Assembly (NCBI GenBank): GCA_043811375.1
Contig: JBDRNJ010000072.1
Location: 64,001 to 128,000, forward strand
DNA length: 64,000 bases
Direction: 5' to 3'
DNA from: a bacterium
GTDB lineage: Bacteria; Zixibacteria; MSB-5A5; GN15; FEB-12
Below are positions 1 to 64,000 of the stretch, piece after piece. The position numbers were made by a program, and so were the translations under genes. Under the pieces are notes generated by a model that saw only the letters and a list, made by a program, of their open reading frames with translations, did no database searches and was not told the origin of the DNA. How positions within the stretch are numbered: the stretch's first letter is position 1; each line of letters begins with the position of its first letter.

Positions 1-940
1 CCCGACGATCGGAACGGATCTTCCTCAGATGCTGACGTCGACGGTCAAACATGGCGAGAAACTCCTGGTTCATTCCCACACCGTTTTCAAACTGCGCCAG
101 GTCCTCATAAGTTTTCCGTGGTGGAAAAGACCGGCCTGCCAGCAGATGAAATTCATCAGACGGCCAGACAAAGCGAGTACCCAGTTTCCGGTACAGTTCT
201 TTCTGACGTTCAAAAATGAAGTCCAGCACATCGGCCGCCTCAAATCGATTGAATATCCGCAGTTCCGGCAAACCGTTACGATAACGGGTCAGCCCCACCG
301 GCACTATCGCCAGCGTTTGGATTCCCGGATAGAGCGCCGACAAATCATCGACTGTCTGCTTCAGATAGCGCCCGTCATTTATACCCGGGCAGAGAACAAC
401 CTGGGTATGCAGAGTAATGCCGTTTTCGGTCAGACGCCGCAACAACGGCAGTATCGGCGGCAATTGGCGGTTACCCAACATCCGGCGGCGCAGCGTATCG
501 TCGGTAGTGTGCACCGAAACATAAAGAGGCGACAGGCGTTGTTCGATAATACGCGCCATGTCCGACTCAGTGAGATTACTGAGAGTAATGTAATTGCCGT
601 GAGTAAATGAGAGCCGGTAGTCCTCGTCCTTGACATAAAGACTGCGGCGCATCCCTTTCGGCTGCTGGTGAACAAAACAGAAGATACACTTGCAGCGACA
701 ACGCCTGACACGGTCGTCCTGAAAAGTCAATCCCAGCGACCCGGCCGAGGTTTCATCCAGCCGGTATTCCATCTCCCGGCCACTGCGGTCGGCAAACCGG
801 ATTTTGACCTGTTCATCGGCGGTACGAAAACGAAAGTCGATACTATCCAGCACCGGCCGGCCATTGACGGTCAGCACCCGGTAACCGGGGCGCACCTGTC
901 CCGTGAGGGGTGAATCGGGATCAACATGCGTAATCTTCAT
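1..940 (-). CDS. DUF512/TIGR03279-like putative radical SAM Fe-S oxidoreductase with N-terminal PDZ-like region (runs off the left edge)
   Basis: Not in the ORF track because there is no stop in the window. Manual translation from ATG 940 gives MKITHVDPDSPL...CRCKCIFCFVHQQPKGMRRSLYVKDEDYRLSFTHGNYITL...LSPLYVSVH...QVVLCPGINDG...IVPVGLT...QFENGVG. This has a CxxxCxxC motif plus DUF512-family motifs. Confidence 0.85.
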   Translation of the reverse strand, partial: MKITHVDPDSPLTGQVRPGYRVLTVNGRPVLDSIDFRFRTADEQVKIRFADRSGREMEYRLDETSAGSLGLTFQDDRVRRCRCKCIFCFVHQQPKGMRRSLYVKDEDYRLSFTHGNYITLSNLTESDMARIIEQRLSPLYVSVHTTDDTLRRRMLGNRQLPPILPLLRRLTENGITLHTQVVLCPGINDGRYLKQTVDDLSALYPGIQTLAIVPVGLTRYRNGLPELRIFNRFEAADVLDFIFERQKELYRKLGTRFVWPSDEFHLLAGRSFPPRKTYEDLAQFENGVGMNQEFLAMFDRRRQHLRKIRSDRR

Positions 941-1137
941 GGTCGGTTACAAAAAAAACTCCGACATATACAACCATCGTAACATTTGCACTGTGCGTCT
1001 TGACCCAACGTGGAGTCCACATGCCAGAATATAGACCCAGACTACGCTTGCTGTCAATTGCAATCCGCTGACCCCAAAACATGTGATTGACAATGGTAGC
1101 CAACTGACATTGATTAATCCGTAATAAGGAGGTATTT

Positions 1138-1974
1138 ATGAACCTGACCAAGAATGGAGTTCTTTGCGGAGTCATGGCAGTAGTTATGTCGGCGACAACC
1201 GGCACGGCTCAGGATACCGCGAATATTGATTCTTTCCCGGACATTGTTGCAGAAGTTCGTCGATCGGTCGCCCTTGTGAAAGTGAAAACTGATATCAAAA
1301 ACGTTTTCGCATTGGGTACGGCTTTCATCCTAAAGTACAAAGATGACAAAGCATACTTGGCAAGCGCGTATCACACTTTTTTCGAGCCTATCAAACATGA
1401 GGATACAGTTGTGATCTCCGATACATCGCGTGTCGAGATAATGTTTGATTCCGACAACTCGTTCCGACCCGCCCATGTTGTCTTTACACGCAAGTCCAAA
1501 GACATCGCACTTGTGACAGTAGATATACCTCTCGACTCCCTTCAACAGTTGGGTCTTCTTGCTCTTAGCCTTGGGAAAGTCAAGACAATCCGTGAAGGCG
1601 CAAGCGTGGCAAGTACCGGCTATAACTTCCTGCAAAGGACAGTGGATTTCGGCCAGTGGCGTTATTGGCCGACCACTTATAAAGGCATTATCAGTTCCGT
1701 AAGAGCTATTTCGCCGGAAGGTGAGCCACCGTTTATCGACCGATTCCAAGTTGATCTGCCCTTGAATCAAGGTGCGAGCGGTTCTCCGGTATATCTTACA
1801 TCCGACAAAACAGTGGTTGGCATGTTTAATAAGTTTGCGACACAAGAATCTGGTGATGCCACTGTCCCAGTAGGGCTCGCATATTGCATCCCATCTTGGG
1901 CTATTCACAACTGTCTCGCCGATTACCTCAAGGAGTTACAGAACTCTGACACAACGAGCACGAGTAAAGATTAA
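1138..1974 (+). CDS. Secreted trypsin-like (S1/HtrA-type, no PDZ) serine protease
   Basis: GGAGG RBS, signal peptide, and catalytic triad motifs SAYH, KDIAL and GASGSP. Confidence 0.8.
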   Translation: MNLTKNGVLCGVMAVVMSATTGTAQDTANIDSFPDIVAEVRRSVALVKVKTDIKNVFALGTAFILKYKDDKAYLASAYHTFFEPIKHEDTVVISDTSRVEIMFDSDNSFRPAHVVFTRKSKDIALVTVDIPLDSLQQLGLLALSLGKVKTIREGASVASTGYNFLQRTVDFGQWRYWPTTYKGIISSVRAISPEGEPPFIDRFQVDLPLNQGASGSPVYLTSDKTVVGMFNKFATQESGDATVPVGLAYCIPSWAIHNCLADYLKELQNSDTTSTSKD

Positions 1975-2001
1975 CTGTGTAAGCAGCTTGTAGTATGCGG
2001 T

Positions 2002-2154
2002 TCACGCTCTCAGGCTGTAGGCAGGGCTGTGCTGCACGTAGGTGTCCAGAATGTCCCGGTCGCCCAAGCGGACATACCGCTCCGGAACGACCAACGTGCT
2101 GTGGCCGAGAGCCTTCTGCAGCACAGGCAGTGATGCCGATTTGCTAGCCCACCG
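2002..2154 (-). pseudogene. Tyrosine recombinase/integrase C-terminal remnant
   Basis: Minus strand reads RWASKSASLPVLQKALGHSTLVVPERYVRLGDRDILDTYVQHSPAYSLRA*, i.e. the box II LQxxLGH...Y motif. No upstream integrase domains are visible. Confidence 0.7.
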
Positions 2155-2298
2155 AGAGCTTGATGAATCTACCTGGCACATGGGAAACGAGAAGATTCTT
2201 GACCATTCGAGGAGATTTCGGTATTTTTGAAATACTGAGAGATGTGAATAGTGTTTTTTGAACGTTTATATGGCAAATCTCGTACTAGGGAGTCACTG

Positions 2299-2712
2299 AT
2301 GTACAAAGAAGATCAAGATCTAACCGACGCACTTGTCGAACTCGGCTTGATAGTGGTTGTATTGGGAGTGGGATACATCGTCTTGAGAACCATCGATCGT
2401 TTTGAGAGAAAACAGCGGGCTTCTGTAGAGGACTTGCACGAATTAAAGGCACTGTCAGATCAGGAGCGCGCATCCGAAGAGCCGAACAATGAACTGCGGG
2501 GTGCGTCCGAAGAACCAGACGACGAACTCAGTAGGTGTATCGCGGCCGAAGCTGAAGGAAAAGACGTCTGCTGGGATTGTTATACGATAGAACCCGTACG
2601 CTGTGAAAACTCGGGCTGCGCTGATGTATATACAGGCAAAAGTATTTGCTTCCACTGTCCCGACAATGATTATAGCCCCACGTGGGGGCCTTATTGCAAC
2701 ACCTGCGTTTAG
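2299..2712 (+). CDS. Hypothetical membrane-anchored protein with Cys-rich C-terminus
   Basis: GGGAG RBS before ATG 2299, one TM segment (LGLIVVVLGVGYIVL), a duplicated ASEEPxxEL, and several CxxC pairs. Confidence 0.55.
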   Translation: MYKEDQDLTDALVELGLIVVVLGVGYIVLRTIDRFERKQRASVEDLHELKALSDQERASEEPNNELRGASEEPDDELSRCIAAEAEGKDVCWDCYTIEPVRCENSGCADVYTGKSICFHCPDNDYSPTWGPYCNTCV

Positions 2713-2747
2713 TGTAGGCTAGTTATTAATATGGGCGCACCGCTTCA

Positions 2748-2834
2748 TCACACGCTCAGGCTGTTGGCTGGGCTGAATCTATCGTAGCTCCGCACCATGT
2801 CCTCGGTCAGCAGGTGAGTATAGAGCACAGTCAT
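2748..2834 (-). pseudogene. Second integrase C-terminal remnant
   Basis: Reads MTVLYTHLLTEDMVRSYDRFSPANSLSV* (TxxYTH catalytic-Tyr motif). The DNA aligns without gaps to 2002-2085 and lies directly downstream of the tRNA. Confidence 0.6.
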
Positions 2835-2871
2835 TCTATTAGTGTTTTTCCCCGAGAAGACTTGGTCTTAT

Positions 2872-2943
2872 AGCGGGCGAGGAGGGTCGAACTCCCGACG
2901 TCAAGCTTGGGAAGCTTGCATTCTACCACTGAATTACGCCCGC
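2872..2943 (-). tRNA. tRNA-Gly (anticodon CCC)
   Basis: GCGGGCGTAATTCAGTGGTAGAATGCAAGCTTCCCAAGCTTGACGTCGGGAGTTCGACCCTCCTCGCCCGCT folds as a full cloverleaf with a GTTCGA T-loop and U discriminator. CCA is not encoded. Confidence 0.96.
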
Positions 2944-3141
2944 CGGTTCCAAATGTCGCAAGTAATCTATATGGCAGCCAGCCGGTTGTCAACGCCTTCA
3001 TGGTCTGATTAACCCGGTTGATATTTTGTTTGATTCGAATGATCGAAGCTCTCATTTTAGTAGTGTTAGTGTGTGATCGTCCCGGTCGGTAACGGACGGA
3101 TTGGAAGCACCGGACATATAATAGTCGGAGGATAACCAACA

Positions 3142-4593
3142 GTGCCGCAGAAGGAAAACCGCAAAGTCGAGCCCAAACGGTATCGAGTGTCCGGGCTGAC
3201 GTGTGTATTGGCGGCTTTTGTCCTCTCCCGCGTGGTCTATTTCGCCCTCGGGATTCGTTTCGACCTGCGGCCGCTGGACTACTTCTGGCAGTATGTTGAT
3301 CCGGAGTTGTTGCGCACCAACCTGCTGCAGAGCCTGTACTATCTCCACAGCCAGCCGCCGCTGTTTAACCTGTTTCTGGGAACGGTCCTGAAACTGTTCC
3401 CCGGTTCCGAGACGCTCGCTTTTCACATCACGTTTTTGGCCTGCGGCCTGGTTCTGGCGGTTTCTCTGTACCTGCTGATGGCGCGCCTGGGGGTGTCGGA
3501 AAGACTCAGCGCTATCCTGACGATCCTGTTAATCGCCGGTCCCTCCGCTATCCTGTATGAGAACTTCCTGTTCTATACTTACCCGGTCGCAGCCATGCTC
3601 TGCCTGTCGGCGCTGGCGCTGCTGCACTATGTCAGAACGGAGCGGTTTCGCAGCCTGGTGTTTTTTTTCGTCCTGCTGGCGGCACTGGTACTGACGCGAT
3701 CAGCCTTCCACCTGGTGTGGTATGTCATTATGGTTCTGGCGCTGACCTGGTGCCTGCGAAAACAGTGGCGGCGTGTGCTGCTGGCGGCGAGCGTGCCGTT
3801 CCTATTTTGCCTGCTTCTGTACGCCAAGAACGTTCACGAGTTCGGCAGCTTCAGCAGTAGCAGTTGGTTCGGGATGAACTTTGCCCGAATGACAACCTGG
3901 GAGCTGACGGTTGCCGAGCGCATGCGCCTGATTGAGCGCAGGGAGTTGTCGCCACTGTCTCTGGCTAAACCGTTTCGCGACCTGGAAACATACCAGCGTC
4001 ACTCCCAATTTCCCCTGGCCGAACCGACGGGCATTCCGGTGCTGGATCAGAAGCAGAAATCATCGGGGGCGCCCAATCTGAACAACCTCACCTATGTCAG
4101 GTTGTCGCGAGAATACCGCCGGGACGCAATGTACGTACTGACCAACTACCCGGGCACGTACCTGATGAGCCTGTTGAAGTCTTTAGCCACCTACTTTATT
4201 CCCATCAGTTCGTATCCGTTCGTCAGCGACAACCGGGAGCAGATAAGTTACCTGGATCGGGCCTGTAATCTTGTTCTTTGCGGTCAGTTACGGTACGAGG
4301 ACGAAGTAACCGACATCCGGTCCTGGCAAAACACCGGCTGGCTCACAGCGCTGGCGTATTTAGTGGTGATAATATACGGGTTTCTATTGCTCCGGCAGGC
4401 TTACCGGCAACGGCGGCTGGATACTCCATCGGCTGTCGTGCTCTTGTTTATCTGGTTAAATGTGGTCTACATTACGGTGGCGGGAAACGCTTTTGAACTG
4501 GGTGAAAACAACCGTTTTCGCCTGGTGGTGGAACCGCTGTTTTTCACTCTGCTGGGTCTGGCCCTGAAGAACCGTTTCCGCCGACCGACCTGA
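3142..4593 (+). CDS. Polytopic membrane protein, possibly a GT-C (ArnT/PMT-like) glycosyltransferase
   Basis: About 10-11 hydrophobic helices, a 'HSQPPLF' loop motif and a C-terminal 'NNRFR' motif. Confidence 0.55.
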   Translation: MPQKENRKVEPKRYRVSGLTCVLAAFVLSRVVYFALGIRFDLRPLDYFWQYVDPELLRTNLLQSLYYLHSQPPLFNLFLGTVLKLFPGSETLAFHITFLACGLVLAVSLYLLMARLGVSERLSAILTILLIAGPSAILYENFLFYTYPVAAMLCLSALALLHYVRTERFRSLVFFFVLLAALVLTRSAFHLVWYVIMVLALTWCLRKQWRRVLLAASVPFLFCLLLYAKNVHEFGSFSSSSWFGMNFARMTTWELTVAERMRLIERRELSPLSLAKPFRDLETYQRHSQFPLAEPTGIPVLDQKQKSSGAPNLNNLTYVRLSREYRRDAMYVLTNYPGTYLMSLLKSLATYFIPISSYPFVSDNREQISYLDRACNLVLCGQLRYEDEVTDIRSWQNTGWLTALAYLVVIIYGFLLLRQAYRQRRLDTPSAVVLLFIWLNVVYITVAGNAFELGENNRFRLVVEPLFFTLLGLALKNRFRRPT

Positions 4594-4610
4594 TGAGACA
4601 GCCGTCGTGA

Positions 4611-5348
4611 TTACTTCCTCTTGCCCGAAATCCTTACAATAATGATTGAAATCTCATACAGCAGGTATAACGGCCCGGCTAACATTAGCTGGGTGGCGAT
4701 ATCGGGTGTCGGCGTCAGGATGGCGGCGGCGATCAGAATAAGCACCACCGCGTAACGCCGCCCCTTGCCTAACATGCGCGAGGAAACGAGACCCACCTTG
4801 CCGAGGAAATAGGCCACTACCGGCATTTCAAAACCGACACCGAAAGCCAGCAGCAACATCCCGGCGAACGACAGGTAGCTGCTGACGGTGATTATGGGGT
4901 TGAGCAGTTCACCGGAGAAACCGATCAGGAAATTCAGTGAGTACGGCAGCACCACCAGGTAGCAGAACGAAGCACCCAGCAAAAACAGGACCGTCGACAC
5001 CGCCACCAGCGGCAGGACACGGGCTTTTTCCTTCGGGTAAAGCCCCGGCGCCACAAAAGACCACAGATGATAAAAGATTACCGGTGTCGCCGCCATAACT
5101 CCCGCCACCAGCGAGACTTTCAGGTAGGCATAGAAGGAACCGGTCACCTGTGTTACATGGAGCTTGATCTCGCCCAGCGGTTTGACGGCAAAAGCCATCA
5201 ACTCATCTGAGAAATAGAAGGCTACGGCAGTAGTCAAAAGCAGCGCCAGCAGCGATTTCAGCAGTCGCCGACGCAACTCCTCGAGATGATCGAGAAAGGG
5301 CATCGAACCGGACCATGAGGATTCGTATTTTTCTTTTTCTTCAGTCAT
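4611..5348 (-). CDS. tatC: Twin-arginine translocase subunit TatC
   Basis: Motifs MPFLDHLEELRRRL, FVAPGLYPKEK, FEMPV and TPTPD. Confidence 0.96.
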   Translation of the reverse strand: MTEEKEKYESSWSGSMPFLDHLEELRRRLLKSLLALLLTTAVAFYFSDELMAFAVKPLGEIKLHVTQVTGSFYAYLKVSLVAGVMAATPVIFYHLWSFVAPGLYPKEKARVLPLVAVSTVLFLLGASFCYLVVLPYSLNFLIGFSGELLNPIITVSSYLSFAGMLLLAFGVGFEMPVVAYFLGKVGLVSSRMLGKGRRYAVVLILIAAAILTPTPDIATQLMLAGPLYLLYEISIIIVRISGKRK

Positions 5349-5534
5349 AGTATGAAACGGTCATCTTCGACAACGACGAACAATGTGGGAATGATCGGCA
5401 GATATGTCAATCAGTTTTGGCCACAAGTGGCGTTATTTACGCTATGTCAGGAATCCTTTCCTGACCGCACTAAATGTAGCCACCACGAAAGGATTCGTGA
5501 TGGCATAAAACAGCCGAAGGCTGCCACCAACCCC

Positions 5535-7955
5535 TCAGAAACCGCCACCCATCGTGATAGAAAAATGCTCCGTATCGTAAGCCGATGATTGCCAGGTGAA
5601 GTACAGCTTGAAATCGAGCGGTGTTATCCGGCCGAATCCGAACCCCAGTTCAGTGTACGGTGTGCGGGCACGGCGGACATGGCTGTCAGACGGCTGCGGC
5701 CACAGGCCATGAAAGTCAGTCCAGAAAGCTCCGCCAAAGATTCTGACAGTAAATGGAAACTTCTCCAGCAGTGGCAGGCCACTCTTGCGAAAGAGGATGC
5801 GCCTGAAGTCATGAACACCATACAGCACCAGGGCACGGCTGCCGTAGAAGTTCTTTTCTCCCAGTGTCTTGAACGAGATAGCCCGGTCCAGCAGGCGTGC
5901 CCCAAAATCAACGGTGAAATACTTCTGCGGCGGCAGGGACTTGTCCGAGGCGCCGGCATAGACAAACAACGAAGTCACACCCAGTCCGAAAGTCCGGCGG
6001 CGGTGGTGCAGCCGGGCATAGTAGCGGACGAAATCAAAATCATTGTCATAGAAGTAAGCCGATGACAATTCAGCACCTACCGAGATGAGCGTATACTGGG
6101 AAACCCCGAACTTTCTCTCGCGACCCTTGTACTTCCACAACTTGCGCGAATCATAGGAGAAACTCGCTGCAACAGATCGCATTTTCCCTTCCCGAATCGC
6201 CGGGTTCGGGCGGTGCTTCTTGGTTCGGCGAAACATGCCGTATTCGGTGGCGTTGGACAGGCTGTACTGGTTGACATCGTGGTAGGCGGCTTGAAGTCTG
6301 GTTTGCTTGAATACTCGCGTGGACATTCGGAGCTGAAAACCTTTTTCCAGGTGGTAATCAAAGGGGTCGGTTTTATTGGTGATGGCCGTCAGGGTGACGT
6401 TATCCCCGGTATCGGATATAATGGTGGAACGTCGGCGCATTTCGTCATGGTATCCGCCCCCCAACCGCAGATTCATCTGTTCCGAAAGAGCATAGTCAAA
6501 CCCGTAGCGATGTTGCCAGCGCTTGGCAGAGAAGGCATATCCTGTCCTGGCGTGGAGTTCCGTCCGGGGAACCAGGCGGTCGAACGTGAAACTGTTACCT
6601 AAGTAAGTACCCTCGACCCGGTTGAAGTGGAAAATGTCGGACCTGAAAAGGGCGATACCCAGTCCGCCTACTGCCGTGCGCAGCAGACGGCGTGGCAGCG
6701 AGCGGGGCGCCTGGGCGACGGAGTCGAGTCGGTAATAACCTCTGTTTTCTTCGGGAGTCAGCGGTATCAATTGTCCGGCGTTCCAGGCTATCGAGTCAAC
6801 GTCGTCGGCGTCCTCGGCTACTTCAATCCAGTACTCATCAAACGTCCCATTGGGATGAGTCAGGTTGAACGAGAAATCATGAAGGGCGGCAACGTAGTCA
6901 AGGGACATGATGGGAATGCCCGGCAGACCTATCTCCACCAGGCCGTCATAGCGGATTTCTATCGGCACCCAGTATTCGTTCTCAAAGCAGGCATAATTCT
7001 CCCGGTAACGCACGTCCCGCAGATATGGCACGTCAAAGCCCTCGTTGACCCCGACATCGACTCCAACCACAACAAAGGTGGAATCGACAATGTCGATAGT
7101 GCCGACGAACAAAGGTTCGCTGGAGGATTTTGGCTCAATTTCCAGTCGAAAGACCTGCCAGTTGTCGATGTAGACGGTGTCCAGCAGGTAGTACTGATAG
7201 TGATCCAGGGCATCGTGCGCGGTCGGCGACACGACTGAATAGTCGGCAATGTCCAGTCGATCCTGGTTAAAATTGGTCAGCTCGCCGAGGGCCATCAGTA
7301 CGTTATCCTCGTTCAGATTGGACGAAATCCGGCGCGCTCTTACAATCTCCTTGTACTTGTGCGGGTACTCCCAACTTGAGGACAACTGGCTTTCGATAAT
7401 GAGCATGATGTTGCTGGAGTCGTCTTTGGCGGTGTCGCGCAAGACAAGTTTGCTGTAGGCCTCGAACTGGTAGGCGTGTATCATGGAGAGTATCTCGTCC
7501 TTGCGTGCGATTGCCTCGACGATTATCCGCTGCGCCGGATCATAAGCCCGCTGATAGACCTTTATCCCCGGCAGCATGACGGGAGCCGGCTGCAGGCGGA
7601 CGTCGGCGGTCAGCGCCGAGTCACCAACGGTCAGCGTCAGCCGCTGTGAGTAGTAGGCAACGTGAGTGAATTTCAACTCATAGACGCCGGACGGCAGTGT
7701 CAGTCGATACTGACCGTCGTTGTTGGCCAGCATGGAGCGCCCGGTTCCCTCAACCCGCACCGTCACCGACGGCACCGGTTGGCTGGTTTTCTCGTCGTAG
7801 GCTGTTCCCGTGATAACGGCCGCGTTTACCCCGGCCGAGCAGAAAAACAGTACCGTCAGTGCGATAACAAGCACCAGCAACCAGGAACTGCTCGCCGAAC
7901 TAGATTGCCTGTTCAACATTGTCATAAGCATAACCTTACGATAGACCATATTCAT
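5535..7955 (-). CDS. Outer-membrane protein with carboxypeptidase-regulatory-like N-terminal domain (DUF5686-like)
   Basis: Signal peptide, ITGTAYDEKTSQPVPSVTV...DGQY domain, FNRVEG motif, beta-strand-rich C-terminus ending in F. Exact start uncertain. Confidence 0.7.
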   Translation of the reverse strand: MNMVYRKVMLMTMLNRQSSSASSSWLLVLVIALTVLFFCSAGVNAAVITGTAYDEKTSQPVPSVTVRVEGTGRSMLANNDGQYRLTLPSGVYELKFTHVAYYSQRLTLTVGDSALTADVRLQPAPVMLPGIKVYQRAYDPAQRIIVEAIARKDEILSMIHAYQFEAYSKLVLRDTAKDDSSNIMLIIESQLSSSWEYPHKYKEIVRARRISSNLNEDNVLMALGELTNFNQDRLDIADYSVVSPTAHDALDHYQYYLLDTVYIDNWQVFRLEIEPKSSSEPLFVGTIDIVDSTFVVVGVDVGVNEGFDVPYLRDVRYRENYACFENEYWVPIEIRYDGLVEIGLPGIPIMSLDYVAALHDFSFNLTHPNGTFDEYWIEVAEDADDVDSIAWNAGQLIPLTPEENRGYYRLDSVAQAPRSLPRRLLRTAVGGLGIALFRSDIFHFNRVEGTYLGNSFTFDRLVPRTELHARTGYAFSAKRWQHRYGFDYALSEQMNLRLGGGYHDEMRRRSTIISDTGDNVTLTAITNKTDPFDYHLEKGFQLRMSTRVFKQTRLQAAYHDVNQYSLSNATEYGMFRRTKKHRPNPAIREGKMRSVAASFSYDSRKLWKYKGRERKFGVSQYTLISVGAELSSAYFYDNDFDFVRYYARLHHRRRTFGLGVTSLFVYAGASDKSLPPQKYFTVDFGARLLDRAISFKTLGEKNFYGSRALVLYGVHDFRRILFRKSGLPLLEKFPFTVRIFGGAFWTDFHGLWPQPSDSHVRRARTPYTELGFGFGRITPLDFKLYFTWQSSAYDTEHFSITMGGGF

Positions 7956-8130
7956 ATGTTATGGCAAAGTCAATCCCCAGGTTGAAATGCCGGTCAACCC
8001 TTTCCGAATTTCGTTGTCACCGCAACCGAGCGGCCAATGTCTAACCACTTGAACTCGCCGGCTGATACCGTATATTGTTTAAAGTGGAAAAGAGCGCCGT
8101 CATGCCGTCGTCCCGACAGGTAGTCTGCTG

Positions 8131-8916
8131 ATGCCAAAGGCAGCCCAACATAAGACTAATCGGGATATGGACAAACCATCCGAGGACGACCTTCACCAGT
8201 CGCCATCGCGGGAGTCGGTCGGAGCCATGTTTGACCGTATTGCCCCCCGCTACGACTTTCTGAACCGACTGCTGTCGCTAAGGCGAGACGTCGCCTGGCG
8301 CCGACGTGTAGCCGACTTCCTGCCCGAACATTCCGGACAGTCGGTATTGGACATAGCCACCGGCACGGGAGACCTGCTGCTCTCGCTGTTTGATTCCAGC
8401 GACCGGATCAGTGCCGCCATAGGAGTCGACCTGGCTCCCACGATGCTGGAACTGGGGCGCCGGAAGGTAGCTGAGCATCAACTGGACGACAGGGTCCTGC
8501 TGGTGCGGGCCGATGCCCTCCGGTTGCCTTTTGCCGACCGGAGCTTTGATGCCGTCACCATTGCTTTCGGCATCAGGAATATGACCGATGTTCCGCAGGC
8601 ACTGACCGAGATGCATCGCGTCCTGAAACCGGGCGGCAAGGTGCTGATCCTGGAGTTTTCCATGCCTGTCAACCCGCTCGTACGCCGCCTCTACCCGCTT
8701 CATCTGCGCGGGCTGCTGCCACTGGTGGGAGCCATGATCTCCGGCGACAGCTACGCCTACCGGTATCTGAATCGGACAGTCGAGACTTTCCCGTATGGGG
8801 AGCGGTTTTGCACTCTGATGCGAGAGGCCGGTTTCACGCAGGTAGCGGCCGTATCGCTGACTTTCGGTATCGCCACTATCTACCACGGCTGCAAACCGCG
8901 TGAGGACGGAGAATGA
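8131..8916 (+). CDS. menG: Demethylmenaquinone methyltransferase
   Basis: Motifs MFDRIAPRYDFLNRLLS, LDIATGTGD, AFGIRN and AYRYL. The start may instead be 8167. Confidence 0.92.
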   Translation: MPKAAQHKTNRDMDKPSEDDLHQSPSRESVGAMFDRIAPRYDFLNRLLSLRRDVAWRRRVADFLPEHSGQSVLDIATGTGDLLLSLFDSSDRISAAIGVDLAPTMLELGRRKVAEHQLDDRVLLVRADALRLPFADRSFDAVTIAFGIRNMTDVPQALTEMHRVLKPGGKVLILEFSMPVNPLVRRLYPLHLRGLLPLVGAMISGDSYAYRYLNRTVETFPYGERFCTLMREAGFTQVAAVSLTFGIATIYHGCKPREDGE

Positions 8917-10328
8917 CCACCATCCTCACAGACGATACCGTGCTTAACCTCGATCAGGCGCGGGACCTGATGGCTGCCCGCATCAGGGAAGCCTATTCAT
9001 CTTCGTCACCGACCGGAACCGGTCCTGATTTCACCAGGCTGGAAGTCGCGGTGGCGGTAATCGACCCTCTGATCTGGCTCCAATCGCAACAGTCTCCGGT
9101 CAAGACCTATTGGTACAGCAGAGACGGGGAGTTTGAAATGGCCGGTATCGGCAGCGCTGATATTGTGACAGGCGGTGCCGACGACGACTGGTCGCGTGTG
9201 CTGACACGATTGAACGCCCGGCTGACTGAAAGCGACAATAAACTGCGTTATTTCGGCGGCCGTCGGTTCGATGGAGACGACTGCCCGGCCGACAGCCCCT
9301 GGGTCGGTTTTGGCAGCTATCGCTTTATTCTGCCGCAAGTGGAACTTCTGCGTCGATCCGACAAAACAGTGCTGGCATGTAATCTGGCACCATTAGAAAA
9401 CGACTTCGCCGCCAACGGGCTGTTGGAAGAACTGCGCGTTATGGTCCCGCCGGTAGTGATTCCTGACGGAATCCTTCCGGAAGTGCTGCACCGATCCGAT
9501 TGCCCTTCCCGACAGGAGTGGCTGGCCAGGGTCAGGTCTGTTTGCGAGTCATTCGGCAGTACCGAAATGCAAAAACTGGTGCTGGCCCGGCAGACATCGC
9601 TGGTTCTGTCCGATCCGCCCGACCCGACGGGATTACTGCGACGGCTGGCATCGACCGGCTCCGGTTGTTTTCGTTTTTGCTTTCAGATAGAACAGCATTC
9701 CGCCCTGATAGGCGCTTCTCCGGAATTACTCTATCGGCGTCAGGAGCAGCGGGTCCGCAGTGAAGCCATGGCCGGCACCCGACCTCGGGGCAATTCGTTA
9801 AACGAAGATCGGGCGCTTGAGCGACAACTACTCACATCGCCCAAAGAACTCGCCGAACAGCAGTTTGTCGCAGGCCACGTCAGGGAGACGCTTCAGCAAT
9901 TAGCTGCTGAAGATGTACGCGAACACGGTCCGGAAGTACTTAAACTGTCAACGGTGCAACATTTGGTAACACGGTTTGAAAGTAGCCTGGCGGCCGGCAT
10001 TACCGACGATGATCTCCTCTCCGCCCTGCCGCCGACTCCCGCCGTGGGAGGCTGGCCAATCGAACCCGCCCTGAAGGAGATCAGTCGATTTGAACTGTTT
10101 GACCGGGGTTGGTATGCCGGACCGGTCGGCTGGATCAGCGACCGGGAATCCGAGTTCGCGGTAGCTATACGCTCCGGCCTGGTGGCGGGCGAAAAGATTC
10201 ACCTGTACACCGGAGCCGGAATTGTCCCCGGCTCCACTCCGGAAAGCGAATGGCAGGAACTTCAAAGCAAACTGGCCGGTTTCACCGGGATTTGGACAGA
10301 GGTATGTTCACCAGGTTTGTCAGTCTGA
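8913..10328 (+). CDS. menF: Isochorismate synthase
   Basis: Motifs KLVLAR, GASPELL, EAMAGT, PTPAVGG, RGWYAGPVG, FAVAIRS and GAGIV. Confidence 0.92.
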   Translation: MTTILTDDTVLNLDQARDLMAARIREAYSSSSPTGTGPDFTRLEVAVAVIDPLIWLQSQQSPVKTYWYSRDGEFEMAGIGSADIVTGGADDDWSRVLTRLNARLTESDNKLRYFGGRRFDGDDCPADSPWVGFGSYRFILPQVELLRRSDKTVLACNLAPLENDFAANGLLEELRVMVPPVVIPDGILPEVLHRSDCPSRQEWLARVRSVCESFGSTEMQKLVLARQTSLVLSDPPDPTGLLRRLASTGSGCFRFCFQIEQHSALIGASPELLYRRQEQRVRSEAMAGTRPRGNSLNEDRALERQLLTSPKELAEQQFVAGHVRETLQQLAAEDVREHGPEVLKLSTVQHLVTRFESSLAAGITDDDLLSALPPTPAVGGWPIEPALKEISRFELFDRGWYAGPVGWISDRESEFAVAIRSGLVAGEKIHLYTGAGIVPGSTPESEWQELQSKLAGFTGIWTEVCSPGLSV

Positions 10329-12067
10329 ATGAGCTGTGGGCAAAACTTATCGTTGAGGAACTAATCCGCAACGGGGTTTCGTTTTTTGTCCTGTCACCCG
10401 GCTCTCGTAGTTCACCGTTGACGGCAGCGGTGGCCGCTCACAACGATGCCGCCAGTGTCGTCCACTATGACGAGAGAGGAGCCGCATTTCACGGTCTCGG
10501 CTATGCCCGCGCCACCAGGCTACCGACTGCGCTGATCTGCACGTCGGGCACAGCCGCCGCCAATTTCATGCCGGCAGTCGTCGAGGCAGAGATGGACATG
10601 GTGCCGCTGATACTCCTCACTGCCGACCGACCGCCGGAACTGCGCCACACCGGAGCCAACCAGACTATCGATCAGGTGCACCTGTACGGACGCTATGCCC
10701 GCTGGTTCTGCGACCTGCCCTGCCCCGACCTCGACATCGTCCCGGAATTTGTTTTGACGACTATTGATCAAGCTGTCCATTACGCGCGACGCACTCCCGC
10801 CGGGCCGGTTCATATCAATTGCATGTTCCGTGAACCGCTGGTTCCGGTCGGAGAAAAATCTGACTTCAGTAACTACCTGACACCTGTCGCACGCTGGACT
10901 CAGGACTCGGAGCCGTTCACACAGTATGTGGCCACTGAAACAGTCACAGACAAGGAATCCATACTCCAGGTCGCCAAGGCGATCAACAGTGTTGAACGTG
11001 GATTACTGGTGGTGGGACAACTCCACCGTCGTGAAAACCGGCAGGCAGTGGCAGACCTGGCTCAGCAGATCAAATGGCCGGTACTGCCCGACATCGCTTC
11101 CGGCCTGAGACTGTCCGCCGACAACCAGAACGTGATGGCTTACTATGACCAATTGCTACTCTCGGACACGTTCACAGCCGTAAATCGGCCGCAGGCCGTG
11201 CTGCACTTCGGTGGTGTGCCGACATCAAAACGCCTGCAACAGTTCCTCAAAGCATGTCAACCGGAGATATACATACATGTCGCCAACCATCCCCGGCGAC
11301 ACGACCCCGACCACCGGATCACCATGCGCATCGAAAGCAGCATCGCTGCCTTCTGCCGAAAACTCGGCGGCCGCCTGAATCCCGGTGCCGGTTCGGAGTG
11401 GCTGGAAAAGTGGGTCGCCGGTTCACGATGCGTCGAACAGGTACTGGAGACGAGGCTCGATGCCGTCAGCGAGTTGAGCGAACCGGGTATAGCTCGACTG
11501 GTATCCAAATACATATTGCCGGGATCAGGTCTGTTTGTCGCAAGCAGTATGCCTATTCGTGATCTGGACATGTATGCCGACCCTTCCGGCCCGGAGGTGA
11601 CGGTCGGCTGCAACCGTGGCGCCAGCGGTATCGACGGCACAATCGCCTCAGCAATCGGGTTCGCGCGCGGCCTCAATAGACCAACCACCCTCCTTATCGG
11701 AGACCTGGCTTTCCTTCATGATCTTAACTCCCTGGCGCTGATCAAGTCGCTGCGCCATTCATTCACAATAGTGGTGCTGAATAACGATGGCGGTGGTATC
11801 TTTTCGTTTCTGCCGACCGCCAAACTGAAAGAACATTTTGAGCCGTTCTTCGGTACCCCGCACGGTCTCGATTTCAAACCGGCGGCGCAGATGTTCGGCT
11901 GTGACCACGGTTGTCCGAACAGTTGTGAATCGTTCGTGGAGGCGTACGAATCCGCCCAACAGAAGGACGGCGTAACCATAATTGAAGTCAGCAGCAACCG
12001 CGAGAAAAACCGGCGTTTCCACCAGGACATACAGTCTGAACTTGCCGGCTCGTTGAATAAACCGTAA
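10304..12067 (+). CDS. menD: SEPHCHC synthase
   Basis: Motifs SPGSRSSPL, DERGAAF, TSGTA, TADRPPEL, GANQTIDQ, NRGASGIDG, GDLAFLHDLN and NNDGGGIF. The start was moved to ATG 10304. Confidence 0.95.
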   Translation: MFTRFVSLNELWAKLIVEELIRNGVSFFVLSPGSRSSPLTAAVAAHNDAASVVHYDERGAAFHGLGYARATRLPTALICTSGTAAANFMPAVVEAEMDMVPLILLTADRPPELRHTGANQTIDQVHLYGRYARWFCDLPCPDLDIVPEFVLTTIDQAVHYARRTPAGPVHINCMFREPLVPVGEKSDFSNYLTPVARWTQDSEPFTQYVATETVTDKESILQVAKAINSVERGLLVVGQLHRRENRQAVADLAQQIKWPVLPDIASGLRLSADNQNVMAYYDQLLLSDTFTAVNRPQAVLHFGGVPTSKRLQQFLKACQPEIYIHVANHPRRHDPDHRITMRIESSIAAFCRKLGGRLNPGAGSEWLEKWVAGSRCVEQVLETRLDAVSELSEPGIARLVSKYILPGSGLFVASSMPIRDLDMYADPSGPEVTVGCNRGASGIDGTIASAIGFARGLNRPTTLLIGDLAFLHDLNSLALIKSLRHSFTIVVLNNDGGGIFSFLPTAKLKEHFEPFFGTPHGLDFKPAAQMFGCDHGCPNSCESFVEAYESAQQKDGVTIIEVSSNREKNRRFHQDIQSELAGSLNKP

Positions 12068-12073
12068 ACGGAC

Positions 12074-12895
12074 ATGAAAACCACTTACAGTTTCAACCAT
12101 CGAGAATGGGGTGACAGATCGAAGCCACCCGTACTTTTCCTGCATGGCTTTCTCGGCTGCACCGACGATTGGAGTGACATTGCCACCCATATTGCCGCTG
12201 ACTACCGTTCTGTCGCCGTTGATCTGCCCGGTCACGGCCGCACAAAAGTGGACGGGTACGACGAAAATTACAGGATGGAGAACGTTGCCACCGGGGTTGT
12301 CCGCTTTATGGACAGTCATGACATAAATAAATGCGACCTGGTCGCCTACTCGATGGGCGGTCGGGTGGGCTTGTATCTGGCAGTTGAGTATCCACAGCGG
12401 TTCGGCAGGATAATCCTCGAATCGGCGTCCCCCGGACTGATTACCGAAAAGGAACGCCGGGAACGTCGGGAGCACGACAGGGAGTTGGCTCGACAACTGG
12501 AGAAAAACCCGCTGGAGCAATTTCTGATACAGTGGTACGAGCAACCCTTGTTTGCATCGCTGAAACGCGACCGGGATCGTTTCTCCGGTTGGCTGTCCCG
12601 GCGACTGGAATATACCGAAGATAACCCGGCCACACGGAAGGGACTGGCCACGTCGCTGCGCATGATGGGGACCGGTTCGCAGCCTTCGTTATGGTCACGG
12701 CTGTCAGAATTGCCGTCCTGCCTGTTGATCGTCGGCCAATTGGATGCTAAGTTCCGTCAGATAGCTAACGACATGGCCGCGACAGCCGACCAGTTGTCCG
12801 TCAGGGTCGTTGAAAATACCGGGCACAATGTCCATTGGGAGAAACCCAGGGACTACGCTCGGATTGTAATGGAGTTTCTGTCCACAGACAGGTGA
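12074..12895 (+). CDS. menH: SHCHC synthase (alpha/beta hydrolase)
   Basis: Motifs FLHGFLG, DLPGHG, YSMGGR, LESASPG, WYEQPLF and GHNVH. Confidence 0.92.
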   Translation: MKTTYSFNHREWGDRSKPPVLFLHGFLGCTDDWSDIATHIAADYRSVAVDLPGHGRTKVDGYDENYRMENVATGVVRFMDSHDINKCDLVAYSMGGRVGLYLAVEYPQRFGRIILESASPGLITEKERRERREHDRELARQLEKNPLEQFLIQWYEQPLFASLKRDRDRFSGWLSRRLEYTEDNPATRKGLATSLRMMGTGSQPSLWSRLSELPSCLLIVGQLDAKFRQIANDMAATADQLSVRVVENTGHNVHWEKPRDYARIVMEFLSTDR

Positions 12896-12903
12896 GGTAA
12901 AAG

Positions 12904-13725
12904 ATGGCTGAAATCGAGTGGGTCGCCGGCGGCCGGTATACCGACATAAAATATCACAAGGCGGATGGTATCGCCAAGATAACAATCAACCGTCCGGAGG
13001 TCCGCAACGCCTTCCGCCCGCTGACGGTAAACGAAATGTCTCAGGCACTGGCTGACGCCCGCGAAGACCCGCAGGTGGGAGTTATTATACTCACCGGCGA
13101 GGGTGACGATGCCTTCTGCTCGGGAGGCGACCAGCGAATCCGCGGTGACTCCGGGTACACCGACGATGACGGTATTGACCGTCTCAACGTTCTTGATTTT
13201 CAGCGCCAGATGCGCACCTGCCCGAAACCGATCATCGCCATGGTGGCCGGCTACGCTATCGGCGGCGGGCATGTGCTGCACCTGCTGTGTGATCTGACAA
13301 TCGCCGCCGACAATGCCATTTTCGGCCAGACCGGCCCCAAAGTCGGGTCATTTGACGGCGGCTACGGCGCCGGTTACCTGGCCCGAATCGTGGGACAGAA
13401 GAAAGCGCGGGAAATATGGTTTCTCTGCCGCCCGTACACGGCCGCCCAGGCACAGCAGATGGGACTGGTCAATGCAGTAGTTCCCCTGAAAGAGCTGGAG
13501 ACAGAAACAATCAAATGGTGCCGGGAAATTCTGGCCAACTCGCCGCTAGCGATCCGTTGCCTGAAAGCGGCGCTCAACGCCGACTGCGACGGACAGGCCG
13601 GTCTGCAGGAACTGGCCGGCAACGCCACTATGCTCTATTACATGAGTGACGAAGCCAGGGAGGGACGTGACGCCTATGTGGAAAAACGGAAACCCGATTT
13701 CTCGAAGTTCCCGCGCCAACCATAA
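12904..13725 (+). CDS. menB: 1,4-dihydroxy-2-naphthoyl-CoA synthase
   Basis: Motifs [38 protein letters not shown] and AREIWFLCR. Confidence 0.97.
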
Positions 13726-13825
13726 GCAACCAGGTGACAAGCGGCAAAGTGACAAGTCACCTTTACGGCACAATCGCAAGTATGTATCAAAACGATGACG
13801 TTTGAAAGTGATGAAAAACAGACCG

Positions 13826-13852
13826 GTAGGTCGGAACCCCTGTGGTTCCGAC
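13826..13852 (+). repeat. GTAG-type REP-like palindrome
   Basis: gtagGTCGGAACCcctgtGGTTCCGAC, between menB and menA. Confidence 0.55.
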
Positions 13853-13872
13853 AAATGCTTTAAATCGATCCA

Positions 13873-14757
13873 ATGAATCCTGCGTCACTCACCATATGGA
13901 TAATGGCCGCCCGGCCCAAAACGCTTCCGGCGGCGGCAGCGCCGGTGCTGATCGGGACGGCAATGGCATTCGAAAGCGGTGGCGCACACTGGCCGGCAGC
14001 ATTGGTAGCTCTGTTAGGAGCGTTGTTGATCCAGATCGGGACCAATCTGGCCAATGACTATTTTGATTTCCGGAAAGGCGTCGATCAACACGACCGCCTC
14101 GGCCCCACCCGGGTCACCCAGGCCGGGCTGGTGACGCCGAAAGCTATGAAGGCTGCCATCGTGGTCGTCTTCAGTCTGGCGATCCTGGCCGGATGCTACC
14201 TGGTCTGGCGCGGCGGCTGGCCGCTTGTGGTCATCGGCCTATCGTCCATCCTGTTCGGAATCATGTATACGGGTGGACCGTTCCCGCTCGGTTATCACGG
14301 TCTGGGTGACATCTTCGTGCTGATCTTTTTCGGACCGGTCGCCGTTGGGGGCACCTACTATGTACAGGCGCTTGATATCAACTGGACAGTCGCGCTGGTA
14401 GGTTTGTCACCGGGATTGTTTTCAGTAGCCATACTGACCGTCAACAACCTGCGCGATATCGAATCCGACCGAGCCACCGGCAAGAAAACACTTGCCGTCC
14501 GATGGGGCCGGACTTTCGCACACACGGAGTACCTGTCGTGCCTGCTGCTGGCCGTCGCCATACCGATCGCCATTTGTTTGAAAACACAACTGCATCTTGA
14601 AGTACTGGCCACCGCACTGGTCATTCCGGCAGCTATACCGGCGATCAGGACAGTCTTCGGCAACCAGGACGGTGATGCGCTCAACAAGGTACTGGCTGCC
14701 ACCGGCAGGCTGTTGCTTCTGTTCACTCTGATATTCTCAGTGGCGTGGCTGCTATGA
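13873..14757 (+). CDS. menA: DHNA prenyltransferase
   Basis: Motifs ARPKTL, QIGTNLANDYFD and NNLRDIESDRATGKKTL. Confidence 0.95.
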   Translation: MNPASLTIWIMAARPKTLPAAAAPVLIGTAMAFESGGAHWPAALVALLGALLIQIGTNLANDYFDFRKGVDQHDRLGPTRVTQAGLVTPKAMKAAIVVVFSLAILAGCYLVWRGGWPLVVIGLSSILFGIMYTGGPFPLGYHGLGDIFVLIFFGPVAVGGTYYVQALDINWTVALVGLSPGLFSVAILTVNNLRDIESDRATGKKTLAVRWGRTFAHTEYLSCLLLAVAIPIAICLKTQLHLEVLATALVIPAAIPAIRTVFGNQDGDALNKVLAATGRLLLLFTLIFSVAWLL

Positions 14758-15851
14758 AAATCACCAACTCCCGCCTGCTTAAGTACCGACTGAATTGCCT
14801 TCGTCCGCTCCCCGCCGGTAAAGAGCGGCTGTCCGAGCGAATCGGACTGATAGTCGTCCTGACCGACGAGAACGGCAAATCCGGCCTGGGCGAGGCGGCC
14901 CCGCTGCCGGGATTCAGCAGTGAGACGATCACAACCGTACAAGCACAACTATCCGCACTGTGTCAATCGCTGAAAGGAACTGAAATCCCGCCGGATATTG
15001 AGAGGTTGTCGGACGGTTTCGAACGATGGCTACATGAGTATGATCCGGCACCTTCGGCCCGGTTCGCTATCGAGACGGCTGTTTTGAACCTGGTGGCGGC
15101 CGGGCGCGGGCTGCCGTTGCGGCGACTGTTTTCAGATAACGCGCTCGACAGTGTATCCATCTGCGGTCTGCTGGCCGGCTCACGCAGTGACATCCTGAAA
15201 AAAGCCGCCCTGCTCAAAGACGAAGGCTACCGAGCGATGAAACTGAAAGTGGGGCACCGGTCGCTTGAGGAAGACATCAAGCTGACTCACGATGTCCGAA
15301 AGGCTATCGGCGACGATGTGGCGTTCAGACTGGATGCCAACCGGGCCTGGTCGGTTGAGGAAGTTCTTGTTTTCGCCCGTGAAGTCAGAGACTGCCGGAT
15401 AGCATATATCGAAGAGCCTGTCTATCGTCATGAGTTGACGAATTCGATTATTAATAAAACAAACTTGTTTGTGGGGTTGGATGAGAGTTTGCGGGAGTTG
15501 ACGCCTGAATCTCTCAAAGACATGACGTGGGTGCGGGCGATTGTTCTCAAACCGACGTTGCTGGGGTTGTGGCGGTGTATGCAATTCGCACGCGTCGCTG
15601 TCTCGATGGGGATTGTCAGTGTCGTCAGTTCGTCATTTGAATCCGGTGTTGGTTTGATGGCGCTGGCTGAACTGGCTGCCTGTCTTAACAGCGATGACAC
15701 CCCGGCCGGGCTGGATACTCTCGACCGGTTCGAACACGATCTACTGGTAAACCCTCTCGACATCACCGGAGGCCGACTACTTCTTCCAGGCAGAGTGCTC
15801 CACCCGGATGATCTTCGTCATGATTTGCTCCAGGAAATCCGCTGTGCCTGA
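14754..15851 (+). CDS. menC: o-Succinylbenzoate synthase
   Basis: Enolase-superfamily motifs GEAAPLPGFS, KLKVG, RLDANRAW, YIEEP, LDES, LKPT and SSSFES. ATGA overlap with menA. Confidence 0.92.
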   Translation: MKITNSRLLKYRLNCLRPLPAGKERLSERIGLIVVLTDENGKSGLGEAAPLPGFSSETITTVQAQLSALCQSLKGTEIPPDIERLSDGFERWLHEYDPAPSARFAIETAVLNLVAAGRGLPLRRLFSDNALDSVSICGLLAGSRSDILKKAALLKDEGYRAMKLKVGHRSLEEDIKLTHDVRKAIGDDVAFRLDANRAWSVEEVLVFAREVRDCRIAYIEEPVYRHELTNSIINKTNLFVGLDESLRELTPESLKDMTWVRAIVLKPTLLGLWRCMQFARVAVSMGIVSVVSSSFESGVGLMALAELAACLNSDDTPAGLDTLDRFEHDLLVNPLDITGGRLLLPGRVLHPDDLRHDLLQEIRCA

Positions 15852-17301
15852 GATCGTTTGCCCGTTGGCTGAGGCTGCCCGTGAGTACGGCAATCGAGAA
15901 GCGATAATTACCGACCTGCGCATCATCACCTATAGCGAATACGACCGCCAGGTCACTTACACTGCATCCCTGCTGAAAGAGAAAGGCGTCACTTCCGGTC
16001 ACCGGGTTGGTATTGTCCTGCCCAATTCCATAGAGTACCCGATTTTACTGGTGGCCCTGTATCGCCTCGGCGCCGTTGCCTGCCCGGTCAGCCAGCGCTG
16101 GCCGGCACGACTGACAGCCGATTATCTGGCCGGACTGGACTGTAGAACCATTATCACAGATACCGGTTCACAGGACCTTAAACCGTATCACAGGTTTGAT
16201 CTCATTGTCGTCGATGAGGTAGTCAACACCGGTCATCCAGCAGCATCATCATCGGTGCAACCAGCAACCATATCACTTGAACAAGCAGCCACAGTGATCG
16301 CCACCTCGGGGACCTCATCCCTGCCGAAAGCAGTGCTGCACTCTTACGACAACCATTACTTCAGCGCTATCGGTTCCAATATGAATATCACAGTGCGACC
16401 CGGTGATCGCTGGCTTTTGTCGCTGCCGTTGTACCATGTTGGCGGACTGGCAATCCTGTTTCGCACCATGTCTGGCGGCGGAGCGGTGGTGATGCCCAAC
16501 AGCGATACCGACCTGTCAGACAGTATCGAACGATACCTGGTGACGCATCTGTCACTCGTCCCGACACAGTTGCAGCACCTGCTGAAAACGGCCACTCCGA
16601 TAGATGTGATAAAGCGGCTTGCCGCCGTACTGGTTGGCGGCGCCCCCTTGCCGACCTCGCTGGTGGAACAGGCATACCAGGCTGGCCTGCCGCTTTACAC
16701 TACCTACGGCCTGACTGAGATGGCGTCACAGGTGACCACCACCCGCCCCGGCGATCCGCCGGACAAACTGCTGACATCCGGCACCACGCTCAAACACCGT
16801 CGGTTGAGGATTGCAGACGACGGTGAAATCCTGACTAAGGGAGATACCTTGTTTTTGGGTTATGTATCTCCGAACGGAATCAACTTACCCCTCGATAAAG
16901 ACGGCTGGTTCCACACCGGTGACCTGGGTGAAATAGACAACGACGGCTACCTGACGATCCACGGCCGCCGGGACAATATGTTCATCTCCGGCGGGGAGAA
17001 CATCCACCCCGAGCACCTCGAAGGCACGATGTCCCTTTTATCTTTTGTAGAAGAAGCAGTGGTGATACCGATTGCAGACTCCGAGTTCGGCCATCGCCCG
17101 GTGGCGGTGATCAGGACAGGGGATGGTCGAATCGTTCACAAAACCGATCTCATCCGACAACTTGAAGAGTTGGTCCCGCGTTTTATGATTCCGGTCGAAT
17201 TCTACTTCTGGCCGGATGCGATCCCGGACAGCGGCATCAAACCGGCCCGGTATCAATTGCGTCAGCTTCTGGAATCAGGAAAACTGACTGAAATCACATA
17301 A
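15844..17301 (+). CDS. menE: o-Succinylbenzoate-CoA ligase
   Basis: Motifs TSGTSSLPK, LPLYHVGGL, TYGLTEMASQ, TGDLG and GRRDNMFISGGENIHPE. GTG start inferred. Confidence 0.92.
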   Translation: MPEIVCPLAEAAREYGNREAIITDLRIITYSEYDRQVTYTASLLKEKGVTSGHRVGIVLPNSIEYPILLVALYRLGAVACPVSQRWPARLTADYLAGLDCRTIITDTGSQDLKPYHRFDLIVVDEVVNTGHPAASSSVQPATISLEQAATVIATSGTSSLPKAVLHSYDNHYFSAIGSNMNITVRPGDRWLLSLPLYHVGGLAILFRTMSGGGAVVMPNSDTDLSDSIERYLVTHLSLVPTQLQHLLKTATPIDVIKRLAAVLVGGAPLPTSLVEQAYQAGLPLYTTYGLTEMASQVTTTRPGDPPDKLLTSGTTLKHRRLRIADDGEILTKGDTLFLGYVSPNGINLPLDKDGWFHTGDLGEIDNDGYLTIHGRRDNMFISGGENIHPEHLEGTMSLLSFVEEAVVIPIADSEFGHRPVAVIRTGDGRIVHKTDLIRQLEELVPRFMIPVEFYFWPDAIPDSGIKPARYQLRQLLESGKLTEIT

Positions 17302-17698
17302 AATCTGTCAGCTTCCGCCTCAGATCATCAGGAAGGTCCACCTTACGACCATCTTTTTTGCTGGTAGCCACGTGAACTGTTTTGACGGTCGCGGCCACTT
17401 CGGCAGCGGCGTTTTTCAAAGAATACGACAGGTGAAATGATGTTTGTCCGATCTTCACCACCGTCAGCTCAACTGTCACCCTCTCCCCCAGCGGCAGCGG
17501 TTTTTTGTAGCCGGCCTCGGCATGGGCGATCAGCGGTCGAAAGTCGGTTTCTCTGATTATCCGACCAAAGTCAAATCCGATCGACTCCATAAAGGCTTCG
17601 TAGGCATCGTGCGCCAGACGGAAGTAGTTGCCGAAAAAGAGTATCCCGGCGGCGTCGGTGTCGGGCAACCATACCCGTGTATTGTGCGTATAGGTCAT
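17294..17698 (-). CDS. Hot-dog-fold acyl-CoA thioesterase, probably DHNA-CoA thioesterase
   Basis: DTDAAGILFFGNYFRLAHDAYE motif of the 4HBT-like family; convergent on menE. Confidence 0.75.
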   Translation of the reverse strand: MTYTHNTRVWLPDTDAAGILFFGNYFRLAHDAYEAFMESIGFDFGRIIRETDFRPLIAHAEAGYKKPLPLGERVTVELTVVKIGQTSFHLSYSLKNAAAEVAATVKTVHVATSKKDGRKVDLPDDLRRKLTDFM

Positions 17699-17802
17699 TT
17701 ATATGTTTCCCCTGTTGCGAACAAATTAGCGTGCCTCCACCTCACCCAATCATTATATTGGCTGCTAATGTAGAATGTTGTGAACAGATGTCCAAGTGCT
17801 AA

Positions 17803-19719
17803 ATGTCAACTGATAAAGGAGAAACACAAGTGAACAGACACCCCCTCAGAAACGGATTGATCCTTTCGGCACTGATCCTCTGGGCGCTGGCGGCGCTGCC
17901 GGTACCGGCTGCCGACACGGGCGCCATACCGCAGCGGTCGGATATCGAGGATAAGTACAAGTGGAAACTTCAAGACATCTTCGCCGATGATGACGCCTGG
18001 GAAACGACCTTCACCTCACTCAAAGCCGGTATCGGTGGTTTCGAGAAATACGAGGGGCACCTGGGCGATTCACCACAAAACCTGCTGAACTGCCTTAGTC
18101 TGTCCGACAGCCTGGAACTGATCAGCGACAATCTGTATGTCTACGCCTACATGAAGCTCGATGAGGACAACCGCATCAGCAAATATCAGGAGATGGGCGA
18201 TCGTATTTCAGGACTGAACGCTGAGCTTTCAGCCGCACAGTCGTTTATCGAGCCGGAGATTCTGGCGCTGGACAGCGAACAATTGCAGTCGTTTCTGAGC
18301 GATGAGGCAGCTCTGGAGATATATCGGTTCCATCTGGAAGACCTGATGCGCAAGAAAAAGCACATTTTATCGGACAAGGAAGAGGCCCTGCTGGCGCTGG
18401 CTGATCCGGTCATCGGCTCTTGTTCGCGGATTTTTACCATGCTCGACGATGCCGACATCTCCTACGGTTCGATCTTTGACAGCGACAGCAACGAAGTGGA
18501 ATTGACCAAGCAGCGTTACTACCGTCTCCTGGAGTCAAGCGATCGACGTGTGCGCCGCGACGCCAGCGAGGCTTACAACAACGCCTACCTGGGTTACGTC
18601 AACACACTGGCAGCGACTCTCTCAGCTTCAGTCAAACGGGATTACTTCCTGATGAAGGCCAGAGGGTACAACAGTTGCCTGGAGATGTCGCTGGACCGTT
18701 ACCATATCCCGGTGACGGTATACCACAACCTGATTGAGGCGGTCAATACCAATCTGTCGTCGCTGCACCGGTTGACCGCCCTGCGCAAACGGATCCTGGG
18801 CTGTGACACCCTGTACAAATACGATATGTACGTCCCGCTTGTGCCCCGATCCCGGGAGAACTACCCGTACGAGGAAGCCAAGAAAATAGTCCTCAACGGC
18901 CTGAAACCACTGGGCGAGAAATACCTGGCCGAATTTGAGAACGGGCTCAACGGCGGCTGGATAGATGTCTTCGAAACCGAGGGTAAAGGCTCCGGCGGTT
19001 ACCAGTGGGGCTCCTACGGTACCCACCCCTATATTCTGCTTAACCACAGCGGGTCTCTGATGGATGTGTTCACTATTGCTCACGAGATGGGTCACGCACT
19101 GCATACGGAATTTACCAACCGCAACGAACCGTATGTCTACAGCAATTACTCACTGTTCATTGCCGAGGTCGGCTCCACCTGTAACGAGGCGTTGCTGATG
19201 AAGTACTTGCTGGAGCAGGCCGGGAGCAAGCAGGAGAAAATGGCCCTGCTGAGCTACTACATTGAGCAGATTGTCGGGACTTTCTTCACCCAGGTGATGT
19301 TCGCGGAGTTTGAACTGGCCATCCACGAACGGGTCGAAAACGGTCAGGCGCTGTCGGCCGATTACATGCGGCAGACTTACCGCGACATATATGAGAAATA
19401 CTGGGGACCGGAACTGGTTCTGGATGAGACCGGCGACCTGGGCTGCCTGCGGATCAGCCATTTCTACCGGCAGTATTATGTTTACGAGTATGCTACCGGC
19501 TATGCGGCGGCGCAGGCAATGTCACAACGGATTCTGGAAGGCAAAGAAGGTTATCTTGACACCTACTTCAAGTTCCTGTCTACCGGTACATCGAAATATC
19601 CCGTCGATATACTTAAAGACGCCGGGGTTGACATGACGACACCCGACCCGGTCGACCGGACACTGGCGCTGTTCGGCGAACTGGTCGATGAAATGGAACG
19701 CCTGCTGGACGAGAGCTGA
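17803..19719 (+). CDS. pepF: Oligoendopeptidase F (M3B) with signal peptide
   Basis: Motifs KWKL, WIDV..GKGSGGY, HPYILLN, HEMGH, AEVGST, HFY and YEYATG. The start may be GTG 17830. Confidence 0.9.
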   Translation: MSTDKGETQVNRHPLRNGLILSALILWALAALPVPAADTGAIPQRSDIEDKYKWKLQDIFADDDAWETTFTSLKAGIGGFEKYEGHLGDSPQNLLNCLSLSDSLELISDNLYVYAYMKLDEDNRISKYQEMGDRISGLNAELSAAQSFIEPEILALDSEQLQSFLSDEAALEIYRFHLEDLMRKKKHILSDKEEALLALADPVIGSCSRIFTMLDDADISYGSIFDSDSNEVELTKQRYYRLLESSDRRVRRDASEAYNNAYLGYVNTLAATLSASVKRDYFLMKARGYNSCLEMSLDRYHIPVTVYHNLIEAVNTNLSSLHRLTALRKRILGCDTLYKYDMYVPLVPRSRENYPYEEAKKIVLNGLKPLGEKYLAEFENGLNGGWIDVFETEGKGSGGYQWGSYGTHPYILLNHSGSLMDVFTIAHEMGHALHTEFTNRNEPYVYSNYSLFIAEVGSTCNEALLMKYLLEQAGSKQEKMALLSYYIEQIVGTFFTQVMFAEFELAIHERVENGQALSADYMRQTYRDIYEKYWGPELVLDETGDLGCLRISHFYRQYYVYEYATGYAAAQAMSQRILEGKEGYLDTYFKFLSTGTSKYPVDILKDAGVDMTTPDPVDRTLALFGELVDEMERLLDES

Positions 19720-19742
19720 TTTCGGTCACGACAGTGACACCA

Positions 19743-19774
19743 AAGCCGGCGGCTGATACCGCCGGCTTGTTTTT
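19743..19774 (+). terminator. Intrinsic terminator after pepF
   Basis: AAGCCGGCGG-ctgata-CCGCCGGCTT followed by gttttt. Confidence 0.7.
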
Positions 19775-19967
19775 GCACGATAGTTGTAACTATCCGGACC
19801 AAATTCCATATCCGGTGCTACCAACTTCACCGTAACGAGCAGTTGGGTGGTGCTCTGTTTTGAATTCTGGCATTATGCCAGTTGGCATTCTACTTGTGTG
19901 TACAGAAAATGGGTAGCGGGTCACTTTCAATCATTCGGTCAGGTCATGCGGCGCAGCCGCGTGACCG

Positions 19968-20000
19968 AAAAAAAAGCGCGGCCATCATGATGACCGCGCT
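19968..20000 (-). terminator. Intrinsic terminator of the small basic protein gene
   Basis: On the minus strand AGCGCGGTCATCATGATGGCCGCGCT is followed by a T-run. Confidence 0.7.
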
Positions 20001-20018
20001 CACAGAAATACGTTAAGT

Positions 20019-20207
20019 CTATTTCCGTTTCTTCTTATGGAGCGAGCAGTTCATGCTCTTTCCGTCAGTGAAACGCTTGCACCTCTTGCCGTCTTTGGTC
20101 TTAGCGACGCAACGAACTTTCTTTGTCGCTACCTTTCTCTTGACCGGCTTTTTGGCTGCTTTTTTCTTAGCAGGCTTCTTGACTGCTTTCTTTTTCGCTT
20201 TGCGCAT
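20019..20207 (-). CDS. Small Lys/Ala-rich histone-H1-like protein with C-terminal CCCH motif (DUF5763-like)
   Basis: GGAGG RBS, KKAVKKPAKKKAAKKP repeats, CVAKTKDGKRC...CSLH, and its own terminator. Confidence 0.7.
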   Translation of the reverse strand: MRKAKKKAVKKPAKKKAAKKPVKRKVATKKVRCVAKTKDGKRCKRFTDGKSMNCSLHKKKRK

Positions 20208-20341
20208 CAAAGTTCCTCCATCCTAAGTTTGGACACATCAAAAAACACACCTGTTGAAAGTTTGTCAAGAAAAAAAACTTCCCTCATAAAATAAATCGTG
20301 CACGCCTTCCGAACGGACGCATCCGCGACAGCACACCCTCT

Positions 20342-22858
20342 TCACCTGCGTCCGGTCCGGGCACGAGCGGCCGCAGTTCTATCGGAGGATGCGTCGGGAT
20401 ATTCGTCATTATCACGCTTGTCTCGTCCGAACCGCTGCAGTGTCAGCGCCATCTCCTTCAGGCGTTCATCAACAGCAGCCATCACAGATCCTTTGGTGAA
20501 ATTACCCCTGCTGGTGCGACGTCCGGCCGGTACACCGGTAAGAACCTCGATTCCTTCATCAATAGTCTTGATGGGATAAATGTGAAAGGTCCCTTTATCA
20601 ACGGCTTCAATCACGTCCGGACGCAGCAACAGGTCGGCCACATTCTGGTGCGGGATAATGACGCCCTGGTCACCGGAAAGCTTGCGGCTGCTGCAAACAT
20701 CAAAGAATCCTTCAATCTTCTCATTGACGCCACCGATCGGCTGGATTTCTCCTTTTTGGTTCATCGATCCGGTCACAGCCAGGCTCTGTTTAATGGGAAT
20801 GTTACTCAATGACGACAAAATAGCGTAAATCTCCGTTGAGCTGGCGGAGTCTCCATCAACACCACTGTAGGATTGCTCAAACGTCAGTGACGCTGACATC
20901 ACCAGCGGTTTATCCTGGGCGAACATCTGTCGCAGGTAACCGCTGAGCACCAGCACACCTTTGTTATGAATGGGACCGGACAGGTCGGCTTCGCGTTCGA
21001 TATTGATCACTCCAGCACGGCCCAGAGCGGTACTGGCGGTGATACGTGTTGGTCGGCCAAAAGCATACTCTCCATAGTTGTACACCGACAGTCCGTTTAT
21101 TTGTCCTACTGCCGACCCGGCAGTGGAAACCATCAGGCTGTTGTTGTCAAACATTTCCTGGATCTTGTCCTCAACCAGGTTAACGCGAGTTCGTCGCAGC
21201 TTGACGGCAGTATGAACATCACGACGCAGGACGCGATTCGCTCCTCGATCGCGGGCACAGAATGCCGCCTCCCGGATGATATCCGAAATCAAGGAGAATC
21301 TGGTGGTAAGTTTCCGTCGTCGTCCGGAATGCCGCATACCGTACTCGGCCACAGCCTGCATCCCGGACAGATCGAATATCGGCAAGTGTTCTTCCTGGAC
21401 AAGGCGTCGGATAAAGGTGAAGTAACTGCGCAAATTGGTTTTATTGGCCGACATAACGCTGTCAAATTCCGCTTTGACCTTAAATACTTTCTTGAAGTCT
21501 TCGTCCAGTTGCCACAATAGATGATACGTTCGCGGCTCACCGACCAGTACCACCTTGACATCGAGGGGGACCTCTTCCGGTTTGATTCCGGAACCAGCCA
21601 TCATGTAAAAGGGATCAAAACCGGTGATTTCGATAGTGCGGTTTCTCAGGGCTCGCTTGAGATGTAACCAGACGCCCGGCTCGGTAAGCACGTCCATAGC
21701 CCGCGCTATCAGGAAACCGCCGGAGGCCTGCATCAGTGAGCCGCCGAAGATACGGGTGAAGTCGGTGCGCCAGTACCCGAAGCGATCGACGACTCGTTCC
21801 AGTGAGCCGAAGAGATTCTTGTATGAGGGTGATTGCTCCATTATGATCGGTACTCGATCGGTTTCGGCGTTGTCCAGAATAAGATTGATGGAAAACTCTT
21901 CAAACGGTTCCCGCTTGCGGTAGGGTGGCGGTTCCGTTTCACCGCGTCGTGGCTGTGCCTCCCGGAAGCGGTCCAGGTCACTCAACAGCGCCTCCTCTGC
22001 TTCGTCCAGATAGCTTTCCACCTTTTTATCGGGGTAGCGTTTTTTCAATACGTTCAGCTTTTCGGAAATCAGCGGTGCTATCATCGAGTAATCGAGCTTC
22101 TCCAGAGCATCTTCCATCTTGCCGGTCAGTTTCTTTGACTCCACGGAGGTGGCATCGAAATCCCGCCTCAGGCTGTCCCACTGACGGCGTAGTTCGTCCA
22201 GCCGGGCCAGGGAGAACTTGCCGTCGCGCGCCAGTTGTTCCAGTCGCTCCAATGAGATCGGTTCTTCATCGATTATGGGCTGGATTTCGTTGCGGACACC
22301 CATCCCGGACTGGATCTGCACCATCACAAACCCGGCCTTGGTCAATCTCTCCTCAAAGGCGTGAATCAGCTCTTTCTGGCGGTTATCAAACTCGCGGGTG
22401 ATGCGGTTGGTGCGGTCCTTGTAATCTTCAGACAGGTATATCTTGGGGACCGCTTTGCGGATGGAACTGATCTGGTAACCCATGTCTTTCTTGAAACGAC
22501 GACCGTCACCTGCCCTGAAGGTCAGAATACGGGGGTTGTCTTCGTTCTTGAAGTTGTTGACGTAACAAATGTCGGCCAGGTTTGGTGTTCCGTGATCGAG
22601 TTGCTTCAGAAGATGCCGCACTGCTGAAATGCGGCCGGTTCCGGCCGGACCGGTAACGAAAATATTGTATCCGGCACTTCTGACATTCAGTCCCGTGCGA
22701 AAGGCATCCATCGCCCGCTTCTGTCCAATAATACCCGAACAGGGAGAAACATCGTCCGACGTCCTGACTGCTTTAGGCTGGTAATCGATGCTATAATCCA
22801 GGTTGCTGCTGGTGAGTTCTCGGTGTCGCTTGCGTGTCGCCTTTTTCGTGGCCGGCAT
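20342..22858 (-). CDS. Lon-like protease, LonC/AAA_32 type
   Basis: Motifs IIGQKRA, GPAGTGR, CYVNNF, GQINGL, FEQSYSGVDGDSAS (catalytic Ser) and GGVNEKIEGF (catalytic Lys). GGAGG precedes ATG 22858. Confidence 0.88.
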   Translation of the reverse strand: MPATKKATRKRHRELTSSNLDYSIDYQPKAVRTSDDVSPCSGIIGQKRAMDAFRTGLNVRSAGYNIFVTGPAGTGRISAVRHLLKQLDHGTPNLADICYVNNFKNEDNPRILTFRAGDGRRFKKDMGYQISSIRKAVPKIYLSEDYKDRTNRITREFDNRQKELIHAFEERLTKAGFVMVQIQSGMGVRNEIQPIIDEEPISLERLEQLARDGKFSLARLDELRRQWDSLRRDFDATSVESKKLTGKMEDALEKLDYSMIAPLISEKLNVLKKRYPDKKVESYLDEAEEALLSDLDRFREAQPRRGETEPPPYRKREPFEEFSINLILDNAETDRVPIIMEQSPSYKNLFGSLERVVDRFGYWRTDFTRIFGGSLMQASGGFLIARAMDVLTEPGVWLHLKRALRNRTIEITGFDPFYMMAGSGIKPEEVPLDVKVVLVGEPRTYHLLWQLDEDFKKVFKVKAEFDSVMSANKTNLRSYFTFIRRLVQEEHLPIFDLSGMQAVAEYGMRHSGRRRKLTTRFSLISDIIREAAFCARDRGANRVLRRDVHTAVKLRRTRVNLVEDKIQEMFDNNSLMVSTAGSAVGQINGLSVYNYGEYAFGRPTRITASTALGRAGVINIEREADLSGPIHNKGVLVLSGYLRQMFAQDKPLVMSASLTFEQSYSGVDGDSASSTEIYAILSSLSNIPIKQSLAVTGSMNQKGEIQPIGGVNEKIEGFFDVCSSRKLSGDQGVIIPHQNVADLLLRPDVIEAVDKGTFHIYPIKTIDEGIEVLTGVPAGRRTSRGNFTKGSVMAAVDERLKEMALTLQRFGRDKRDNDEYPDASSDRTAAARARTGRR

Positions 22859-23120
22859 AGGTACCTCCGTTAACATGATCGATTGAGCCGGAATATACCT
22901 GATGACGACCACCAAACAAGAGAAAAACCGCGAGTTGGGCCGCATCTTATTCTCTCGTATCGGCTTGCCCTGATGTCCGACCCGGTGGCCGGTCATAATA
23001 TTATCAGTTGACAAACCCCGGGGGGCAAACGTTTATTGTCTGTTGTATTGGGAGATGTGTATCCGGTTGCCTGTGGACCGGCTATAAAATGAGGAAATGT
23101 TAACGTCTGAGGATATGGGA

Positions 23121-23771
23121 ATGACTAAGGGATCAATTGCACTGGCCATTGTGATTCTGCTGGCGGTTAATTTTACTGCCGTGGCTCAGGATGAAGAGCG
23201 TGATGTTGTGGAGATGACCTTTTTCGGCGGATTTGGTATTCCCGGCAGTGGTGTGTCGGAATGGGTAACCCAAGGCTACGAACGGGCTGCCGAGACCGGA
23301 TTCGATATGGGCCTTGAAGCCGGCTGGTTCGTCAGATCGAATTTTGTTGTGGGTGTGAACATCACATACACGGAATTCGGTATCGATGACACCGCGGAAT
23401 CGTCGCATAATCACCGTCTTTACAATCCCAGCATCTATGCCAAGCTGTTATTTGAGGGAGAGTCCAACTGGACACCGTATCTCAAGGGCCACCTCGGTTT
23501 GGATAATGCCAAGTTCTCAACGAAAGTAACCAACCCGGCGGGCGGACGCTACCGCGAGATTTCCTACGAACCGGCAATCGCGATGGGTGTCGGCGCCGGT
23601 TTGATATATTACACGGCCTACTATAGTGCCCTATTCATCGAGGTTAACTACCATACTGCCATGACCGAAAAGGCTGAGGCAACATATCTGGATACCCAAT
23701 ACGAGTTCGGGGAAAACCTGGCCACATATGATATCCACGCCGGTATCCGCCTCGTTTTCAGCAAAGATTGA
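23121..23771 (+). CDS. Outer-membrane beta-barrel protein (OmpA/OmpW-like, probably 8-stranded)
   Basis: Signal peptide, PYLKGHLG motif and amphipathic strands. The start could be 23097-23121. Confidence 0.7.
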   Translation: MTKGSIALAIVILLAVNFTAVAQDEERDVVEMTFFGGFGIPGSGVSEWVTQGYERAAETGFDMGLEAGWFVRSNFVVGVNITYTEFGIDDTAESSHNHRLYNPSIYAKLLFEGESNWTPYLKGHLGLDNAKFSTKVTNPAGGRYREISYEPAIAMGVGAGLIYYTAYYSALFIEVNYHTAMTEKAEATYLDTQYEFGENLATYDIHAGIRLVFSKD

Positions 23772-23793
23772 CGAAAGCACCGAGACAAAGTGT

Positions 23794-23824
23794 AACCCGC
23801 CCTTTAATGGGGCGGGTTTTTTTC
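23794..23824 (+). terminator. Intrinsic terminator
   Basis: AACCCGCCCC-tttaat-GGGGCGGGTT followed by a T-run. Confidence 0.8.
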
Positions 23825-23861
23825 TGTTTGCCCTCGCGATTAGCGCCCCTTAGCTTGAGGC

Positions 23862-25214
23862 ATGTCTCAGGTCAGACTGCTTATTGTTGACGACGAGCCC
23901 GGCCAGCGGGATTTGCTCTCAGGGTTTCTGTCCAAAAAAGGGTATGAGACACACGTGGCCGGTGATGCCAACGAAGCAATGGAACAATACCACCGGGTTT
24001 TTGCTCCGGTCGCCGTCGTAGACATGAAAATGCCCGGTATGGATGGCCTGCAGTTACTGACCAAACTTCGCGAGATCAACCCCTTCATACAGGTCATCGT
24101 GCTGACTGCATTCGGCTCGGTGGAGACGGCGGTGGCAGCTATGAAGGCCGGGGCGTTTGACTACCTCACGAAACCGGTCGAGGACCTGGACGAACTGCTG
24201 CTGAAACTGGAAAAAGCCGCCGCCCAGAACCGGCTGGTGGTGGACCACCAGGTGATGACCGAGCGACTGGCTGAGATATTCCCCACAACCGAGATAATCG
24301 GCGAATCCGACGCCATCCGGAAAGTCAAAGAGATGATTTCCCTGGTGGCGCCGAAAGATGCCACGGTGTTGATCACGGGACCGTCCGGAACCGGCAAGGA
24401 GCTGGTGGCGCGGGCTATCCATGCCCTGTCGCCCCGGGCTGAGAAACGGCTGGTAGCCATAAACTGTGCGGCCTTTCCGGAGACTCTTTTGGAATCGGAA
24501 CTGTTCGGCTACGAGAAGGGTGCTTTTACGGGTGCGGACAAGACCAAACAGGGACGATTCGAGCTGGCTGACGGCGGCACCCTGCTGCTGGACGAAATCG
24601 CCGAAATGCCGCCGACCATGCAGGTCAAACTGCTGCGGGTTCTGGAGGAACGGAAGATCGAGAGGCTGGGATCAGTCAAGGAGATTGATCTCGACATTCG
24701 CATCCTGGCCGCCACCAACCGGGATCTGGTGAAACTGGTACCCGAGGGCAGGTTCCGCGAAGACCTGTTTTACCGGCTGAACGTCATTATGATCGACATC
24801 CCGCCGCTGGCTGAAAGAACCGGCGATATCCTGCTGTTAGCCGAGAAGTTTATCGAGAAGTTCTCGCGCAAGGTCGGCAAGGATATCAAGGGCATCGACG
24901 CTATGGCGGCCGAACTCCTGATCGGTTACACCTGGCCCGGCAATGTGCGTGAGTTGGAGAACGTTATCGAACGAGCGGTCGTGCTGACACGCTCGGATCA
25001 GATCACGAAGAGCGATCTCTCCGGGTTGACTTCGAAATCAAACGCTGTCATGGCTGCCGGGGTTGTCATGCCGCTGGCTGATGTTGAGAAGCAGCACATC
25101 AAGTATTGTCTCGATCAGTTGAACTGGTCTGTCGGTCAGTGCGCCGAGAAGCTCGGCATCCACAGAAACACGCTGCGGACGAAGATCAAAGAGTATGGGC
25201 TGAAGCGGGAATGA
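23862..25214 (+). CDS. Sigma-54-dependent response regulator (NtrC/AtoC/ZraR family)
   Basis: REC domain (VDDE, DMKMP), GPSGTGKE, ESELFG, GAFTGA, LLDEI, WPGNVREL and a Fis-type HTH. Confidence 0.93.
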   Translation: MSQVRLLIVDDEPGQRDLLSGFLSKKGYETHVAGDANEAMEQYHRVFAPVAVVDMKMPGMDGLQLLTKLREINPFIQVIVLTAFGSVETAVAAMKAGAFDYLTKPVEDLDELLLKLEKAAAQNRLVVDHQVMTERLAEIFPTTEIIGESDAIRKVKEMISLVAPKDATVLITGPSGTGKELVARAIHALSPRAEKRLVAINCAAFPETLLESELFGYEKGAFTGADKTKQGRFELADGGTLLLDEIAEMPPTMQVKLLRVLEERKIERLGSVKEIDLDIRILAATNRDLVKLVPEGRFREDLFYRLNVIMIDIPPLAERTGDILLLAEKFIEKFSRKVGKDIKGIDAMAAELLIGYTWPGNVRELENVIERAVVLTRSDQITKSDLSGLTSKSNAVMAAGVVMPLADVEKQHIKYCLDQLNWSVGQCAEKLGIHRNTLRTKIKEYGLKRE

Positions 25215-25316
25215 ATCGGGTTCGACGGTTTGTGACCGGGTATTCTTCAGATTGTCCGGACGGATAGCTTGTGGGGTCTGAAGATGTTGTTCCATAAGGT
25301 AACGACTCTGGGCCGC

Positions 25317-25520
25317 GTAGAGTGGGGGCTTGTCTCCCACCAATAGAAGTGGCGATGCCACTGATTTGTCAATGGCGTTGCCCGTCGGCGGACATAAAGC
25401 CCGCCGCTACGCGAAGTTGGTAAGTCGTGATTTCGTATAGTTAAAAGGTGCCGGGGTTCTCATAAGAGACGGTGTCGAGTTTCTCATAAGTGTGGCTATG
25501 CCACCGGAACCCGACCTGCG
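25317..25520. repeat. Cluster of REP-like palindromes including an inverted GTAG doublet
   Basis: GTAGAGTGGGGGCTTGTCTCCCACC ... GGCGGACATAAAGCCCGCCGCTAC (25317-25410), plus a GCAGGTCGGGTT-type element on the minus strand near 25470-25520. Confidence 0.5.
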
Positions 25521-25534
25521 ACCCCTCTCCCCCG

Positions 25535-26950
25535 TTATGACCACATGCGGGTTTTGCCTTCGCCGAAAGGCATGTGTTTGCCCTCGGCTTTCTCCTTCAT
25601 GTACTTCTTCGTCATCGCCACGACTCCGCCCGACAGCACTACCAGTGCAATCAGGTTAGGGACGGCCATCAATCCGTTGGCGGTGTCGGCGTAGGACCAG
25701 ACCGTCTTGAGGTCGAAACGTGCCCCCAATAATGTAAAGACAATGTATACGCACTTGTACGGGAACTTGGCTCGCGTGCCGCCGAGATACTCAATACCCT
25801 TCTCGCCATAATACGACCAGGCCACGACGGTCGAGAAAGCAAACAACATGACACCGACCACCACCATCCACAGGCCGAAACCCGGGAGCGCCGCGTCGAA
25901 AGCGTGCATGGTCAGTGGCGCGCCGTTGAGACCGCAGTCCCAGACACCGGTGGTGATAATAACCAGCGCCGTCATGGTACAGATAACCAGCGTGTCGATG
26001 AACGGGCCCAGCATAGCGACCAAACCCTCACGGACCGGTTCTTCCACTCGTGCGGCCGAGTGCGCCATCGCCGCCGACCCCTGCCCCGCCTCGTTGGAGA
26101 ACAGGCCGCGCCTCAGACCCCAGGTGAATGTCATCCAGACGGTAGCACCGCCGGCCGCACCACCTACCACCGCTGTCGGATTGAAGGCATGATAGAAAAT
26201 CATCCCGAAAGCTTCGGCGATCTGTTCATAGTTAATCAGTATAATGATGAAGGCGCTGACCACATATACGACCGACATAAATGGCACCAGGTACGACGCC
26301 ACTCGCCCGATTCGCTTTATCCCCCCGATTATCACGCTACCCACCAGGCCGGCGACGACAAATCCGATCAACCAGCGCACCCAGGCTTCGTTTTCGGGCG
26401 CGACTTTGAACGCATCCAGTAATGAGTGGGCCATCGTGTTCGACTGTACCATATTGCCGGCGCCAAAGGCGGCGATGGCCGTACAAAACGCAAACATGTA
26501 CGCCAGCGGCCGGAAGTATTTGTGCATTCCCAGTTCGATGAAGTACATCGGTCCACCGCGAATGTTGCCGTCCGGTTCCACCTTGCGATGCTTGATAGCC
26601 AGCATGCATTCGGTGTACTTGATAGCCATACCGAAAAAGGCGGTCACCCACATCCAGAAAATGGCGCCGGGTCCACCCCAGTAGATAGCGATCGCTACCC
26701 CTGCTATATTACCGATACCGATTGTCGCCGACAACGCCGCCGACAACGCCTGGAAGTGTGTCAACTGTCCCTTGTGGTCCGGGTCGTCATAGCGGCCGCT
26801 GGCAATGCCCACACCGTGCGCAAAGCCGCGCACCTGTATGAGGACCGTGCGCAGTGTCAGGATTAGTCCAGCCGACAGCAGGATCATCGCCATCGGCCAT
26901 CCCCACACGAAGTTGGAGACTAACTCGAGTCCGTTATTTATTTGGTCCAT
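25535..26950 (-). CDS. Alanine/glycine:cation symporter (AGCS family)
   Basis: Motifs ATIGIGNIAGVA, GGPGAIFWMW, GGPMY, RGLFSNEAGQGS and FIDTLVICTMTAL. Confidence 0.93.
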   Translation of the reverse strand: MDQINNGLELVSNFVWGWPMAMILLSAGLILTLRTVLIQVRGFAHGVGIASGRYDDPDHKGQLTHFQALSAALSATIGIGNIAGVAIAIYWGGPGAIFWMWVTAFFGMAIKYTECMLAIKHRKVEPDGNIRGGPMYFIELGMHKYFRPLAYMFAFCTAIAAFGAGNMVQSNTMAHSLLDAFKVAPENEAWVRWLIGFVVAGLVGSVIIGGIKRIGRVASYLVPFMSVVYVVSAFIIILINYEQIAEAFGMIFYHAFNPTAVVGGAAGGATVWMTFTWGLRRGLFSNEAGQGSAAMAHSAARVEEPVREGLVAMLGPFIDTLVICTMTALVIITTGVWDCGLNGAPLTMHAFDAALPGFGLWMVVVGVMLFAFSTVVAWSYYGEKGIEYLGGTRAKFPYKCVYIVFTLLGARFDLKTVWSYADTANGLMAVPNLIALVVLSGGVVAMTKKYMKEKAEGKHMPFGEGKTRMWS

Positions 26951-27033
26951 AGTCTGAAAGTGAAGGCAATCCGGAGCCGGTGTGCAAGCTAAAAAAGGGA
27001 AGCATTTGAGCGCTGTCGATTACCCGAAATCCC

Positions 27034-27062
27034 TTGCCAAATGCTCGATTAGATAGTATATT
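27034..27062 (+). promoter_or_regulatory. Sigma70-type promoter, about 590 nt upstream of the fibre gene
   Basis: TTGCCA-N17-TATATT. Confidence 0.5.
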
Positions 27063-27303
27063 TTGCCTATAGGGCTGCCTGGAAGTGGCAGCCGTGACAG
27101 CAAGCAACAGGGTCAGACAACACTGGCAGGACATCCGCAACTATTGCTTTCCACTGTACTGCGGTGGTTTACGTGAAAGCGGCTATCCGGGGTAGTGGGA
27201 CGCAGGCAACAGGGTTGATGACAACATTAGAAGGACATCGGGTAACTTTGTATGACCGGTTACATAGGATACACATTAGACCGGGGTTAAAACCCACCCG
27301 ATG

Positions 27304-27434
27304 GGGCTTGTTGAAAAAGTCCCATTCTCGTCATTGCGAGCGACAGCGTGGCAATCTCGGATATTGAATGTCAACGAGATAGCCACGTCGCTTCGCTCCT
27401 CGCTATGACGTTTGTTAGGTTTATCAACAGGCCC
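27304..27434 (+). mobile_element. MITE-like element, copy 1 (131 bp)
   Basis: Terminal inverted repeats GGGCTTGTTGAAAAA / TTTATCAACAGGCCC, flanking 4-bp direct repeat GATG, and a near-identical inverted copy at 42462-42602. Confidence 0.75.
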
Positions 27435-27451
27435 GATGGGTGGGGTACATG

Positions 27452-27540
27452 GTCTTTCCCTCGTCCCTCTCTGTCATTCCCGCGTCCACTTCCGTCATTC
27501 CCGCGTCCCTCTCTGTCATTCCCGCGCACGCGGGAATCCA
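27452..27540 (+). repeat. 21-bp tandem repeats ending in a dRS3-like palindrome
   Basis: Three GTCATTCCCGCGTCC-like 21-mers, then GTCATTCCCGCGCACGCGGGAATCCA (ATTCCC-N8-GGGAAT). Confidence 0.75.
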
Positions 27541-27654
27541 GGCAACACATCCAACCGCCGTCGTGCGTCAATGCGACAAGCGCAGCGACGTGGCAATCTC
27601 ATCGGCAACAATCAATGAAGCCCATAATATCAAACCAACAGAAGGAGTAACACC

Positions 27655-29412
27655 ATGACACGTATGGTAACGCTCACAGCAACACTCATCGTCGCACTGC
27701 TGGCGCTGACCGCTCTGGCCACACCAAAGTTCATCCACTACAACGGGGTTCTGATGCAGGCGGGCGTTCCGGTCCCTGATGGCGATTACATGCTCACTTT
27801 CAGAGTCTATGAGTATGAAGTAGATCACTCCCCCATCTGGTCAGAGGTGCAGAATCCCGTTGCCACCAAAGACGGCAAATTCAACGTTAAGCTCGGGTCT
27901 ATTAACGAGTTAACAACGGACGTTTTCAGCTCTGACGACCGCTGGCTGGGGATCGAAGTCGGCACCGATGGCGAGATGACACCCCGGACGCCGATTGGAT
28001 CAGTGCCCTATGCCTTCATGGCGGGCAATGTGGCTGACAGAGCGATTGACTCCAACAAGATTGCACTGAAATCCATCAAGCATGAGAACATCAAGGACAA
28101 GGCCATTGATTCACTCAAGATAGCAGACAAATCGATCAAGCAGGAGAACATCAAGGACGGCGCCATCACCAGCGCCATAATTGCCAACGGCACGATCCTG
28201 TTTGAAGATATCGCTTCGAATGGTGCAACCTCTTCCGGCAAGATCATGAAGTGGGATGGAGATTCCTGGGAGCTCGGTGACGACAATGTCGGTGCGGCTG
28301 ACAACGACTGGACCCTGACCGGGGGTGTTCTGTTCACGGCCGGCGAGTGGGGCATCGCCCGCGCCGGTAACACTCTTCACGGACTGCATGACAGCACCCA
28401 CGTTAACCTGGGCGGGGCTTCCCAAACTGGCACCGGTGGCAAGAATTACGTGTATGCTACGGTAGCAGGGGGATGGTCCAACAGTGCCAATGGTAGCCAC
28501 TCTTCTGTCGGCGGCGGCCAGAACAACAGAGCTTGGGGAGGATACGCAACCGTTGCCGGTGGCCTTCATGACACCGCCAGCGGAGATTATGCTTCCATAG
28601 GCGGAGGAAGTGTTAACAGTGCCACCGGGTTTGGCTCAGTGATTGCTGGCGGGAATGATAACCAGGCCACCGATACTGGCGCTGCGGTCGGCGGCGGCAG
28701 TAACAACCGGGCAGAAGGCATTTATGCCACTATCCCGGGAGGATGGATGAATGAGGCAAAAGGTGATCGTTCTTTCGCCGCGGGCTCTAGAGCCGAAGCC
28801 AACCACGATGGCGCTGTCGTAATCTCATCCACCGTCTCGAGAACCAGCCCGCCTATCAGTTCGGCTTTTCCCGGGGAGATGGTCTTGCGCGCAGATAGTC
28901 TGTTTTACCTCACTGATGGCATCACGTTGGCCGGTTATCCCGGCGGCAATCCCTTTCTGTACACCTCAACAGGGGCTTTTCTCAGCAAGGGCGGCGTATG
29001 GCAGAATGCGTCGGACAAACACCTGAAGGAGAATTTCACACCCGTTGACGGCCGCGAGATTCTGGAGAAAATCACCCTGCTTCCGATCATGCGGTGGAAC
29101 TACCAGACGGAGGACGACCAAACTCAGCACATTGGTCCCGTCTCGCAGGATTTTTACACCGTCTTCGGTGTCGGGGGTGACGATAAAACGATCTCCACGA
29201 TTGATCCGTCTGGAATCGCGCTGGCTGCTATACAGGAGTTGTACGAACGGAGCAAAGAGCAGCAGCAGACCATAGAGGAGTTGCGAGAGAAAGTCGCAAA
29301 GGTTGATGATCTCAAAGCGCAGATGAAGCAGTTGCAATCGCTGGTCGAAACTCTCCTGGTTCAGAAGAACGTGACCGGAGGCGGCAGCGACAAACTGGCA
29401 GTCAGCAGGTAA
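27655..29412 (+). CDS. Secreted tail-fibre-like protein with C-terminal intramolecular chaperone (peptidase S74-like)
   Basis: Signal peptide, 10-aa AIDSxKIADK repeats, ATVAGGxxNxAxG beta-helix repeats, SDKHLKENF...HIGPVSQDF...AAIQEL, and a terminal coiled coil. Confidence 0.8.
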   Translation: MTRMVTLTATLIVALLALTALATPKFIHYNGVLMQAGVPVPDGDYMLTFRVYEYEVDHSPIWSEVQNPVATKDGKFNVKLGSINELTTDVFSSDDRWLGIEVGTDGEMTPRTPIGSVPYAFMAGNVADRAIDSNKIALKSIKHENIKDKAIDSLKIADKSIKQENIKDGAITSAIIANGTILFEDIASNGATSSGKIMKWDGDSWELGDDNVGAADNDWTLTGGVLFTAGEWGIARAGNTLHGLHDSTHVNLGGASQTGTGGKNYVYATVAGGWSNSANGSHSSVGGGQNNRAWGGYATVAGGLHDTASGDYASIGGGSVNSATGFGSVIAGGNDNQATDTGAAVGGGSNNRAEGIYATIPGGWMNEAKGDRSFAAGSRAEANHDGAVVISSTVSRTSPPISSAFPGEMVLRADSLFYLTDGITLAGYPGGNPFLYTSTGAFLSKGGVWQNASDKHLKENFTPVDGREILEKITLLPIMRWNYQTEDDQTQHIGPVSQDFYTVFGVGGDDKTISTIDPSGIALAAIQELYERSKEQQQTIEELREKVAKVDDLKAQMKQLQSLVETLLVQKNVTGGGSDKLAVSR

Positions 29413-29425
29413 ACGAAACGGAGGC

Positions 29426-30007
29426 ATGAAAATGAAAACACGTTTTATTATTAGATTGGCCCTGCCGACCCTTCTCGTGGCCCTGCTATTTGCCGCCGGA
29501 TTCGGCGCCGATACCGGAAAACCACAGTCACCCGCGGCGACAAGAGCCACGGTGGATCAGAAGGAGAAACCGGCGGCGCAGACAGCTCCTGTCGTGACTC
29601 AACGACCTCCGCAGTCGTCGGCTGTCACCGCGCCTGACAGTAACCAGGTGATCGAGGGGCAGATCTTCACGGCCGGGGTTACAAGTGCGAGTTCCGCCAG
29701 TTACTCACTTGCCGCGGGTGCCGGTCAGATGGCGGTTGGAGAGGGTAGTTCGGCCAGCTACAGTAGTAGTGGCGGCATCTGGGATTTCCCGATTTTCTGC
29801 TGCCAGAATCGCGGTGACGTTGACGACAGCGGTGGCCTTGATGTCGGCGACCTCACGTACCTTGTTGCCTATCTATTCCAGGGTGGTCCAGCACCACCGT
29901 GCCCGGAAGAGGGTGATGTCGACGCCAGCGGTGGCATTGATGTCGGTGACCTGACGTATCTGGTAGCGTATCTGTTCCAGGGTGGCCCACCACCACCACC
30001 GTGTTAA
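29426..30007 (+). CDS. Secreted protein with C-terminal dockerin-like (duplicated EF-hand) domain
   Basis: Signal peptide and CC..RGDVDDSGGLDVGDLTYLVAYLFQGGPAPPC, repeated twice. Confidence 0.8.
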   Translation: MKMKTRFIIRLALPTLLVALLFAAGFGADTGKPQSPAATRATVDQKEKPAAQTAPVVTQRPPQSSAVTAPDSNQVIEGQIFTAGVTSASSASYSLAAGAGQMAVGEGSSASYSSSGGIWDFPIFCCQNRGDVDDSGGLDVGDLTYLVAYLFQGGPAPPCPEEGDVDASGGIDVGDLTYLVAYLFQGGPPPPPC

Positions 30008-30052
30008 ATCCCCTTTAGCCGCCGAGCACCCTATCGGCGCGCTGGAGTAACA

Positions 30053-30088
30053 GCGAGGCTCCTGCTCCCGGGAGCCTCGCGTTGTTTT
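30053..30088 (+). terminator. Probable terminator
   Basis: GCGAGGCTCC-loop-GGAGCCTCGC followed by gttgtttt. Confidence 0.6.
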
Positions 30089-30196
30089 GCCGGAAAGGGT
30101 CGAGTTAAACGCGCGATATGTGGTTCATTCTTGACACCATAGCCGTATCAGGATATATTTGTCAGCAAAACATGAATTGCGAAAGGAAATAAGCCG

Positions 30197-30895
30197 ATGA
30201 GAACCACAGTCTTAGCGCTATTAACAGCGTTTTTATTCCTGCTCGGGCAGGTCGGATGTTCTGAGGAGGAAAAGCAGACTAAAACCGATACCCCTGCAAA
30301 AACGACGACTCCCCAGCAAACCGTAGCGACCCAGCCCAACTATGACAGCCTGGCCACTGTCACGGCTCCGATTCGAAACGAGGATAACCAGTTCGCAACC
30401 CTGGTCACCAGCTTCGGAAACCTGACGCTGGAACTGTATCATGATGTCGCCCCGGCCCATGCCGACTCGTTCATGGCCCGTACCCGGGACGGTTTCTACG
30501 ACAACTCCCTGTTCTACCGCGTCGTTAATCGCTTTATGATCCAGGCGGGAGACCCTACCGGTACCGGTGCCGGAAAGGCCGACTATACGCTCAACGCGGA
30601 GTTTTCAGAGATGCCGCATATAGAGGGCACGTTGTCAATGGCGAGGGCTATGGATCCCAACTCGGCCTCGACCCAGTTCTTCATTTGTCTGGATCGCAAT
30701 CGCCTGACATCGTCGCTCGACCGCAAGTACACGGTCTTTGGTCATCTGATCAAAGGATACGATGTCCTGCACAAGATCGGTTCGGTGGAATGCGGTCCCA
30801 ACCCCGGCAACCCCACGGAGATATCGCGACCAAAGGAGAATGTCCAATTAATCCGGGCTTATGCCTCTGATGCCGAAGGCAATGAGGTCCAGTAG
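30197..30895 (+). CDS. Cyclophilin-type peptidyl-prolyl isomerase, lipoprotein
   Basis: Lipobox QVGC and motifs FYRV..FMIQAGDP, GTLSMAR, STQFFI and YTVFG. Confidence 0.9.
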   Translation: MRTTVLALLTAFLFLLGQVGCSEEEKQTKTDTPAKTTTPQQTVATQPNYDSLATVTAPIRNEDNQFATLVTSFGNLTLELYHDVAPAHADSFMARTRDGFYDNSLFYRVVNRFMIQAGDPTGTGAGKADYTLNAEFSEMPHIEGTLSMARAMDPNSASTQFFICLDRNRLTSSLDRKYTVFGHLIKGYDVLHKIGSVECGPNPGNPTEISRPKENVQLIRAYASDAEGNEVQ

Positions 30896-31027
30896 GGGCT
30901 TACGGAGAACCATCTGACCAGGCGCCGACCTGCCCGTTGGGGTAATGCCGATCCGGTGGCCCGGGGCTTGCCCCGGGTTTCGTTATTGACTGCAACAGTA
31001 CTGGTTCGAAGTCGTAGAATAGGAAAC

Positions 31028-32197
31028 ATGACACCACGGAAAATAGTTCTGCTCGGCTCGACCGGTTCCATTGGAAGGTCGACGCTCGATGTTATTCGGC
31101 AACATCCGGGGCACTTTGATGTTATTGCGCTGGCCGCTCACGCCAACGTCGATCTGCTCCTGGATCAATACCGCCGGTTCCGGCCGGAATATGTTTGCCT
31201 GATTGATCCTGCCGCAGCGAAAATAATGTCCGACAAGTTGAGCCGGGAACCGGTTGAGGTTCTATCCGGTGAAGCGGATATGATCGCTTTAGCCGGTCGG
31301 AAGCAAGCCGATATCGTCGTCAACGCTGTGGTTGGGGCGGCCGGATTGCGAGCATCACTGGAGACGATCCGGGCGGGCAAATATCTCGCTCTGGCCAACA
31401 AGGAATCACTGGTGGCCGGAGGTCCGCTTTTTGGGCCTTTGATAAAAAAGAGCGGTGGTAAGATACTGCCTATAGACTCTGAACATTCGGCCATCTGGCA
31501 GACCCTGACCGCCGGGAAACCGGAAGAAGTAGCCAACATCATTCTGACTGCCTCCGGCGGGCCTTTTCGGGATTATCCCATTGAGCGGTTTTCTGAGATC
31601 ACCCCCGAGCAGGCACTGGCTCACCCAACGTGGAAAATGGGTCCCAAGATTACTATCGATTCGGCTACCATGGTCAACAAGGGGCTGGAGGTTATTGAGG
31701 CGGCAACGCTTTTCTCGATACCGGTGGAGAAGATCAAAGTGGTTATCCATCCTCAGTCGATAGTACACTCAATGGTGGAGTTTATCGACAGTTCCATAAT
31801 AGCGCAGCTTTCCCGTCCTGATATGCGGTTGCCTATAACGTATGCCCTGTTCTGGCCGCAGCGGGTACAGTCGGATTTCGGGCGTCTCAGTTTCGATGAT
31901 CTCCTGTCGCTGTCGTTTGAAAAACCCGACTTTGTGCGTTTCCCGGCACTGCGTCTGGCGTTTTCCATTGCCGGACAAGGGGGCACCGCCCCGGCCGTAT
32001 ACAGTGCCGCCAACGAGGTTGCGGTAGGGGCATTCTTGCGGGAGTCTGTCAAATTCTCGGACATTTCCGATATAATAGAAGATACGGTTGCCAAAATGGA
32101 TGTCGTGACCGATCCTTCGCTGGAGGACATCTTGCAGGCCGACCGTGAAGCCCGCCGGTATGCCGGAGAAAGGACAGGTCAATCAGCATGTTGTTGA
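31028..32197 (+). CDS. dxr: 1-deoxy-D-xylulose-5-phosphate reductoisomerase
   Basis: Motifs LGSTGSIG, LANKESLV, PIDSEHSA, TASGGPF, HPTWKMG and NKGLE. Confidence 0.97.
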   Translation: MTPRKIVLLGSTGSIGRSTLDVIRQHPGHFDVIALAAHANVDLLLDQYRRFRPEYVCLIDPAAAKIMSDKLSREPVEVLSGEADMIALAGRKQADIVVNAVVGAAGLRASLETIRAGKYLALANKESLVAGGPLFGPLIKKSGGKILPIDSEHSAIWQTLTAGKPEEVANIILTASGGPFRDYPIERFSEITPEQALAHPTWKMGPKITIDSATMVNKGLEVIEAATLFSIPVEKIKVVIHPQSIVHSMVEFIDSSIIAQLSRPDMRLPITYALFWPQRVQSDFGRLSFDDLLSLSFEKPDFVRFPALRLAFSIAGQGGTAPAVYSAANEVAVGAFLRESVKFSDISDIIEDTVAKMDVVTDPSLEDILQADREARRYAGERTGQSACC

Positions 32198-33258
32198 CAG
32201 CGGCATCTTTCATATTCGTTCTGGGCATTTTGATATTCATCCATGAGCTGGGTCATTTCCTGGTAGCCAAGAAAGTGGGTGTCAGAGTTGAGAAGTTTTC
32301 ACTTGGTTTTCCTCCGAGCATTTTTTCACGCAAGATCGGTGACACCACTTACTGTATCGGCGCTATCCCTCTGGGGGGGTACGTCAAGATGGCCGGAGGA
32401 GACACCGGCGAGGAATCTACCGGTGCCGCCGATGAGTTTTTCTCCAAAAGCGTTGCTCAACGCGCGGCGGTGATTTTTGCCGGACCGTTCATGAACTACG
32501 TGCTGTCAATCGTTATTCTGATAGGTATCCTTTACTTCAATGGCCAGCCCATCACTGACCCTGAGCGAGTGGCCATTCTCCAGGTGCAACCCGATGGCCC
32601 GGCGGAAGGGGCGGGGTTATTGGAAGGCGACGAGATAATCGCCGTCGATGGAATCTCAGTGCGACGTTCTGATTCACTCAGTTACCTGATTCACGCTCAG
32701 ATCGAACAGCCGGTTGATCTGACCTTGATCAGGGGAGATGACACCACCAACACCACTCTGACAACCATGAAGGCCGCCCAGATCGGACCGGACGGAACCG
32801 AAGATACGGTAGGTCTGATCGGTGTTATACTGGCCCAGAAGGAAATCGGCCGAGAAAAAATCGGTCTATGGCGGTCGGCTCGGGGTGGTATTGTATGGGC
32901 TCACAATATTGTCTGGGGGACGGTTAAGTTCGTCAAGATGTATATAACCGGCGAGGTTTCTCCCAAAATGGTCGGAGGCCCGCTGTTCATTGCCCAGGAG
33001 TCCGGCAAACAGGCTCGCAAGGGCGCTGCCAGCCTGTTTTTCTTCATGGCTCTGCTGTCGGTGAACCTGGCGGTTCTCAATGTCTTGCCGATTCCGGTGC
33101 TGGACGGCGGTCACCTGGTTTTCCTGGCTATCGAAAAGATTCGCGGGATGCCGTTGTCGCTTAAGATACGACTGGCGGCTCAGCAGGTCGGCGTTGTCCT
33201 GTTGCTGGGACTGATTGTTTTTGTAACGTATAATGATATATTAAGAGTGATAAAATGA
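32188..33258 (+). CDS. rseP: RIP metalloprotease RseP
   Basis: HELGH, a PDZ domain and NVLPIPVLDGG; follows dxr. Confidence 0.93.
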   Translation: MLLTAASFIFVLGILIFIHELGHFLVAKKVGVRVEKFSLGFPPSIFSRKIGDTTYCIGAIPLGGYVKMAGGDTGEESTGAADEFFSKSVAQRAAVIFAGPFMNYVLSIVILIGILYFNGQPITDPERVAILQVQPDGPAEGAGLLEGDEIIAVDGISVRRSDSLSYLIHAQIEQPVDLTLIRGDDTTNTTLTTMKAAQIGPDGTEDTVGLIGVILAQKEIGREKIGLWRSARGGIVWAHNIVWGTVKFVKMYITGEVSPKMVGGPLFIAQESGKQARKGAASLFFFMALLSVNLAVLNVLPIPVLDGGHLVFLAIEKIRGMPLSLKIRLAAQQVGVVLLLGLIVFVTYNDILRVIK

Positions 33259-33378
33259 CGGTGATCCTCTGCTTTCTGACACTCGGTTAAGAAAAAATGA
33301 GGGCACCTTATAGGCCGGATATGGGTATAAACATTCTGAAAGCCTGCTGAAGAACAGCGGCACTGAATTGAGAGATAT

Positions 33379-34104
33379 ATGGGTAACGTATCATTTGCCG
33401 GTTCACTCTGGGACAATTTCAAACAGATCATAGCGGCTGTCGTGATGGCCCTGGTTATCAAGACCTCTGTTGTGGAAGCCTACAAGATACCGTCGCAGTC
33501 CATGGAGGATACGCTCCTGGTGGGTGATTTCCTTCTGGCTAATAAAGTGATCTACGGCGCCCGTATCCCGCTGGTCAACTGGCGGCTGCCGGCTATACGA
33601 GATCCGAAACCGGGAGACATTGTTATTTTCATCTACCCGGTCGACGGCGTGACCAAGTATATCAAACGTTGCGTAGCCACACCCGGCGACACGGTGGAAA
33701 TAAAGAACAAGGTTCTGTTTGTCAACGGCAAGCACTTTAAAGACCCGGAAGAGGCCAAATTCATAGACGCCACCTCCAAAGGTGAACCGATAATCCAGTC
33801 TCGACGGCCTGGCGGCACCGACAGCCGTGACAACTTCGGGCCGTTTATCATACCTCGCAATTGCTATTTTATGATGGGTGATAATCGGGACAACTCTTAT
33901 GACTCCCGTTACTGGGGCGCCGTACATAAGGACCTGGTTCTGGGTGAGGCTATGCTGGTGCACTGGTCGTGGAATGATTCGGTCTATCCCTCACCGGAAG
34001 TATCAGTGACGGATCCCCTGTCGGTCCCTCGGCTGTTTGTTTATAATGCCTTGCATTTCTTCCAGAAGGTTCGCTGGGGGAGACTGTTTGGGCTCATATC
34101 CTGA
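33379..34104 (+). CDS. lepB: Signal peptidase I
   Basis: Motifs IPSQSMEDTL, YIKRCV and GDNRDNSYDSRYWG. Confidence 0.93.
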   Translation: MGNVSFAGSLWDNFKQIIAAVVMALVIKTSVVEAYKIPSQSMEDTLLVGDFLLANKVIYGARIPLVNWRLPAIRDPKPGDIVIFIYPVDGVTKYIKRCVATPGDTVEIKNKVLFVNGKHFKDPEEAKFIDATSKGEPIIQSRRPGGTDSRDNFGPFIIPRNCYFMMGDNRDNSYDSRYWGAVHKDLVLGEAMLVHWSWNDSVYPSPEVSVTDPLSVPRLFVYNALHFFQKVRWGRLFGLIS

Positions 34105-34191
34105 CGAACTGACTTACTCGGAGACAATTCAGTGACAACACACAAATTATCTGGAAACCGAACCCACTACCTGTCGGAAGGACCGAGAATA

Positions 34192-34908
34192 ATGAAGTAC
34201 AATACCATAGTAGTTCTGGTCGGAGTAATGCTGCTGCTGCCGGTTCTGTCGGTGCTTGCGGGACCGGCTGTCGAGATACCCGAGCCGTTGTTTGATTTCG
34301 GAAGAGTCTGCCAGAAGGCGCAGGTTGCGCACATTTTCTGGATCAAGTCGGTGGGCGATGATACCCTGCAGATCACTCGGATTGAATCCGGCTGCGGCTG
34401 TACGAAAGCGCCGATTGGCGATTCGATGATCGCACCGGGAGACAGTACGGCGCTGGAGATATTCTTCTCGACCAAATCTTATCGTAACAAGGTCTCCAAG
34501 CGACCCTATCTTGAGACCAACGCCGATGAGAACAAAGTTTACGTGAAAATATCGGCGGTGCTGGTACCGGAACCGGATACAGTTATGCCGATAAGCCTCA
34601 ACCCGTACATTCTGGACGTATCGCAGTTCACCACCAAACCACGCCGCCGCGCCCGTTTTCTTATCGAGAATAAGAGCGAACAGGATTACGAGTTGACGAT
34701 GATTGACTGGTCCCGCCGGCACTTCGACGTCAAACTACCCGAGCAGGTTAAGGCTGGTGAGACAGCCGACGGAATGGTCATTGTCCACGAGAATGTGATC
34801 GAAACCGAGTTCGAGCAGTCACTTACTTTCGCCATCAGTGACAGCGTGAATACGCGCTACACCTTGCCGGTGCGTCGTATGTACCGGGTAAAAGACCGGT
34901 CAAAATAA
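34192..34908 (+). CDS. DUF1573-like exported protein
   Basis: Signal peptide and FDFG...LQITRIESGCGCT...IAPGDS motif. Confidence 0.75.
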   Translation: MKYNTIVVLVGVMLLLPVLSVLAGPAVEIPEPLFDFGRVCQKAQVAHIFWIKSVGDDTLQITRIESGCGCTKAPIGDSMIAPGDSTALEIFFSTKSYRNKVSKRPYLETNADENKVYVKISAVLVPEPDTVMPISLNPYILDVSQFTTKPRRRARFLIENKSEQDYELTMIDWSRRHFDVKLPEQVKAGETADGMVIVHENVIETEFEQSLTFAISDSVNTRYTLPVRRMYRVKDRSK

Positions 34909-34945
34909 TCCTCGCGGCAACCCGGAACAGCGAGAGGTGTCACCT

Positions 34946-34985
34946 GTAGGTCACGCCGACACGCGGCGTGACAAAATGAATGTAA
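34946..34985 (+). repeat. REP-like element, copy A
   Basis: GTAGGTCACGCCGACACGCGGCGTGACAAAATGAATGT, near-identical to 40928-40968. Confidence 0.7.
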
Positions 34986-35050
34986 CAGCCTCTTACCTGC
35001 CGACTAACGTTTTACTTGACTGTCGCCGGATGTAGCCCTAATTCCTGCTT

Positions 35051-35668
35051 GTGTTCCAACTCAGCGCAACAGATCTGGCCCGGAGTTTTGGGCCACGCCA
35101 GGTATTCTCCCGGTTGCAGTTTGAACTGACCACCGGTCAGTCGCTGGCCGTAACAGGCCCCAACGGCTCGGGGAAAACAACGCTGCTGATGACTCTCCTG
35201 TCCCTTTACCGGCCCAGTCGCGGCCAGGTGGTGTTCTCTCAGGATGGAAAACGGCTTGACGATTCCCGGCGGAGAGCTATGACATCACTGGTGGCGCCAT
35301 ACCTAAACCTGTACGATCAGTTGTCGGCCGAGGAAAACCTGAAATTCATTGCCACTCTGACGGGTCATGCCGTCACCGGGAAACAGCTCGATACCCTTCT
35401 GGCCAGAGTCGGTTTGCAGGGTCGCGGTTGTGATCCGGTCGGGGAATACTCTTCCGGGATGAAACAACGCTTGAAGTACGCGGTGGCGCTACTGAAAGAA
35501 CCGGCCTTTATGTTTCTTGACGAACCGAGCACCAACCTCGACGAAGAGGGCCGACAGTTGATCAGGAGTATTATAGAGGAGTATCGCTCCCGAAGCATGA
35601 TAGTGATTGCCACCAATGATCCGGAGGAAAGCCGTCTTGCCCAACAACAGCTTCGGCTTGGCAGCTAA
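35051..35668 (+). CDS. ccmA: Cytochrome c maturation ABC ATPase
   Basis: Motifs GPNGSGKT, YSSGMKQR and LDEP; first gene of the ccm cluster. Confidence 0.85.
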   Translation: MFQLSATDLARSFGPRQVFSRLQFELTTGQSLAVTGPNGSGKTTLLMTLLSLYRPSRGQVVFSQDGKRLDDSRRRAMTSLVAPYLNLYDQLSAEENLKFIATLTGHAVTGKQLDTLLARVGLQGRGCDPVGEYSSGMKQRLKYAVALLKEPAFMFLDEPSTNLDEEGRQLIRSIIEEYRSRSMIVIATNDPEESRLAQQQLRLGS

Positions 35669-36320
35669 GACGCTGGCGGTAGTGGTCAAAGACGTGCGCG
35701 TGGAAATGCGCACCCGCTATGCCGTCAATGCGATCCTGATGTTCGCGGTAGCCACGCTGGCGGTCGTTTCCTTCTCGGTGGGGCAAAGCGGATTGTCGCC
35801 GAGATTGATGGCGGCGCTGTACTGGATCATCATGCTGTTTTCAGCCATGTCGGGTTTGGCTCAGACGTTCATCAGGGAAGAGGAAACCGGAACGGCGCTG
35901 ACGTTGCGGCTGCTGGCCGATGCCGACCCGGTATACATCGGCAAACTGCTGGTTAACCTGGGACTGTTATCGGTAATGGCAGCCGTCATTACTCCTCTGT
36001 TCTTTATTTTCACTGACGCCCCGACCGGCAATCTGCCGGCTTTCGTAGTGATCCTGGTGTTGGGTGTTCTCGGCCTGTGCGGGGCCACCACCCTGATAGC
36101 CGCTATTGTCGCCCGCGCCTCCGTAAGGGGAGCACTGTTCGCGGTGCTTTCATTCCCGATACTGATTCCGCTGCTGCTGATTCTGGTGTCAGCCACGCAT
36201 AAGGTCCTGGCGGCAGCGGCCTGGGGTGATATTGCGGTGGAATTGCAGTTTCTGTTTGCTTATGCGGTGGTGATGATCACCGGCTCGGTGCTGCTGTTTC
36301 GATTCGTCTGGCAGGAGTAA
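35637..36320 (+). CDS. ccmB: CcmB membrane subunit
   Basis: Motifs KDVRVEMR, FIREEETGT, GKLL and LSFPILIPLL. TTG start with a GGAGG RBS inferred. Confidence 0.85.
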   Translation: MPNNSFGLAAKTLAVVVKDVRVEMRTRYAVNAILMFAVATLAVVSFSVGQSGLSPRLMAALYWIIMLFSAMSGLAQTFIREEETGTALTLRLLADADPVYIGKLLVNLGLLSVMAAVITPLFFIFTDAPTGNLPAFVVILVLGVLGLCGATTLIAAIVARASVRGALFAVLSFPILIPLLLILVSATHKVLAAAAWGDIAVELQFLFAYAVVMITGSVLLFRFVWQE

Positions 36321-36410
36321 CCGAAATCAGCGGGTGAGTGCAGATGTGAATTGTCGTTGCCATTATTACCGGTATCTGTATAATTGTATGATAAGCAACG
36401 GCAATAACGA

Positions 36411-37079
36411 GTGATGAGACCTATGTGGTGGAAGATCATAATCCTGATGCTGATGACGGCGGTGATAGTGGCCGCGTTTGTTACTGAACCGCCCCAGCAG
36501 CAAATCGGCCCGGCCAGCCGCATTTTCTACTTCCATATTCCGGTCGCCTGGGTCAGCGTGATTGCCTTCACTATGTCCATGATATACTCGATTCGCTTCC
36601 TGGCCAGGCGCGATCTCGTTGAGGACGATAAAGCGGTCGAGGCCGCTCGCCTGGGTCTCATATTCTGTGTTCTGGCGACTATCAGCGGCTCGATTTTCGC
36701 ACGAGTCACCTGGGGTTCATTCTGGAACTGGGACCCCCGCGAAACATCCATCTTCGTATTGTTGTTAATCTACGGAGCTTATTTTGCGCTGCGGCGGGCG
36801 GTGGATGTGGAGGAAAAACGGGCGACACTGGCAGCGGCTTATGCTATCCTGGCCTTTGTTACCGTGCCCATGCTGGTGTTTGTGGTGCCGCGCGTCATGC
36901 CGTCGCTGCACCCCGGCGATTCCATCGCTGACAGCAACTTACAGTTTATGATGAGCACGAGGGTGGGATTGATCCTGGCAACAGCACTGATAAGTTTTAC
37001 GGCAATATATTTGTGGCTTTTCAATGTCGCTCGACGGATAAGAATTCTGGAGCGATCGCTGACAGAACAGGAGTTGTAA
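36411..37079 (+). CDS. ccmC: CcmC heme-handling protein
   Basis: FYFHIP, WWD motif WGSFWNWDPRET, and SLHP. Confidence 0.9.
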   Translation: MMRPMWWKIIILMLMTAVIVAAFVTEPPQQQIGPASRIFYFHIPVAWVSVIAFTMSMIYSIRFLARRDLVEDDKAVEAARLGLIFCVLATISGSIFARVTWGSFWNWDPRETSIFVLLLIYGAYFALRRAVDVEEKRATLAAAYAILAFVTVPMLVFVVPRVMPSLHPGDSIADSNLQFMMSTRVGLILATALISFTAIYLWLFNVARRIRILERSLTEQEL

Positions 37080-37080
37080 A

Positions 37081-37194
37081 TTGGACGGAAATTATATCGC
37101 TCTCATCGTAACCCTGGTGATCTGGGTGGGTCTGTTTACAGTCCTGGTCAGCCTGAGTAAAAGGGTCCGGAAGCTGGAAAAAAGACAAAGATGA
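37081..37194 (+). CDS. ccmD: CcmD-family small membrane protein (37 aa)
   Basis: Below the ORF-track cutoff. TTG start with AGGAG RBS; MDGNYIALIVTLVIWVGLFTVLVSLSKRVRKLEKRQR*; ATGA overlap with ccmE. Confidence 0.75.
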   Translation: MDGNYIALIVTLVIWVGLFTVLVSLSKRVRKLEKRQR

Positions 37195-37631
37195 AAATCC
37201 GGTATATCATCGGCGGGATTATCATGGTGCTGTTTTTGATCTGGGGCACCAGCGCCTTCCTGAAAACAACCATTCAATACGTTTCGATAGAAGAAGCCCG
37301 CCACTCACAGCAGATAGTACAGGTTATGGGCAGGATCGACTTCGACCGGGTCATCTACGACGTGGAGAACTCACGGTTGAAGTTCAGCATTTACGATGCC
37401 GAGGCTGCTGACCCGGCAAGAGCGCCACGACTGGACGTGGTCTATACCGGCGTGGTGCCGGGTAATTTCGAACAGGCAACCACGGTGGTGCTAAAAGGCA
37501 AAAGCTCAGGCGATCTCTTTGTGGCCGAGCAGATGCTGGTCAAGTGCCCGTCGAAATACCAGGGCAGCGGGCAGGAATACCAGGACATTAACCGGCACCA
37601 GCCGGATGTCGAATCCGGAACGTCATTGTGA
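37191..37631 (+). CDS. ccmE: Heme chaperone CcmE, Cys-type (CxxxY)
   Basis: N-terminal TM segment, YTGVVPGNF and KCPSKY. Confidence 0.88.
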   Translation: MKIRYIIGGIIMVLFLIWGTSAFLKTTIQYVSIEEARHSQQIVQVMGRIDFDRVIYDVENSRLKFSIYDAEAADPARAPRLDVVYTGVVPGNFEQATTVVLKGKSSGDLFVAEQMLVKCPSKYQGSGQEYQDINRHQPDVESGTSL

Positions 37632-39973
37632 CGCCTGATATTCCCGGTCAACTTCTGATCTGGTACGCTCTGGCAGCCAACATCATCGCCGGTCTGGCCT
37701 GGTTCCTGGCAGCCCGTGGCAGTGGTTCGTGGTCGAGCCTGGGTGTCACCAGCTACCGTGTCTTTGCTGTCGCTACTATGATGGCCGCCGCTTACCTGTT
37801 CTACCTGTTTTTTGCCCACGATTTTCGTGTAAAGTACGTTTTCGAGTACTCCGACCGGTCGCTGCCCTTCTTCTATCTATTGTCGGGGTTGTGGGCCGGC
37901 CAGGAAGGATCATATCTGTTGTGGCTGATTTTCAGCGCCTGCTTTGGTTTTGTGATCGTGCGCCACGGCGGACGCTACCGAGACCACGCCATGGCAGTCT
38001 ACTGCGGCATCAATCTTTTCCTGCTGGTCCTGTTGACCAGGGTTTCTCCTTTTGCCCTGCTGACTTTCCCGGTTGAGGACGGCGCCGGGCTGAACCCGCT
38101 TTTGCAGGACCCCTGGATGGTTATCCACCCGCCGGTGATTTTTGCCGGGTATGCGGCCGCGGCTATCCCGTTTGCCGTCGCTCTGGCGGCTCTGTGGAAA
38201 AACGATTACAGCGAATGGGTGGCGCGAGTCTTTCCGTGGCAGGTAGTGACGGCACTGCTGCTGGCTGCGGGCAATATCCTCGGCGGCTACTGGGCCTACC
38301 AGACACTCGGCTGGGGCGGCTACTGGGGCTGGGACCCGGTGGAGAACTCCTCGCTTATTCCGTGGGTGATCTCAATGGCTGTGCTGCACGGACTGATCCT
38401 ACAGAAACGAGTCGGGGCGCTAAAAAAGACAAATATCCTGTTGACGGTGCTGGTGTTTCTGTCGGTCGTCTATGGAACATTCCTTACGCGCAGTGGAGTT
38501 CTGGCTGATTTTTCCGTTCACTCTTTTGTCGATCTGGGAACCAACATTTTCCTGATCGGCTTTATGGTTTTGTTCCTGGCCGGGGCGCTGGTGCTGTTTT
38601 TTTACAGGATCAGGTCTCTGGGGCATACTGCGATCAACTACAATGTCTACGGTCGTGAGTTTTTCCTGTTTGTGGGGATGGCGGTTCTGTTTCTTTTTGG
38701 CCTGATGGTCCTGACGTGGACCTCCCTGCCCCTGATTACGACCCTGCTGGCCGCTACCCCGCGCGCTGCCGATATCGACACCTACAACACTTTTGCTCTG
38801 CCGCTGGCGGCTTTGATAGCGCTGCTGCTGACCTTTTCACTCAACAGCACGGCCACGGCGTTCACACCGCCCAGGTGGAAACTGCGCTTGATCGCCGCTG
38901 TTGTTCTCTCCGCAGCAGCCGGTGTCGGCCTGGTTCTGACTGTTCCCGTCGGCGGGCCGGTCTTTGTGATATTGCTGGTGATCACAGTAACAACTTTGGT
39001 TGCGTATCTGTCCCAGCCAAAACTGCCGGCACGTCTGATACTTCCTCTGGTGATCGCAGGAGCGACTGCCTTGTTAGCCGTAGGGCTGGGAATGCGACAC
39101 CCGCTGCACCTGCTGTTCCTGTTTACCGCAACAACGTGCATCGTGTCCAGTATCAGTTCACTGGCCCGCCGGCTGCCTAACGGTTGGCGAAAGGCCGGTT
39201 CGCAACTGGCTCACCTTGGGTTCGGCGTGATGATAGCCGGTGTGCTGTTGTCGTCGGCTTACAGCACCAGTGAACAGGTGACTCTTTCTCCCGATAGTGA
39301 GCAAACGGCGTACGGCCTGAAACTGAAGTACTTAGGCATGGATAATGATATTACGCATCCGAAGAATAAGTTGACGATAGCAGTTGATGACGGCGGAGTA
39401 ACTCGTCATATAAAACCGGAGTTGTTCTATTCATCACGGCTGGAGGGTCTGATGAAAAGGCCGCATATTGACCGGTCATGGCTTTACGATCTCTACTACG
39501 CACCTCAACAGGTTCTGGATGGCGATGACCCGGACGGCTTGCTGCTGTCCAGAGGGGAATCCCGGCAGGTCGGTGACTACGGGTTGACCTTCGTGAACTT
39601 TGTAATGGAACAGCATCAGATCCAGAGCCACGACCTGCAGGTGGTCGCCCTCCTGCGAATAGAAGGACCGGATCGCATTGACACGATTGCACCCGCTCTG
39701 ACAGCAACAGAGGCTGCTGGTGGGGGGATGACGTCCACACCCGCTTACTTTGGCGAGAACGACGAGTACGAGGTTACTCTGGAGAGAATTCTGGCCGACC
39801 GCAGCGAGATTGTGATTCGTATCCCCGGATTGACTCCCGGCGGTACCGGTGAACGACTGGTGCTTGACATCTCCAAAAAACCCGGCATCAGTCTGGTATG
39901 GATCGGCACGACACTGCTGCTCTTGGGATTAGTCCTGGCGTTCAACCGGCGACGAGCAGAGGTTCCTCATTGA
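37628..39973 (+). CDS. ccmF: Cytochrome c synthetase CcmF
   Basis: Motifs WAGQEGS, GLNPLLQDPWMVIHPP, WGGYWGWDPVEN and TFLTRSG...SVHSF. Confidence 0.92.
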   Translation: MTPDIPGQLLIWYALAANIIAGLAWFLAARGSGSWSSLGVTSYRVFAVATMMAAAYLFYLFFAHDFRVKYVFEYSDRSLPFFYLLSGLWAGQEGSYLLWLIFSACFGFVIVRHGGRYRDHAMAVYCGINLFLLVLLTRVSPFALLTFPVEDGAGLNPLLQDPWMVIHPPVIFAGYAAAAIPFAVALAALWKNDYSEWVARVFPWQVVTALLLAAGNILGGYWAYQTLGWGGYWGWDPVENSSLIPWVISMAVLHGLILQKRVGALKKTNILLTVLVFLSVVYGTFLTRSGVLADFSVHSFVDLGTNIFLIGFMVLFLAGALVLFFYRIRSLGHTAINYNVYGREFFLFVGMAVLFLFGLMVLTWTSLPLITTLLAATPRAADIDTYNTFALPLAALIALLLTFSLNSTATAFTPPRWKLRLIAAVVLSAAAGVGLVLTVPVGGPVFVILLVITVTTLVAYLSQPKLPARLILPLVIAGATALLAVGLGMRHPLHLLFLFTATTCIVSSISSLARRLPNGWRKAGSQLAHLGFGVMIAGVLLSSAYSTSEQVTLSPDSEQTAYGLKLKYLGMDNDITHPKNKLTIAVDDGGVTRHIKPELFYSSRLEGLMKRPHIDRSWLYDLYYAPQQVLDGDDPDGLLLSRGESRQVGDYGLTFVNFVMEQHQIQSHDLQVVALLRIEGPDRIDTIAPALTATEAAGGGMTSTPAYFGENDEYEVTLERILADRSEIVIRIPGLTPGGTGERLVLDISKKPGISLVWIGTTLLLLGLVLAFNRRRAEVPH

Positions 39974-40896
39974 TACACTTACTATATAGAAAACCATGGC
40001 CAGCTCTTGTTGATAGAGCCATTCGGAGAAAGGCCCGCAAGATATCAGGGACGTTATTGACAGCAGGGGTGATGACAATCCTGGTCACGGGGATGGCCGT
40101 TGCCGACAGCGTGCCGTTTGATCCGACCCGCGGCCTGGTGGAAGTACCGGTGATTATCGACGGTCGCGTCAACGGCTCTTTAGGGATCGATACCGGCGCC
40201 GACCGACTGTATATTGACAGCACTTTCGCCCACCGCAACGGCCTGTCATTTGTGCGCTCAATTCCGCAACGCCCGGTAACCGGTATCGAGGGCACCAGCC
40301 CGGCCGGGGTTGTTGAAATCCGTTCCTTACGGGTGGGTGGAGATGCCCTCTTTAACCTGCAGGCTACCGCTATCGACCTGCACAAATTGATCCGGGACCA
40401 GAGTCACGGGTTTCCGGACGGATTGATCGGGCATGAATTTCTGCGGCGATTTTATGTAACCGTGGACTATCCCGGCCGATCCCTGAAACTTGAGATGGGT
40501 TTGCCGGATTTCAAGAAAAGTGGCGGTGCCGATCTTATCGGTTCGATTGATTTCTCGACCCATCGTCACCTGATCGTGGTCGAGGTCACCTTTGACAGTG
40601 GCGTTACGGCTCCTATGATTTTGGACTACTGTGCCTCTTACACCGCTGTTTCCAGGTCGCTGGCGAATCGCCTGGGGCTGAATGCGGAACATAATAAAAG
40701 GCAGATAGTACCCTTTATGAGCATCGGCAGTATTCTCAACGCGTCACAGGTTCCGGTGGTGGTTACCGACCTGTCACATTTCAAAAAGTCTCTGCGCTGG
40801 ACGAGATTTGAAGGTATCGTGGGGGCCAGTTTTCTGCACAAGTACAAGCTGACTATCGACTACAAGGCGGACAGGATCTACGTTCACCGGAGATGA
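39970..40896 (+). CDS. Exported retropepsin-like aspartic protease with two domains
   Basis: IDTGAD...GLIGHEFL and LDYCAS...GIVGASFL. Start uncertain (39970-40072). Confidence 0.7.
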   Translation: MIHLLYRKPWPALVDRAIRRKARKISGTLLTAGVMTILVTGMAVADSVPFDPTRGLVEVPVIIDGRVNGSLGIDTGADRLYIDSTFAHRNGLSFVRSIPQRPVTGIEGTSPAGVVEIRSLRVGGDALFNLQATAIDLHKLIRDQSHGFPDGLIGHEFLRRFYVTVDYPGRSLKLEMGLPDFKKSGGADLIGSIDFSTHRHLIVVEVTFDSGVTAPMILDYCASYTAVSRSLANRLGLNAEHNKRQIVPFMSIGSILNASQVPVVVTDLSHFKKSLRWTRFEGIVGASFLHKYKLTIDYKADRIYVHRR

Positions 40897-40927
40897 TGTG
40901 AGGTTTGCATCGTATCCCATGTAGTCG

Positions 40928-40968
40928 GCAGGTCACGCCGACACGGGGCGTGTCAAAATGAATGTCAA
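40928..40968 (+). repeat. REP-like element, copy B
   Basis: GCAGGTCACGCCGACACGGGGCGTGTCAAAATGAATGT; abuts the rpiB stop codon. Confidence 0.7.
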
Positions 40969-41426
40969 GCCCCAAATGGGCTTGACCTACCGGACTCAGC
41001 ACGGCGTATTTTGTCCAACCTCGTGATATGCCGCCCACCCTCAAACTCAGTCTGCAGGAACTGACGGACTATCTCCTCCAGTTGATCCTCGGGAGTATAC
41101 TTCGATGCCAGAGAAAGAACATTGGCGTCGTTGTGCAAGCGAGTGAGATGAGCCATATCCGCGTTCAGGGCCAGTCCGGCACGAACCCCGCGAACCTTGT
41201 TGGCAGTGATATTCATGCCGTTGCCGGTCCAGCAGATAGTAATACCACGGTCAACCTCGCCTGAGGCTACTGCATTCGCCACCCGCAGGCCGAAGTCGGG
41301 GTAATCGACCGACTCGGTAGAATCGGTCCCGAAATCAACTACCTCGTGCCCCAGGCCGGTTAATATCTGCTCGACCTTCTGCTTGAATTCAAATCCTTTA
41401 TGGTCGGCACCAATGGCAATTTTCAT
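40965..41426 (-). CDS. rpiB: Ribose-5-phosphate isomerase B
   Basis: Motifs IGADHKG, VDYPD, ICWTGNG..ANK, HNDANVL and FEGGRH. Confidence 0.92.
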   Translation of the reverse strand: MKIAIGADHKGFEFKQKVEQILTGLGHEVVDFGTDSTESVDYPDFGLRVANAVASGEVDRGITICWTGNGMNITANKVRGVRAGLALNADMAHLTRLHNDANVLSLASKYTPEDQLEEIVRQFLQTEFEGGRHITRLDKIRRAESGRSSPFGA

Positions 41427-42365
41427 TCAGACAGCTACTTTCTTGTATTTTGGAACCGGCGTCAGCCAGTGGTGCTTGTCTTCACTGCGACCCTCGACCA
41501 CGTCAAAGAAAGCGGATTGGAGTTGCCGTGTCAGCGGACCGGCTTTACCCTCGCCAATGGCTATATCATCGATCCTGGAAATGGGCGTGATTTCAGCAGC
41601 GGTACCGGTAAAGAAGACTTCATCGGCCAGGTAGAGCGCCTCGCGGGGCACGTTCTGTTCAATCACCTTCATTCCCATATCCTGGGCCAGACGAATGACC
41701 GAACTGCGGGTAATACCGGGCAGAATCGATGCGGAAAAAGTGGGTGTAATCAGGGTCCCCCGGCGGACCAGGAAGATGTTCTCCGCTGAACCCTCCGAGA
41801 CATTCCCGGCAACATCGAGAGCGATTCCCTCAACATAACCGTGACTGACTGCTTCCATCTTGATCAATTGGCTGTTCATGTAGTTGGCTCCGGCCTTGGC
41901 CATGGCCGGCATGGTGTTGGGAGCGATACGGTTCCACGACGAAAAACATACCGAGACGCCCTTCTCCATCGCTTCTTCACCTAAGTATTGCCCCCACGGC
42001 CAGGTTGCGATAGCCACATCGACCGGACAATTGGAGGGATCAACGCCCAGGGTCCCGAAGCCACGGTAAACAATCGGTCTGATATAGCAGGCATCAAGAT
42101 CGTTGGCGCCGATGGTATTGAGCATAGCCTCGTTAATCTGCTGTTTGGTGTAGGGGATTTCCATGCGGTAGATCTTGGCCGAGTTGAACAGGCGCTCGGT
42201 GTGGTCCTTCAGTCGAAAAACAGCCGGGCCGTTCGGCGTCTTGTACACCCGTATCCCCTCGAAAACGGATGAGCCATAGTGGATCACATGGGAGCAGATA
42301 TGAATCCTGGCATCGTCCCAGGGTATCAGCTTGCCGTTCATCCAGATGTATTTGGTGGGGGTCAT
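41427..42365 (-). CDS. ilvE: Branched-chain amino acid aminotransferase
   Basis: Motifs HYGSSVFEGIR, YIRP, AKAGANY, EGSAENIF, ILPGITR and GTAAEITP. GGAGG RBS before ATG 42365. Confidence 0.95.
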   Translation of the reverse strand: MTPTKYIWMNGKLIPWDDARIHICSHVIHYGSSVFEGIRVYKTPNGPAVFRLKDHTERLFNSAKIYRMEIPYTKQQINEAMLNTIGANDLDACYIRPIVYRGFGTLGVDPSNCPVDVAIATWPWGQYLGEEAMEKGVSVCFSSWNRIAPNTMPAMAKAGANYMNSQLIKMEAVSHGYVEGIALDVAGNVSEGSAENIFLVRRGTLITPTFSASILPGITRSSVIRLAQDMGMKVIEQNVPREALYLADEVFFTGTAAEITPISRIDDIAIGEGKAGPLTRQLQSAFFDVVEGRSEDKHHWLTPVPKYKKVAV

Positions 42366-42461
42366 GTCTTTCTTTCCTCCTTGCCGTCCGCTGTACTCTG
42401 CAATCTTTCCATTCAATAATACAAGATACCGGCGACATTTTCAATTGGAATTCTCGCTTTC

Positions 42462-42602
42462 AGGTCTGTTGATAAACATAACAAACGTCATAGCGAGGGG
42501 ACAAGTCCCCTTTATTGACGTGGCTATCTCGTTGACATTCAATATCCGAGATTGCCACGCTGTCGCTCGCAATGACGAGAATGGAACTTTATCAACAAGC
42601 CC
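42462..42602 (-). mobile_element. MITE-like element, copy 2 (141 bp)
   Basis: The reverse complement matches 27304-27434 apart from an internal loop replacement and a few substitutions. Confidence 0.75.
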
Positions 42603-42776
42603 TTTTGCCGGTTACAGGCTCGGATGTCAGGCAACTGCTATTCCGACAATGGGCGAATAATCTTGTTGATTGGGCCGACCTGTCAGCTACCTTATTGACC
42701 TTATTATATCAGGATCGCTGTTCCCGGCGAGGACAGTGTTGATCTGTTCATCGTCGCAGTTTCCAGGGAGGAAAGC

Positions 42777-44222
42777 GTGGACTCCAATTTTGTACTAGCA
42801 GCCTCGTTTGTCGCCTATACCGCCGGTATTATTATCATCGGTATTTATTCGACCCGGCGACGCAAGCGCACCGAAGATGATTTTGTGCTGGCCAATCGTG
42901 AACTGGGTCCCTGGGCGTCGGCCCTGTCGGCCTCGGCCAGCGCCGAATCGGGCTGGGTAATGTTGGGCCTGGTGGGTGAAGCCTACCTGTTCGGCCTGTC
43001 GGCTTTCTGGATCGTGCCGGGCATTGCCGCCGGGTACCTGTTCAACTGGTTTGTCATAGCGGAGCGTTTGCGCCGCAGTACCAAAGAGTCCGGCGTCGTC
43101 ACACTTCCACAGTATATATTGAGCCGTTTCGGCGGTGATTCGGTATTGCTGCGAGTCATTCCGGTAGCCATCATCACGGTCGCCATGCTGGCTTATGTGG
43201 CCGCCCAAATGAATGCCGCCGGTAAGGCGTTCGACGCCGTGTTTCACCTGCCCTACTGGCTGGGTGTCATGATCGGCGCCGCGGTGATTATGACCTACAC
43301 GATTACGGGTGGGTTTCGCGCCATCTGCTGGACGGACATCATCCAGGCCGGTTTCATGTTAGTGGCGCTGATCGGTATGCCTTTGATTACTCTGTCGAAA
43401 ATTGGCGGTTGGGATGCGTTTGTCACCCAGGTGAGCGTTATCGATCCCAACACTCTGACCTGGGCGGGCGGCAAGATCGGATTCGGAATGCTCGGTTTTG
43501 TAATAGGACTGCTGGGCATCGGCCTAGGCTACCCGGGTCAACCTCACGTATTGTCGAGGTTCATGGCCGTCAAAGACAGCCGATCCGTCAAACGAGGCGG
43601 CACCATCGCGATCTCATGGATGGTGCTGGTGTATGTCGGCGCCGTTTTCTTCGGCCTGTTTGCCAAGGTTGCCTTTGGGGTCATGGACGACCCGGAGCAA
43701 GCCCTGCCCCGTGCGGTGGGAGAGTTCCTGCCCCCGATACTGGGCGGGTTTGTGGTGGCTGCGATAGTTTCGGCTATCTGCTCTACCGCTGATTCTCAAC
43801 TGATCGTCGTTTCATCGACCATCTCCCGGGACGTACTGCCTTTTTTGAGCAAGCACCGGGATACCGGGAGCTTTGAACGAACGCAACTGCTGGATCGACT
43901 GATGCTGGTTGTCCTGGCGGTGTTGTCGGTATTGTTCGCGTTGTCGGAGAACCGGGTGATTTTCGAGTTTGTGTTATATGCCTGGTCGGGGCTGGGGGCG
44001 TCATTCGGGCCGGTGGTGATTCTGGGATTATTATGGAAGAAAACCACTAAGGCCGGTGCTATTGCCGGCATGTTGACCGGCAGCATAGTCACTGTTATCT
44101 GGAGGAACATCCCGCCACTTAAGACGGCAATGTATGAACTGGTGCCGGCTTTTCTTTTGGCCGTGACAGCGGTATGGCTGGTTAGTCTTTTCTCTCGTAA
44201 AGACAGCCGGCGCTCGGTGTAA
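42777..44222 (+). CDS. putP: Sodium/proline symporter (SSS family)
   Basis: Motifs ALSASASAESGW, GGFRAICWTD, GLGYPGQPH, STADSQL and AWSGLGASFGP. Confidence 0.85.
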   Translation: MDSNFVLAASFVAYTAGIIIIGIYSTRRRKRTEDDFVLANRELGPWASALSASASAESGWVMLGLVGEAYLFGLSAFWIVPGIAAGYLFNWFVIAERLRRSTKESGVVTLPQYILSRFGGDSVLLRVIPVAIITVAMLAYVAAQMNAAGKAFDAVFHLPYWLGVMIGAAVIMTYTITGGFRAICWTDIIQAGFMLVALIGMPLITLSKIGGWDAFVTQVSVIDPNTLTWAGGKIGFGMLGFVIGLLGIGLGYPGQPHVLSRFMAVKDSRSVKRGGTIAISWMVLVYVGAVFFGLFAKVAFGVMDDPEQALPRAVGEFLPPILGGFVVAAIVSAICSTADSQLIVVSSTISRDVLPFLSKHRDTGSFERTQLLDRLMLVVLAVLSVLFALSENRVIFEFVLYAWSGLGASFGPVVILGLLWKKTTKAGAIAGMLTGSIVTVIWRNIPPLKTAMYELVPAFLLAVTAVWLVSLFSRKDSRRSV

Positions 44223-44332
44223 GCGACCGTCCGGTCGGGAGCTGCCCGGCAGTGGTGTCCCCGATCAGGAGTGAATACCGACACCGCAAAAGAGGTTGAA
44301 CCGGTCCGAGCAATTATATATATAAGGTTGAC

Positions 44333-46009
44333 ATGGAAGATCAACAGATCGGCAGCTACCGTATTCTGAAGAAAATCGGGGCAGGTGGAATGGCCAAAGT
44401 CTATCTGGCCGTTCACCGTGATGTGCCGAATTTGAAAGTCATCCTGAAGATACTGAGCAACCCCCGCCTGGCCGAACGGTTCAAGCAGGAGGCTGACAAG
44501 CTGGCGTTGCTTGACGGTCACCCTAATATATGTCGTATCAAGCACTTCTTCAGTCACAAAGAGAACACTGTCATTGCCATGGAGTACATCGACGGTGTCA
44601 CCCTTGAGGACAGGATCAAAAGCGAAGGCCTGTGTCCGATCGACGAATCGCTGCAGATCATCAGCGACGTGCTGAACATCCTGGATTTCGCCCACCAGAA
44701 GGGCATTTACCACCGCGATATCAAACCGGGCAATATCATGCTCGACCGCCAGGGACAGGTTAAGATCATTGATTTCGGCATTGCCAAAGCGAAGACCGAC
44801 CCCAACCTGACGATGGCCGGTACAGCCTGCGGCACACCGGCCTACATGGCCCCGGAGCAGTTCACGCCTGCCGAGGACACCGATTACGCGCTGGTTGACG
44901 TCTATGCTACCGGAACCAGCCTGTATGTAATGTTGACCGGACAGGTGCCATTCAGCGGCGACAATGAATTTGCTATTCGTGATGCCAAACTTTTTTCGGC
45001 ACCTCCACCGCCCAGTTCGCTGAACCCGAACATTCCAAGATCGGTGGAGCAGCTTATTCTCAAATCCCTGGCCAAGGAACCGCAGCAGCGGTTTCAGAGC
45101 GCCCGGGAGATGCAAACCGCAGTTGATGACGTGCGCCACGGGACCAGAGCAGGTGATCGCCCCGATCCCTCTGGTATCACGATCGACATCAGGCAGAGCA
45201 ATAAGCTACCCGGCAAGAGTAAAATGCCCTGGTTGATTGGCGCGGCGCTGATTCTGGTGGCGGCTGCGGCTGCTTACTATTTTCTGGCCCGGGGACCGTC
45301 TGCTGAGGGCACACTGGCATTCAGTGTCATACCTGAAGGAGATGTCTATGTCGATGACAGCCTTATCGGGCAGTCCATTTCGTCGGCATCGGTAATCTGC
45401 GCGGCGGGACGGCACATTGTGCACGTTCGCAATGCCGAGGCAACAGTAGCTGTTCTGGGTGACACGGTAATGCTCGAGAAAGACACAATACTGACACTGC
45501 GCTATGACTTTTCGAGTTTTATTCCCCCGCCGATGGGGACACTGGAGATCAACGTCGATCCCTGGGGCGACGTTTACGTTGATGACAGTCTGGTGGCGGA
45601 CAGCACCACCAGTGTAGACGTGGCATGTGAGGTCGGAGATCATTCCGTTCGTGTCGAAAACAACCGCGCCACCCGACGGACCCGGCAGGAAACGGTATCG
45701 CTGGCCGCCGACACAGTTTTGCGACTGACCTATAACTTCACCTTCCCCGCCGCCGACAAACCTCAGGTGACAGAACAAGATCCGGCGCCGGCAGCGGGAG
45801 AAGTCCGGATCGGTTCCCGACCGGCCGGTGCGGATGTCTACATCGACGGCAAGAAGCAGTCACTAAAGACGATCAACACCTTCTGGCTGTTGCCGGGGAA
45901 CCACACTATCAGCGTTCGATTGGACAACCAGGGCTGGCGGGCCGATACGACCCTGCTGGTAAAGGGAGACAGCCTTCATCTGGTGAGTTATGACTTTTTA
46001 GACAGATAG
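44333..46009 (+). CDS. Hanks-type Ser/Thr kinase with a TM segment and extracytoplasmic PEGA-like domains
   Basis: GAGGMAKVY, HRDIKPGN, DFG, GTPAYMAPE, a TM segment, and three P.GDVYVDD/P.GADVYIDG repeats. Confidence 0.92.
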   Translation: MEDQQIGSYRILKKIGAGGMAKVYLAVHRDVPNLKVILKILSNPRLAERFKQEADKLALLDGHPNICRIKHFFSHKENTVIAMEYIDGVTLEDRIKSEGLCPIDESLQIISDVLNILDFAHQKGIYHRDIKPGNIMLDRQGQVKIIDFGIAKAKTDPNLTMAGTACGTPAYMAPEQFTPAEDTDYALVDVYATGTSLYVMLTGQVPFSGDNEFAIRDAKLFSAPPPPSSLNPNIPRSVEQLILKSLAKEPQQRFQSAREMQTAVDDVRHGTRAGDRPDPSGITIDIRQSNKLPGKSKMPWLIGAALILVAAAAAYYFLARGPSAEGTLAFSVIPEGDVYVDDSLIGQSISSASVICAAGRHIVHVRNAEATVAVLGDTVMLEKDTILTLRYDFSSFIPPPMGTLEINVDPWGDVYVDDSLVADSTTSVDVACEVGDHSVRVENNRATRRTRQETVSLAADTVLRLTYNFTFPAADKPQVTEQDPAPAAGEVRIGSRPAGADVYIDGKKQSLKTINTFWLLPGNHTISVRLDNQGWRADTTLLVKGDSLHLVSYDFLDR

Positions 46010-46084
46010 TACTTTGGTCAGCCGGATGCCTGACCTATATTTACAAGGGAATAGTAGGACACCTCAGTCACAAGGAGCATAGTT

Positions 46085-47140
46085 ATGAGAAGGCGACACA
46101 GTAACATCCTGTTTGGCGGTATCCTCGTTGCCGTCATAATGGGAATCGGGCTGCCGGGCGTAACCGTGGCCCAGGAAGAGGTAACCATCGCCGAAAAGCT
46201 GTCGGAGGCGTTGCAGCTTTACTACCCACCGGAGATGGCTTTCGAAAAGGGGATTGCCATGGCGGAAGAACTGTTCAAGCGGGATGACCTGCTGCCGCAG
46301 GACAGTATCGCCATTTACGAGGTTCTCAGTATCCTGACCTACGCCAAAGGTGAGAAATTCCACCGGCTTTCTTTTAATTACCTGGACAAGATTTCCGGCG
46401 TTGGTCCCTGTGTCATTCAACTGCCCCATGACATCTGGCCGGCTGAGTTAAGGGACAAATGGTATGAGTTGCTCAAAGCCAAAGAAAGCCTGGCCTGTCC
46501 CCAGGATGCCAAATCAGACATCAAGACTCTGGCCATCATGGAGTTTGACAATTTTTCAATCGGCAAGTACCAACAGGAATTAGGGCCGATCGGCAAAGGC
46601 CTGGCTGATTTATTCGAGCATGATTTCAAGAAAATCAGCACTTTACGCATTGTTGAAAGAGACAAAATCAACTACGTGCTCAAGGAGCACGAGTTGCAGC
46701 AATCGGGAGCGGTAGACCGGGCGACGGCGGTCCGGGCCGGTAAGATACTCGGCGCCAAATACATGGTTTTCGGCAGTATCACCCAGGTGGACGATAATCA
46801 CACCCGTATGGTGGTCAAAGTTGTCAGTGTCGAAACATCGGAGATTGTCACCTCCGTTGATCGCGAGGGCAAACCGTTGTACTTCAAGCTGGAGAAGGAA
46901 CTGGTTGAGGAGCTGGCCAAGAAACTTGATATCCAGTTTGACGACGATGTCAGCGCCCTGATCAAACAGGGAGGCACCGAATCGCTCGACGCTACCACCT
47001 TCTATTCCAAGGGATTGGAGTACCAGGACCGTTACGATTACAAGAAAGCTTACGAGTTCTTCAAGAAGGCTTACGACCTGGACAACAGTTTCGTCGAAGC
47101 CAAGCGCAAGATGGAAATTTATGAACCTCTCGCCAGTTAA
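46085..47140 (+). CDS. Exported CsgG/HfaB(TolB-N)-like domain protein with TPR-like ends
   Basis: Signal peptide, LAIMEFDN, IVERDKINYVLKE, AGKILGAKYMVFGSI, and a C-terminal TPR. Confidence 0.75.
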   Translation: MRRRHSNILFGGILVAVIMGIGLPGVTVAQEEVTIAEKLSEALQLYYPPEMAFEKGIAMAEELFKRDDLLPQDSIAIYEVLSILTYAKGEKFHRLSFNYLDKISGVGPCVIQLPHDIWPAELRDKWYELLKAKESLACPQDAKSDIKTLAIMEFDNFSIGKYQQELGPIGKGLADLFEHDFKKISTLRIVERDKINYVLKEHELQQSGAVDRATAVRAGKILGAKYMVFGSITQVDDNHTRMVVKVVSVETSEIVTSVDREGKPLYFKLEKELVEELAKKLDIQFDDDVSALIKQGGTESLDATTFYSKGLEYQDRYDYKKAYEFFKKAYDLDNSFVEAKRKMEIYEPLAS

Positions 47141-47181
47141 GAGCTGACGGGAAGTTATGACCCGCATTCTGAGAGGTAGAG

Positions 47182-48492
47182 ATGTTGATTAAAAACCTGA
47201 CATGGCTGCTGCTGGCGTTGCTGCTGGTCGGGTGTTCTCAAAGCCTGTATATGCAGGGACGTAGACACCTCGAAAAAGGCGATTTTGATCCGGCTATTGC
47301 TGCCTTTTACCAGGAGATTAGTGTCAATCCCACCAGCGCCCGGGCCTGGCGGGAATTGGGAGTGGCTTTCTACGAAAAAGGGGATCTGGCAAAAGCCGAA
47401 GACGCGCTAAAACAGGCCAACCAGATAGCACCCGATGCCCGTACCCATTTGTACTTCGGTCTGATCTACGAACAGCAGGAGGAGTACGGCAAGGCCCTGG
47501 GTGCCTACACCCTGTCGCTGAGCCTGAAACCCGGCGGTAAAACGGCTTCGCTGATCCGGTCGCACCTGGACCGGCTGGTGATGAAAAAACTGGAAAGGGA
47601 TGCTGCGCTGGCTGTCGACAATGAATCGGCCATTGACACCGATACGATTCCGGCCAACACTGTCGCCGTTACCAATTTCGATGGTTCGTCGCTGTCGGCG
47701 GAACTGGCTCCCCTGGCTCGCGGTCTGGCCGAACTCACCTCCATCGATCTGGCTAAAGTGCGCGCCTTGACGGTAGTAGAGAGAACCAAGCTGGATTTGC
47801 TTCTCAGGGAACTGGAACTGGGGGTGTCCGGTGTTGTTGATCCGGCCACGGCTCCCAGGCTTGGCCGCCTGATGGGCAGTCGCAAATTGATTACCGGCTC
47901 GGTGCTTAGTATCGGAGAGGACGGTCTGAAGCTGGATGCGGCCGTAGTCAGCACTATCGACAGTACCACCTTACGACCTGAAGGTGTGGAAGGAGAACTG
48001 ACGAAGTTCTTCCACGCACAGAAACAACTGGTGTTCAGCATACTTGAGGAACTGAGTATCAAGTTGTCGGCCGAGGAACGCGATGCTATCGAAGAAATTC
48101 CCACCGAATCGTTCCTGGCATTTATGGCTTACTCGCGAGGTCTGGAATATCTCAGCCGGGGACCACAGTGGTACGGCGCCGCTGAGCGGGAATTCAAGAA
48201 TGCTGTTGAACATGATGGGAATTTCCAGCCCGCCAGAGAGCAAACCAACACGGTTACACAATTGCAGAATGAAGGCAGCTACGAGCAATCATACAGCCAA
48301 TTTGAAACGACTGTCAGACAGGAAAGCAACCAGGGTGTTGTCTCCTCACGCGGCCTGGATGGCGCCCTTGGCACTGTTGCACATAATTCGGGAATAATCC
48401 CCGGTCCCACCGACCGGCCACCGGCCAACGCCCTGCCGGTAACCGGCCAGACTGTCAGCTTCAAAATCACAGGTGATCTCGATGCACGATAA
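47182..48492 (+). CDS. TPR plus CsgG-like domain lipoprotein
   Basis: Lipobox LVGC, about three TPRs, VAVTNF, VVERTKL and LGRLMGSRKLITGSV. Confidence 0.75.
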   Translation: MLIKNLTWLLLALLLVGCSQSLYMQGRRHLEKGDFDPAIAAFYQEISVNPTSARAWRELGVAFYEKGDLAKAEDALKQANQIAPDARTHLYFGLIYEQQEEYGKALGAYTLSLSLKPGGKTASLIRSHLDRLVMKKLERDAALAVDNESAIDTDTIPANTVAVTNFDGSSLSAELAPLARGLAELTSIDLAKVRALTVVERTKLDLLLRELELGVSGVVDPATAPRLGRLMGSRKLITGSVLSIGEDGLKLDAAVVSTIDSTTLRPEGVEGELTKFFHAQKQLVFSILEELSIKLSAEERDAIEEIPTESFLAFMAYSRGLEYLSRGPQWYGAAEREFKNAVEHDGNFQPAREQTNTVTQLQNEGSYEQSYSQFETTVRQESNQGVVSSRGLDGALGTVAHNSGIIPGPTDRPPANALPVTGQTVSFKITGDLDAR

Positions 48493-49603
48493 TACAGCTG
48501 TCAAATGGACCGGGTCCGTGCTGACCGTCCTGGCGGTGCTTCTGCTGGTGTCGCCGGTGCAGAGCCAGATTCGTTTCGGGCAACCGACGTACGGCGACGT
48601 GCAGATCGTGTACAGCCACTGGAGTTTGAAACAGGCCGATACAACCACGGAAATCAACCAGATGACAATACCGGTTACCGGATTTGTCCCTCTCAAAGAG
48701 AATGTGGAAGCCATTTTCTATATTGTCAGTTCGTCCAATACTTTGAAGGCTTCTCAGACGGATTTCAGTTTGTCGGGAATGGGTGACGCCCGGATGCAGG
48801 TTAACCACTCCTTTATGAATGACCAGTTGCTGCTGAGTCTCGGCGTGAACATGCCGACCGGCAAAAAGAAGCTCACCATCGACGAAGAGTTGCTGGTGGT
48901 ACAAGTGCTTTCGCAGAACTACCTCTCATTCCCAATGCGCCGGTTTGGCGAGGGATTCGGTTTCAGCGCTCTTCTGGGAGGCGCTCAGATGCTGGGCGAT
49001 CTGCGCTGCGGGGTGGGCGTTATGTACCAGGTCAACGGCGAGTATGAACCATACGCCGGTTCTGATAAGTACGACCCGGGAGACGTATTGAGTGTCAATG
49101 CTACGGCCGACTGGCAGAACGACCGTACGACCGTCACCAGTGAGATGATCTTTGCTGCTTATGGTGCCGACAAGTTTGCCGGAAGCAACGCCTTCAAACA
49201 GAGCACACAACTTACCGGACGCCTGCGTGTCGTTCACAAAAGCGAAGCTTTTGATGCGGGGGGAGGTCTGAGCTATCTGGCTCGCGGCCGCAACTCCTTT
49301 TTCTACCCGAATAGTACGCAACGTCTTTTTGGCAACGAGTTTATGATCGATGCCAACCTGACGCGAGGTTTCGCCGAACACTGGCGGTTTACTCCCACCG
49401 CGGAGATTCGAATGATCAGCGCTGCCGAGAATAACCAACCCGGCACCGCCAGTATTGTCGGACTGGGCGGCACTGTCGGCCGAACCTTCGGTTCCCAGAC
49501 CACCATTGCCGTAGGAGGCAAATACTTTACCGGCGATGCCGATGGCGGGAATATAGACCTGAGTGGTTTCCAGATAAACGCCAACCTGACAGTGAGCATG
49601 TAG
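48482..49603 (+). CDS. Outer-membrane beta-barrel protein (MetA-pathway-like LSGMGD/PTG motifs)
   Basis: Signal peptide, alternating amphipathic strands, SGMGD, NMPTGK and YDPGD. Confidence 0.6.
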   Translation: MHDNTAVKWTGSVLTVLAVLLLVSPVQSQIRFGQPTYGDVQIVYSHWSLKQADTTTEINQMTIPVTGFVPLKENVEAIFYIVSSSNTLKASQTDFSLSGMGDARMQVNHSFMNDQLLLSLGVNMPTGKKKLTIDEELLVVQVLSQNYLSFPMRRFGEGFGFSALLGGAQMLGDLRCGVGVMYQVNGEYEPYAGSDKYDPGDVLSVNATADWQNDRTTVTSEMIFAAYGADKFAGSNAFKQSTQLTGRLRVVHKSEAFDAGGGLSYLARGRNSFFYPNSTQRLFGNEFMIDANLTRGFAEHWRFTPTAEIRMISAAENNQPGTASIVGLGGTVGRTFGSQTTIAVGGKYFTGDADGGNIDLSGFQINANLTVSM

Positions 49604-49616
49604 GAAGGTGAGAACT

Positions 49617-50978
49617 ATGTTTGATGCAATTCGTCACAGGCATGTGGGGCACCGGGCGGCTATAGCGCTGGCCATACTCATTCTCCTTGGCTGCTCACAG
49701 ACGGGCAACAACGATGTGAACGCTCCTGCAATGTCGTTGCGCATGGAGATAACTTCGCCGGAGTTGATGAAGTTGGTGACTCAGTTTGAACTGGTGGTCA
49801 CCGGCCCGGGAATGGATTCCATCTTTGCCGAGTTGACACTCGAGGGCCGTTACCTGGTGGGAGAGGTGGATGTCCCGGTGGGGCGTGATCGGAAATTTGA
49901 AATCTTCGCCAGGGATGCCAACGGGCGTGAAATATATCGGGGCGTCATCGTCAAAGATGTGTCCCCCGGCGACCAGGTGGAACTGATCGTCAACCTGTAT
50001 CCGGTGGTGCCGCTGATAAAACTCTCTCCCCGATTCGTGCAGGTGCCGTCAGACTCGTCTGGTTCACTGGATGTCAGGGTCTACAGACTGGACAGTCTTT
50101 TCAACATCTCCTTCAAGGTCTACTCCTCGAGTTACCTGGTGCATCTCGACAGTGCAGTGCTGGGGCCGGATGTTGATCCCAATGACTTTCTGTTAGACCA
50201 GACCAGTGGCGATACCGGGTCTTATTCTATTACGCCGTTAGAAGTACATCGCCTTCCGATAGTTGATGACAGCGGCTACGCCACCCTGGCCTCTATTTAT
50301 TACAGCACTTTCTATCCGGAGATGGGCAGTGATACGGCAGTGTTAACCATCGAACCGACGCTGATGTATAAGACGAATGACGACTCGATCCCGGTGGCCA
50401 GTGTCGTGGCCGACGAAAGTCTGATTCAGATAATACCGAATACCGAGAATCCGGTTATCGTTTTCCCTGATGCACAACTGGATTACGTGGTCCGGCAGGC
50501 CTTGGAACCACCGAAGCCAGAAGGAGCTTTATTCCTGTCGGACGTGCTGACGATCAGCGCACTGTATGCGGGTGTTATATCCGCTGAACCCGCCATCTCT
50601 GACCTGACCGGCTTGCACTACCTGACCAATCTGGTTCATCTGACTCTAACTGACAACGATATCCGTGATATTAGCGAGCTTTCCACCCTGGTTAATCTGG
50701 AAATGCTGTTTCTGGGCAACAACGACTCGATCCAAGACATCACGGCATTATCCGGTCTGACGAAACTGCAACAATTGGGTCTCCAGAGTAATAATATCGT
50801 CGATGTTCGGCCGCTGGCGCTGAATAGTGGCCTCGACAGCAGCGACATAGTGTTTCTTGAAAATAACCCCCTGCAGGACATCACCCAGTTGGTGCCACTA
50901 TGTATCCGCCAGGTGGTTGTGTACCTGCAACCGGAAATCAACTACTGTTCCACTATCGGTCGTGAACCTGGCCCGTGA
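49617..50978 (+). CDS. Lipoprotein with Ig-like, cohesin-like and internalin-type LRR regions
   Basis: Lipobox LLGC, FPDAQL cap, and LRRs LTNLVHLTLTDNDIRDISEL and LTKLQQLGLQSNNIVDV. Confidence 0.7.
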   Translation: MFDAIRHRHVGHRAAIALAILILLGCSQTGNNDVNAPAMSLRMEITSPELMKLVTQFELVVTGPGMDSIFAELTLEGRYLVGEVDVPVGRDRKFEIFARDANGREIYRGVIVKDVSPGDQVELIVNLYPVVPLIKLSPRFVQVPSDSSGSLDVRVYRLDSLFNISFKVYSSSYLVHLDSAVLGPDVDPNDFLLDQTSGDTGSYSITPLEVHRLPIVDDSGYATLASIYYSTFYPEMGSDTAVLTIEPTLMYKTNDDSIPVASVVADESLIQIIPNTENPVIVFPDAQLDYVVRQALEPPKPEGALFLSDVLTISALYAGVISAEPAISDLTGLHYLTNLVHLTLTDNDIRDISELSTLVNLEMLFLGNNDSIQDITALSGLTKLQQLGLQSNNIVDVRPLALNSGLDSSDIVFLENNPLQDITQLVPLCIRQVVVYLQPEINYCSTIGREPGP

Positions 50979-51001
50979 AGAGCCGTTTCCAGCCTTACCA
51001 A

Positions 51002-51080
51002 CGAATCATGCTCCTGCTGATTATTTCAGCAGGAGCATTCGTTTAGCACAAAAGAAAAGCCGGTCGGGATGACCGGCTTG
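51002..51080. terminator. Two hairpins between the convergent operons
   Basis: ATGCTCCTGCTGA-ttatt-TCAGCAGGAGCAT, and AAGCCGGTC-ggga-TGACCGGCTT preceded by an A-run (minus-strand terminator). Confidence 0.65.
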
Positions 51081-51106
51081 GTTAGTCAGATAGAAATCAG
51101 TAGTGT

Positions 51107-51658
51107 CTATTCACGGTCAAACCAGACATCCTCGGTGATTATGGCTTCAAAAGTCGTGGTGGTCGGTATTTCAGCTTCGGAGCCTTTGATGAACAGGCCG
51201 AAGATCAGCAGGTAGGACAACAGCTTGCGTCCTTTCCCATCCGCCGCTATGATCCCCGATCCATCTTCTGTCACCGCGGATAACATAATTGGCTTGTCAC
51301 CCTCGGGTTTGAACTCACCTTTGGGCTGAAGGTCTATCAGCTCCACCTTCAGGAAACCGGGCTTGCCGCCCTTACCTGCGGCCTGCACCGATGTGATCCG
51401 GGCTGATCCGTTGGCACCTTTTTCGACTATCACTACGCCACCGATATCGATGTCGCTTTCGAGCGTAATCTCAACTTCATCACCAGGTTTGACAAACTTG
51501 GACGAAACATCGGCAACAAACTTAACCTGCACTTTACTGCCGGCCGTCACTTGCACTGCGGCCGAGGCGTCAGACACCAATCCCAGTGACAACAACAGCG
51601 CCAGCGCCGCAACCGTCAATCTCGTCAGACCTTTGTTGAGTATTGTTTTTCTTTTCAA
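51107..51658 (-). CDS. Exported VirB10/TrbI-like beta protein (hypothetical)
   Basis: SPI signal (ASA), pattern V(T)AG.....V.SS....GD.V...L..D.......G....I..V..AG..G..G.L.V, a hydrophobic insert, then EIP....F...I..DV. Recognised by eye only. Confidence 0.5.
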   Translation of the reverse strand: MKRKTILNKGLTRLTVAALALLLSLGLVSDASAAVQVTAGSKVQVKFVADVSSKFVKPGDEVEITLESDIDIGGVVIVEKGANGSARITSVQAAGKGGKPGFLKVELIDLQPKGEFKPEGDKPIMLSAVTEDGSGIIAADGKGRKLLSYLLIFGLFIKGSEAEIPTTTTFEAIITEDVWFDRE

Positions 51659-51672
51659 CTCGCACCTCTATG

Positions 51673-53898
51673 TTATTTGAACTTGGGCAATTTTTCCTCA
51701 AGACTCTCCTGGCAACTGATTGTTACCTCACCCGTGTTGAATTTCAGGGTAGCATCCAGGTCAAAGATCGAGTAAGGTTCCTTCAACTCCTCCGATTCCA
51801 TCGGGCTTACTCCCCAGGTCTCCGAACTAGGGTCGGTATGCTTCTTGTCCAGGGCAATCAGAATATGATCACCGTTCTTCCATGTAATCCTGAACTCACG
51901 ACCGGCGATGTACATCGCCTTGGGCCAGTCAGGTTCCTGGCCGGGACGGGTTACACAAACGTGAATGTGATGGTCAGGAGGACAGTTGACGACCTTAAAT
52001 GTGTACGCACGGCTGTTCTTGAAATATTCGACCTGGCTGAGATAGGCGTTAGCGCTGTCTAAGGCACCGCCCTCAAGGTTGGGTCTCAATTTCTTCAATT
52101 TCGTTGGCAAAGTAACCAGCAGGTACTTGGGATCGTCCATTTTCTGTTCGTAGCCGGAAAGAGCACCTGCAAAATCGGAACTGGCCGTCTGGACGGTCTC
52201 TTCCTTGACTGCCACCTGCTCCTGTGTAGCACCCTCGGCCATTAGGGCATCGAGCAACTGCTTCTCTTCCGGACTGAGATCCTGGCCATAGTTTCCGCGA
52301 TCATGTTCAATCTGCCGCAGAATCTGGCCCCAAAGCGAGTCCGAAACGGCAGCAGTCGAGGCCAGGATCGACTGCTTAAACAACTCCCAATAAATCAGCA
52401 CTCGTCCACTGCGAGAATACAGTGGCGACGTGTTATCAAGTTTCTGAAAGTAGGCCAACTCATCTTCAATTCCTAAGTGTGCTGAATCCATCACCAGACT
52501 ATCTCCGCCGGGGTACCGTTGCGGCCAGCTATCCTTGACACCGACGATGTCTCTGACATCAGCTATGACAAGGTTAAGCCGTTTACCAGCCGCTTCTGTA
52601 CCGAGACCTTTATATAGTTCTGCAATCCGGTTAGATGAGACGTGGAATTGATTGTAAAAAGAACGCACTAACCACTTACGGCTATAGCGGTCATAGGTGT
52701 TCTTGATTCGATTGCGCTCCGTGCCAAGGAGGTTGTCTTTCATGAACTTGTGCGCACCGAGAATGTTCTCTTCAACTCGTTCCGTTGTAGACAGCAGGTA
52801 CTGGAAATGATACAGGTTCGGCAAGGAGTAGGCCGCCACCCAGATCAGACTCAATACGGCGGCATATTTGGCTACTTTCCGCAGAATCGATATACGCTTA
52901 TTCCGGGTGATCGTTTTCAGCATCCAGTAAAACGGCTGACGGACTCCGACCGGACTAATTTTGCCCGGCGGCTTGTACAGGGAACGCCCGACCTCGGTGC
53001 CGATTTTTTCGGGTTCCTGTCCGGTGGCGGAGACAAAAAATATCTGGAAGTTCAGCGTACGACCGACCACCACCCGGAGGAATTCCTTGAGCTTGATTAA
53101 AACGTTTCTGACGGAAGCGGCCCACTCGGAATCGGAGGCAATGCGATTGGAATTGAGCACTCTCTCCAGGAAGAACTCATAGTCTTCGGCGAAAAAGTGT
53201 TCATCCTCGGCGGTCACCAGAACCGTCTGCTTGTCAGATCGTTCGGGCGAATAACCGGGCAGGCAATCGGCCTTGGTTACGACCAGCGCCAGCGGAATGG
53301 GCAGGCGTCGGTGCAGCGGAGCCAGTTGTTCCACAAAGTCAATAAAGGAAGCGACATGTGCCTGCGTATGTTCTTCGGAGCCGAGCATCTTGGGATCGTA
53401 GAAAAACACGATGCCGTCACAGCCGGACATAAAGTCGGTCACCTTCTCGGAGAAGTCATGTTTCGGGGAGATGGCCACGGCCTTGCCGTCGTAGTCGTAG
53501 GCAACTACCTTTATCTTTTTCTTGCGGTCTACGACTGCGGTGAACTGCAGAACTCTCTCGCCTTTGGTCGGCACGGGAAATTTCTTGTCTTCGCGGAGAT
53601 CGACCACCGTACCCTCATTGCTGGCCGTCCCCACTCCCCAAATATGCCGGAAATTGGCCAGTAAAACACCGGCCGTAGCGCCGTCGGTGACTGAAATTTG
53701 CAGATCCCGCGATATCTTGCTATCCTCGTTGAGGACGGTGTAATAGACGGTCTTGCCGCAGTTGGCGTGACCATAGACGCCTATTCGCACACCGGCCGGC
53801 CATTCAAAGCCGCCTTCGGCGGGAGCACCCTTAGCCTGGCGCTTGGAGGCCGCTTTGGCGCCTTTCTTGAAGAACTTGAATATCTTGCCGAATTTCAC
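51673..53898 (-). CDS. Membrane-anchored TRAFAC GTPase, TssM/IcmF-like topology
   Basis: G1 GHANCGKT, G3 DYDG, G4 LVVTKADCLPGY, G5 VSAT, then a TM segment at about aa 345-365 and a long helical C-terminal region. Confidence 0.65.
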   Translation of the reverse strand: MKFGKIFKFFKKGAKAASKRQAKGAPAEGGFEWPAGVRIGVYGHANCGKTVYYTVLNEDSKISRDLQISVTDGATAGVLLANFRHIWGVGTASNEGTVVDLREDKKFPVPTKGERVLQFTAVVDRKKKIKVVAYDYDGKAVAISPKHDFSEKVTDFMSGCDGIVFFYDPKMLGSEEHTQAHVASFIDFVEQLAPLHRRLPIPLALVVTKADCLPGYSPERSDKQTVLVTAEDEHFFAEDYEFFLERVLNSNRIASDSEWAASVRNVLIKLKEFLRVVVGRTLNFQIFFVSATGQEPEKIGTEVGRSLYKPPGKISPVGVRQPFYWMLKTITRNKRISILRKVAKYAAVLSLIWVAAYSLPNLYHFQYLLSTTERVEENILGAHKFMKDNLLGTERNRIKNTYDRYSRKWLVRSFYNQFHVSSNRIAELYKGLGTEAAGKRLNLVIADVRDIVGVKDSWPQRYPGGDSLVMDSAHLGIEDELAYFQKLDNTSPLYSRSGRVLIYWELFKQSILASTAAVSDSLWGQILRQIEHDRGNYGQDLSPEEKQLLDALMAEGATQEQVAVKEETVQTASSDFAGALSGYEQKMDDPKYLLVTLPTKLKKLRPNLEGGALDSANAYLSQVEYFKNSRAYTFKVVNCPPDHHIHVCVTRPGQEPDWPKAMYIAGREFRITWKNGDHILIALDKKHTDPSSETWGVSPMESEELKEPYSIFDLDATLKFNTGEVTISCQESLEEKLPKFK

Positions 53899-53937
53899 GT
53901 CTGTATTACAACTCCCAAATCAGCATACTCAGCGGGA

Positions 53938-54867
53938 TCATCTGGGCTTCCAGTCTATATGATTCCGCTGGTCAAGTTGCTCCAAGCGATCCCGGCCATG
54001 CTCGCTCCACATGATCGGTACATAGATGGCCAGCAGCACAAACAGCACAATCAGCAGCCCGTAAAACAGATAAGCCGGGTTACGCTGTGACAAAACCAGA
54101 CCGAAATAACGCCAACTGGAGAAGACACCCCGAATCTTTCCCCAGAGTTCCCCGAAAAAACCCTTCACCCGCAACCAGAAACGCGGATCCGTCAGGTAGC
54201 CCCACTGTTTCAGATAGTACTCATTGAGCCTGCTTTTCTGACGCAACTTATTAAACGCTGCAATCCGCTTGAGATGAAACTCAAGCGTGGTTCGATCAGC
54301 CAGGAGATCCGAGCCAAGCTGCAGGCGACGCCGGGCCAGCTGAAGAATTTTCATCGGATCGGTAAGACCGCCGAACTGTTCCGGGCTCAGGTCGGTCTGC
54401 AGGCTTCTGCCGTAGCGATTCAGATAGAGCGCAATCTCGCTTAAGAAAAACGAATTCAGGCTAACGTTGTCGTTGAGGCCGCCCTGTCGAAACAGCAACG
54501 GGACCAGATGATTTTCAAAAAAAGGCACATCCTGTTTGACGGCGCGAACCCCGCGGCACATGCTGTAAGCATGGTTGGAGAGACCGTCGATGTCGGCTTC
54601 CGACTCAAAAAACGTAATCAGCAACTGAATTGTCAGTTGTCGCAGGTCGGAGGCGGTTAACGACGATTGTTTGATTTTCTCCAGGAAGATCTCGTCTAAA
54701 GCCACTGCCTTGTCGCGCTGCTTCCGGAGTGCCTGGAAAACGGCGCGGATACCCCGGTAGTTCTGCAGAAAAGCTTCCGTCTGGAACTGCGCGTAGCTGC
54801 GCTCATAGGTATCCAGATACTTGAAGAGGTTATCAACGTGCGATCTGACAGCTAAACTTTCATCCAT
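53938..54867 (-). CDS. Helical protein with a single C-terminal TM segment (TssL/DotU-like topology)
   Basis: Directly follows tssK; TM segment YLFYGLLIVLFVLLAIYVPIMW near the C-terminus. Confidence 0.5.
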   Translation of the reverse strand: MDESLAVRSHVDNLFKYLDTYERSYAQFQTEAFLQNYRGIRAVFQALRKQRDKAVALDEIFLEKIKQSSLTASDLRQLTIQLLITFFESEADIDGLSNHAYSMCRGVRAVKQDVPFFENHLVPLLFRQGGLNDNVSLNSFFLSEIALYLNRYGRSLQTDLSPEQFGGLTDPMKILQLARRRLQLGSDLLADRTTLEFHLKRIAAFNKLRQKSRLNEYYLKQWGYLTDPRFWLRVKGFFGELWGKIRGVFSSWRYFGLVLSQRNPAYLFYGLLIVLFVLLAIYVPIMWSEHGRDRLEQLDQRNHIDWKPR

Positions 54868-54880
54868 CCCGGTACACATC

Positions 54881-56329
54881 CTACATAGCGTAAACAATCA
54901 GATCAGATTTACCCAGACCGGTAAACTTGCCGGCGTCAGGCGCTCCCCTGAAGATCAGTGTAACCTGACGCACCGCCGGTGAGCGCAGCATGTCCTGGGG
55001 ACGCAGGGCAATTTTGTTTTCAAACGTGACCACGTCAACCTCGATGGGATCCGTCTCGCCCAGTCCGCGGGCATCATTGAGCCCCAGACGCACCAGCATA
55101 CTGGACCACTCCCCGCTGCTGAAGAGGTCTTTGGCTATCAGTATCACGGTGTCGGATATGGGACAGGGTTCGGGAATGTCAATCAGCAGGTAAGCCAACT
55201 CACCGACCTGCTCCAGCCGGGTTCCCCCGTATTCCACGATGCGGTACGTTCTTCCCTGGTAGGTGAGAGTATCGGTGGCGACCGCCTGCTGGCCGAGGTC
55301 TTCTTTTTTCACCTGCGCCAAAAAGCCCATGATCCCACGAACCTGACCGAGAATCTCGTCAATAACCGACAGATGTCCGCCCAGGTCACGGTGGTTGTAT
55401 TCGGCCATCAGAAAACCATCCACCATAGACATGAATCGGCCCACTTCAGTGTTGGCCTGTTTGACAAAGAAACGTTCGTTCAGGAAATCCTTCAGACCGG
55501 GCCGGAGATTCAGCAGCGTCGTGAACGCGCGAAACAACTTCTTGAAAAACACTACCAGATGAAGCGGGTGTTGAGCGTTCCTGCCGACGACAAGCTCGTC
55601 CAGGGTTGAGGAGAGATGATAGGCAAATTGAAATATGGTTTCCTTAAAAGCAGTCTGCAAATCCGTCTGCTCACCGGCCAGGACACCTCCGGCCGCCACA
55701 GCCTTATACGCCTGTGACGACAAGGACAGCAGTTTTTCCAGCCGGTTGTGAAAATCGAGAGTCTTCTTTGATAACCGCTCATCGGCAGCGAGAGTCAGAC
55801 AGGGCGGAAAGTAATTCTGATCGGCAGTTACCTCGCTGCCATCGACAATCACCTGAGCGATTTGCAGAGAACTCCCTTCGGGAACCTGGGGCGGCCGACC
55901 CAGGGCCAGCCGGTAACTGTTGACCAGATACGGAATGCGGGGCAGGTCGTCGGCCGGGTCCGGGTCGCCGACTTCCTTTCGGGCGGTCGGATCGATCCCA
56001 ATGAAGACGGGCACGACACCCTGTTCAACATCCATCTCAGCCGTTACGCTGCCGTGATTGGATTCGTTTATTTCAATAACGCCACCATCAGGCGTCAACG
56101 CCTGACAACGCACAACCTCCACCCCCAGACGATTGGAACTGGCCGAAAGATTGAGACTCAAGGCTGGTCTCCCCGAGAAAGTCTTGCGTACCAGACCATA
56201 GCGATCGTCTGCAGTCAGTGCGTGCCAGCGGGCCAACTCCTGAAAGTACTTTTCCTGGTCTTTGAGATGTTGCTGAGTCACCAACATCCCATCCTGCCAG
56301 TTCACCGAATATAAGTGCAAGTCACTCAT
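54881..56329 (-). CDS. tssK: T6SS baseplate subunit TssK (subtype iii-like)
   Basis: VNWQDGMLVTQQHL...YGL, CQALTPDG, VGDPDP...PRIPY and YFPPC. Confidence 0.85.
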   Translation of the reverse strand: MSDLHLYSVNWQDGMLVTQQHLKDQEKYFQELARWHALTADDRYGLVRKTFSGRPALSLNLSASSNRLGVEVVRCQALTPDGGVIEINESNHGSVTAEMDVEQGVVPVFIGIDPTARKEVGDPDPADDLPRIPYLVNSYRLALGRPPQVPEGSSLQIAQVIVDGSEVTADQNYFPPCLTLAADERLSKKTLDFHNRLEKLLSLSSQAYKAVAAGGVLAGEQTDLQTAFKETIFQFAYHLSSTLDELVVGRNAQHPLHLVVFFKKLFRAFTTLLNLRPGLKDFLNERFFVKQANTEVGRFMSMVDGFLMAEYNHRDLGGHLSVIDEILGQVRGIMGFLAQVKKEDLGQQAVATDTLTYQGRTYRIVEYGGTRLEQVGELAYLLIDIPEPCPISDTVILIAKDLFSSGEWSSMLVRLGLNDARGLGETDPIEVDVVTFENKIALRPQDMLRSPAVRQVTLIFRGAPDAGKFTGLGKSDLIVYAM

Positions 56330-56353
56330 TATCTTGCCTCTAAGTATTAGCGG

Positions 56354-56382
56354 AATTTATGCACCCTTGACAGCTATGTCAA
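56354..56382 (-). promoter_or_regulatory. Internal sigma70-type promoter upstream of tssK with an overlapping palindrome
   Basis: TTGACA-N17-TAAATT; the -35 box is one arm of TTGACA-N4-TGTCAA. Confidence 0.55.
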
Positions 56383-56482
56383 CCTCAATAGACATCATTT
56401 GCACCGGAGACCTGTGATTGATTGGGAATTCCCACTATCGGTGCGGCAAAATACAGTACAGCCAACACCCTTTCGACAACGA

Positions 56483-57394
56483 TTACACAAAGGAAGAGTA
56501 CCCCAGAAAACGGTTTTCCCGGTTGCGGCCAAGGACAAAGCCACGCCCGTCGACCGTAATTTTTACCCGGCAGGCCATATTGTTGGGCATACACGTGCTC
56601 AGCATCCATTCCAGTTTGCGTCTTTGAAGCTGTCCGGGAAGAAGGCGGCGCACGTCGGCGGTGCTGACCCCGCGGATATGAAGTTCGTAGGCAGAATCGC
56701 ATTCCTTGAATGACCGGCCGATCAGAAAATCGCGGCCCAAAGCGCTTGACTTTCCCAGGCGAGATTGAATTTGGTCCGGGATAACATGCTCGGTGGACAC
56801 GTTTTCCACCATCCGGAAATCATACCCGAATATGCGGCGGAGAACTTTCTCGATCATTTTGGAATTGCCGGCCCATCTGTGAAAACGGGGCATAACCGAG
56901 ACCCAGAACAATATCTCGTCGACATCATCAGTGGGAGTGAAAGGCTTAAATCCAAACAACTCCAGATACCTCAGCAGGTGATCGATATCAACCACACCGA
57001 ATGCATACCGCAGTCGGTCATATCGGGCCAGTCCGTCATGACGAATGACGGCGGCATCGAACGGCGCCATCAGATGGCGGGCTTTCTCTTCCCAGGCACC
57101 GGTTCGGGGTATCACACCCTGCAAGCCGTAGAACATCTGGTAGGGCAGATAGTCCACGGCGCTGATACAGCCGACTTCCAGCATAATTTTAGTGTCGTCG
57201 CCGAGTTCCGTGCCCGGACCGGGTTTCTGCCGCCGGACTTCACCACGGTAATTTTCATATTCCCCGACCGCCAGAATATCCACATTCCGGATTTCTACAC
57301 CCATTTGCTTCAGTACGCTGAGAGCGGTGGCAAAATGGAAAGGCTGCCGCCGGGAGCAGAAATCCGGCATGACTTTAGGTTCCACCACGTTCAT
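56483..57394 (-). CDS. tssG: T6SS baseplate subunit TssG
   Basis: LPYQMF...EKARHLMAPFD...GN....KVL...LG.DFLIG pattern; follows tssF with an ATGA overlap. Confidence 0.7.
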   Translation of the reverse strand: MNVVEPKVMPDFCSRRQPFHFATALSVLKQMGVEIRNVDILAVGEYENYRGEVRRQKPGPGTELGDDTKIMLEVGCISAVDYLPYQMFYGLQGVIPRTGAWEEKARHLMAPFDAAVIRHDGLARYDRLRYAFGVVDIDHLLRYLELFGFKPFTPTDDVDEILFWVSVMPRFHRWAGNSKMIEKVLRRIFGYDFRMVENVSTEHVIPDQIQSRLGKSSALGRDFLIGRSFKECDSAYELHIRGVSTADVRRLLPGQLQRRKLEWMLSTCMPNNMACRVKITVDGRGFVLGRNRENRFLGYSSFV

Positions 57395-59055
57395 GGCCGG
57401 AGAATCTCCACCTGGAACTGGGTATTGATCGGCGAACGCGACTTGAGAAAACTTGTCAGACGCTTCCGCAACAAGTTGATTTCATCTTCACAATGAAACC
57501 GGTCATGCTCGACATTGACTCGAACAACTATACAGCGTCGGACGCCACGGGGTCCCCGCTCGACACCATTGGAGCATTCGGCTTTTTTTATCCGGGGGTC
57601 AAAGGTGAGCGTCCAGTCGGCCAGTTCCGGAAAGCCCAAAGCTCGATCTCGGTTACGCAGCCGGGAGGTAACCTCGGTTACGATTTGCGCCTCTGTCCTG
57701 GCCGGGACCGCCCCGGTCGTGGGGATAATGTTTTCGACCGCTTCTATCCCGGGGTGACTGTCGTATAGTTCGTTGATTTCGCCGATCTCAATGCCGTTGG
57801 CGCTCACTCCTTCCGTAACCGTGTAAGTAACGGAGATAGAATCGGGCGGTTGGTCGATACCGGTGGCGAAATCAAACCACAGCACCAGTTTCCCCTGCCG
57901 GTCCTCCAGCGAATAATGGCCGCCCCGGTGATCAGGGTGTATCTGATGTACGGCCACATACTCCCGACCATCAGTATCAACCACACCGGTGATATCCAAG
58001 ATGTCGGCTATAGGTTCGGGCAGTTCCACTTCCACCAGCCGGTTGGAACCGGTATGCTTAAACAGTTTCAATTCGTTTTTATTGACGGCGATCAGAGCGT
58101 CAAAGCAGAAGTCCAGGGGCGATTTGAAATCGGATCGATCACCACCGGCCGGGAGGTCAAGTCGCACCCAGTAGTGATTCTCCCGGAGAGTATCGCTGCT
58201 TATACCGCTGCCGTCAAGCTGCCGCAGCAACCGGGGATCGGGTGTGCCCATCTCCCAGGTTACCGCGAATGACTCAGGAAGCGTGACGAAGCCGTCTTCC
58301 AGCGGTCCGAATAACTCGGCACCGGTTCTCAGACCACCCCAGTCACGGTCATCTCCGTCGACGCCCACAACATCGTCAATACTGCTGGTTAATCCCGGAC
58401 AGAAACCACAATCCTCATAGAATGAACCCTGGCGTGAACCGGGGTACCAGCGCGCCCACCGCAACCGGCGTTGGATCGGCAGTGAAGCTTTCAGGAACAA
58501 CACGGCTCCGGCCAAATCAGACGGCTTACCACTGTAGTCAACCGCGACATATAGCTGACTGGGATCAGCCGACGTGTCCCGGACGTTCGCCGGTGGCGTT
58601 ACCGGGGCAGCCCCCGGCTGCCGGGGTGACAGGTCGATTACCCGGTCACCCTGCTTCAGGAAAACATGTTTCACACTGGCGGCGAACACCCTTTCGTTCT
58701 TCAGGGGAGAGAAATAGAGTGTTCGCCCTCCTTCACGTTTTTCCTTGTAGAAGAAACGGGTGTGCGTGTCAACTTCGACCACCGGATCTATCGGCCGGCA
58801 GCGCACCACCGTGTGAGCCGGGATCGGCCATCGGCTGCACTCGGGGGCCAGCGATCTGATCAATGCGCCGGCTGCATATTGCCAGGTTCCGTGAAGCTTG
58901 TCATCGATACCGGCCAATTGGTACGAGTATAGCTGCAAGAAAATTCTAACCAGCGGGTCCAGTCGTTCCGGCGACTGAGGTACCTGGCTGTCGAAAGACC
59001 GCAACTGGCGGTGCATGTCACTGAATATCTGTTCCGGCGATCGTGTTCGACTCAT
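57391..59055 (-). CDS. tssF: T6SS baseplate subunit TssF
   Basis: DPLVRIFL...LAPE...PIPAHTV...FSP, and a gp6-like C-terminus (GVSANG, RLRNRDRA). Confidence 0.78.
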   Translation of the reverse strand: MSRTRSPEQIFSDMHRQLRSFDSQVPQSPERLDPLVRIFLQLYSYQLAGIDDKLHGTWQYAAGALIRSLAPECSRWPIPAHTVVRCRPIDPVVEVDTHTRFFYKEKREGGRTLYFSPLKNERVFAASVKHVFLKQGDRVIDLSPRQPGAAPVTPPANVRDTSADPSQLYVAVDYSGKPSDLAGAVLFLKASLPIQRRLRWARWYPGSRQGSFYEDCGFCPGLTSSIDDVVGVDGDDRDWGGLRTGAELFGPLEDGFVTLPESFAVTWEMGTPDPRLLRQLDGSGISSDTLRENHYWVRLDLPAGGDRSDFKSPLDFCFDALIAVNKNELKLFKHTGSNRLVEVELPEPIADILDITGVVDTDGREYVAVHQIHPDHRGGHYSLEDRQGKLVLWFDFATGIDQPPDSISVTYTVTEGVSANGIEIGEINELYDSHPGIEAVENIIPTTGAVPARTEAQIVTEVTSRLRNRDRALGFPELADWTLTFDPRIKKAECSNGVERGPRGVRRCIVVRVNVEHDRFHCEDEINLLRKRLTSFLKSRSPINTQFQVEILRP

Positions 59056-59087
59056 ATCGGTTCTTTTGCTCTCTGGCTGGTGGTCAG

Positions 59088-59462
59088 TCAGGCCAGGGTG
59101 TAACTGGCCTGAAATTTTTTCTCTTCATTGCCGTCCCGGTAGTTCCCGCTGACCTTTACCACCAGACCCAGCGCGTGGGATCGGTTATCACCCAGGCTCA
59201 CGAAAGACACCGATACATCCGACAGCCGTTTCTCAAACTTGTCGATGGCGTTGCGTAAGCTGGATCTGATGTCAGCTTTGTTGGCCACAATGATATCGGA
59301 GTATTCCTTCTCCCAGAGACTACAGCCGAATTCGCGATTGAAGGGTATCATGCCGACCCGCGTGGACAAAAGCAGACCGATGGAGTATTGCAACGACTGG
59401 TGCAGGTCAGTTCGGGGCAGGTAGCCATCACGCAGGATCAGCGGTAGTGCCAGGTACTCCAT
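59088..59462 (-). CDS. tssE: gp25-like baseplate protein TssE
   Basis: Motifs SIGLLLSTRVG, EFGCSLW and AIDKFEKRL. Confidence 0.85.
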   Translation of the reverse strand: MEYLALPLILRDGYLPRTDLHQSLQYSIGLLLSTRVGMIPFNREFGCSLWEKEYSDIIVANKADIRSSLRNAIDKFEKRLSDVSVSFVSLGDNRSHALGLVVKVSGNYRDGNEEKKFQASYTLA

Positions 59463-59471
59463 GGTTCGGGC

Positions 59472-61238
59472 TCAGTTGATCTTGACCAGGGTGCCTTTTA
59501 CGGTCACTATGGCGCCGCCTTCCAGAGTGGCGTTGAGACCGGCCTTGACATCACAGTTCATACTTCCCTCGGCTTTCAGACTACCTCCGGCTTTCAGTTG
59601 GGTATCCCGGGTGCTCTCAATGGACACTCCAGCCTGTGACTTGACGGTTACATCACCGCTGGTGCTCTCGAGGCTTATATTGGCACCTTTGAGGCTTATG
59701 TCTCCGTCACTCTCAATACTGATTTTGGGGCCGTCGAGTGTCAGAGTAATGGCGTTCTTGTTGTCCTTCTGCACGACAACAATTGACTCGGAACCGGAGG
59801 TGTCGTCGAAATAGATCTCGTTGCCGCTTTTGGTACGGAAGAGTTTGAGGTTATTGTCGGCGCCGCTCCAGCTAACCGGATGGTCCAGCGGGGGTACATC
59901 CCTGCCGTTGTACAAACTGCCCAGCACCAGTGGTTGCGACGGTCGCCCCTGTTCGTAAGCGATCAGCACCTCATCATCAACCTCCGGCAGACAAAACAAG
60001 CCTTTTTTTTCGCCGGCGTGATGAGTAAGCACCCGCAGCCAGACATCCGGCTCGGCGGCCGATCCACCCTTGACATTCCAGTGCAGTTTCACCTTAACGC
60101 GGCCGAGCTGGTCGGGATCATCGGTGTCCGTCACCAACGCCGTCTGCAGGTCCGTAAATGGTCTCGCCATGAATTTGCGTTCGGGAAAGGCCAGGTCCAG
60201 CGGTGTGCATACAAACGTATTATGATACTTGCCGCTTTCGTCAAAGAGATGGCTAACCGATTTAACCCAGAAGTTGCCGTCCATCTGATCCATGCCCTTG
60301 ATTTTGACGCAACGACCCGCTTTGATCGCCGGAACAATCGACAATCCCCGGCAGGTCACTATTCGGCCGACGGCGCTCTCCCTGACCAGGGTCAGCGCGT
60401 CATCGAGCTCGGACTGGCTGGCTGCCTGGTGTCGCGGCGAGAAGTTCGCTGACGCATACATTTCCTGCGAGGCGTCGTGAGCAACTTTCGACATATCCGA
60501 CAGCGATGTTCTTAGGGCGCCGGAGGTCTCACTGTCAAAGACCTCTTTCTTGGGATAGTTGAAGGCCTGGGAACATATTTTTTCAGGACCGGTGCCCAGT
60601 CCCATGGCAAATGATCCCAGTGTCTCCCGCCAGACAAGTTCTTCGCTGTCGGCACTGCCGGCTTTGGCCAGGTGAAACTCCTGGCCGTCATAGAATGCGA
60701 ACATCCCGGCCGTTGAGGCCAGCCGCATGATGTAGCGGTAGTCCGTTTCACGATACTGCACACTGTACGCCAGCGTACCGTTGGTTGATTCGATTTTGCC
60801 TACCGTAACCGGGTAATTACCGATGATACTGTTGACAATGTCACTGGCGCTTTGTTCGTGGTACAGTGCATTCTGGCCCGCGCCATCGGCCGCGATAGTC
60901 GGGCTGTGCGCGGTCACCAGCACCGTGTTCAAGCCGTCGATGCTGTTGTCCAGGTTTACCTGAGTGACCATTCCCACGAACTCCAGCAGCCGGCCGGAAT
61001 CCACCACTCCCCCCAGAGGCGTGATAGTCACCGCCACGGACTTGCCCAGGAAAGCCGTAAATGTGGTCGGATCACCAAAGTCCCGGTCCGCAGCCACCTT
61101 GCCCAGTTGTCGCAGACGAACCTTTAGAACATGATGATCATCCACGAACTGATCCAGCTGGACCGACGAGATATCGTGCTTGATCTCTTTGCCGTCAATG
61201 CGAATCCGGCATTCCGCCGAAGTCTGTAGTGTTGCCAT
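59472..61238 (-). CDS. vgrG: VgrG spike protein, no C-terminal extension
   Basis: Motifs VQYRETDY, DPDQLGRVKV, LPEVDDEV.IAYEQG.P..P.VLGSLY and RTKSGNEI, plus gp5 beta repeats ending VKIN. Confidence 0.92.
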   Translation of the reverse strand: MATLQTSAECRIRIDGKEIKHDISSVQLDQFVDDHHVLKVRLRQLGKVAADRDFGDPTTFTAFLGKSVAVTITPLGGVVDSGRLLEFVGMVTQVNLDNSIDGLNTVLVTAHSPTIAADGAGQNALYHEQSASDIVNSIIGNYPVTVGKIESTNGTLAYSVQYRETDYRYIMRLASTAGMFAFYDGQEFHLAKAGSADSEELVWRETLGSFAMGLGTGPEKICSQAFNYPKKEVFDSETSGALRTSLSDMSKVAHDASQEMYASANFSPRHQAASQSELDDALTLVRESAVGRIVTCRGLSIVPAIKAGRCVKIKGMDQMDGNFWVKSVSHLFDESGKYHNTFVCTPLDLAFPERKFMARPFTDLQTALVTDTDDPDQLGRVKVKLHWNVKGGSAAEPDVWLRVLTHHAGEKKGLFCLPEVDDEVLIAYEQGRPSQPLVLGSLYNGRDVPPLDHPVSWSGADNNLKLFRTKSGNEIYFDDTSGSESIVVVQKDNKNAITLTLDGPKISIESDGDISLKGANISLESTSGDVTVKSQAGVSIESTRDTQLKAGGSLKAEGSMNCDVKAGLNATLEGGAIVTVKGTLVKIN

Positions 61239-61272
61239 GGGATACTATTCCGGACTGAGAGAGGAAATTGCA

Positions 61273-61301
61273 GTCGGGCGGGATGGCGTCCCGCCCGACC
61301 G
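61273..61301 (-). terminator. Hairpin between tssD and vgrG (attenuator or REP-like)
   Basis: GTCGGGCGGGA-tggcg-TCCCGCCCGAC. Confidence 0.5.
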
Positions 61302-61311
61302 ATTAACCGGG

Positions 61312-61722
61312 TTATTCCTCCCAGCGATTATCAATCTCGGAGTCACCCACTGTCAACTTGTGGCAAGAGACTTCGAAATACTGATATATCTGTTCATCAG
61401 GGCGGTCTTTAACGTGCGGAATAACCTCTTCGTATTTGGTGATGAATCCTTCCTCCCAGACCAACTCCTTCATGGTAGCGTCATCGGGGTTCTTGAACGT
61501 CACCTTGCCACCCTTCCAGTTGGGTTTGCTGGTGTCCATCGCCCAGCGGGCGATATCTACATTACCCTCTTTGTCGGACTCAACTTTTATTTTGATGGTC
61601 CCGGCGTGGGCACGATCCGAGGGACGTCCCGTCTCATCCTTGGCCGTGTACAGGTCGTAAGAAACTTCATACACATTCTTGTAGGTTACGCCATCGATTT
61701 CGAGAACTGGTCTGCGTGCCAT
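61312..61722 (-). CDS. tssD: T6SS tube protein TssD/Hcp (subtype iii type)
   Basis: DETGRPS....GTI.I.VES.......W......K.G.VTF...MKEL.....I.KYEE pattern. Confidence 0.88.
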   Translation of the reverse strand: MARRPVLEIDGVTYKNVYEVSYDLYTAKDETGRPSDRAHAGTIKIKVESDKEGNVDIARWAMDTSKPNWKGGKVTFKNPDDATMKELVWEEGFITKYEEVIPHVKDRPDEQIYQYFEVSCHKLTVGDSEIDNRWEE

Positions 61723-61791
61723 AATCTAACTCCTTACAGGTAGTTTAATTTACAGTTAGAGTTGCCGTCGAATGCCGCTCAACTCCAACGA

Positions 61792-63222
61792 TTACTTGTC
61801 CTTTACGTTCGTCTGGTTGTCCTCGTTCCAGGCGGTGAACTCGATGTTAAACGAACGAGCCGGATACTTCGGGTTCAGAGCTACCTTGATGTCGATTTCC
61901 TGCCGTTTGCGCATTTCCTCGTCGGCGACAATCAAGACCTGGTAGTCCTGCAGAATATTGTCGCCGCCGCTTATCGCATTCATGAACTTGTCGATATCGC
62001 GGCGCATGGTATCAACGAATTTCTGATCAATAACCGAGAAGGTCTGCTTGTTGAGATAGTTGCGCAGAGTTTTGTAGACGTAGTCGTAGGTGCGCCGGAT
62101 CGAGTATACGTTGAACGTCTCCTTGCTGAACAGTGTCGAAGCGCCCATGGCCACTGCCGTTCCTTCGAAATTGACCATCGGGTTAATGCCCTTTTCATTG
62201 ATCTTGCTGGCATCTGGCTGGTTGGCCTTGAAACGCAGGTACTTGGCATCGGCAATCTTACCGTGCTTGTAACCGGCCATCGGCTGTTGCATGCCGACCG
62301 TCGTATCGCCCTGATACATCTTTCCGGCCACTGCCGCTGAGGGTGGGATCCACATGTCGTCATCTTCGTATTGGTTGGCGCCCCGGGCCAGCAGGTAGTT
62401 TGCAAAGACAGAGGCATACTGTTTGTAGTTGTCAATCCCCGGCAGGTTGGCATAGTTCGGGTCTTCCAGCATGTCCATCAGTTCTTCGAACTTCTCGAAG
62501 TTGGGCAGGTCCGTCATCACGTGGACCTTATTAGCCAGGCCCAGTTGTCGGGCCACCATGTCTATATTCTCCACACTACCCAAATAGCCGGGAATCACCG
62601 CCATCGAGAAGCATTCCTTAATACTCCACTCGCGGTAGAGATCGGCGATGGCCTTGGTCAACTGCTCAAACTTCTCCTTGTCGTCGGGGTCAGTCAACTC
62701 ATCACCCGAGACATTGGCAAACCAGGCGTTAACTTTTTCGTCCGGTTCCAGTTGGGCGTTGGCGAAGAACTTGTCGATAGCCCGGTAGGTGGTTTCTATT
62801 TCGCGGCTGGCCCGGTGGACCTTTTTCATGTTCTTGTCGAGATTGGCTTCCAGTTTAGTCGCCTGTTCATTGAGATTCTTGCGGATGTCGTCGATATTGT
62901 CACTTTGGGACAGGTTCTCAATCCACACCTTGAGCCGCTCGGCCAGCAGCTTGCGCTGGGTAGCGAAGTTCTTTTTGGTCAGGAATTCCTTACGTTGGAA
63001 GTCCTTCTTGGGGTCAAGCCATTCGACCCCCCGCACCAGGTCACCATCGGCCGTCTTAAACGACGGCAAGAGGCCGGCTAACTTGCTGAAGTCACCGAAA
63101 GAATCACTGAGTATCGAGGCAAACTCTTCTTCAGAGACTTTTTCAGCGGCGGGGGCCTCGGGTTTTGCTTCGGCGGCCTGTTCCGGCTGCGGTTGCGGTT
63201 GATTTTTTTCCTCTTCACCCAT
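61792..63222 (-). CDS. tssC: T6SS sheath large subunit TssC (DUF5458-like)
   Basis: Motifs ETTYR...FF.N, IPGYLGS, ANYLLARG, WIPPSAAVAGKMY and Q...G.KHG. Confidence 0.88.
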   Translation of the reverse strand: MGEEEKNQPQPQPEQAAEAKPEAPAAEKVSEEEFASILSDSFGDFSKLAGLLPSFKTADGDLVRGVEWLDPKKDFQRKEFLTKKNFATQRKLLAERLKVWIENLSQSDNIDDIRKNLNEQATKLEANLDKNMKKVHRASREIETTYRAIDKFFANAQLEPDEKVNAWFANVSGDELTDPDDKEKFEQLTKAIADLYREWSIKECFSMAVIPGYLGSVENIDMVARQLGLANKVHVMTDLPNFEKFEELMDMLEDPNYANLPGIDNYKQYASVFANYLLARGANQYEDDDMWIPPSAAVAGKMYQGDTTVGMQQPMAGYKHGKIADAKYLRFKANQPDASKINEKGINPMVNFEGTAVAMGASTLFSKETFNVYSIRRTYDYVYKTLRNYLNKQTFSVIDQKFVDTMRRDIDKFMNAISGGDNILQDYQVLIVADEEMRKRQEIDIKVALNPKYPARSFNIEFTAWNEDNQTNVKDK

Positions 63223-63245
63223 TAGTCAATCACCTCCTTCGGTAC

Positions 63246-63686
63246 CTACTCACTCAGCAGGTCGATATAGTATTGGGCTGCTTTCAGCAGCGCTTCTTTT
63301 TTTTCTTTGTCTTTCAGTGTCTTCTTAAGAGCATTATTCTTCTTCAGTTGCTTGTCCAGGTCCGTCATCATTTCCTTGCGGTAGTATGTTTTCTGAAGGT
63401 GGTCGTTCTTTTCGACGAGCTCCTTGGAAGTGAAATCTTTCATCGCCTTAATCTCAAAGTCGGCATTGATCGGTTCGCCCTCTTCGGTCTCCAGTTCGGT
63501 CGAGAAAGACGGGTGGAATTTCTCAAAAACCTCTTTGAGATTGTTGCACCTGACTGGCGATACATCCACTTCTTCGTCGCTGTTCAAGCGAGCAGCGTAG
63601 AGCAGCTTATTGGACGGCAGGAGTTCAACCGGAACGGAATCGTCTCTTTGGATCCGTTCAGTTGCTCCCAGCATGAATTTTGCCAT
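63246..63686 (-). CDS. tssB: T6SS sheath small subunit TssB
   Basis: P.NK.L....L...EVFE.F.P....E.E.EEG...DF pattern, and QLKKNNALK. Confidence 0.82.
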   Translation of the reverse strand: MAKFMLGATERIQRDDSVPVELLPSNKLLYAARLNSDEEVDVSPVRCNNLKEVFEKFHPSFSTELETEEGEPINADFEIKAMKDFTSKELVEKNDHLQKTYYRKEMMTDLDKQLKKNNALKKTLKDKEKKEALLKAAQYYIDLLSE

Positions 63687-63707
63687 TGGCGCCTCCTGTG
63701 AGCTATA

Positions 63708-64000
63708 TTACTTCGAATCTGACATTTTTTTGCTGTTAAACACGTAGGTATCATCCTCGACTTCAATCATGATGTCATCACCCGGTGACACCTTCCCGGT
63801 GATAATGTCCACCGATAACCTGTTGATAATGTCCCTTTCGATAATGCGTTGAATGGGGCGGGCGCCGAGTTCAAAAGTGTATCCGTCGACCGCCAGTTTA
63901 TGTTGAGCCTCGGGACTGAGTGTGACGTGGACGTTCTGGTCTTTCAACAATTGGCAGACCTGGTCGAATTCCAGACCGGCGATAACCTCGACCTGTTCCT
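63708..64000 (-). CDS. Clp AAA+ ATPase C-terminus (probably TssH/ClpV), 5' part beyond the window
   Basis: Frame is open to the right edge; GYTFELGARPIQRIIER (D2-small domain); lies directly upstream of tssB. Confidence 0.75.
   Translation of the reverse strand, partial: EQVEVIAGLEFDQVCQLLKDQNVHVTLSPEAQHKLAVDGYTFELGARPIQRIIERDIINRLSVDIITGKVSPGDDIMIEVEDDTYVFNSKKMSDSK

Follow-up and report, generated by a model that had tools for sequence, protein, structure and literature searches.

The T6SS of a Zixibacteria genome has a tail resembling that of subtype iii. Its mooring in the cell envelope is likely (probability about 0.7) a membrane complex of a third kind, putatively encoded by the three genes that follow tssK. 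A description of this variant was not found in the literature searched. Subtype iii has been reported from Bacteroidota only, with none outside in over 20,000 genomes, and in both known types a membrane connector gene adjoins tssK (PMC10781749). The same study left open three scenarios for the origin of the two unrelated membrane complexes. The locus described here lies at the end of the window, the whole stretch of 64,000 nucleotides that was analyzed, and belongs to a genome (G000) that is 95% complete.

Gene content of the T6SS locus

The order clp-tssB-tssC-tssD-vgrG-tssE-tssF-tssG-tssK, followed by three candidate envelope genes, was as the first-pass annotation had given it, and the minus strand carried all eleven ORFs as well as the clp end (Table 1). 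Past the window edge, the cluster extended for about 8 kb and ended at a PAAR gene, the genes upstream being clp, two ORFs without a known family, a DcrB-like gene, a HEAT gene, one more ORF without a known family, and PAAR. This content, found in their place, rules out canonical tssNOPQR genes past the window edge. Variable candidate effector genes were also present in the locus. ClpV/TssH is naturally divided into two ORFs, which are joined by a stop/start overlap (ATGA); the Pfam ClpB_D2-small match lay at 63708-63998. A frameshift artifact was dismissed because the clp ORFs were split in 75 cases and fused in 13 among loci L022 to L140.

Table 1. Features of the T6SS locus and its surroundings (window positions, or positions on contig C72 of G000 where so marked)
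Feature	Position	Strand	Remarks
Convergent operon	44333..50978	+	TM Ser/Thr kinase, CsgG-like, TPR+CsgG-like, 376-aa ORF without known family, LRR lipoprotein (Pfam)
183-aa predicted secreted protein	51107..51658	-	beta-rich; conserved hydrophobic hairpin
741-aa membrane GTPase	51673..53898	-	basic N-terminal helix, then GTPase domain (about 37-310) and predicted TM (about 340-360)
Tail-anchored protein	53938..54897	-	all-helical; ORF of 319 aa, or 309 aa from the probable start at 54867
tssK, 482 aa	54881..56329	-	T6SS_VasE (Pfam)
tssG, 303 aa	56483..57394	-	PF06996 T6SS_TssG, 2.4e-17
tssF, 554 aa	57391..59055	-	divergent; PF05947 T6SS_TssF, 0.009, below cut-off; position between tssE and tssG
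tssE, 124 aa	59088..59462	-	gp25 PF04965, 1.4e-12
vgrG (spike), 588 aa	59472..61238	-	PF05954 Phage_GPD, PF04717 Phage_base_V; TIGR01646 over cut-off
tssD/Hcp (tube), 136 aa	61312..61722	-	subtype iii family; PF17642, 8.4e-20
tssC (large sheath subunit), 476 aa	61792..63222	-	subtype iii family; PF17541, 1.6e-71
tssB (small sheath subunit), 146 aa	63246..63686	-	PF05591 (T6SS_VipA), 9.5e-8
ClpV/TssH C-terminal half, 3' part	63708..64000	-	AAA2 + D2-small; half is 368 aa
ClpV/TssH C-terminal-half ORF, far end	extends to C72:128814	-	
ClpV/TssH N-terminal half, 486 aa	C72:128811-130271		Clp_N + AAA1

A subtype iii-like tail outside Bacteroidota

The T6SS core was complete, with TssB, C, D, E, F (weak), G, H (two ORFs), I, and K plus PAAR; TssF also matched the NCBIfam baseplate family TIGR02243 (4.4e-5). 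Sheath, tube, and TssK all belonged to families of subtype iii, which bears out the Bacteroidota-type tail proposed in the first-pass annotation, and the suspected non-Bacteroidota host proved to be a member of Zixibacteria, a bacterial phylum without cultured members. The names of relatives were mostly Zixibacteria, with some submitter titles differing, and roughly one in two of the Zixibacteria genomes searched had the iii-like tail. The best plasmid matches of TssB were from Bacteroidota. TssC showed 28-30% identity to four Bacteroidota subtype iii TssC proteins and barely aligned with three subtype i TssC proteins (BLASTP E 0.055-3.1). In a TssC tree, a branch with 100% support divided the window-type proteins from those of Bacteroidota subtype iii; this tree and that of TssK, which left out subtype ii and iv sequences, are effectively unrooted because the subtype i and eCIS branches are too long. 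Residues 1-343 of TssK were likewise iii-like (hhalign E 4e-28 to subtype iii versus 1.5e-12 to subtype i). TssK ends in a further conserved domain, about 140 aa long, which is absent from Bacteroidota TssK (382-391 aa) and matched neither subtype i nor subtype iii TssK (E 0.53 against the subtype i head).

The Zixibacteria system thus shares with subtype iii (PMC10781749) the families of TssB, TssC (PF17541), TssD (PF17642), and TssK, a membrane-connector gene adjoining tssK, and the lack of detected TssA, J, L, and M. It differs in having no detected TssN/O/Q/R, in the additional 140-aa domain of TssK, and in its host outside Bacteroidota.

An eCIS identity of the locus was ruled out by TssK, ClpV, and the iii-type sheath; a separate eCIS-like locus was present on contig C38. 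Membrane-tethered contractile systems exist in Streptomyces and cyanobacteria. On their model, the machine could be anchored to the inner membrane alone and, instead of piercing neighbours, act within the producing cell or once that cell has lysed. In line with such an arrangement, neither TssA nor a recognizable lipoprotein of the outer membrane (TssJ or TssR, for example) was found. However, the listed subtype iii core likewise lacks tssA, an eCIS-like locus exists separately, and the locus bears the hallmarks of a T6SS in TssK, ClpV, VgrG, PAAR, and its variable set of candidate effector genes, so that this alternative appears highly improbable. The presence of ClpV and TssK was counted in favor of an envelope anchor.

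Known membrane complexes were not detected

Profiles for TssN and TssR gave no match in G000 or in two further genomes (G052 and G074) but did match in two Bacteroidota plasmids, the positive control. The TssO profile, which had no working positive control, found no match in G000. Searching G000 by tblastn with Bacteroides, Tenacibaculum, and Hymenobacter proteins returned only generic PKD matches, and TssP-like PKD domains (E 1e-4 to 1e-6) were located at other places in the genome. The supposition that the subtype iii envelope genes are missing here therefore held for TssN/O/Q/R in a 95%-complete genome, with the TssO profile lacking a control. The DotU, IcmF_N, TssJ, and ImpA_N profiles (TssL/M/J/A) likewise found nothing in G000, while all of them matched in controls.

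Three genes are conserved after tssK

The three genes followed tssK in order in 52 of the 54 loci that were chosen by TssK and had at least 4 kb downstream, and the order tssK-309-741-183 was kept in all 20 loci chosen by the GTPase, which share genomes with the former set. Conservation beside tssK in relatives, on which the first-pass annotation had staked its proposal, was thereby confirmed. GTPase and TssK presence, compared by eye, agreed in 60 of 61 genomes, the exception being 71% complete. A broad GTPase profile matched in 0/12 TssK-negative genomes and in 12/13 distant TssK-positive ones. The 183-aa family was broader than the T6SS (172 versus 145 of 285 genomes), and its gene was unlinked in some genomes (G074, G075, G174, G179, and G244). 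Where the GTPase lay away from the main locus (G241, G252, G253, and G255), the 183-aa gene adjoined it. The same three-gene order was found in one locus of Eisenbacteria, where the tail genes are arranged differently; a homolog search with the Eisenbacteria GTPase gave only three proteins, so that a single named organism represents the range beyond Zixibacteria.

Features of the three proteins

PDB sequence searches with alignments of all three proteins found no match at E<0.09. The first protein probably starts at 54867 because relatives start there. Its 319-aa ORF had no Pfam family over the cut-off, no usable match in the ESM Atlas, and one hydropathy segment, which was C-terminal (277-295), as in 20/20 relatives. 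The helical cytoplasmic domain and single C-terminal TM predicted from it agree with the TssL/DotU topology noted in the first-pass annotation. Homology to TssL did not follow: profile comparison with three TssL rows gave E 0.3-0.4, the DotU sequence profile had no match, and a confident model found no PDB fold at E<=0.001 in Foldseek, which can miss remote helical folds; TssL was not among the top 50 ranks shown.

The 741-aa protein contained all G1-G5 motifs, which varied little or not at all among 29 diverse rows, and its model (pLDDT 90) matched the GTPase fold, with only GTPases in the top Foldseek ranks. A TM segment near 335-360 was seen by hydropathy in 19/20 relatives; that of the window's own protein was below the threshold used. 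Beyond the predicted TM, helical bundles and then a C-terminal beta domain are predicted to be periplasmic. The proposed likeness to TssM held, as a remote one, for the cytoplasmic part, where hhalign of the GTPase domain with the N-terminal part of TssM gave a probability of 78.5% and E 1.7e-5 (reversed control, E 0.05), and failed elsewhere: the periplasmic half (E 0.21 against TssM) gave no match to any family. The match was weak and confined to the G4-G5 region, with HMM scores of at most 11 bits. PF14331 reached E 0.05 in one of four relatives scanned, and 24 GTPase-family members scored above all 17 other P-loop/NKxD ORFs of G000 with the TssM profile. As judged from these comparisons, the GTPase domain and the nucleotide-binding domain of TssM are probably distantly related. 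TssM has an N-terminal TM pair, which the Zixibacteria GTPase lacks, and measures about 1,176 aa compared to 741 aa.

The best Pfam family for the GTPase was DO-GTPase2, which scored above IcmF_N but below its cut-off (23.5 bits; cut-off, 27) and was over the cut-off in two of four relatives scanned. In clade B, a GAP1-N2-like gene directly follows the GTPase, its matches being below the cut-off in 4/4 proteins scanned. These features recall the Double-GTPase/GAP1-N2 systems (PMC7159879; PF19993, PF20013), among which TM-anchored GTPase-GAP1 systems exist. The three genes could accordingly be a captured conflict or signalling module that regulates firing, with the real channel elsewhere, for example in the convergent operon (possibly regulatory) with its CsgG-like and 376-aa genes; at 30 of 42 loci, one of its CsgG/376-aa genes lay no more than 10 kb downstream of tssK. 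Yet a single GTPase sits here inside an operon for a contractile tail, neither an FNIII nor a GASH partner was seen, and G000 has no GAP1-like gene. Moreover, contig C10 carries a second copy of the CsgG operon, remote from the T6SS, and the operon was not seen at the 17 clade-B loci, and the three genes track tssK more closely than it does. We therefore regard a captured module as improbable.

A highly divergent, shortened TssL-TssM pair, with the clade-B GAP1-N2-like gene as TagF, would instead place a subtype i membrane complex on an iii-like tail. The order of tssK, a tail-anchored protein, and an NTPase-TM-periplasmic protein corresponds in topology to tssK-tssL-tssM-tagF in Rhizobium, FHA, kinase, and PP2C-like genes occur near relatives' loci as in subtype i, and the GAP1-N2-like protein has a D-x-x-G-R motif that can be aligned with TagF (not significantly). 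Together with the TssM match at G4-G5, this makes such a pair conceivable. We nevertheless consider it doubtful: the tail is not that of subtype i, TssJ and the IcmF periplasmic domains are missing, and neither the 309-aa protein nor the TssK C-terminal domain matched its subtype i counterpart in the comparisons above.

The 183-aa ORF had an N-terminal hydropathy segment and no Pfam family over the cut-off. It aligned (probability 94.8%) with a pair of Zixibacteria proteins whose own matches to PF03743 are weak, a two-step link, and its hydrophobic hairpin sits where those two have a glycine-rich hairpin. Direct comparison gave no match to PF03743, and E 0.025 against canonical/plasmid TraB/VirB10 was counted as none. 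Compared to TrbI/VirB10-like proteins, the TM/linker region is lacking, and no T4SS genes were found in the locus.

A putative third anchor and its implications

If the three genes encode the anchor, the 309-aa protein and the cytoplasmic GTPase domain would form an inner-membrane hub at which TssK docks, probably via the C-terminal domain that Bacteroidota TssK lacks. The channel wall would be supplied by the helical, periplasmic half of the GTPase, and the secreted 183-aa protein may oligomerize at the outer membrane, where its hairpin would insert and either make up the exit pore or close it. Assembly or firing may be gated by the binding and hydrolysis of GTP; sheath contraction would then expel TssD/VgrG/PAAR, and the split ClpV would recycle the sheath.

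Instead of either known complex, a GTPase with features of TssM accompanies the iii-like tail, and the origin question of PMC10781749 therefore becomes testable by structure and phylogeny. A tentative extension, which we think less likely than not, is that Zixibacteria and Eisenbacteria harbor a T6SS subtype of its own, deeply diversified in both, that keeps the ancestral state, namely, an iii-like tail on a TssM-related GTPase capped by a VirB10-like outer-membrane pore. Were this true, Bacteroidota would have replaced the anchor with TssNOPQR and Pseudomonadota would have elaborated it into TssJLM, which would settle the three-way question and tie TssM to Double-GTPase/GAP1 systems. No T6SS envelope module would be smaller than the three-gene anchor, if real, and it would offer a clean model of the role of nucleotide binding in TssM, which has been called unknown (PMC8508121).

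Gene organization of the locus

On the minus strand, 51107-64000 holds the end of clp, then tssB, tssC, tssD, vgrG, tssE, tssF, tssG and tssK and, after these, three open reading frames (ORFs) of 319, 741 and 183 amino acids (aa). Pfam and NCBIfam assigned the first nine genes, with a weak match for TssF, and placed none of the last three in a family over the cut-off. ORFs and both databases thus confirmed the order given in the first-pass annotation, including its three unannotated genes. The 319-aa ORF probably starts later and is referred to here as the 309-aa protein; the 741-aa product is the GTPase.

Past the window edge, clp consists of two ORFs. Since clp was split in 75 ORFs and fused in 13 in related loci, this is a natural two-subunit ClpV. 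Upstream of its 486-aa ORF lie two unknown ORFs (388 and 379 aa), which may encode effectors, then a DcrB-like gene, a HEAT-repeat gene, one more unknown ORF and a PAAR gene. This stretch, from clp to the PAAR gene, contained no canonical tssNOPQR genes. The PAAR gene has a C-terminal extension in common with a 297-aa ORF. In some relatives, genes for surface proteins come after the 183-aa gene; these proteins are large, of beta-helix/Ig type, and carry FlgD/T9SS-like domains at their C-termini.

Coordinates of features at the locus and in relatives (G000, the window's own genome; C, its contigs; L, loci from relatives; the window spans G000:C72:64001-128000)
Feature	Location	Description
clp, two ORFs	G000:C72:127708-130271	Clp_N+AAA1 (486 aa) and AAA2 (368 aa); ATGA 4-base overlap
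Variable genes upstream of clp	G000:C72:130495-136288	Unknowns, DcrB-like, HEAT-repeat, PAAR
TssK C-terminal domain	window 54881-55300	~140 aa, conserved; no match to either known TssK type
Kinase-CsgG-like-TPR/CsgG-376 aa-lipoprotein operon	window 44333-50978; G000:C10:49960-53620; L149:15793-19561	
GAP1-N2/DENN-like gene, clade B	L121:3089-3898; L126:15675-16490; L135:2713-3549	In tagF slot after GTPase
Beta-helix/Ig surface protein genes	L022:1057-4428; L024:1257-4433; L038:1-4065	

A subtype iii-like tail lacking known envelope anchors

Judged by sequence similarity, the tail is iii-like, as had been claimed. TssC showed 28-30% identity to four Bacteroidota TssC proteins (E 1e-54 to 1e-60), versus E values of 0.055-3.1 for three subtype-i TssC proteins, and TssK aligned to subtype iii at E 4e-28 and to subtype i at 1.5e-12. 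Among 72,556 plasmids, TssK matched four records, all from Bacteroidota, and the ten strong TssC matches were likewise Bacteroidota. In a TssC tree of iii and Zixibacteria/Eisenbacteria rows only (four subtype-i and eCIS rows left out), the two groups lay on opposite sides of a branch with 100% support; the Zixibacteria/Eisenbacteria group was internally deep (35-40% identity between clades). A sister position to iii could not be told from a nested one because the tree with subtype-i and eCIS rows gave no firm root. The extra C-terminal domain of TssK matched neither the subtype-i head nor the subtype-iii tail.

The proposed profile search for subtype anchors was run on the genome, which is 95% complete. 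TssN and TssR, with two Bacteroidota plasmids as positive controls, were found neither there nor in two other genomes (G052 and G074); DotU, IcmF_N, TssJ and ImpA_N, each with a positive control, gave no match in the window's genome. The TssO profile, run without a positive control, gave no match in the genome search. In tblastn against the same genome, Bacteroidota TssN/O/Q/R yielded nothing under E 0.3, and TssP yielded PKD-type matches only, unlinked to the locus. By their defining anchors, the system is a member of neither subtype i nor subtype iii.

A second contractile locus of this genome (C38:121-9642; sheath, two tubes, VgrG, gp25 and baseplate) looks like an Afp/PVC-type eCIS, judging from weak profile matches and motifs.

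Three genes are linked to tssK in related loci

The named relatives are mostly Zixibacteria, and although some submitters labelled theirs Ignavibacteriales or Krumholzibacteriia, at least one of these genomes falls in the window's own family; from this we infer a Zixibacteria host, and the claim of a non-Bacteroidota host was thereby borne out. Of the 285 genomes of this phylum, 145 matched the TssK profile. The system falls into two clades: A, which is close (families f1, f3, f4 and f10), and B, which is distant (f5, f16 and f17). Conservation of the three genes next to tssK, a check that the annotation had called for, was evident in relatives: the full 14-ORF order recurred in 20/20 loci fetched around the GTPase, and the three genes followed in order in 52 of the 54 TssK-found loci having 4 kb downstream (from 79 TssK-pattern loci, all of clade A, within the 80 top-ranked of 203). 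These two sets share genomes and are kin, not independent. TssK was present in 41/42 GTPase-positive and 0/19 GTPase-negative genomes (n=61, compared by eye).

In clade B, the 309-aa gene followed tssK in 17/17 loci, with the GTPase and then a GAP1-N2-like gene next in 12; the DxxGR motif of the GAP1-N2/DENN-like protein aligned with TagF, not significantly. In f5, the 183-aa gene followed on the opposite strand in 8/10 loci. The five loci without an adjoining GTPase had it elsewhere in the genome, beside the 183-aa gene in four. One homolog of the 309-aa protein was from Candidatus Eisenbacteria, whose locus (L149 and L150, one organism) has tssK, 309, GTPase and 183 in order; ClpV is not split there, and tssB/C/D/D/vgrG lie upstream in divergent orientation. 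The 183-aa family extends beyond the system (172/285 genomes); its matches in TssK-negative genomes were mostly weak, with a few strong ones (G112, G124, G198 and G025).

A kinase/CsgG operon, possibly a sensor or outer-membrane partner, lies near the T6SS in 30/42 loci of clade A as well as in that of Eisenbacteria, and the window's genome has a second copy on contig C10.

Properties of the three proteins

Across 29 diverse rows, the GTPase motifs GxxxxGKT, a threonine, DYxG, TKxD and SAT, corresponding to G1 to G5, were invariant or nearly so. In its model (pLDDT 90, pTM 0.58), an N-terminal helix and the GTPase domain come before a long helix (320-382) that runs through the predicted transmembrane segment (TM), and bundles of helices with a beta domain make up the rest; the Foldseek ranks shown were GTPases, and Pfam favoured DO-GTPase2. 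Against a narrow TssM alignment (17 rows, mostly Rhizobiales), the cytoplasmic half matched across a 138-column stretch surrounding G4-G5, with a probability of 78.5% and E 1.7e-5 (reversed control, E 0.05), and for the full-length protein the probability was 31% (E 5e-4). With the TssM profile, 24 GTPase family members outranked all 17 control ORFs at scores of <=11 bits. The claimed TssM likeness therefore held weakly for the cytoplasmic half but not for the periplasmic half, which had no match in the alignment; these comparisons make the GTPase domain a probable remote homolog of TssM.

The 309-aa protein is all-helical with one C-terminal TM, and its family is small, comprising 43 clusters (50% identity) among 1.84 billion. 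Its asserted TssL topology held, but homology to TssL was not supported: it did not match the TssL profile (three TssL rows only), and its model (pLDDT 91.6) found nothing in the PDB at E<=0.001, the top ranks being weak alpha-solenoids with no TssL among them. At most, its position and topology make it TssL-like.

By eye and by hydropathy, the start of the 183-aa protein resembles a signal peptide; the protein is beta-rich in its core and includes a hydrophobic hairpin that is conserved. The closest Atlas cluster to which Pfam gives a family has TrbI on 16% of its members (score 0.79), which is no more than a lead; the 183-aa protein aligned at 94.8% probability with two proteins matching PF03743 under the cut-off and gave no alignment match to plasmid TraB. 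The VirB10 hairpin forms an outer-membrane pore, and by analogy the 183-aa hairpin may have a pore role.

A putative envelope complex

Most likely, TssK would dock on an inner-membrane hub made of the 309-aa protein together with the GTPase domain, probably through its additional C-terminal domain, which matches neither known type. The periplasmic half of the GTPase and the 183-aa protein would complete the conduit, and GTP turnover may gate assembly or firing. Genes for kinase, FHA and PP2C-like proteins (PP2C judged by eye) lie close to the loci of relatives, which suggests regulation by phosphorylation, as in subtype i.

One study defines TssNQOPR as the subtype iii set, found subtype iii in no complete genome other than those of Bacteroidota and lists three origin scenarios (PMC10781749). 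Elsewhere, TssM is described as carrying GTPase motifs of unknown role (PMC8508121) and as having ATPase activity (PMC3346141), DO-GTPase/GAP1 systems are described with T6SS unmentioned in the main text (PMC7159879), and T6SS phyla are listed without Zixibacteria (PMC9113992). None of the papers found on Zixibacteria or Eisenbacteria together with T6SS deals with this system in its title or the opening of its abstract. The system is a real, widespread T6SS variant, apparently unpublished.

Follow-up and report, generated by a model that had tools for sequence, protein, structure and literature searches.

The 741-aa GTPase encoded on the minus strand at 51673..53898 of the window (the whole stretch of 64,000 nucleotides that was analysed) is a genuine and conserved part of a T6SS variant on which a literature search found no publication. 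We propose, with a probability of roughly 0.6, that it forms the inner-membrane core of a third, non-canonical T6SS envelope complex, in which it would take the role of TssM by convergence; the argument is one of guilt by association among related genomes. The donor of this envelope core was probably a DO-GTPase/GAP1-N2 module, recruited into a T6SS-iii-like system of Zixibacteria and a second uncultured phylum.

The GTPase and its operon

The operon, encoded on the minus strand, has the order clpV-tssB-tssC-hcp-vgrG-tssE-tssF-tssG-tssK, followed by the genes for a 319-aa protein, the 741-aa GTPase and a 183-aa protein, with the GTPase gene last but one. It encodes the C-terminal end of ClpV/TssH (63708..64000, running on past the window), the small sheath subunit TssB (63246..63686), the sheath protein TssC (61792..63222; Bacteroidota-type PF17541, E 1.6e-71), Hcp (61312..61722; Bacteroidota-type PF17642), the VgrG spike (59472..61238), TssE/gp25 (59088..59462), TssF (57391..59055; a weak Pfam match at E 0.009, below the cut-off, in a fitting position), TssG (56483..57394) and the baseplate subunit TssK (54881..56329). 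The Bacteroidota-type tail and baseplate set TssB, C, D, E, F, G, K, H and I is thus present. A tail-anchored membrane protein of 319 aa (53938..54897, start probably Met11) is encoded between tssK and the GTPase gene, and an exported protein of 183 aa, a candidate outer-membrane element, follows the GTPase (51107..51658). A terminator-like hairpin, recognised by a consensus scan only, lies at the operon end (51057..51079, minus strand).

In the 95%-complete source genome, no IcmF-N, DotU, TssJ or TssA was found above the cut-off. The same was true of TssN, TssO and TssR, the three components of the TssNOPQR set that were searched, although these models were run without a positive control, so that a very divergent TssNOPQR set is possible. 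Since nothing corresponding to TssM/TssL/TssJ or TssN/O/R exceeded the cut-off, the original prediction of a TssM stand-in is plausible as a statement about role; a close kinship was not supported, as described below.

Several features surround this operon. ClpV is split into two ORFs, of 486 and 368 aa, with a 4-base overlap (window 63708-64000, G000:C72 127708-130271 in contig coordinates, minus strand); the split recurs in G191 (L191), and G304 (L202) and G174 (L195) have a single ORF. Upstream of clpV and beyond the window (G000:C72 130495-136288, minus strand), five genes for a PAAR fusion (367 aa), a 379-aa protein, a HEAT-like 307-aa protein, and proteins of 297 and 388 aa form a candidate effector or adaptor cassette. 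A convergent operon (44333-50978, plus strand) encodes a PEGA-bearing Ser/Thr kinase, a pair of CsgG/TPR proteins, a 376-aa protein that is barrel-like and an LRR lipoprotein, and it is possibly a signalling accessory. This CsgG/TPR operon adjoins the GTPase locus in 33-39 of 80 loci; its barrel has a second paralogue on contig C10 and is present too in families without a T6SS.

The GTPase gene begins with GTG, and its product starts with MKFGKIFKFFKK. The four motifs named in the original prediction were all recovered: G1/Walker A GHANCGKT (residues 43-50, 53749..53772), G3/Walker B DYDG (135-138, 53482..53496 together with K139), G4 TKAD (208-211, 53266..53277) and G5 VSAT (289-292, 53023..53034). 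We infer a candidate G2/switch I in FPVPT (107-111, 53566..53580); all five lie on the minus strand. In an alignment with 119 homologues of 43-59% identity (the best 120 of 252 sequences), G43, G48, K49, D135, G138, K209 and S290 were invariant, D211 was kept in 118 of the 119, and T111 of the FPxPT motif was Thr or Ser in all of them. The TRAFAC-class set of G1, G2 Thr, G3 DxxG, G4 (N/T)KxD and G5 is therefore complete, in order and conserved, as expected of the TRAFAC type that had been predicted. The residue following the G3 glycine, which we take to be the position of Ras Q61, is Lys in this protein and varies across the family (K 56, R 19, D 18, N 8, Q 6 and E 4 among the 119 homologues from the best 120 of 252).

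The protein consists of an amphipathic N-terminal helix, the GTPase domain (35-335), a predicted transmembrane helix (342-360; 52819..52875), a periplasmic helical part (363-625) and a C-terminal, beta-rich periplasmic domain (626-741; 51676..52023; both on the minus strand). An 11-residue window at the N-terminus ranked 4 of 731 in hydrophobic moment, bearing out the amphipathic basic N-terminus proposed earlier. The transmembrane helix is weak in this copy and only moderately hydrophobic (Kyte-Doolittle 1.42); the value at the matching place is at least 1.6 in 103 of 119 homologues (best 120 of 252), which supports the single helix of the original prediction. About 380 residues follow it, close to the 375 first estimated. 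Six Lys/Arg residues precede the helix and one follows it, a positive-inside bias on the N-terminal side that would place the GTPase domain on the cytoplasmic side and, together with the transmembrane signal, agrees with the predicted inner-membrane-spanning topology.

Kinship with DO-GTPases and with TssM

The query matched the Pfam family DO-GTPase2 at 23.5 bits, below the cut-off of 27, and reached the cut-off when summed. Among 29 distant relatives, 27 matched DO-GTPase2, 16 of them at or above the cut-off, and five matched IcmF-related_N, all below the cut-off and only around TKxD; neither the GTPase nor these relatives contained an IcmF-related N-terminal domain above the Pfam cut-off. 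Profile-profile comparison, run without context pseudocounts and with a DO-GTPase2 family chosen from the query's own matches, gave E 2e-32 over 224 columns with that family, which shares the GTPase-transmembrane-helical-beta layout, and E 9e-6 over 117 columns with TssM, where the likeness is limited to G4-G5. The query family and this DO-GTPase2 family, which is Gemmataceae-labelled, also align in their C-terminal beta domains (E 2e-7). In contrast, nothing past the transmembrane helix (362-741) aligned at the sequence level with the periplasmic part of TssM (profile-profile Prob 0.1), and searches of Pfam and NCBIfam found no periplasmic IcmF helical or C-terminal domain in the GTPase. An HMM of the family scored a median of 83.5 bits against the DO-GTPase2 family (119/119 scored) and 7.7 bits against TssM (maximum 18.9, 102/120 reported); unrelated P-loop proteins from the source genome reached up to 13 bits. 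Of the ten Atlas models nearest to a low-confidence model of the protein, nine belong to DO-GTPase-annotated clusters and none to IcmF clusters. Proteins P0207 and P0336-P0454 form a large family of about 720-aa DO-GTPase2-transmembrane proteins, two of them named Gemmataceae, with the same layout as the query and a related C-terminal domain.

On sequence grounds, the GTPase is a DO-GTPase derivative, and any relation to TssM would be a distant common root and not orthology. A close kinship to IcmF-N was not supported, as the TssM scores lie near the generic P-loop background and the likeness is restricted to G4-G5. The resemblance of residues 199-216 (LPIPLALVVTKADCLPGY) to the PVY..TKxDL..GF stretch of IcmF, pointed out earlier, is real within G4-G5 and does not extend to close IcmF-N kinship, whereas the accompanying lead to double-GTPase domains proved sound.

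The GTPase nevertheless resembles TssM/IcmF of T6SS-i and Dot/Icm (PF14331, PF06761, PF21070, PF06744) in having a cytoplasmic GTPase-type domain, a transmembrane segment and a periplasmic helical and then beta region, and in the position of its gene after tssK and a tail-anchored gene. It differs in its length (741 aa against about 1130 aa, the shortness that had been remarked on before), in the amphipathic helix that replaces the N-terminal transmembrane helices, in the lack of TssJ, and in the Lys after DxxG, where 118 of 120 TssM sequences have Arg. A reading in which the protein is a shortened and highly divergent orthologue of TssM, and the 319-aa protein is TssL, would explain the imitation of the tssK-L-M gene order, the GTPase-type domain ahead of a transmembrane helix in both, and a G4-G5 similarity that stands above noise and surfaces weakly as IcmF-related_N in 5/29 distant members. 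We regard this as improbable, since DO-GTPase2 is far closer, residues 362-741 have no similarity to the periplasmic part of TssM, and in the deep branches the glutamate typical of DO-GTPases occurs along with GAP1-N2 partner genes. Furthermore, the 319-aa family, TssL-like in topology, showed no similarity to the one TssL sequence compared (Prob 1.7), and none of its 14 members examined matched DotU.

Kaur et al. (2020, PMC7159879) define DO-GTPase systems by a Walker-B glutamate in the GTPase and a GAP1 gene downstream of it. In divergent members of our family, the GTPase is followed by a gene that matched GAP1-N2 in all nine cases tested, five of them above the cut-off. The T6SS locus of G267 has the order 319-aa homologue, GTPase, GAP1-N2 fusion and 183-aa homologue, and its GTPase scores above both DO-GTPase cut-offs. 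GAP1-like genes were found in 20 of the 201 genomes of the phylum, as well as in G267 and G251, and in neither the source genome nor 72 genomes of its family. The Walker-B glutamate was present in 9/9 GAP1-bearing sequences versus 1/22 GAP1-less sequences, and in 4/119 close homologues (best 120 of 252); the protein studied here has Lys at this place. A 50-sequence tree requires two changes to account for the absence of GAP1, each of the clades being well supported and the deep nodes weak, and one GAP1-less clade is sister to GAP1-bearing sequences. This sequence pattern is suggestive, and only suggestive, of a joint loss of GAP1 and the Walker-B glutamate that occurred twice. In two T6SS loci (L199 7108-10134 and L201 386-3430), GAP1-N2 is fused to about 870 unannotated residues; a GAP1-like gene is broken in G190 (L172 12369-13179) and also in G003, by decay or assembly error; and G267 carries two hcp genes.

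The description of the GTPase as apparently active was too strong, since the Walker-B glutamate and the GAP1 partner have both been lost in this lineage. With Lys at the glutamate place, the phrase should be taken to mean predicted nucleotide binding only: the nucleotide-binding residues are invariant.

The likeness to DO-GTPase/GAP1-N2 systems (PMC7159879; PF19993, PF20013) comprises a TRAFAC domain of the same clan, the layout of GTPase, transmembrane helix and extracellular beta domain and, in the deep branches, GAP1-N2 directly downstream together with DxxGE. Unlike the DO-GTPase conflict systems, the present one has a single GTPase, shows no zinc ribbon, FNIII, tubulin or HSP70 partners, and is fixed within a T6SS operon, in this copy without GAP1 and the glutamate. 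No FNIII or GASH component and no variable effectors were found among the neighbours of the GTPase within the window.

Linkage to the T6SS across genomes

Named homologues are mostly from Zixibacteria, with more distant records labelled Krumholzibacteriota and Eisenbacteria. Among 201 genomes of the phylum, 105 had a strong GTPase match and 104 had TssC, and all 104 were within the 105; in the sole exception (G125, L171 18043-19498), tssC is broken in the same operon, by decay or assembly error. In a second phylum (151 genomes), TssC was found in 16/16 GTPase-positive genomes, and one further genome had a weak TssC match only. Homologues are thus nearly exclusive to genomes with contractile systems, in agreement with the original prediction. 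In the best 80 of 117 loci, the 319-aa gene was directly upstream of the GTPase gene in 77/78, and the 183-aa gene was directly downstream in all 73 that had room. The 183-aa family occurred in 101/105 GTPase-positive genomes, the four misses being fragmented assemblies with a partial GTPase match, and in 11/96 GTPase-negative genomes. A relative in the same family (L189, G161:C51) has a canonical T6SS-i instead, with TssM, TssL-like and TssA-like proteins, and lacks the GTPase and 183-aa genes. As related genomes are not independent, these counts show fixation and not repeated origin.

DO-GTPase/GAP1 pairs are described as mobile conflict modules (PMC7159879), and in G085 and G174 PAAR genes adjoin the displaced GTPase, as would be expected if the gene were only a neighbour of the T6SS, belonging to a passenger module for conflict or defence or to an accessory of effector delivery. 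We consider this very improbable: in the 352 genomes searched, the GTPase occurred without tssC only once, where tssC is broken, and the gene is single-copy and fixed in position with no variable effector genes alongside.

The GTPase gene lies away from the tssB-K cluster in five genomes (G085, G079, G063, G174 and G191). In these split loci, the 319-aa gene remains with tssK in five and the 183-aa gene adjoins the GTPase in four, and a separable accessory module therefore fits as well as a core part. The displaced GTPase (L169 9364-16334, L193, L194, L175) follows tandem genes for PD40 beta-propeller or Ig-like lipoproteins, and a PAAR fusion comes after it in two of those cases.

The mobility of the gene would suit a DO-GTPase module that licenses firing and whose periplasmic domain senses attack on the envelope, with the channel made mostly of other proteins. 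DO-GTPases have been proposed as switches licensing effector deployment, and some GAP1-N2-type GTPases have C-terminal transmembrane and extracellular beta-sandwich domains (PMC7159879). The lower conservation of the periplasmic part (0.49-0.53 versus 0.75 for the GTPase domain) and its different lengths among distant members also fit a sensor. However, the system would then be left without any recognisable membrane complex, and the retention of the GTPase with TssC is almost total. The CsgG/TPR and barrel operon, moreover, which would be the obvious source of another channel, occurs in T6SS-less families and was not found in families f9 and f14 despite their T6SS. We therefore consider a sensor unlikely and favor an envelope core.

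A possible third envelope complex

The system resembles the T6SS-iii of Bacteroidota (PMC10781749) in that TssC and Hcp match its models, no TssA was found, and unknown membrane genes lie beside tssG-tssK. It differs in having no TssN, O or R match above the cut-off, in a search without a positive control, and the TssNQOPR set, as far as described in PMC10781749, includes no GTPase.

The computed fold of the 183-aa protein matches the C-terminal barrel of VirB10/TraB/DotG, the outer-membrane pore domain of T4SS. It resembles the C-terminal domain of VirB10/TraF/TraB/CagY/DotG (6GYB, 3JQO, 6ODI, 7OKN) in fold and in a hydrophobic insert at the place of the VirB10 antenna, and this hydrophobic hairpin (145-157) is kept in 26/26 aligned members. 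Unlike VirB10, it has no long periplasmic linker, its hairpin is short, it is encoded in a T6SS operon, and no VirB9 was found in the source genome; at the sequence level there was no Pfam TrbI match. The protein is without any known TssJ- or VirB7/VirB9-like partner, which counts against the envelope-complex reading, and so does the occurrence of relatives outside this system, one of them on a Sphingobium plasmid. Stand-alone mini-VirB10 proteins were also seen (L204 1492-2166 and L209 2890-3501), and the stretches covered contained no neighbouring secretion genes.

We suggest that the 319-aa, GTPase and 183-aa proteins probably replace TssJLM/TssNQOPR. The GTPase domain would be held on the cytoplasmic face by the amphipathic helix and the transmembrane helix, and together with the tail-anchored 319-aa protein it may provide the docking site for TssK. 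The periplasmic helical part would oligomerise into a conduit, and the C-terminal beta domain would meet a ring of mini-VirB10 proteins whose hydrophobic hairpin inserts in the outer membrane. GTP binding may switch assembly or opening, and the gating of baseplate docking suggested at first is conjectural. In lineages that retain GAP1, it probably still controls the cycling of this switch; the protein of this lineage, which has neither GAP1 nor the Walker-B Glu, more likely binds nucleotide with slow hydrolysis, or with hydrolysis only in the oligomer.

Such a three-protein layout is plausible by analogy. A connector gene adjoins tssK in both known types of T6SS membrane complex (PMC10781749). 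TssM has hhhhDxxG and (N/T)KxD motifs, hydrolyses ATP and GTP, and uses its GTPase-type domain in assembly as well as in secretion (PMC3346141). Dot/Icm, the nearest architectural parallel, unites IcmF, DotU and DotG in one machine (10.1101/2023.03.22.533729). The fuller account, to which we give slightly less than an even chance, is that a third envelope complex was built from borrowed parts, namely a GTP-gated conduit from a DO-GTPase, a new TssK adaptor and a VirB10 barrel gate, with intermediates of the order K-adaptor-GTPase-GAP1-miniVirB10 surviving in deep branches and GAP1 and the glutamate lost together twice.

This study also bears on the origin of T6SS envelope complexes. T6SS membrane complexes of two unrelated kinds are known, and PMC10781749 leaves open whether one of them is ancestral or the two were co-opted separately. 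A third kind of envelope complex, combined with a Bacteroidota-type tail and having a donor family that can be traced and intermediates that survive, would, if true, favor repeated independent co-option. T6SS-iii has been stated to occur only in Bacteroidota (PMC10781749), and T6SS-iii-like systems would then extend beyond that phylum. The accessible part of the DO-GTPase description (PMC7159879) draws no link to T6SS, and DO-GTPases would gain their first concrete cellular job. The joint disappearance of the glutamate and GAP1 offers a direct way to ask whether GAP1 activates such GTPases, and an envelope complex of three proteins would be small enough for reconstitution.
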